This document shows positions 1-26,015 of a stretch of DNA of 26,015 nucleotides, one piece after another. The stretch is from Fibrobacterales bacterium (GTDB lineage: Bacteria; Fibrobacterota; Fibrobacteria; Fibrobacterales; JAOPTW01): positions 1 to 26,015 of the forward strand of contig JAOPTX010000082.1 in the NCBI GenBank assembly GCA_051532055.1, written 5' to 3'. Every line of letters begins with the position of its first letter. Within the stretch, counting starts at the first letter, position 1. A program made the translations under genes and the position numbers. A model generated the notes under the pieces. That model did no database searches, was not told the origin of the DNA, and worked only from the letters and a program-made list of their open reading frames with translations.

Positions 1-1503
1 ATCGTTAATATTTTTGAAACCATCCATATCTACAAAAAGGACTCCAACCAGCTTCTTATTACGCTTCGCAGATTCAAGTGCCATTGTTAAACGGTCCTGT
101 GCTACATTTAAATTGGGTACGTGAGTAAGTGAATCGTGAGTAGCCATGTATTGAATTTTTTGTTCATACTCTTTCCGCTGAGTTATCTCCTGATGCGTGC
201 CGCACATCAACAGTGGCTTCCCCTCCTCAGTCCAGGTAAAAACTTTTCCCCGGCCAAACATCCAGACCCAATGCCCGTTTTTATGGCGCATACGTAGTTC
301 ACAGTCATAAAAATCAAGCTCTCTACGAAAATTCTTCTTAAGAATTTCTTCCGAAATTTTGAGATCATCTGGATGGGCAAATTTCATCCAATTATCAATG
401 TTCACTGGGGAGAGCTCTTCGAGGGTATACCCTATTATTCCAGCCCAACGCTCGTTTAATACCGTTTCTCCAGTCTGTACATTCCACTCCCATGTCCCCA
501 CATTTGTTCCTTCAAGAATATACGCAAGTCGCTGCCGTTCTTTTGCCAGGGTCTCTTCGGTACTCAGATGCTCTGCAACTTCAACCTGCAATAATTCATT
601 GTAGCGTGTCGACTTATTTTTTACTTCTACTGCTTTTTGATACAAATAAATTACCACCGATAATAGAAGTGAAATCACCATTCCTACAACAAAAACCAAT
701 TCCGGGAACATAGTGTGACTTTCACGTAAGAATTGTTTAGTAGGGCGAGTAATTATGCTGAATTTTGTGCCATAGCTCTGAAAACTTGTCGTTACATCGT
801 AAGAACTATCTTGTAATGCTGACCAACCGATATCAGAAAATATACGTTCGTTATTCATAAACACTTGTGAAATATATTCTTTTTGAATTCCATGAAATTC
901 TAATTCACCCAGAAGTTGCTCTAACCACTCCTGAGTATTAAAAACAGCCAATACAAATCCGTCAAATATTTCATTAACATACAAAGGGTTATACACTAAA
1001 AAACCCTGTCCTCCCTGTACTAATGTTATTGGTGATGACACCGTTGGTGCTCTTTTATTGCGTGCTTTGTTTAAAGCATTGATCCGGTTCTCCTCAAATG
1101 CAAGATTTAACCCTTGTGCCGCTTCGTTACCAAGAAGAGGAATAACCCATTGTACGGTATAGCTACTATCTACCCACTCTATAGCCTGATATCCCGGATA
1201 ATCATGCTCATAGTTCTGTGCATCATGTGCAAATGTCTCTTTGGTTGTTCCCTTTACTATTCCCCATCGAAATGCAATGCGCTGCAATACCTTTATTCTC
1301 TCATCAATATCATTTTTTATAAGCAAATATTCTTTTTGATTTGCAATTTCGACAGAACGAACCCGAGACCAGCTTTCCTGTTCTTCTATAGCCCATGCTA
1401 TTACTGTAACGAGAGCTGAAAATACCAATGTAACACAAATGAGTATTACCCGGTAGGTTCGCCTTTTCTGGTATAACACCTTACTTTCCTTCAGATCCTT
1501 CAT
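1..1503 (-). CDS. Membrane-bound CHASE-PAS-GGDEF diguanylate cyclase-like protein, 3' end truncated by window edge
   Basis: Manual translation from ATG at 1503 (MKDLKESKVLYQKRRTYRVILICVTLVFSALVTVIAW) stays open to base 1. It shows a TM helix, CHASE-like segment (YPGYQAIEWVD...GNEAAQGLNLAFEENR...PITLVQGGQGFLVY), second TM, PAS (GTWEWNVQTGETVFNERWA...HPDD...RMRHKNGHWVW) and GGDEF-domain start (ATHDSLTHVPN...VLFVDMDGFKNIND). The GGDEF motif itself is outside the window. Confidence 0.9.
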   Translation of the reverse strand, partial: MKDLKESKVLYQKRRTYRVILICVTLVFSALVTVIAWAIEEQESWSRVRSVEIANQKEYLLIKNDIDERIKVLQRIAFRWGIVKGTTKETFAHDAQNYEHDYPGYQAIEWVDSSYTVQWVIPLLGNEAAQGLNLAFEENRINALNKARNKRAPTVSSPITLVQGGQGFLVYNPLYVNEIFDGFVLAVFNTQEWLEQLLGELEFHGIQKEYISQVFMNNERIFSDIGWSALQDSSYDVTTSFQSYGTKFSIITRPTKQFLRESHTMFPELVFVVGMVISLLLSVVIYLYQKAVEVKNKSTRYNELLQVEVAEHLSTEETLAKERQRLAYILEGTNVGTWEWNVQTGETVLNERWAGIIGYTLEELSPVNIDNWMKFAHPDDLKISEEILKKNFRRELDFYDCELRMRHKNGHWVWMFGRGKVFTWTEEGKPLLMCGTHQEITQRKEYEQKIQYMATHDSLTHVPNLNVAQDRLTMALESAKRNKKLVGVLFVDMDGFKNIND

Positions 1504-1716
1504 ATATGTATGAGTATATCACAAAACATATATTTAGACAACCGGTACAAAGGACAATTTAGATACGTTGAATATGCGTATAGTCGCGCTGGGGGGGCAC
1601 TTTCTATTGTAGTTTCACTTCTATCACATGCAATTATTGAATAAGCGACACGATACAGAAACTAAGTTATAGTTGAGCACAGGTATGTATTGGTTTTCGA
1701 GGGAAGAAAGAGGCCA

Positions 1717-2112
1717 TTATTGGATTTGCTCAACAAACCTTATCAAGTATCCATCGGGGTCTTTATATATGATTTCCCTTAATGTTGCCTTTCCATCTGC
1801 GACATCATATGTTTGATCGAACGGACCTAAAAATATGGAATCCCTTGAATCATCTTTTATAATCTCTTCTATATAAGATGTCTTAAAAGTAAGATGCATT
1901 CCTTGTCCAAAAGGGTGTGAAATACTTCCATTAACCCAAGAGTCATTTTTTAGCTCGTTAATCATAAGTTGACCTCCCTCTTTGTTTAGGAAGTAAAACC
2001 CATCATCTTTTCTATCAAAGAGTATTTCGAAGCCAAGCATCTCAGTATAAAAGTCTAAGCTTTTTAAAACATTCGACACAAGTAATTCTGGTATTAAGCT
2101 ATTGAATTCCAT
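1717..2112 (-). CDS. VOC family protein (glyoxalase/bleomycin-resistance-like)
   Basis: LIPELLVSNVLKSLDFYTEMLGF at the N-terminus and REIIYKDPDGYLIRF at the C-terminus are typical VOC motifs; GAGG RBS before ATG. Confidence 0.88.
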   Translation of the reverse strand: MEFNSLIPELLVSNVLKSLDFYTEMLGFEILFDRKDDGFYFLNKEGGQLMINELKNDSWVNGSISHPFGQGMHLTFKTSYIEEIIKDDSRDSIFLGPFDQTYDVADGKATLREIIYKDPDGYLIRFVEQIQ

Positions 2113-2231
2113 GGTTCCTCTATTGTTGGTAAATTAAAGATGTTTGCTCTCAAACATTGCCATATTACGTATGTATTAACTATCTAAAAGAACGTTTTGG
2201 TATACATTATTTCAAGTGGAGCATTCAAACC

Positions 2232-2441
2232 TTACTGTGTGTTAGCAACAACATTAAGGGCTATTCCTATGATTGCTAATACAAAGCCAACTCTATTTAT
2301 TATGAGCTCAGTCTTTGATAGACTCGCTTTACTTGCCCAGAATTTTATAAGAGCTGAAAAATCTTTGGTTCGAATAATGTATAGCGTAAGTGACAAGATG
2401 AGTAATACTACTCCAAGTGGGAAAACATATTGAGTAATCAT
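2232..2441 (-). CDS. Small hypothetical membrane protein with two predicted TM helices
   Basis: 69 aa, two hydrophobic stretches (VFPLGVVLLILSLTLYII; VGFVLAIIGIAL), AAGGA RBS just upstream, same orientation as neighbours. Confidence 0.6.
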   Translation of the reverse strand: MITQYVFPLGVVLLILSLTLYIIRTKDFSALIKFWASKASLSKTELIINRVGFVLAIIGIALNVVANTQ

Positions 2442-2784
2442 AAATCCTTTAATCTTTTCTTAAGGGGACAATATAACCTCCCCTAAAACACATGTATAAC
2501 TCTTATCATACAGACGTTAAGTTTATACCATACAAAATACCAATTTCACCAACAGATCCCAGCCCCTATATTCCAGCACCTCCTATTGTTTGTTCGTGCG
2601 GCACTTTCACCCGTTCGGTCACTTTGTCTTTCGTAATGACAAAACCAAAGACAACGATTTCAGTAGCCAATATCTGAGAACACGATATTTAAAAACTAAA
2701 CGAAAACAAACAAATTCGGACGATAATTCAAGCGGCCAGGAGGATGTGGCATAAGTATCACAATACTACAACTCACCCCTATGT

Positions 2785-2819
2785 AAAAAGGATCTGTTTA
2801 TTGAACAGATCCTTTTTTT
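2785..2819. terminator. Intrinsic terminator downstream of the GH5 gene (potentially bidirectional)
   Basis: AAAAAGGATCTGTT-tattg-AACAGATCCTTTTT perfect inverted repeat with A/T tracts on both sides, about 40 nt past the GH5 stop. Confidence 0.85.
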
Positions 2820-2857
2820 AATTTGTGGTGCTACCCTTAATCCTGAAGACATTCTGC

Positions 2858-4375
2858 CTAATGCAAATTATTGGCAATCTCATTAAACGACCGACCGTTC
2901 CGGTCATAAATCCCAAACCAGCCTGCATCATCCCAAACAGAATAGGGAGTGTTCCATTTTTTGAGTGCACTGGTAACAATATCATAATACGCCACAGCCG
3001 CCCCCCAGTCACGACCTTTTTCATTATTGCTGTGCATCACACCAAACTCACCGCAATAGGCAGGAATACCCAGTGTCCCTTGTACCCATGCTAATATAGT
3101 GTCCATGTCAGACCAAATCTGCCCATGGCTCCACCAGGCATATTCAAACTCATGGGTAAACGAAATCGGATCATAGTAGTGAAACTGCACCATAGTATAA
3201 TCATCAATAGGAAACGAAACATTATACAAGTCCTTCCAATGTCCCCAGTTACCGGCACCTGCAATAATGACCCGTTGAGGATTTGTTGCACGAATAGTTG
3301 GGAAGAGTGCATGATTCATATCAGTCACTTCACCAGCGCCCATTGCGCCTCGTGGTTCATTAAACAGCTCAAAAACCAGATTCTCATTTTTACCTTTAAA
3401 ACGCTCTGCAACCTGACTCCAGATATAGAAGAGTTTGTCTTTGTTGCCCCAGTAGTTATCAATAACCCAGTTTTCATGATGCGCATTTATAATGGTAACC
3501 AACCCCCGTGAGAGCGACCAATCAACCACCTGCTCCACTCTATCTATAAACCCCTTGTCTATGGTACCGTTACCATCAATATGATTCCCCCATTTTATGG
3601 GTATTCTCACATTTTTAAATCCATTACTTTTGTAATCATCAAAAAAGTACGGCTCAGCAGCTTTTGCCCATGCTCCTTCAGTAGGAGCTTCGAGTGTATT
3701 CCCCATATTGATCCCCTTCCCCATGCGCGCAGCCATATCCCAGTTCGATACGGCTTTAAAAGAACGGTTTGGGTCCTCATCGCCCCACTCAGAATTTCTA
3801 CTCTCATCTTTCGCAGGAGGTGCCGGTTGTTCAGAAGTATCATTCTCAGCAGTATTCTGTTCTTCCTCTTCCTCTGCCTCTTCCCGACTCTCAAGATACC
3901 CCTCAATACTGGCAATCACCCTAACACGGTCATATGTTCCTTGAGCCTTTTGATCTTCTATATATTGTTCTATATATTTTCGTGTTCCCGTATCAACATC
4001 AAACTGATCGAGGTCTATCTCGTCATACTGCTCTTCTTGTTTTTCTGATTCATTACTTGTTGAGGATTCAAGATCTTCATCCGCATCTGATGCATCCTGA
4101 TTTTGCTCCCGGAGAGTAGTATCCATTTTACGGGATACCGCGCCCAATGTCTCACTATCATTTTTGGGTTCATTCTCAGAAGTGCTTTCCTGCTCCTCAC
4201 CCTCATCATCATCCATTACCGATTCTGAATCTCGTTCCCCTGAATCAGACTCTGTTGATCCCAGTTCTTCATCAGTAGTATTAACCGCTTCTATTGATAA
4301 GGAATCGGGTGAGCTACACCCTACAAATAACACCATAGTGGCTAATAAATACGATATAACAACAAATAGATACAT
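2858..4375 (-). CDS. Glycoside hydrolase family 5 lipoprotein (endoglucanase/mannanase-like) with long acidic N-terminal region
   Basis: Lipobox-like LFVG-C; GH5 motifs GINMGNTLEAP, VRIPIKW, IINAHH, FELFNEP (acid/base Glu), QFHYYDP, YCGEFG (nucleophile Glu), WDD; AAGGGG RBS. Confidence 0.93.
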   Translation of the reverse strand: MYLFVVISYLLATMVLFVGCSSPDSLSIEAVNTTDEELGSTESDSGERDSESVMDDDEGEEQESTSENEPKNDSETLGAVSRKMDTTLREQNQDASDADEDLESSTSNESEKQEEQYDEIDLDQFDVDTGTRKYIEQYIEDQKAQGTYDRVRVIASIEGYLESREEAEEEEEQNTAENDTSEQPAPPAKDESRNSEWGDEDPNRSFKAVSNWDMAARMGKGINMGNTLEAPTEGAWAKAAEPYFFDDYKSNGFKNVRIPIKWGNHIDGNGTIDKGFIDRVEQVVDWSLSRGLVTIINAHHENWVIDNYWGNKDKLFYIWSQVAERFKGKNENLVFELFNEPRGAMGAGEVTDMNHALFPTIRATNPQRVIIAGAGNWGHWKDLYNVSFPIDDYTMVQFHYYDPISFTHEFEYAWWSHGQIWSDMDTILAWVQGTLGIPAYCGEFGVMHSNNEKGRDWGAAVAYYDIVTSALKKWNTPYSVWDDAGWFGIYDRNGRSFNEIANNLH

Positions 4376-4440
4376 TTGTTCCCCTTGATTATATTTCGAT
4401 AACTGTGACGTGTGTGGTATTAATATATACTGTATAGACC

Positions 4441-4463
4441 TATAGTGTCACTATGACACTATA
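4441..4463. promoter_or_regulatory. Palindromic candidate operator in divergent intergenic region
   Basis: Perfect 10-bp inverted repeat TATAGTGTCA-cta-TGACACTATA between the divergently transcribed GH5 gene and the 4655 gene; no U-tract. Confidence 0.5.
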
Positions 4464-4654
4464 CATTTACAATTCTTTACATTCAAGAGGTGGTGTTGGT
4501 GATTAAAAGGGATTATGAGGGTACGAAATTGACCAAACATCTCATAATTTGTACGTTAGGCATAGTGCATTCACGCCTATGCTGAGAAATCGAAATGTAT
4601 TACAATAGCATTCCTTCTCATTATTTGCGCCCCTTTTACTCCACTAGGAAAACT

Positions 4655-4939
4655 ATGAAATTGTTATTTGGTATAACCCTAATATTCACCCTTATCTCAC
4701 TGGTTGCATGTGGTCAATGCAATGACACTAAGGGTACAACGCATGAACAAGACTACACTTCAAAAAAAATCACTGGTACCTTTAAATCAATTATGGTTGG
4801 AAAAATGAATCATACATTAACCATGATTAATGATTCAACGGTAGAAATAACGTATAGAGAGAACGATGACGATATTACCTTAGTATATGCTCTTGAAAAT
4901 GATGACACCTATGAGTGGGAAGAGAGGGTCGCACAATGA
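4655..4939 (+). CDS. Small hypothetical lipoprotein
   Basis: Start reassigned to ATG 4655 (AGGA upstream): MKLLFGITLIFTLISLVA-C lipobox; stop overlaps next start (ATGA). Confidence 0.7.
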   Translation: MKLLFGITLIFTLISLVACGQCNDTKGTTHEQDYTSKKITGTFKSIMVGKMNHTLTMINDSTVEITYRENDDDITLVYALENDDTYEWEERVAQ

Positions 4940-5265
4940 ATATGCTAAAAAAGGTACTCACCGTACTCGCAATACCAGCCCTTGTCTTTGCCGATGCCAT
5001 TCCGCAATGCATTCCCGGTGGTGAATATGACGTAAACAAAATGACTTTTTCAAAAAAGTACCTCACGCTTAAAGAGGTTAAAAAGAACGGTAAAACCGTA
5101 GAGCTCAACTCTCTCAATGACCTTATAATCTATAATGCCAATAAAAAAATCCCGAAAGAAGTATCTGAGCTAATGGTCGCACAAGAGAGCGTTGAAGATG
5201 ACGAAATATGGACCTTTAAACTTTTTAACAGTTCCGGTATTGTATTTGAATTTGTAAGAAAGTAA
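4936..5265 (+). CDS. Small hypothetical exported protein
   Basis: MNMLKKVLTVLAIPALVFA-D signal peptide; ATGA overlap with preceding gene and GAGGG RBS. Confidence 0.7.
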   Translation: MNMLKKVLTVLAIPALVFADAIPQCIPGGEYDVNKMTFSKKYLTLKEVKKNGKTVELNSLNDLIIYNANKKIPKEVSELMVAQESVEDDEIWTFKLFNSSGIVFEFVRK

Positions 5266-5305
5266 GGGTACTAAAACACACAAAATCTACCAGTCTTCTT
5301 TTTTT

Positions 5306-5347
5306 AGACTATAACGATATCGACTCAAAAAAGATACGTTATAGTCT
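5306..5347. terminator. Stem-loop after the two-gene operon, probable terminator
   Basis: AGACTATAACG...CGTTATAGTCT 11-bp inverted repeat followed by a short T run. Confidence 0.5.
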
Positions 5348-5595
5348 TTAACACTACCCCAATCATACTTTTCAATCACACGGTCATTAATTACTGATTC
5401 GTAACCGTGACATACATTTTAATTAGGCTATCACGATACCGAGAATGAATTATGAACATTAATTCACAATTAAAAACCAATTGTGTTCTTTAACTTTGAA
5501 TTGTGATTTTGCGTTCACAATTACATTTTCTCTCATTTCAATTGATAATATTGTTTCATACAAATCAATACATCAGAATAAAGGAAGAGTGTAAC

Positions 5596-7683
5596 ATGAA
5601 ACAATTGGGAATAAAAAAAGGACTCTACTCAGCTATTAAAGGAGCCTGTCTTTTATCTGCACTTGCTATCAATGCAAATGCGGCAGTTTTTACAGTTAAC
5701 AGTTTTGGGGATGCTGTTGATGCACTCCCTGGGGACGGCATTTGTGCAGATGTCTCTGGAGATTGTACACTTCGTGCAGCTATTGATGAATCAAACATTT
5801 CTGCGGGCGCAGATCAAATTACACTTCCAGCAGGCACAATCGCTATTGAATTAACAGGACATCAAGAAGACGCGAATGCAACCGGTGACTTTGACATCAC
5901 TGGTGAATTAACCATAAACGGTTCCGACGTTGATCCTACAATTATTGATGCGCAAGAGCTTGACCGTATATTTGATATCGCTGAAGGGTCAAAAATTGCC
6001 CTCAATAACATTTCACTTATTAATGGTAAAGGACCTGTTTTTACAGATAACCAGTCTTATCATGGCGGAGCAATTAGCGTTGTAGCAGCTGAACTTACTC
6101 TAACTGATTGTTCATTTAACGCTAATAATTCTGCAGAATCCCACGCAGGTTATGGAAGCGCTGGGGGCGCCATTTACTCTTACAATGCTGTATTAAACAT
6201 AACCAATTCTATTTTTGAAAATAACAGCGCAGGCTATGGAAAAAACTACGGTGCAAAAGGCGGAGCTATCTATAACTCTGGTAGTGGCGATTTGACTATT
6301 ACTGGGTCTCGATTCACTAATAACCATGGGGGAAATTCTGAATCTTTTGGGGGTGACGGATCTGCAATCTATAATGCGGCAGACGATGGGGCGATTACTA
6401 CTATTAGTAACACTGAGTTTTCAGAAAACAAACCAGGTGATGGTACCGGACACTGCGCTGGTGATGCGGCACTCTATGATGACAGTGACGAATCGACACT
6501 CATCATTACCAATAATAGGTTTTTGAACAATGAATCTGCACATGGAGCCAACCCATACCGTTGTTCATACGCCGGTGCAATCTACCTTGAAGGGGATGAC
6601 ACAGAGATCACTATTGATAATAATACTTTCAGCGGTAATGAAGCCGGTGAAGGCGGAGCCATCTATAACGAAGCGTGGCAATCACCACTCATGCTCTCAA
6701 ACAATACTTTTGTTAATAACACCGCTGCATCTGGAGAAGGTGGGGCAGTATATGAATATCTCTATTCTTCAGATGCACAGTACATTAATAATACTTTTAG
6801 TGGTAACACGGCTCGATCTGGTGGAGCACTCTACATTGATACTTATGAAGGAACCGGACTGTTCTCTCATAACACATTTGTGAACAATACTTTGAGTGGG
6901 AGCGGAAATGGAACAGGGATGTATATTACCGACACAGAAGGAGTAACAGTAAGTAACAATATTTTCGCCAACAATGGTGAGAATGTATATGTCTCAGCTG
7001 GCGCTACCCTCTCTGGTTCTGGTAACCTCGCAACCGATGCCTCACTTGAAAACGCAACCGTTACTACTGTTGATGATCTGAAATTGGGCGAATTAAAAAA
7101 CAACGGTGGCCTCACTGAAACATATGAACTGCTAGAGGGAAGCATTGCCATTGATTTTATCGCAGATTGTGATGCAGCAATAACAACTGATCAGCGCGGT
7201 GTGAGCCGTCCACAAGGGAACAGCTGTGATGCCGGTTCTTTTGAAGTTGAACAAGAAAGCTTTTCGGGTACCTATGAAATGGTAAACACCAACAGCCACA
7301 AATGTGTTGATGTCTCTGGAGCAAGCTATGACTGGTCTGCAAATATTCAACAGTGGGATTGTAACAATTCTGGTGCACAGAAATGGGTATTCACTCATGT
7401 TGGTAATGGCTACTACGAAATTATGAATGAAAATTCAGGTCTTTTGATGGATGTATCATGGGGCGGTCAGGAATCTAACGTACAGCAGTGGGGTGATACT
7501 AATGGAGTCAGTCAAAGATGGCAAATAGAATATATTGACAACGGAGCGTATGCACTCCACCCGCAGTCGGACGTCAATGAATGCCTTGACATTGACGGAG
7601 CTTCGAATGATGCTGGTGCCAATGTTCAAGCGTGGGAGTGTAATGGCACTGCTGCTCAAGCCTTTTGGTTGAATAAACTATAA
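5596..7683 (+). CDS. Secreted CSLREA-domain / polymorphic-membrane-repeat beta-helix / choice-of-anchor Q protein with C-terminal ricin-B (CBM13-like) lectin
   Basis: Start at ATG 5596 (AAGGAAG upstream), signal peptide ending ANA; GDCTLRAAIDESN (CSLREA), repeated FxxN...GGAIY, LKNNGGLTETYELLEGSIAID...DQRGVSRPQGNSCDAGSFE (anchor Q), three QxW ricin repeats (IQQWDC, VQQWG, VQAWEC). Confidence 0.9.
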   Translation: MKQLGIKKGLYSAIKGACLLSALAINANAAVFTVNSFGDAVDALPGDGICADVSGDCTLRAAIDESNISAGADQITLPAGTIAIELTGHQEDANATGDFDITGELTINGSDVDPTIIDAQELDRIFDIAEGSKIALNNISLINGKGPVFTDNQSYHGGAISVVAAELTLTDCSFNANNSAESHAGYGSAGGAIYSYNAVLNITNSIFENNSAGYGKNYGAKGGAIYNSGSGDLTITGSRFTNNHGGNSESFGGDGSAIYNAADDGAITTISNTEFSENKPGDGTGHCAGDAALYDDSDESTLIITNNRFLNNESAHGANPYRCSYAGAIYLEGDDTEITIDNNTFSGNEAGEGGAIYNEAWQSPLMLSNNTFVNNTAASGEGGAVYEYLYSSDAQYINNTFSGNTARSGGALYIDTYEGTGLFSHNTFVNNTLSGSGNGTGMYITDTEGVTVSNNIFANNGENVYVSAGATLSGSGNLATDASLENATVTTVDDLKLGELKNNGGLTETYELLEGSIAIDFIADCDAAITTDQRGVSRPQGNSCDAGSFEVEQESFSGTYEMVNTNSHKCVDVSGASYDWSANIQQWDCNNSGAQKWVFTHVGNGYYEIMNENSGLLMDVSWGGQESNVQQWGDTNGVSQRWQIEYIDNGAYALHPQSDVNECLDIDGASNDAGANVQAWECNGTAAQAFWLNKL

Positions 7684-7723
7684 AAATACTCCAGTTATCC
7701 CAAAACCGATAGAGTATCAATAT

Positions 7724-7758
7724 AATAAGGCTGTTTCTATTACTGAAACAGCCTTATT
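7724..7758. terminator. Intrinsic terminator
   Basis: AATAAGGCTGTTTC-tattact-GAAACAGCCTTATT perfect 14-bp stem about 40 nt after the stop at 7683. Confidence 0.8.
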
Positions 7759-7973
7759 TGATTTCTCTTTCATAGTCAATACAGCTTATATCGGTGTACC
7801 TATTCAAGGCTTCTTTCAATTTTTTGCCTTTATTTACCCTATTTAAAACATTCAACTGTGCTTAATGAGTTTACATTAAGTATTCAATTTACTTTTGACC
7901 AAAAAAAACTACCTTTGATTCGCTGGGGAGCGTATGGGATGTATCGAATCTCACACTATACAATGGGAATGTT

Positions 7974-10900
7974 ATGTCAATAGAGTCAAATCGAGAGTTA
8001 TTGGGTGAAAAAATCCACGAAACCTCTCATACAGCAATCTATCAGACTACTCGCGATAGTGATGAGAAGAGCATTGTTCTAAAAGCTCTCAGTAAAAAAT
8101 ACCCTGAAGCCCACGATATTGCCCGCATTAAACGCGAATATGAGATAACCTCCAAGTTACAACATATCGACGGTGTTATCGAAATATATTCCCTGGAAAA
8201 ATACAGCCAAAGTAATTTTGCTATTTCCATGGAGCACTTTGGAGTCTCTTTTGCAGACATCCTGAGATCCGGCAAAACACTCTCTCTAGATTTCTTTTTT
8301 AATAGTGCCATCAAACTGGTTGAAACTCTGGGAGAAATTCACCAGTGTAATATAATTCACAAGGATATTAATCCGACAAATATTTTATGCGACTCCGATA
8401 CCGGTGCAGTCAGGATTATCGACTTTGGTATTTCATCTGAACTCTCAAAAGAGCGTCAGGATATAAACGTATACCAACGCTTGGAAGGGTCACTCCCCTA
8501 TATCTCTCCGGAGCAAACCGGACGCATGAATCGCGACCTTGATTACCGCTCCGACTATTACTCCCTCGGAGTAACCTTTTATGAACTCCTCACCGGGCAT
8601 ACTCCGTTTCAGGCAAATGATATTCTCGGCTGGATACACAGCCATATTACCAAGGTCCCCAATGCGGCTAACCTTACGGGAATGAATGTCCCCATACCAC
8701 TCTGTGACATCATATTAAAGCTATTATCAAAAAATGCAGAGGACCGCTACCAAAGTGCCTATGGTCTCATTTACGACCTTAAGAAAACTCTGGAACAGTG
8801 GAAACAAAAAATCAGTACCCCCTTTGAGTTGGGTCGATTTGATATTTCACATAAATTTCAGATCCCACAAAAGCTCTATGGGCGTGAAGAAGAAGTAAAA
8901 GTGCTTCTGGATGTTTTTGCTGAAGTATCATTTGGTCAGACCGAAATGATTCTAGTATCCGGGTATTCAGGTGTAGGTAAATCTGCCCTAGTACAGGAGA
9001 TACAAAAGCCAATAGTACGCGATGCCGGTTATTTTATAGAGGGCAAGTTCGACATACTGAAAAGCAGTACACCCTATTCTGCCATTACTCAAGCCTTTCA
9101 AAGTCTGGTTCAGCAGTTGCTTGCTCAGCCGGGAGATGTAATCGAGTTTTGGAAAGATATATTACTCAGGGCACTGGGAAGAAACGCCCAGGTATTACTT
9201 GATTTCATTCCCGATCTTGAAATGATTATTGGAGAGCAGCCACCAGTTCCAGCACTCTCCCCTAACGAATCACAAAACAGGTTTCACCACGTATTCCTTG
9301 ATTTTATTAAGGTACTTGCACAAGAAGATCACCCTCTCGTCTTTTTTCTAGATGATCTCCAGTGGGCTGATATTCCATCATTAAACCTGTTAGAAAAAAT
9401 ATTCAAAACCGATACACTGTCACACCTTCTCTGTATTGGTGTGTATAGAAGTAATGAAGTTGAATCGGGGCACCCGCTCCTGCAAACGCTTGATGAGATT
9501 GATAAAGTAAAAGAAGTTAATACACTCATTGTAGAGGCACTGAACGAAGTATCAGTGAGTCAACTTGTTGCCGATTCACTGCAGTGTACCGAAGAAGAGT
9601 CGTATACTCTCAGTGCACTCATTTATTCCAAGACCAAAGGTAACCCATTTTTTATCGGAGAGATGTTAAAGAACCTTTTTAAAGACGGGTCCATCACCTT
9701 TAATAACCAAATTGGAAAATGGGAATGGGATATGACGGAGATCAACAAAGTCTCCATTTCAGACAATGTCATCTCATTCATGGTTGAAAGCCTGCAAAAA
9801 ATATCAACCGATGTACAGAGAGCACTTCAGATTGCTGCATGTATTGGTAACCAGTTCGACCTTAAGACGCTCTCTACCGTTTTGAAATGTACTATGGATG
9901 TGGCTAACCATAAACTTGAAGGGCCACTCAGCCAAGGGCTTATTATCCCGCTTAATGAGAGTTATAAGTTTATTAGCCACACGCCAAGTGGTTCAATGAG
10001 CGACTTGAACCCCCGATATGCCTTTCAACACGACTATATTCATCAGGCCGCCTACGCCCTTGTTAATACAGGAATCGAACAGGTGCACTTAGAGATTGGC
10101 CGGATGCTTTTTTCCAGCACAGCCACCAGAGACCTTGATAAAAGAAAACCAGACATTGTTCGACATCTGAACGTTGGCAGAAACCTGATAACCGACGACA
10201 TTGAACAAGAAGAGCTGGTACAACTTAATCTAGAAGTAGGTCTTCAGGCTAAAAAATCAAATGCATACCCTTCGGCACTTGAATTTGCCGAGATCGGACT
10301 GGGACTTCTTTTTGAAGACCCCTGGGAAAAACAGTACGATGTGACTCTTGCATTAAAAACTCTCTATGTACAGTGCTCCTATCTGATGGGCAGAGATGAG
10401 ATATCCGAAACCACTATTACAGAAATACTTTCACACACAAAGAGCAACCTCGAAAAAGCAGAAACTCTAAACATTCGGTCCTATCAATATATCACACGGG
10501 GCAAACTCGAAAAAGCGATACTCAGTGGTCTGGAAGGTTTATCTCTCTTAGAAACAAAGCTCCCTTACAAGCCGAATAAATTTCGCTTAATGAAAGAGAT
10601 TCTGCACATTAAGCTCCTGCTTCGCAAACATACCATACCAGGCCTTATAAATAATCCGGTTATGAGTGAGCCGATTCCTAAAATGGCGATCCAGCTTCTT
10701 TCCGAGATTTCACCTGCAGCTCTTTTTACCGGTAATGTAAACCTGGTTGCACTTACCACACTTAGACAAGTAGTACTTTCGTTACAATTTGGTAATACTC
10801 CTCAGTCCGCATTTTCATACACCACTTTTGGTGGAATTATCTCTTTTAAATTACGTAACTATTCTTTAGGGTATGAGTTCGGTAAACTCGGCCTCGCTTT

Positions 10901-13379
10901 AAATGAACAGTTTAATGATATACATTACCGTTGCCGAGTTATCGCGACCTATGGATTTTTTGTTCATCATTACAATGAACACTGGAGCACCCTTACCCCC
11001 CTTTTCCAAAAAGGGCTGGAGGCAGGCCATCTATCGGGAGACTACCAGTACTATGCACGGTGCGCACTCTATGGCGCTATCTGGAACCCCATGTACTCGC
11101 TGGAAGAGTCGTGCCATGAACAGGAAAAAGCCCAAGAGATAATTAAAAACACCGGATATCCGGATGCCCTTGATGGCTCCGAGCTCTTTCTACAAATGAC
11201 CAGAAACTTTCGTGGAGAGACCGATGATCGTCTCACGATGAATGACAAAAAGTTTAATGAAGAAGAGTGCCTCCAAAGAATGCAGGATCGAAAATTCCTT
11301 TCGGGCTGCACCATTTATTATTTCTGGAAGAGTGAAATCTATTTCTTTTACGAAGAATTTGAGCTGGCTCTTGAGACTGCTCAAAAGGGATATGATATCA
11401 TTGGACCTCTTATTGGTTCTCCTTATGAAGTACGATTTGTCATTCAGTATTTTCTCTGTTTAGCTGCGTGCTATCCAAAGCGCAGCTTTAGCGAGCGTGC
11501 AAATATCCGCAAAAAGATGAAGATTGAGTATAAGAAAATGAAGGTCTGGGCAGATCACTGCCCCGTCAACTTCTTACATCTACAACTCATTATGGAAGCA
11601 GAGCTCGCGCGCTTGACCGATAATACCGAATTGGCTCCAGCACTGTATGATCAGGCTATTGAAACAGCCAACACCAATGAATGGCTCAGAGACAAAGCAC
11701 TCGCCAATGAACTCGCTGCACGTTACTATCTGGGAATTAACCGTGAGAATGTAGCCGGCATGTATATGCGTGAGGCCTACTACCTCTATTCTCTGTGGGG
11801 TGCTCACGCAAAGTTAAAATACCTAGAAGAAGAATACTCATCACTCATTGCTGAATGGCTTCAAGACAAGGCTATTGAGTTGGCTACGCGCGCCGGTTCT
11901 AGCAGATGGGAGTCACGTACGGGTACACGATTTAGTACACACGGCAAAACAAGAACCAGAACCAGAACCCGCTCCCGACTCAGCACCCATTCAGGTACTG
12001 CAACAGCAGTTACCAACTCCTCTTCTACACTGGATATTTCGGAGATACTCGACCTAGAAACGGTAATAAAAGCCTCTCATGCAATCTCAGGTGAAATAGA
12101 ACTAGAGATACTCCTTAAAAAAATGATGGCAATCATAATAGAAAGTTCAGGAGCTCAATCCGCATACCTCATGCTTGAAAAAGATTCCGAATGGCTGGTA
12201 GAGGCAGAAGCAAATGTAAACACCGATCAGGGAACCATTTTGCAGTCAATACCTATAAAAGATGAATCGGTACTGATTTCACGGCCTATGATAAACTATG
12301 TTGCCCACACCAAAGAAACTATTGTAATTGACAATGCCGGCACCGACCAACGATATGCGCACGATAGCTATATCTCAACCCATAAACCCAAATCAGTACT
12401 CTGCACCCCCGTTATGCGTCAGGGAACCATTATCGGAGTTCTGTATCTGGAAAACAATGCGACAGCCGGTACATTTACTTATGACCGACTCGAGACCTTA
12501 AAAATATTATCAACACAGATGGCGATCTCTATTGAAAATGCCCGGTACTACGCTTCACTCAAAGTGGCCAAGGCCGAACTGGAAGAATACAGTCAAAACC
12601 TTGAGCGAAAAGTAGAAGAACGCACCATAGATCTGAATCATCAGTCCGCCGAGTTGCAGAAAACCAATGCGCAATTAAAGCGCCATCAGGCTATGCAAAA
12701 ACAGTGGCTTTCAGATATTTCTCATGAACTCAGAACTCCTCTTACTATCCTACAGAACGAGATACAAGCGATTGAAGATGGTATCATTGAGATTACGAAA
12801 GAATCGGTACACTCACTCCTTGAAGAGACAGAACGGATTCAGAAGATTATCGGTGACCTCCATGAACTCTCACTCGGTGAGAGTGGCGCACTTATTGTAC
12901 AAAAAGAACTTTTCAATCCCGTTACCGTACTGACAAACGACATTATGTTTTTCAGAAATAAATTTTCTGAAAATGATGTCGAGGTTGAACTTGATTTACA
13001 AGGGACTGAAGATACTCTTATTATCGCAGACAAAGTCCGCTTGAAACAAATTTTTACTAACCTGCTTAAAAATTCTATTAAATATACCGACAGCCCGGGA
13101 CACCTTAAGATTAGCGCTTTTATTCAAAGCAATAGTATTCATATTAATTTTGAAGATTCTCACCCAGGCGTTAATAATTCTGATTTACCCTATCTATTTG
13201 ACCGACTCTACCGTACCGAAGAAGCACATTTTGGTACCCAAAGCGGAAGCGGTCTCGGTTTATCTATCTGCAAAATGCTCACAGATTTTATGGGAGGCAC
13301 CATCAGTGCCGATCATTCACCACTTGGTGGTGTAAAGTTTTCACTACAATTCCCTGTTGCCACAATGGAGGCTCCTTGA
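7974..13379 (+). CDS. Multidomain Ser/Thr kinase - AAA ATPase - helical repeat - GAF - histidine kinase
   Basis: Kinase motifs IVLK, IIHKDINPTNIL, IIDFG, YISPEQTGRMNR, SDYYSLG; Walker A GYSGVGKS and Walker B FFLDDLQWAD; GAF (INYVAHTKETIVIDNA...SVLCTP...GVLYLENN); H-box ISHELRTPL; N-box NLLKNSIKYT; G-box GSGLGLSIC. Confidence 0.95.
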   Translation: MSIESNRELLGEKIHETSHTAIYQTTRDSDEKSIVLKALSKKYPEAHDIARIKREYEITSKLQHIDGVIEIYSLEKYSQSNFAISMEHFGVSFADILRSGKTLSLDFFFNSAIKLVETLGEIHQCNIIHKDINPTNILCDSDTGAVRIIDFGISSELSKERQDINVYQRLEGSLPYISPEQTGRMNRDLDYRSDYYSLGVTFYELLTGHTPFQANDILGWIHSHITKVPNAANLTGMNVPIPLCDIILKLLSKNAEDRYQSAYGLIYDLKKTLEQWKQKISTPFELGRFDISHKFQIPQKLYGREEEVKVLLDVFAEVSFGQTEMILVSGYSGVGKSALVQEIQKPIVRDAGYFIEGKFDILKSSTPYSAITQAFQSLVQQLLAQPGDVIEFWKDILLRALGRNAQVLLDFIPDLEMIIGEQPPVPALSPNESQNRFHHVFLDFIKVLAQEDHPLVFFLDDLQWADIPSLNLLEKIFKTDTLSHLLCIGVYRSNEVESGHPLLQTLDEIDKVKEVNTLIVEALNEVSVSQLVADSLQCTEEESYTLSALIYSKTKGNPFFIGEMLKNLFKDGSITFNNQIGKWEWDMTEINKVSISDNVISFMVESLQKISTDVQRALQIAACIGNQFDLKTLSTVLKCTMDVANHKLEGPLSQGLIIPLNESYKFISHTPSGSMSDLNPRYAFQHDYIHQAAYALVNTGIEQVHLEIGRMLFSSTATRDLDKRKPDIVRHLNVGRNLITDDIEQEELVQLNLEVGLQAKKSNAYPSALEFAEIGLGLLFEDPWEKQYDVTLALKTLYVQCSYLMGRDEISETTITEILSHTKSNLEKAETLNIRSYQYITRGKLEKAILSGLEGLSLLETKLPYKPNKFRLMKEILHIKLLLRKHTIPGLINNPVMSEPIPKMAIQLLSEISPAALFTGNVNLVALTTLRQVVLSLQFGNTPQSAFSYTTFGGIISFKLRNYSLGYEFGKLGLALNEQFNDIHYRCRVIATYGFFVHHYNEHWSTLTPLFQKGLEAGHLSGDYQYYARCALYGAIWNPMYSLEESCHEQEKAQEIIKNTGYPDALDGSELFLQMTRNFRGETDDRLTMNDKKFNEEECLQRMQDRKFLSGCTIYYFWKSEIYFFYEEFELALETAQKGYDIIGPLIGSPYEVRFVIQYFLCLAACYPKRSFSERANIRKKMKIEYKKMKVWADHCPVNFLHLQLIMEAELARLTDNTELAPALYDQAIETANTNEWLRDKALANELAARYYLGINRENVAGMYMREAYYLYSLWGAHAKLKYLEEEYSSLIAEWLQDKAIELATRAGSSRWESRTGTRFSTHGKTRTRTRTRSRLSTHSGTATAVTNSSSTLDISEILDLETVIKASHAISGEIELEILLKKMMAIIIESSGAQSAYLMLEKDSEWLVEAEANVNTDQGTILQSIPIKDESVLISRPMINYVAHTKETIVIDNAGTDQRYAHDSYISTHKPKSVLCTPVMRQGTIIGVLYLENNATAGTFTYDRLETLKILSTQMAISIENARYYASLKVAKAELEEYSQNLERKVEERTIDLNHQSAELQKTNAQLKRHQAMQKQWLSDISHELRTPLTILQNEIQAIEDGIIEITKESVHSLLEETERIQKIIGDLHELSLGESGALIVQKELFNPVTVLTNDIMFFRNKFSENDVEVELDLQGTEDTLIIADKVRLKQIFTNLLKNSIKYTDSPGHLKISAFIQSNSIHINFEDSHPGVNNSDLPYLFDRLYRTEEAHFGTQSGSGLGLSICKMLTDFMGGTISADHSPLGGVKFSLQFPVATMEAP

Positions 13380-14110
13380 GCGATACCCAAATGATACTGA
13401 TAGTCGAAGATGAAGTAAAAATTGCAACAATGCATGAAAAATACATGCAAGCTGCCGGTTACAATACTCATGTATTGCACCGTGGAGACGTTGTTGAAGC
13501 ATTTGTAAAGAGTAATACTGTTGACCTCATTATTTTGGATGGGGCACTCCCCGGTAAAGATGGTTTTGATGTCTGCCGGAGTATCAGAGAATTTTCTGAA
13601 GTACCCATTATTATTGTTTCGGCACGGGCTGAGGATATCGATCGCCTGATCGGTCTTGAGATTGGGGCAGATGATTATATCTGTAAACCATTTAACATCC
13701 GTGAAGTGGTAGCCCGAGTTAAAGTGGTTCTCAAACGTTCACATTCAGTAGAGACTCAAGCTGATCATAAACTCTCTGTCGGACCTATAGCCCTTGATAA
13801 CCTTCTAAAGAAAGCTTTAGTCAATGAGATTGATCTTGATTTAACTGCTACACAATTTACCATGCTCTATACCTTTATAAAAAACCCTGGGCGAGTTTAT
13901 TCACGTAAGGAGCTCGTGCAGAGTGCATCAGGGTATGAGTTTGACGGCTATGATTTTGAAGGATATAATCGCACCATTGATACGCATATTAAAAACATCC
14001 GGAAAAAACTTGAAGCAGTTCTTGGCTCCAAAAGGATTATCAGCTCCGTATATGGCGCGGGATATCGCTTTGATGCTGATGAGCTTGAGGCGTGTTCGAT
14101 TACTGGGTAA
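13376..14110 (+). CDS. OmpR/PhoB-family response regulator, BaeR-like
   Basis: Receiver ILIVEDE, DLIILD, SAR, GADDYICKPF; winged helix PGRVYSR...RTIDTHIKNIRKKL...SVYGAGYRF; TTG start overlaps kinase TGA (TTGA) with GGAGG RBS. Confidence 0.94.
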   Translation: MSDTQMILIVEDEVKIATMHEKYMQAAGYNTHVLHRGDVVEAFVKSNTVDLIILDGALPGKDGFDVCRSIREFSEVPIIIVSARAEDIDRLIGLEIGADDYICKPFNIREVVARVKVVLKRSHSVETQADHKLSVGPIALDNLLKKALVNEIDLDLTATQFTMLYTFIKNPGRVYSRKELVQSASGYEFDGYDFEGYNRTIDTHIKNIRKKLEAVLGSKRIISSVYGAGYRFDADELEACSITG

Positions 14111-14117
14111 TTTGAAT

Positions 14118-14159
14118 AAAAAAGGAATGTGAGCCAATTATCTTTTTGGCCCACATTCC
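14118..14159. terminator. Terminator between convergent genes (U-tract on minus strand)
   Basis: GGAATGTGAGCCAA...TTGGCCCACATTCC near-perfect stem preceded by AAAAAA. Confidence 0.75.
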
Positions 14160-14269
14160 CTATCCATACATTTATACCCTTACTCCATCAACAAGATGCT
14201 CTCCTACTTATCCACCATGCACAGAGAGCATTGAAGAAAGAGGAGGGCTTATTGAGGTATACACTCTCT

Positions 14270-17200
14270 TTAAAGACTTTGTCTAAATGAGACTATAACA
14301 GGAACGTCGAACCCTGAGGCATTCGCTTGACCGACATAATGAAAATTTTTCGCTTCTATGTAATACACGCCGAGCAAAGATATTTGTCCCGCGTCATTCT
14401 TTACAACATCCATCGTAATAGGGTATGAAAGTTCTATCTTACTAGACATCCAACTGTTTAAATTAAAATGTATCATCGCATTGCTAAAATCATACTCACC
14501 GTCATTCGTTACTGAAATGCCTTTGATGCCGGTATATGTCATGTAGTCGGGATAGTATCTTAAAAAAGTATCAACATCATCACATATGTCTACGCCGGGC
14601 AATTCTTCATAGATATTATATAAAACAGGACCATCAATCTCGAAAGTCATCGTTCCGTTGTCTTCAACTACCCGTGTAAAATCAAATACTTCGTCATCTG
14701 AACAGGTGAGCGCCTTCGTCGGCACTCCCTCCTCCTCTCGGTTACCATTATAATACTGCATTGAAAAATCTATTTTTAAAACACTGTTCTCATTAGGGAA
14801 CCCTAAAAAGTCAATGGCGTCAATCTCAATACTGAGTCCGTTCGTGAGGTAAGGCGTAAAAACATTAGTCATCTCTAGTCCTGCGGTATCATTATTAATG
14901 GTCCATGCATAAAAATCATTCGTATAGAATGGTGTCTCTCCTTTCCAGAACACATAAGTAGCGGTATCCTGCGAATAGACATCGACCTGAGACGTGGCAA
15001 TGGTTTGGTCACTAATGTTCGTGATTTCAACTTCAATGAGTTCACCGTTGAGGGTCTGGAATTCATCGGGTGTTATGCGGTACAGTTCAGGAAGAGCGAT
15101 ATTTGGTGAAGAAAATACACCGATGGTTGTTGCCCCAGCTGGACCTGAAGGGGCCATCCATACCCATGAGTCATTGATACCTTCACTGCCCGCTGATTCA
15201 ATAATGCGCCAATTTGGATCGAGTTCATTCCAATCAGTCCCTGAATGATTATAGACGTACAGTTGATCATTTCCCTTCGTTACCAAGGTATAATCATCAA
15301 CGGTTATCAATGGTATTTCCTGAGAGATGCCCGGGGGGATTATCGTCGTAACAAGACTGTCCCCGCCATCCGTACTGTAGATATCAATCCCAGTATCCTG
15401 AGCGATCGCTAGGGTTAGCCCAGTGCTGGAGATTGCCACAGAGTTTCCATCAACATAAAATTCACCGGCCGTCCAACTATCTGAATTTCCATCATAGTCA
15501 TAGCGCTGTACCGAACCGCTTTCCAAGGCAACGTACAAAATATTCATAGAATAGGGATTAAACACCAACGCGCGACTCGTGTATGACGACAGGCTGACAT
15601 TGGCTATTGTTGCTGTTGCAGTCCAATTACCATTTTCCCAATCAAAAATATGGATTCCATCGTCCGCGCTTACAGCCAGTCGCCCTCCCATATACTCATC
15701 GTACACGAGCGTCACTGCACCACTCGGTGTCGAATTTCCCAAATTGACATTGTCATATGACAAGTTATCTGGGTCGCTTGTGTTAACGACCATCAACGCA
15801 ACGTCTGTCGCTATCGCCAGCCGATCACCCGAGGCGGAAAACTGAGAATTAAGCTGATCAATGTCTCCGGAATAATCCACATTTATGCGTCCCCTTTGCG
15901 ACCATTCATTACCGTCATCGGTATACAGAGTGACGTTAATTTTCGACGCTGTACTGTCAATGGTTGTGATTGCTGATGCGGTATAGCCTTCAAAATAATT
16001 ATACCCACTAGCCACTGCACTGCCTATTTTACCATTAGTTGTACCATCAATACTGTCAGGAAAATTTACCGTAGATTCGAGCGTGCTATGCCAACCGTCT
16101 TCAGTGTCAAAAGTCTCCATGTTGGGTGCCGATAACCACGCCATTGGCAGCGCCCGGCTCGTTCCATCACCCATTTTGACCATTAATTTCAGTTTTGCTG
16201 AATTCCACCCTGCCCACATGGATACGCGCAGTGGATAGACCTTACCGGCTTCCAAATACACGTCATTGCCCCAATTAGATTGCTTGTCGGAGTTAGAGCA
16301 CCCCATACCCGCCAGGTTGTACAGCACCCAATTAACGCCATTATCTTCGTCATCGAACGCATTACCATCTGCATCGCGTATCATCCATGTATCTTTATTG
16401 CTGAGCGTCTTCACCGATACAGGGGTGTACTCTTTGACTCTCTTCCTGATCTTGTAGTTGAGCTCGTTGTTTGATTCACAAGCATCCTCATCGACGTTCA
16501 GTTTCCAGGAGGACTCCTGCAGGAGTGAAACTTCCTGGCCATCACTTTCAACGATCACGGCTTTGACACCACCCGTGGTTTGTGAGGCAAAATTATAGTA
16601 GCCTGTAGCAGGTACCGCCATATACGCGAAACCCTTCACCAGATACGCTTTAGACATCGGGTAGCTGGTCAAGGAAGGGCCGGACACAGACCAGTCGTAG
16701 TCCAATCCATTGCTCGTCCCCGGATACAGTAGCAAGTTTTTTACCCCCGGCTCTAATTCAGGATTGCTGTAATTCAACAGAGCCGCGTCATCCGGTTCAT
16801 CAAGAGTTATTTGCCTGTTATACATTTTACAGATCGTTTTATATTGTACAACACCATAGCCTTTTTTCCCACTACACCACCATTCAGATTCATCATTATT
16901 ATCAATAACCATTTGTTCTATGCTCTCGGTGAAATCAGCCTTCGACAGTATTGCCGCATTGGCCTTAGGTCGTATCCCGGGGTATTCACTCAATAACGTA
17001 CTATAATCATCCTGCAAATCTTTGGGAAACATCGTACTCATAAACTCGTCATCAGGCAGCATACTGTAGACAGAAAAGGCCATCGCCGCGACCCTGCTTG
17101 ATTGTACCGAGGAGTTGGCCAATATGGAGTTTGTCGCGCTTGTTTCCCCAATCCCAATGCTTGATTTAAACAAAGAATTAGCCAAAATCACGTTTGTTGT

Positions 17201-17542
17201 ACTCGTTATCCCAATTACATAGCTTTTATCTGCGTTCTTCATATCAGTATTGGTCCACACCTTGGCTTGATAAATACAATTTGAGGACAATTCACCAGGA
17301 TAAGTCCAGCTATCGGTCGACACCCAGCCCGACTCTAGAGTAGCCCCCGAACAATTATCAAGGGGCTTCAAGCTGTAATAGTAACTGCCTGCTCCTTCTG
17401 TATTAGCCTCAATCGTTGTCTCGGCCAAGACGGCAGGGCTAACCATAAGAGTAACGAGAAAACAATGGACGGCTATCAATCGGTACTTGGCAATAATGCC
17501 ATGGCCAAACGAATATGCGTTAGCGATTAGGTTATTTTTCAT
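14270..17542 (-). CDS. Large secreted hypothetical protein, paralog B (PA14-like segment plus beta-propeller-like region)
   Basis: Start reassigned to ATG 17542 (AGGAG 7 nt upstream; matches paralog MKNN start); signal peptide ending AVLA; PA14-like pattern VKGFAYMAVPATGYYNF...VYLEAGKVYPLRV; beta-rich repeats (GDRLAIA, GGRLAVS, VAISSTGLTLAIA); colinear with 18069..21395. Domain calls are tentative. Confidence 0.8.
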   Translation of the reverse strand: MKNNLIANAYSFGHGIIAKYRLIAVHCFLVTLMVSPAVLAETTIEANTEGAGSYYYSLKPLDNCSGATLESGWVSTDSWTYPGELSSNCIYQAKVWTNTDMKNADKSYVIGITSTTNVILANSLFKSSIGIGETSATNSILANSSVQSSRVAAMAFSVYSMLPDDEFMSTMFPKDLQDDYSTLLSEYPGIRPKANAAILSKADFTESIEQMVIDNNDESEWWCSGKKGYGVVQYKTICKMYNRQITLDEPDDAALLNYSNPELEPGVKNLLLYPGTSNGLDYDWSVSGPSLTSYPMSKAYLVKGFAYMAVPATGYYNFASQTTGGVKAVIVESDGQEVSLLQESSWKLNVDEDACESNNELNYKIRKRVKEYTPVSVKTLSNKDTWMIRDADGNAFDDEDNGVNWVLYNLAGMGCSNSDKQSNWGNDVYLEAGKVYPLRVSMWAGWNSAKLKLMVKMGDGTSRALPMAWLSAPNMETFDTEDGWHSTLESTVNFPDSIDGTTNGKIGSAVASGYNYFEGYTASAITTIDSTASKINVTLYTDDGNEWSQRGRINVDYSGDIDQLNSQFSASGDRLAIATDVALMVVNTSDPDNLSYDNVNLGNSTPSGAVTLVYDEYMGGRLAVSADDGIHIFDWENGNWTATATIANVSLSSYTSRALVFNPYSMNILYVALESGSVQRYDYDGNSDSWTAGEFYVDGNSVAISSTGLTLAIAQDTGIDIYSTDGGDSLVTTIIPPGISQEIPLITVDDYTLVTKGNDQLYVYNHSGTDWNELDPNWRIIESAGSEGINDSWVWMAPSGPAGATTIGVFSSPNIALPELYRITPDEFQTLNGELIEVEITNISDQTIATSQVDVYSQDTATYVFWKGETPFYTNDFYAWTINNDTAGLEMTNVFTPYLTNGLSIEIDAIDFLGFPNENSVLKIDFSMQYYNGNREEEGVPTKALTCSDDEVFDFTRVVEDNGTMTFEIDGPVLYNIYEELPGVDICDDVDTFLRYYPDYMTYTGIKGISVTNDGEYDFSNAMIHFNLNSWMSSKIELSYPITMDVVKNDAGQISLLGVYYIEAKNFHYVGQANASGFDVPVIVSFRQSL

Positions 17543-17561
17543 TTTCATTCTCCTAGAATCA

Positions 17562-17654
17562 TTTTGTGACTCTATTATGCAATTCTTCTTATTCTTCAAA
17601 TATATGGATTAAATGTGAATCGAATTTGAGTGAATAGTGAAGAGAATGTGAAGA
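17562..17654 (-). promoter_or_regulatory. Duplicated upstream regulatory segment, copy 1, with 11-bp-phased TTCAC repeats
   Basis: 93 nt matching 21416..21508 with 2 mismatches; plus-strand GTGAA at 17615, 17637, 17648 and degenerate TTGAG at 17626. Confidence 0.75.
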
Positions 17655-17690
17655 ATTAAATAAAGCTGTTATTCAATTTCACATTTTCAT

Positions 17691-17717
17691 CTGGTCATCG
17701 CTTTGTCTAAATGCGAC
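17691..17717. repeat. 27-nt imperfect direct repeat of the 3' end of paralog A
   Basis: ctggtcatcgctttgtctaaatgcgac versus ctagtcttcgctttgtctaaatgagac at 18069..18095 (24/27 identical). Confidence 0.8.
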
Positions 17718-17844
17718 AAAGAGGAGGGGGGCTGTAACGGTATTTCGAAACAAACTTTACCCCATTTCCAACCAGTGGAAATGATAAAGATAAAAGGGGG
17801 ACGGAGGTCATTCATTTGCCGGTTACCTCATCTAGCATAGAATA

Positions 17845-17868
17845 GGACCACCCGCTTGGCGGGTGGCC
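17845..17868 (-). terminator. GC-rich hairpin, probable terminator after the lectin-tail reading frame
   Basis: Minus strand GGCCACCCGC-CAA-GCGGGTGGTCC followed by TATTCT, about 15 nt past the TGA at 17883. Confidence 0.65.
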
Positions 17869-17882
17869 GTTTACAAAACAGC

Positions 17883-18068
17883 TCAGTTTGTATGGGTGGA
17901 CCACAGAGCTGTGCCGCCTTTGTAGATAACCAGATTGCCGTCGCCTTGCATAGCCAGCGTACGGTTTAGGGTGCTGATGGATTCACCGGCATCTAACTGA
18001 AATTGGCCGGCAGCGAATCTGTATGACGAAGGAACAGCCGCTTGCTCCTCGATTTGAAAATCTACAAC
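17883..18068 (-). pseudogene. Bulb-type (GNA-like) lectin coding segment in frame behind the TAG of paralog A (gene remnant or readthrough extension)
   Basis: 61 sense codons VVDFQIEEQAAVPSSYRFAAGQFQLDAGESISTLNRTLAMQGDGNLVIYKGGTALWSTHTN then TGA; contains QxDxNxVxY and the typical trailing W-S-T; no start codon with RBS of its own evident. Confidence 0.7.
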
Positions 18069-21000
18069 CTAGTCTTCGCTTTGTCTAAATGAGACTATAA
18101 CAGGAACGTCGAACCCTGATGCATGCGCTTCACCGACATAATGAAAATTTTTCGCTTCTATGTAATACACACCTAACAATGATATTTGTCCCGAGTCATT
18201 CTCTACAACATCCATCGAAATAGGGTAAGAAAGCTCGATCGTTCCATAACTCCAGCTTTTTAATTTAAAATGTACCACAGCATTGCTAAAATCATAATCA
18301 CCGTTATCCTTCACTGTAATACCTTTGATGCCAGTATATTTCATGTAGTCGGAATAGTATTTTAAAAACGAATCAACTTCATCACATACGTCTACGCCTG
18401 AGATTTCATCATAGATATTATATAAAAACATACCATCAATCTCGAAAGACATCGTTCCATCGTCTTCAATCACACGTCTAAATTCAAACACTTCGTCATC
18501 TGCACAGGTAAGTGCTTTGCTCGGCACTCCCAACTCATCCTTATTACCATTATAATACTGCATTTGAAAATCGAGTTCTAACACACTATTGGTATCAGGG
18601 AACCCCAAAAAGTCAACCACGTCAATCTCAATATTCGTTCCGCTCATAAGGTACGACGAAAAGATATTAGTCATCTCTATGCTTGCGGCATCATTATTAA
18701 TGGTCCATTTATAAAAATCATTCGTATAGAATGGTGTCTCTCCTTTCCAGAATACATAACTACTTGAATCATTCGAATAGATATCGAGCTGAGTCGTGGG
18801 GATGGTTTGGTCACTGATGTTAGTGATAGTAACTTCCACAAGTTCACCATTAAGAGTCAGAAGTTCATCGGGTATCAAATAGTACAGTTGAGCAAGTGCG
18901 ATATTTGTTGTTGGAAATACACCGATAGTTGATCCCCCACCCATACCTGAAGGAGCTATCCATAACCACGAGCCATTGGTACCATCACTATCATCTAATT
19001 CAATGGTGCGCCAATTTGGATCCAGCTCATTCCAATCAGTCCCTGAATGAGTGTAGACATACAGCTCATCACTGCCCTGCGCTACCAAGGTAAAATCATC
19101 AAGGGTTATCAATGGTGATTCCTCAGTAATACTCGGGGGGATTATCGTCGTGACAAGACTTTCCCCGCCACTGGTAGTGTAGATAGCAATCCCTGTATCC
19201 TGAACTATTGCCATGGTTTGCCCAGTATTAGAGATTGCCACCGAGTTTCCAGTAGCATCAAAATTACTGGCCGTCCAACTATTTGAACTATAGTCATAAC
19301 GCTGTACCCGACCACTGTTTAAGGCAACGTACAAAGTTTCCATAGAATTGGGATTAAACACTAATGCGCCGTTCATGTCTGGCGATAGGCTCACATTGGC
19401 TATTGTTGATGTTGCAGTCCACGTACCATTATTCCAATCAAAAAAATGGATTCCATCATCCGCGCCCACGGCCAGACGCCCTCCCATATCCCCATCGTAA
19501 ATGAGCGATAGTGCACCTGTTGGTACTATATTTCCTAGGGAGACATTGACATATGACAAATTATCTGGGTCGCTTGTATTGACTACCATCAACGATGCAT
19601 CTGTCACTATCACCAACCGATCACCCCAGTAAGCATATCTCGAATCAGTCGCGGAGGAAAACCGAGAATCAAGCTGATCAATATCTCCAGAGTAAGACAC
19701 ATCAAGGCTTCCCCGTTGCGTCCATCCATTGCTGCTATCAGTATACATACTGATGTTGATTACCGATGCTTCACTGTCAATTGTTGTGATTGCCGCAGGA
19801 GCATATCCTCCCCAATAATTATAACCACCGGCCACTGCACTGCCTATTGTAGCATCATTGCTGTCTGGAATACTTGCAGGAGATTCGAGTGCGCCGTGCC
19901 AACCGTTTTCGGTGTCAAAATTATCCATGTTCGGAGCTGATAACCACGACATCGGTAGCGCCCGGCTCGTTCCATCGCCCATTTTGACCATTAATTTCAG
20001 TTGTGCAGAATTCCAGCCCGCCCACATGGACACGCGCAGTGGATAGACCTTGCCGGCTTCTAAATAAACATCATCGCCCCAATTGGATTGCGCGCCGGAA
20101 TTGGAACACCCCACACCCGCCAGATTGTACAATACCCAATTAATGCCATTATCATCGTCATCGAACTCCTTACCATTTTTATCTTTTATTATCCACGTTT
20201 CTTTATTGACTATTGTATTAACCCCTACGATGCTATACTCTTTGACTCTTTTTTTGATCTTGTAGCTGAGCTCGTTGCTTGATTCGCAAGCCTTTTTATC
20301 GACATTCAGTTCCCAGGAGGATTCCTGCAGGAGTGAAACTTCCTGTCCATCACTTTTAACAATCTCGGCTTTGACACCACCCGTGGTTTGTGAGGCAAAA
20401 TTGTAGTAGCCCGTGACCGGCACTGCCATATATGCGAAACCTTTCACCAAATACGCTTTTGAGAGAGGGTAGCTCGTCAGAGAGGGGCCGGACTGCGACC
20501 AGTCGTAGTCAAATTCATTGCTTGTACCTGGGAACAGAAGCAAGTTTTTTACCCCCGGCTCCAATTCGGTATTGTTGTAATTCGACAAAGCTGGTTCATC
20601 AGGCTCATCAAGGGTAATTTGTCTGGTGAATAATTTACAGATCGTTTTATATTGTACAACACTCCATCCCCTTCTCCCAACGCACCACCAATCAAAATAA
20701 TCATCATTTGTAATAACCATTTTATCAGTGCTCTCGTCAAAATCGGCCGTCGATAGTATTGCCGCATTAGCCTTGGGCTCTATTCCAGGATAATTCGCCA
20801 TCAGAGTATCATAATCATCCTGCAAGTCTTTAGGGAACATCGTACCCATAAACTCGTCATCGGGCAGCATACTGTAAACAGAAAAGGCCATCGCCGAGAT
20901 CCTGCTTGATTGCCCCGAGGAATAGGTCGAAATAGATGTTGTTGTACTTGTACTATTTGTAGTACTTGTAGTTGTAGTTGAGCTTGTCAAGCTCGTTGTC

Positions 21001-21395
21001 CCAGCCATATAGCTTGATTGCCCCGTAGAATTAGCAAAAGTGGAGTTTGTCGTACTTGTTGTCCCAATTTCATAGCTTTTATCGGCATTTTTCATGTCAT
21101 TATTGGTCCACACCGTGGCTTGATAAATACAGTTGGAGGGCAATTCACCAGGATAGGTCCAGCTATCGGTCGATACCCAGCCCGACTCTAGAGTAGCCCC
21201 TGAACAATTATTAGTGGGACGCAAACTGTAATAGTAACTGTCCGCTCCTTCGGTATTAGCTTCAATCGTTGTCCCCGCCAAAACAGAAGGGCACACTATG
21301 AGGGTAACGAGAATACAATAAACTGTTAATAACCGGTATTTGGCAATTTCACTATAGCCAAAAGAATTTGAGTGAGTGAATGGGTTGTTTTTCAT
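18069..21395 (-). CDS. Large secreted hypothetical protein, paralog A (PA14-like segment plus beta-propeller-like region)
   Basis: 1108-aa ORF, AAGGAG RBS, signal peptide ending SVLA, Ser/Thr-rich linker, colinear and highly similar to 14270..17542. Domain calls are tentative. Confidence 0.82.
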   Translation of the reverse strand: MKNNPFTHSNSFGYSEIAKYRLLTVYCILVTLIVCPSVLAGTTIEANTEGADSYYYSLRPTNNCSGATLESGWVSTDSWTYPGELPSNCIYQATVWTNNDMKNADKSYEIGTTSTTNSTFANSTGQSSYMAGTTSLTSSTTTTSTTNSTSTTTSISTYSSGQSSRISAMAFSVYSMLPDDEFMGTMFPKDLQDDYDTLMANYPGIEPKANAAILSTADFDESTDKMVITNDDYFDWWCVGRRGWSVVQYKTICKLFTRQITLDEPDEPALSNYNNTELEPGVKNLLLFPGTSNEFDYDWSQSGPSLTSYPLSKAYLVKGFAYMAVPVTGYYNFASQTTGGVKAEIVKSDGQEVSLLQESSWELNVDKKACESSNELSYKIKKRVKEYSIVGVNTIVNKETWIIKDKNGKEFDDDDNGINWVLYNLAGVGCSNSGAQSNWGDDVYLEAGKVYPLRVSMWAGWNSAQLKLMVKMGDGTSRALPMSWLSAPNMDNFDTENGWHGALESPASIPDSNDATIGSAVAGGYNYWGGYAPAAITTIDSEASVINISMYTDSSNGWTQRGSLDVSYSGDIDQLDSRFSSATDSRYAYWGDRLVIVTDASLMVVNTSDPDNLSYVNVSLGNIVPTGALSLIYDGDMGGRLAVGADDGIHFFDWNNGTWTATSTIANVSLSPDMNGALVFNPNSMETLYVALNSGRVQRYDYSSNSWTASNFDATGNSVAISNTGQTMAIVQDTGIAIYTTSGGESLVTTIIPPSITEESPLITLDDFTLVAQGSDELYVYTHSGTDWNELDPNWRTIELDDSDGTNGSWLWIAPSGMGGGSTIGVFPTTNIALAQLYYLIPDELLTLNGELVEVTITNISDQTIPTTQLDIYSNDSSSYVFWKGETPFYTNDFYKWTINNDAASIEMTNIFSSYLMSGTNIEIDVVDFLGFPDTNSVLELDFQMQYYNGNKDELGVPSKALTCADDEVFEFRRVIEDDGTMSFEIDGMFLYNIYDEISGVDVCDEVDSFLKYYSDYMKYTGIKGITVKDNGDYDFSNAVVHFKLKSWSYGTIELSYPISMDVVENDSGQISLLGVYYIEAKNFHYVGEAHASGFDVPVIVSFRQSED

Positions 21396-21415
21396 ATTTA
21401 ATCTCCTTGAGTCAT

Positions 21416-21508
21416 TTTTGTGACTCTATTATGCAATTCTTCTTATTCTTCAAATATATGGATAAAATGTGAATCGAATTTGAGCGAATAGTGAAGAGAA
21501 TGTGAAGA
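21416..21508 (-). promoter_or_regulatory. Duplicated upstream regulatory segment, copy 2, with 11-bp-phased TTCAC repeats
   Basis: Matches 17562..17654; plus-strand GTGAA at 21469, 21491, 21502 and TTGAG at 21480. Confidence 0.75.
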
Positions 21509-21570
21509 GTGAAGCTAAGCAACTTCAGTGGAAACAAAGGGGTTCTTGGTTCACAACTTGTAAAGAAAGC

Positions 21571-21614
21571 AAAAAAAGGCTGTCCCAATTATTGTTTTGA
21601 GACAGCCTGTTTTT
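21571..21614 (-). terminator. Intrinsic terminator after the RHS gene
   Basis: AGGCTGTCCCAA...TTGAGACAGCCT stem with A7 tract on the left (U-tract on minus strand), about 20 nt past the RHS stop. Confidence 0.8.
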
Positions 21615-21629
21615 AATAAATGTTAAATG

Positions 21630-24600
21630 TTAAAAAGCATAAACTGGGGGCATGTACATAGGTGCTTCGGGGGCAACGGTACATTGGGGGACACTTGCAA
21701 AATTACTTCCGTTTAGCGTTTCAACGCTCCCATGGATAGGAGTTTGGCTAACGCTAGTTGTTGGGCTCGCACTAGCGGCCTGCACCCCATATCCAATCCC
21801 GTATCCAATCATATAGCCAATCGCACCACCAGCAGCGCCATAGGCTGCACCCATTCCAGCCATTTCCAATGATTGTATTGCATCGCCATTAGTCGCCATG
21901 CCATAAACAAAAAGACCAACGCCTCCCGAAACGGCACCTGCTGCGACCGCAGTACCGAGCCCTATTGCGAAGAGGCTCGGAGCCATGAATCCTATGGCGC
22001 CACCAGTAGCTAAACCGATTGCTACACCGCCTATAAATGCCCACATGTAAGGGTTTTCTACGTCCCAAAAACCTTTCGAAAAGATATTGTTGTTGGGCGA
22101 GTTTCCACTGGGGTCATTCAAGTTAATTGGGTCAGAATTGGCGTAGTCATAAGGACTGCTGCCCCCGTTAAAAGTCGGATCCGTCGTAGTAAAACTGTGT
22201 AACATAGGCACATAAACCCGAGCACCCATCAAGACAATATCAATCGCGAGGGACTCAGTTTCAACGCCACTGGCACCATCATAACCGTATACCGGTGCTG
22301 AGCTCACCACTTCTGGTGCTGCAGTCAACGCTTCGCCGTAAGGACTATAGAGTACTAAATCGGCCTGCTGTGCACCTACTTCGTCGGTAGTTAATAGCGC
22401 ATGTCCTTGCAGACTGCTGTGCTGCCAGCGCTGTGTTGTTGCATCGGCTGAAAAAGAGACCATCACGCCACCAGGGAGAGCTACTGTTTGGCTCTGTGGA
22501 ACTCTCAGGTTGTTGAGTACCCACCCATTGCTGCTGTATAGATTGTAGAATTCCGTCACACCATCTTGCTGAATCTCTTTAGCGATGAGGCGATTATCAG
22601 CGCTACGGATGTAATCTACGCTTTTACCCGCATTATCACTCGTCGCTACGAGTTGATTTTCCTGGTCATAGCTCAACGACAATGTAGTGCCGTCGCCTTT
22701 GGTGAGCGTTGCCATGTTGTAACCACTAGCATCGTAAGTCACCGCAACGTCATTGATATCAGTGTCCGAATTAATAGCCGTTAGACCATCGACATAGTTG
22801 TAAGCAAATTCCTTGACTTCTACACCGCTCGGGCTGGTCACTGTTTCTTTGGTCACCGCACCGTCTTTACCCGCCTGAGGATTCAAACTGTTAACGTTAT
22901 CATAATCAAAATCATAAGCCCATGTATACTCTCCGCCGTTCAGGTCCGGGTGGTCGCCACTTAAGTTTGCATTGATCAAACGTAACGCATTGTCATAAGT
23001 GTAAGTGTAGTTCGCCATTGTACCATCAGGCGACTTCAAAATTTCACCCATGATGCGCCCTGAGGGTGCTAACATAAGCATATCTTCTACTTGCTCGTCA
23101 TTGGCTAAGGTCAGTGTCTGACGCTCAGTACGACCGTATGGTCCTTGTAAGGCCTCCTGTTTGACCCCGTTTCCGTAATTGATGTTCACACTAGCATTAG
23201 CATCGTTGTAGTCCGCACTTGCCAGTAATACATCATTGCGAGTCAGCGAGGTAATACGGCCCGCAGCATCGTGGTAACTCACCAATCTACTCGAATAGTT
23301 ATTCCCATTAGTATCAGTGATCGTCGTGGTACGAGTCGTACTCTGTATGCGATCGTCATATTCTGTGATCACCACCGTGCCCCATTCGTCGATGGTTTCA
23401 ACCACGCGACCGAGCATGTCTTTGGTAGTGCGCGCAGCAGTGCTGTTATCACTCCCTACAGTAGATCGTTGGGTCACACGAGATTGACTACCAGTCAGGC
23501 CGTATTCATACGTCAGTTGCTTAGCAGAAGCATCGTCGGTGGCGGGTACATCGATAGTTACCACACGCCCGCGATCGTCGTACGTCATACAACTGGCGGC
23601 TTCGTCATCAACCTTCGTACCTACCTTCTGCCCCGATTCGTTATAAAGAATTGTGACCGTGCGCCCCGCCGTATTCGCCTGTGTCGGGTGTGCTATAGTA
23701 ACTCCAGCCAAACTCCCTGATTGTGTATACGCTCCGTCGCACTCTGCAGTGCCGCCATCCCAATAACTAAAACTTGATGCCATGCCTGATGGGAGCGTCT
23801 GACCGGCAAGACGGCCATAACTATCGCCATACTCTAACGCAGTGGTCAGCTCCAGTTCCATCGGATCTGCAGTCTGAGACTTTGGGGTACCCAATATTGG
23901 ATCATGATATGCCACTGAGGTACTGAGGGTAGTGGTCTGCTCCATCTCATTCAGCTGCTCGTTGCCTGATGTCTGAGTTTTTAATCCCAAGCCAGGGCTC
24001 AAATCGATATCACTTAAGGGTTCCCATGTAGCCGTGCCAGCTCTGCTGAAAGTAGCCAAATTCAAGGTACCCGAAGTATTTTCAGTGCTGCAGTCTATTA
24101 ATACTGTCACCGGTATAACCTCGCCGGCTGTTGCGTCTATAATATTCACCTTTCTTGAATTATTCCGCACCGCACCACTCGCAATCAAGGTAACGCTTGC
24201 CGCAGTATTACCCGACATCAACGCACGAATATGGAGTTTGCCGTCACTTGGTACCGTGAGAACGGTACTGAACACTGCTGACCAGCCATCGGTCGCGCTA
24301 AACCCGTCGAGATCAGTCATGTCAAAACTGGTCTTGCTCACACCAATCGCTGCAGGTGCTCCCACGAAACCCGATTGATTCCACGCACGCACCACGAGAG
24401 GATCAATCTTCTCATCGTATACTGTAGTGACAAAAGGTACGATATCATCGATAGGTGTGCCGTCAGTATTAAATCTCATCTCGTTTGCAGGACCATAAAC
24501 GGTCTCAATGCGTCCGTATGCATCAAAGTGTGCAGTACGCTTTAAGCCTCTACCGTCAACTACCGAACTCAAACGGTCTTCATCACCGTCCCACTCGTAG

Positions 24601-26015
24601 CTGGTCACCATGCCAGTCACAAGATCTGCGTCACTGACAGTACGCCAGCGACTGTCATACGTCACTGTTTTCAAAGGGGTGTCCTGTCCATTAATTTGAC
24701 GAGTTACTGTAGTTGCTGAGTCGTTATAATCGTATGTGTGACTGAAGCGACTTGCTCCCGATGAGGGTGCCGGCGATTCAATAGCTTCAACCCGTCCGTC
24801 AGACAAATAGCTGATAGCATACCGACGATCACTGTCCACACCATCGCTGGCATCAGCGTCAGCTGCTTCTGCAGTACGCAATTCAGCTAACCGACCTGCA
24901 AGGTCGTATGCAAAGTCCACAACTTTACCACCAGTTTGTTCAACGCGAGCAAGCTGTGCATCCTTGTAAAACAGCGTAGTCGTGCGTCCGTCAAGATTGA
25001 TAAAGCGAGATAATTTCCCTGATGGAGGGTAACTATCAAAACCGGTTCGTGAATAATTCCCCGGGTACATGTAATAGAACAAAGCACGGCGATTGCTGAC
25101 TGGGTCGGTGATTCCGATAATCCGGTTAGCACTCCAGCTCAGTTCCCATTGTGTCTCACTGCCCTGCCCTGCAACCGATTTCGATTGAAGATTCCCGTAG
25201 CTATTAAACACCGACACGTCACCACTCATAGTGGTGTAAATAATTTCGCCGTCGTCGTTTACTGTCAGGCTCCCCGCCAGTCCAGCCGAGAGGTCATCCT
25301 GACCAGTCGCTTGCCAAAGAGCATCGGTTTCTGACTGTACGAAAGTCAGCGCGCCACCCGACAGAGTACTCAAGGTAATCGCGTCTAGGTTATCACTATA
25401 AGTGGCTTGTACATAGCCAAGGTCGGATAAACCTGCTAATGACCAGCCCTCAGAAATATTTGTAGTCGTATGCTTCGCCGAAGAGTACGACAGCGATAGA
25501 CGGAGTTGACCGGCTACAGTGGGTACACCGATTGTACCGGCGGCAGTAGTCAGTTCCCCGGAAGCCAGACCAACACTCATCGGCCCGAAGGCATCGACTG
25601 CCTGCACATTCCTGCGCCGGGTATCTACGGTAAAGGAAGCCCAGTCGTTACTCGTGCCTTGAGACTGATCAATCACCTTCCAATAGTAAGAGCCACCTTG
25701 CTCTAACAGGCTCGATGGAATCTGCCAGCTACGTGACGTAGTCGCTCCTGATTCGAACATATTAACCGATTCGCCAGCCTCTGTTGGCGCCGAGGCCACA
25801 ATGTAATTTAATGTGGGACCAGTCAAAGAAGTGGGAGCATTTAACCGAGGGCTGAGAGTGGTTACCACCTGGCCATCTTCGGCATCGATATCAGCCGTGA
25901 GTGAAAGTGCCGTGGCTTGTGCACCAACGCTGACATCATCTAAAGGTAGTAGACTGGTTGCGGCCATCCAGTCAACGTATTCTTCTTCTGCAATGGTATT
26001 GGCAACATTGTCAGG
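21630..26015 (-). CDS. RHS/YD-repeat protein with RHS core and hydrophobic C-terminal domain, 5' end outside the window
   Basis: Frame stays open beyond 25967 to the edge (PDNVANTIAEEEYVDWM...); many YD repeats (YDLAGRL, YDSRWR, YDDRGRV, YDNALRL); core LYSPYGE...LMGARVYVP...FTTTDP...PYDYANSDPINLNDPSG. Confidence 0.92.
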   Translation of the reverse strand, partial: PDNVANTIAEEEYVDWMAATSLLPLDDVSVGAQATALSLTADIDAEDGQVVTTLSPRLNAPTSLTGPTLNYIVASAPTEAGESVNMFESGATTSRSWQIPSSLLEQGGSYYWKVIDQSQGTSNDWASFTVDTRRRNVQAVDAFGPMSVGLASGELTTAAGTIGVPTVAGQLRLSLSYSSAKHTTTNISEGWSLAGLSDLGYVQATYSDNLDAITLSTLSGGALTFVQSETDALWQATGQDDLSAGLAGSLTVNDDGEIIYTTMSGDVSVFNSYGNLQSKSVAGQGSETQWELSWSANRIIGITDPVSNRRALFYYMYPGNYSRTGFDSYPPSGKLSRFINLDGRTTTLFYKDAQLARVEQTGGKVVDFAYDLAGRLAELRTAEAADADASDGVDSDRRYAISYLSDGRVEAIESPAPSSGASRFSHTYDYNDSATTVTRQINGQDTPLKTVTYDSRWRTVSDADLVTGMVTSYEWDGDEDRLSSVVDGRGLKRTAHFDAYGRIETVYGPANEMRFNTDGTPIDDIVPFVTTVYDEKIDPLVVRAWNQSGFVGAPAAIGVSKTSFDMTDLDGFSATDGWSAVFSTVLTVPSDGKLHIRALMSGNTAASVTLIASGAVRNNSRKVNIIDATAGEVIPVTVLIDCSTENTSGTLNLATFSRAGTATWEPLSDIDLSPGLGLKTQTSGNEQLNEMEQTTTLSTSVAYHDPILGTPKSQTADPMELELTTALEYGDSYGRLAGQTLPSGMASSFSYWDGGTAECDGAYTQSGSLAGVTIAHPTQANTAGRTVTILYNESGQKVGTKVDDEAASCMTYDDRGRVVTIDVPATDDASAKQLTYEYGLTGSQSRVTQRSTVGSDNSTAARTTKDMLGRVVETIDEWGTVVITEYDDRIQSTTRTTTITDTNGNNYSSRLVSYHDAAGRITSLTRNDVLLASADYNDANASVNINYGNGVKQEALQGPYGRTERQTLTLANDEQVEDMLMLAPSGRIMGEILKSPDGTMANYTYTYDNALRLINANLSGDHPDLNGGEYTWAYDFDYDNVNSLNPQAGKDGAVTKETVTSPSGVEVKEFAYNYVDGLTAINSDTDINDVAVTYDASGYNMATLTKGDGTTLSLSYDQENQLVATSDNAGKSVDYIRSADNRLIAKEIQQDGVTEFYNLYSSNGWVLNNLRVPQSQTVALPGGVMVSFSADATTQRWQHSSLQGHALLTTDEVGAQQADLVLYSPYGEALTAAPEVVSSAPVYGYDGASGVETESLAIDIVLMGARVYVPMLHSFTTTDPTFNGGSSPYDYANSDPINLNDPSGNSPNNNIFSKGFWDVENPYMWAFIGGVAIGLATGGAIGFMAPSLFAIGLGTAVAAGAVSGGVGLFVYGMATNGDAIQSLEMAGMGAAYGAAGGAIGYMIGYGIGYGVQAASASPTTSVSQTPIHGSVETLNGSNFASVPQCTVAPEAPMYMPPVYAF

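Follow-up and report, generated by a model that had tools for sequence, protein, structure and literature searches.

Gene-end tail of paralog A

We found that the gene for a large, secreted-looking protein of a Fibrobacterales bacterium (paralog A) is followed, directly behind its amber stop codon and in the same reading frame, by what family-level similarity and a QxDxNxVxY motif identify as an undecayed repeat of a bulb-type lectin, a mannose-binding kind of domain of which it makes up one third. We lean towards the reading that this linker-plus-lectin tail was once fused to A until a nonsense change, recent and likely CAG>TAG, silenced it. The features lie in the 26,015-nt stretch of DNA that was analyzed here (the window):

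18069-21395, minus strand: paralog A, an ORF of 1108 amino acids ending in TAG
18069-18071, minus strand: TAG stop of A, in the context GAC TAG G
18009-18068, minus strand: tail residues 1-20, a predicted β-strand (VVDFQIE) and then an Ala/Pro/Ser linker, from low-confidence AlphaFold models
17886-18008, minus strand: tail residues 21-61, assigned as the first subdomain of a bulb-type (GNA/MMBL) lectin
17948-17922, minus strand: QGDGNLVIY motif of the tail
17883-17885, minus strand: TGA closing the tail; at this site Gly is present in 144 of 233 natural repeats
17846-17868, minus strand: GC-rich, terminator-like hairpin with a weak U tract
Example tail peptide: FAAGQFQLDAGESISTLNR

Paralog A has an N-terminal hydrophobic leader (a by-eye reading) and a weak PA14/GLEYA-like region, and its C-terminal part is without outside homologs. 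Re-reading of the ORFs over 18071-17883 bore out a sequence-only reading of this DNA made earlier, which had noticed 61 sense codons in A's frame behind the TAG (18068-17886) and then a TGA (17885-17883). It had also placed the first terminator-like hairpin after the TGA, and the hairpin at 17868-17846 is indeed the sole one in 17400-18400 (fold z -2.5; shuffles yield 0.7 such sites on average). The extension length by itself is unremarkable: in-frame extensions of at least 61 codons follow 48 of the 544 TAG-ending long ORFs in the genome (8.8%), compared with 99 of the 1168 that end in TAA (8.5%). Since the first possible start codon within the tail is M40, inside the lectin part, the tail is not a separate gene. 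Its GC content is 0.51 versus 0.40 in A's last 61 codons, and its GC3 of 0.52 falls inside the range of A's own 61-codon windows (0.30-0.59).

The bare QxDxNxVxY motif turns up a single time when the genome is read in all six frames, against 0.78 occurrences expected by chance. As neither length nor bare motif beats chance, the lectin call rests on the wider match. A phmmer search against PDB sequences returned 35 sequences, nearly all of them bulb-type lectins or lectin-like bacteriocins, with a single-repeat E-value of 7e-4 to GAFP-1 and pyocin L1. A single-repeat HMM, built from two thirds of 155 loci in metagenome and genome contigs, gave the tail 55.8 bits and rank 17 of 134 among held-out natural repeats, a score and rank that are favored by the selection of those loci for similarity to the tail. 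On these two results the lectin identity proposed in the sequence-only reading was right, and its suggested B_lectin profile search came out divided: the single-repeat HMM matched, whereas Pfam B_lectin (PF01453) stayed under its gathering cut-off of 32.4 (13.3 bits, E 0.12), as expected of one third of a domain. In the ESM Atlas the tail resembles clusters that contain B_lectin (0.91-0.93, recognition low).

Tail residues 21-61 align with residues 7-46 of GAFP-1 (1xd5), which comprise the first repeat and its lead-in strand, and hold the full QxDxNxVxY motif and the next Trp. Unlike the GNA/bulb-type lectins, such as GAFP-1 and garlic agglutinin, the tail has one of three subdomains, about 41 rather than about 110 residues, and stands behind a stop codon. 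The best single-repeat similarity is to the LlpA bacteriocins (pyocin L1, putidacin L1), from which the tail differs in having neither tandem MMBL domains nor the bacteriocin architecture (NCBIfam NF033557, E 1e-4, 21.8 bits against a cut-off of 275).

A single subdomain

The bulb-type lectin domain is described in PMC3585409 as a β-prism of three subdomains with three QxDxNxVxY pockets. The single motif of the tail had already been set against the three of full domains, correctly so: six frames of 17501-18100 hold no further repeat and no trace of subdomains 2 and 3. The rest of the lectin domain is physically absent, and the tail, with one subdomain in the chain instead of three, is not a full bulb-lectin domain. 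A lone subdomain would probably not fold into a β-prism by itself.

Among 123 closed ORFs with such repeats, 117 have at least two and 6 have one. A single terminal bulb-lectin repeat is therefore rare, yet it has a natural example in L086 (JGI contig Ga0126381_100010713), one of these six, a 272-residue GH25-like protein that ends directly after its single repeat. L086 shares with the tail the order of linker, single terminal repeat and stop; it differs in its unrelated N-terminal part and in having no stop ahead of the repeat, and it is one uncharacterised example. The L086 gene (1275-2093) sits in a phage-like neighborhood with a small hydrophobic ORF directly after it, and no relatives of L086 were found in viral contigs. 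A search for the donor of the tail yielded 80 loci in metagenome contigs, 75 in genome contigs and 6 in viral contigs, all of them generic lectin repeats. No donor was found, the best near-full-length matches in metagenome and genome contigs being 44% identical, nor were there stand-alone small homologs of the tail (33-107 residues). A literature search, with most subscription journals outside its coverage, found no paper describing a bulb lectin that is gated by readthrough or has a single repeat.

Paralog B and the A/B family

14270-17542, minus strand: paralog B, 72-73% identical to A, ending FRQSL-TAA, without a tail
17611-17654, minus strand: upstream element of B with a direct-repeat box

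Paralog B had been said to end at the equivalent position without a tail. This holds for B and also for its ortholog in a second genome, G001, which ends FRQNL-TAA; the tail-less B end is conserved in two species. In G001 the contig edge cuts B down to its last 93-94 codons (dN 0.023 and dS 0.073 relative to B), and no match to the tail or to a lectin appears in this assembly, which is 91% complete and whose contig breaks inside B. Between A and B, the dN/dS values are 0.156/0.477. In the last 40 codons dS falls to 0.21, versus 0.48 for the whole genes, and the G001 ortholog of B agrees with A, not B, at three late codons, a pattern that suggests gene conversion between the ends of A and B.

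A search with A against 1.84 billion representatives gave seven matches, namely B, the full-length outside homologs P0013 and P0014 (about 32% identity), and another four that match the PA14-like region; a C-terminal lectin is absent from all of them. With two full-length outside homologs in a set of this size, A/B is almost an orphan family, and among 296 genomes of the phylum it was found only in the present one (G000) and in G001. Residues 850-1108 of A retrieved nothing from the ESM Atlas. The sequence-only reading had suggested looking for homologs with a fused tail, and none emerged from the 1.84 billion representatives, the 296 phylum genomes or the contig scans. The metagenome and genome contig scans yielded neither a fused tail nor a CAG in an intact gene, and no ortholog of A's 3' end was found there or in the 296 genomes.

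P0014 ends in TSP3/RTX repeats and P0015 in Lcl_C domains; close to the N-terminus of P0015 there is also a degenerate bulb-lectin stretch (E 0.025-0.06). As P0014 and P0015 show, the A/B family swaps its terminal modules. P0014 can be aligned through the stop so that a Gln faces the TAG, but this alignment was rejected: it was chosen post hoc, hhalign gave it a probability of 0.6% (E 0.093), and equal scores are reached by 52 of A's 1090 12-mers. For the read-through C-terminus, two AlphaFold models predict a strand-turn-strand that spans the stop position (mean pLDDT 38.7 and 53.2), which would lend weak support to a fusion. A fold search with a 345-residue model, whose confidence is too low for the result to mean anything, brought up nothing at E 0.001 or better.

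The 44-nt element upstream of B starts with a direct repeat at 11-nt spacing and recurs upstream of A (21508-21465), upstream of an RHS gene (G000 contig C112, 4343-4386) and in locus L009 (249-305); it is likely a shared regulator box. Genes for a BaeR-like regulator (13376-14110) and for a fusion of a Ser/Thr kinase with a BaeS-like histidine kinase (7974-13379) lie beside the element, and C112 has a second BaeSR-like pair. The end of C112 overlaps the window end (25994-26015) by 22 nt, and C112 carries the N-terminal part, leader included, that the RHS gene at 21630-26015 lacks in the window. L009 (1-1028, contig C126 of G001) runs from an RHS C-terminus through a terminator and a copy of this upstream element into a further RHS N-terminus, a tandem RHS array with a C-terminal tip unlike that of the window's RHS. 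P0015, P0017 and P0018 weakly resemble the N-terminal part of the RHS protein encoded at 21630-26015 (best E 7e-4 in a 7-protein database), hinting at modules shared between these distant homologs of A's PA14-like region and the RHS protein in the gene array. The window also encodes a β-helix protein with a C-terminal ricin-type lectin (5503-7683) and a GH5 cellulase-family, lipoprotein-like gene (2858-4375). Genome-wide, there are 51 Fib_succ_major matches, as would suit a member of Fibrobacterota.

A downstream copy of the gene end and a likely history

17679-17717, minus strand: copy of A's last nine codons, followed by ATG AAA ATG TGA

Three observations go beyond the sequence-only reading: an in-frame 27-nt copy with CAG, the tail as a first subdomain behind a linker, and the absence of the remainder of the domain. 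The copy (17717-17691) matches A's end at 24 of 27 nucleotides and lies 378 nt downstream in the same frame; allowing up to five mismatches, the genome has no third occurrence of this sequence. It reads CAG at the position of A's TAG, and a stop follows after three more codons. Of the three mismatches, one clearly arose in the copy (GCA, against TCA in A, B and the G001 ortholog of B); because the copy has at least one derived change, its CAG hints at the ancestral codon without proving it. Over the 40 nt after the stop position, A is weakly like the copy (106 of 2000 shuffles) and the G001 ortholog of B (25 of 2000) and unlike B (376 of 2000); taken over all six pairs of these four sequences, the similarity is weak (0 to 376 of 2000).

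We propose that a 351-nt piece (linker, lectin repeat, stop, hairpin and spacer) ended up with a copy of the gene end on either side, which would have left the displaced old gene end (...FRQSDDQMKM-stop) downstream. A CAG codon would have joined the tail to A in one continuous frame; this ancestral CAG, like the order of events, is our reconstruction. A C>T change at the CAG would then have cut the tail off, and the cell would now make mainly the 1108-residue, B-like protein. Consistent with such a silenced fusion, the tail continues A's frame and has no start of its own ahead of the lectin part, the hairpin stands after the TGA and not after the TAG, the same-frame copy carries CAG where A has TAG, the repeat is undecayed by its rank among natural repeats, and terminal modules are exchanged within the family. 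Weighing against it, the representatives, the 296 genomes and the contig scans offered no fused homolog or intact-gene CAG, the CAG may have arisen in the copy itself, B ends at this very place in two species, the P0014 alignment is not significant and the AlphaFold confidence is low.

In 5000 neutral-tail simulations, the open frame and the motif were both kept in 67%, 38%, 11% and 1.7% of cases at 2%, 5%, 11% and 20% divergence. Set beside the A-B dS of 0.48, this indicates that the arrival or silencing of the tail postdates the A/B split by a good margin, unless the tail has been under selection.

Alternative explanations

The main competitor, to which we give clearly less credence than to a silenced fusion, is that the tail is the 3' remnant of an unrelated lectin gene, placed by insertion or deletion behind a TAG that A already had and never translated with A. 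An in-frame position by chance is a 1 in 3 event, and the piece brings its own stop and hairpin. The 27-nt direct repeats that flank the 351-nt piece, the higher GC content of the tail, the occurrence of B_lectin in only 1 of the 296 phylum genomes, a gene array with tandem duplication and shuffling, and the failure to find a fused homolog among the representatives or the phylum genomes all fit a remnant. This account, however, needs a derived CAG in the copy in addition to the lucky frame, and the best near-whole-tail matches revealed no donor. The GC3 of the tail is ordinary for A, and the 40 nt behind A's stop weakly resemble those behind the copy and the G001 ortholog of B, not those behind B.

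We consider it unlikely that the amber codon is leaky under selection, with readthrough (likely as Gln) giving a minor isoform of A that carries one lectin repeat, a putative three-fold β-prism rebuilt by oligomerising and a sugar-binding subpopulation. The undecayed repeat placed before the hairpin, and L086 as a natural protein ending in one repeat, would suit this idea. In PMC9122581, 68.6% of 35 read-through in-frame stops of Salmonella were UAG, C was enriched at -1, as found here, and four of six mapped stops were decoded as Gln, at low expression; bacterial in-frame stops under purifying selection are reported to be widespread (PMC7918605). A C>T origin is common for leaky in-frame UAG stops, and the pseudogenes that these two sources describe resemble A in having an in-frame TAG ahead of an intact coding stretch. 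They differ in that the stop in A takes away no more than a terminal add-on, the remaining protein having the same kind of end as its conserved paralog. At +4 there is a G, where the Salmonella data show enrichment of C (PMC9122581). Extension rates are equal behind TAG and TAA, at least two repeats are the rule in closed ORFs, the domain is defined by three subdomains (PMC3585409), and B lacks the tail in two species.

The check for pyl genes or an amber suppressor tRNA that had been proposed was run, and neither was found in the genome, which is 94% complete. TIGR02367 (PylRS) had no match over cut-off, and no tRNA with a CUA anticodon was predicted at the default or the relaxed threshold in a tRNA set that is incomplete; on these grounds pyrrolysine or CUA suppressor recoding was rejected. 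Two relaxed-threshold 'tRNA-Stop(tta)' predictions were set aside, being flagged as possible pseudogenes that do not look like tRNAs. Genome-wide reassignment of TAG was likewise rejected, as TAG ends 544 of 1922 long ORFs and RF1 (prfA) is present, over cut-off. No 3' stimulatory RNA fold was found after the TAG (z -0.80 and +0.54, no better than shuffles). We infer at most a background amber leak at present, giving a minor product. More doubtful still is the elaborated version, in which A is an adhesin-like protein with selected amber readthrough, the single-repeat minority isoform trimerises to a full β-prism, and the stop switches both oligomerisation and sugar binding. Of the three options that the sequence-only reading had left side by side, we favor the nonsense change CAG>TAG, with some weight on a chance remnant, and find no support for programmed readthrough.

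We regard it as very improbable that the TAG reflects faulty assembly or belongs to a minority in a mostly CAG population: the genome is a metagenome assembly of 181 contigs with strain variants elsewhere in the locus, but DNA run X1 covers 17580-18108 in one 529-nt contig at depth 777 that reads TAG with 0 other letters. This run is probably the source sample and hence not independent, and contigs drop rare variants; the TAG sits 37 nt from the end of this contig, and the strain variants listed by X1 include none at the TAG. At contig level the proposed comparison of TAG with CAG gave TAG alone in this run, and no ortholog of A's 3' end was found among the relatives searched. RNA run X2 (same sample, contigs only) covers 18456-18718 and 18935-21407 of A and pieces of B; its contigs lack the tail and A's last ~130 codons and are uninformative on transcription through the TAG.

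Significance

If readthrough were selected, the locus would be an uncommon example of bacteria controlling protein isoforms through an amber codon, and a single bulb-lectin repeat could work through oligomerising. A silenced fusion and a chance remnant would both make the tail a relic with little present function. On the silenced-fusion reading that we favor, the locus would be a well-preserved snapshot of domain shuffling, useful for annotation and otherwise ordinary, in which a lectin module was gained and then silenced while the old gene end is still visible downstream.
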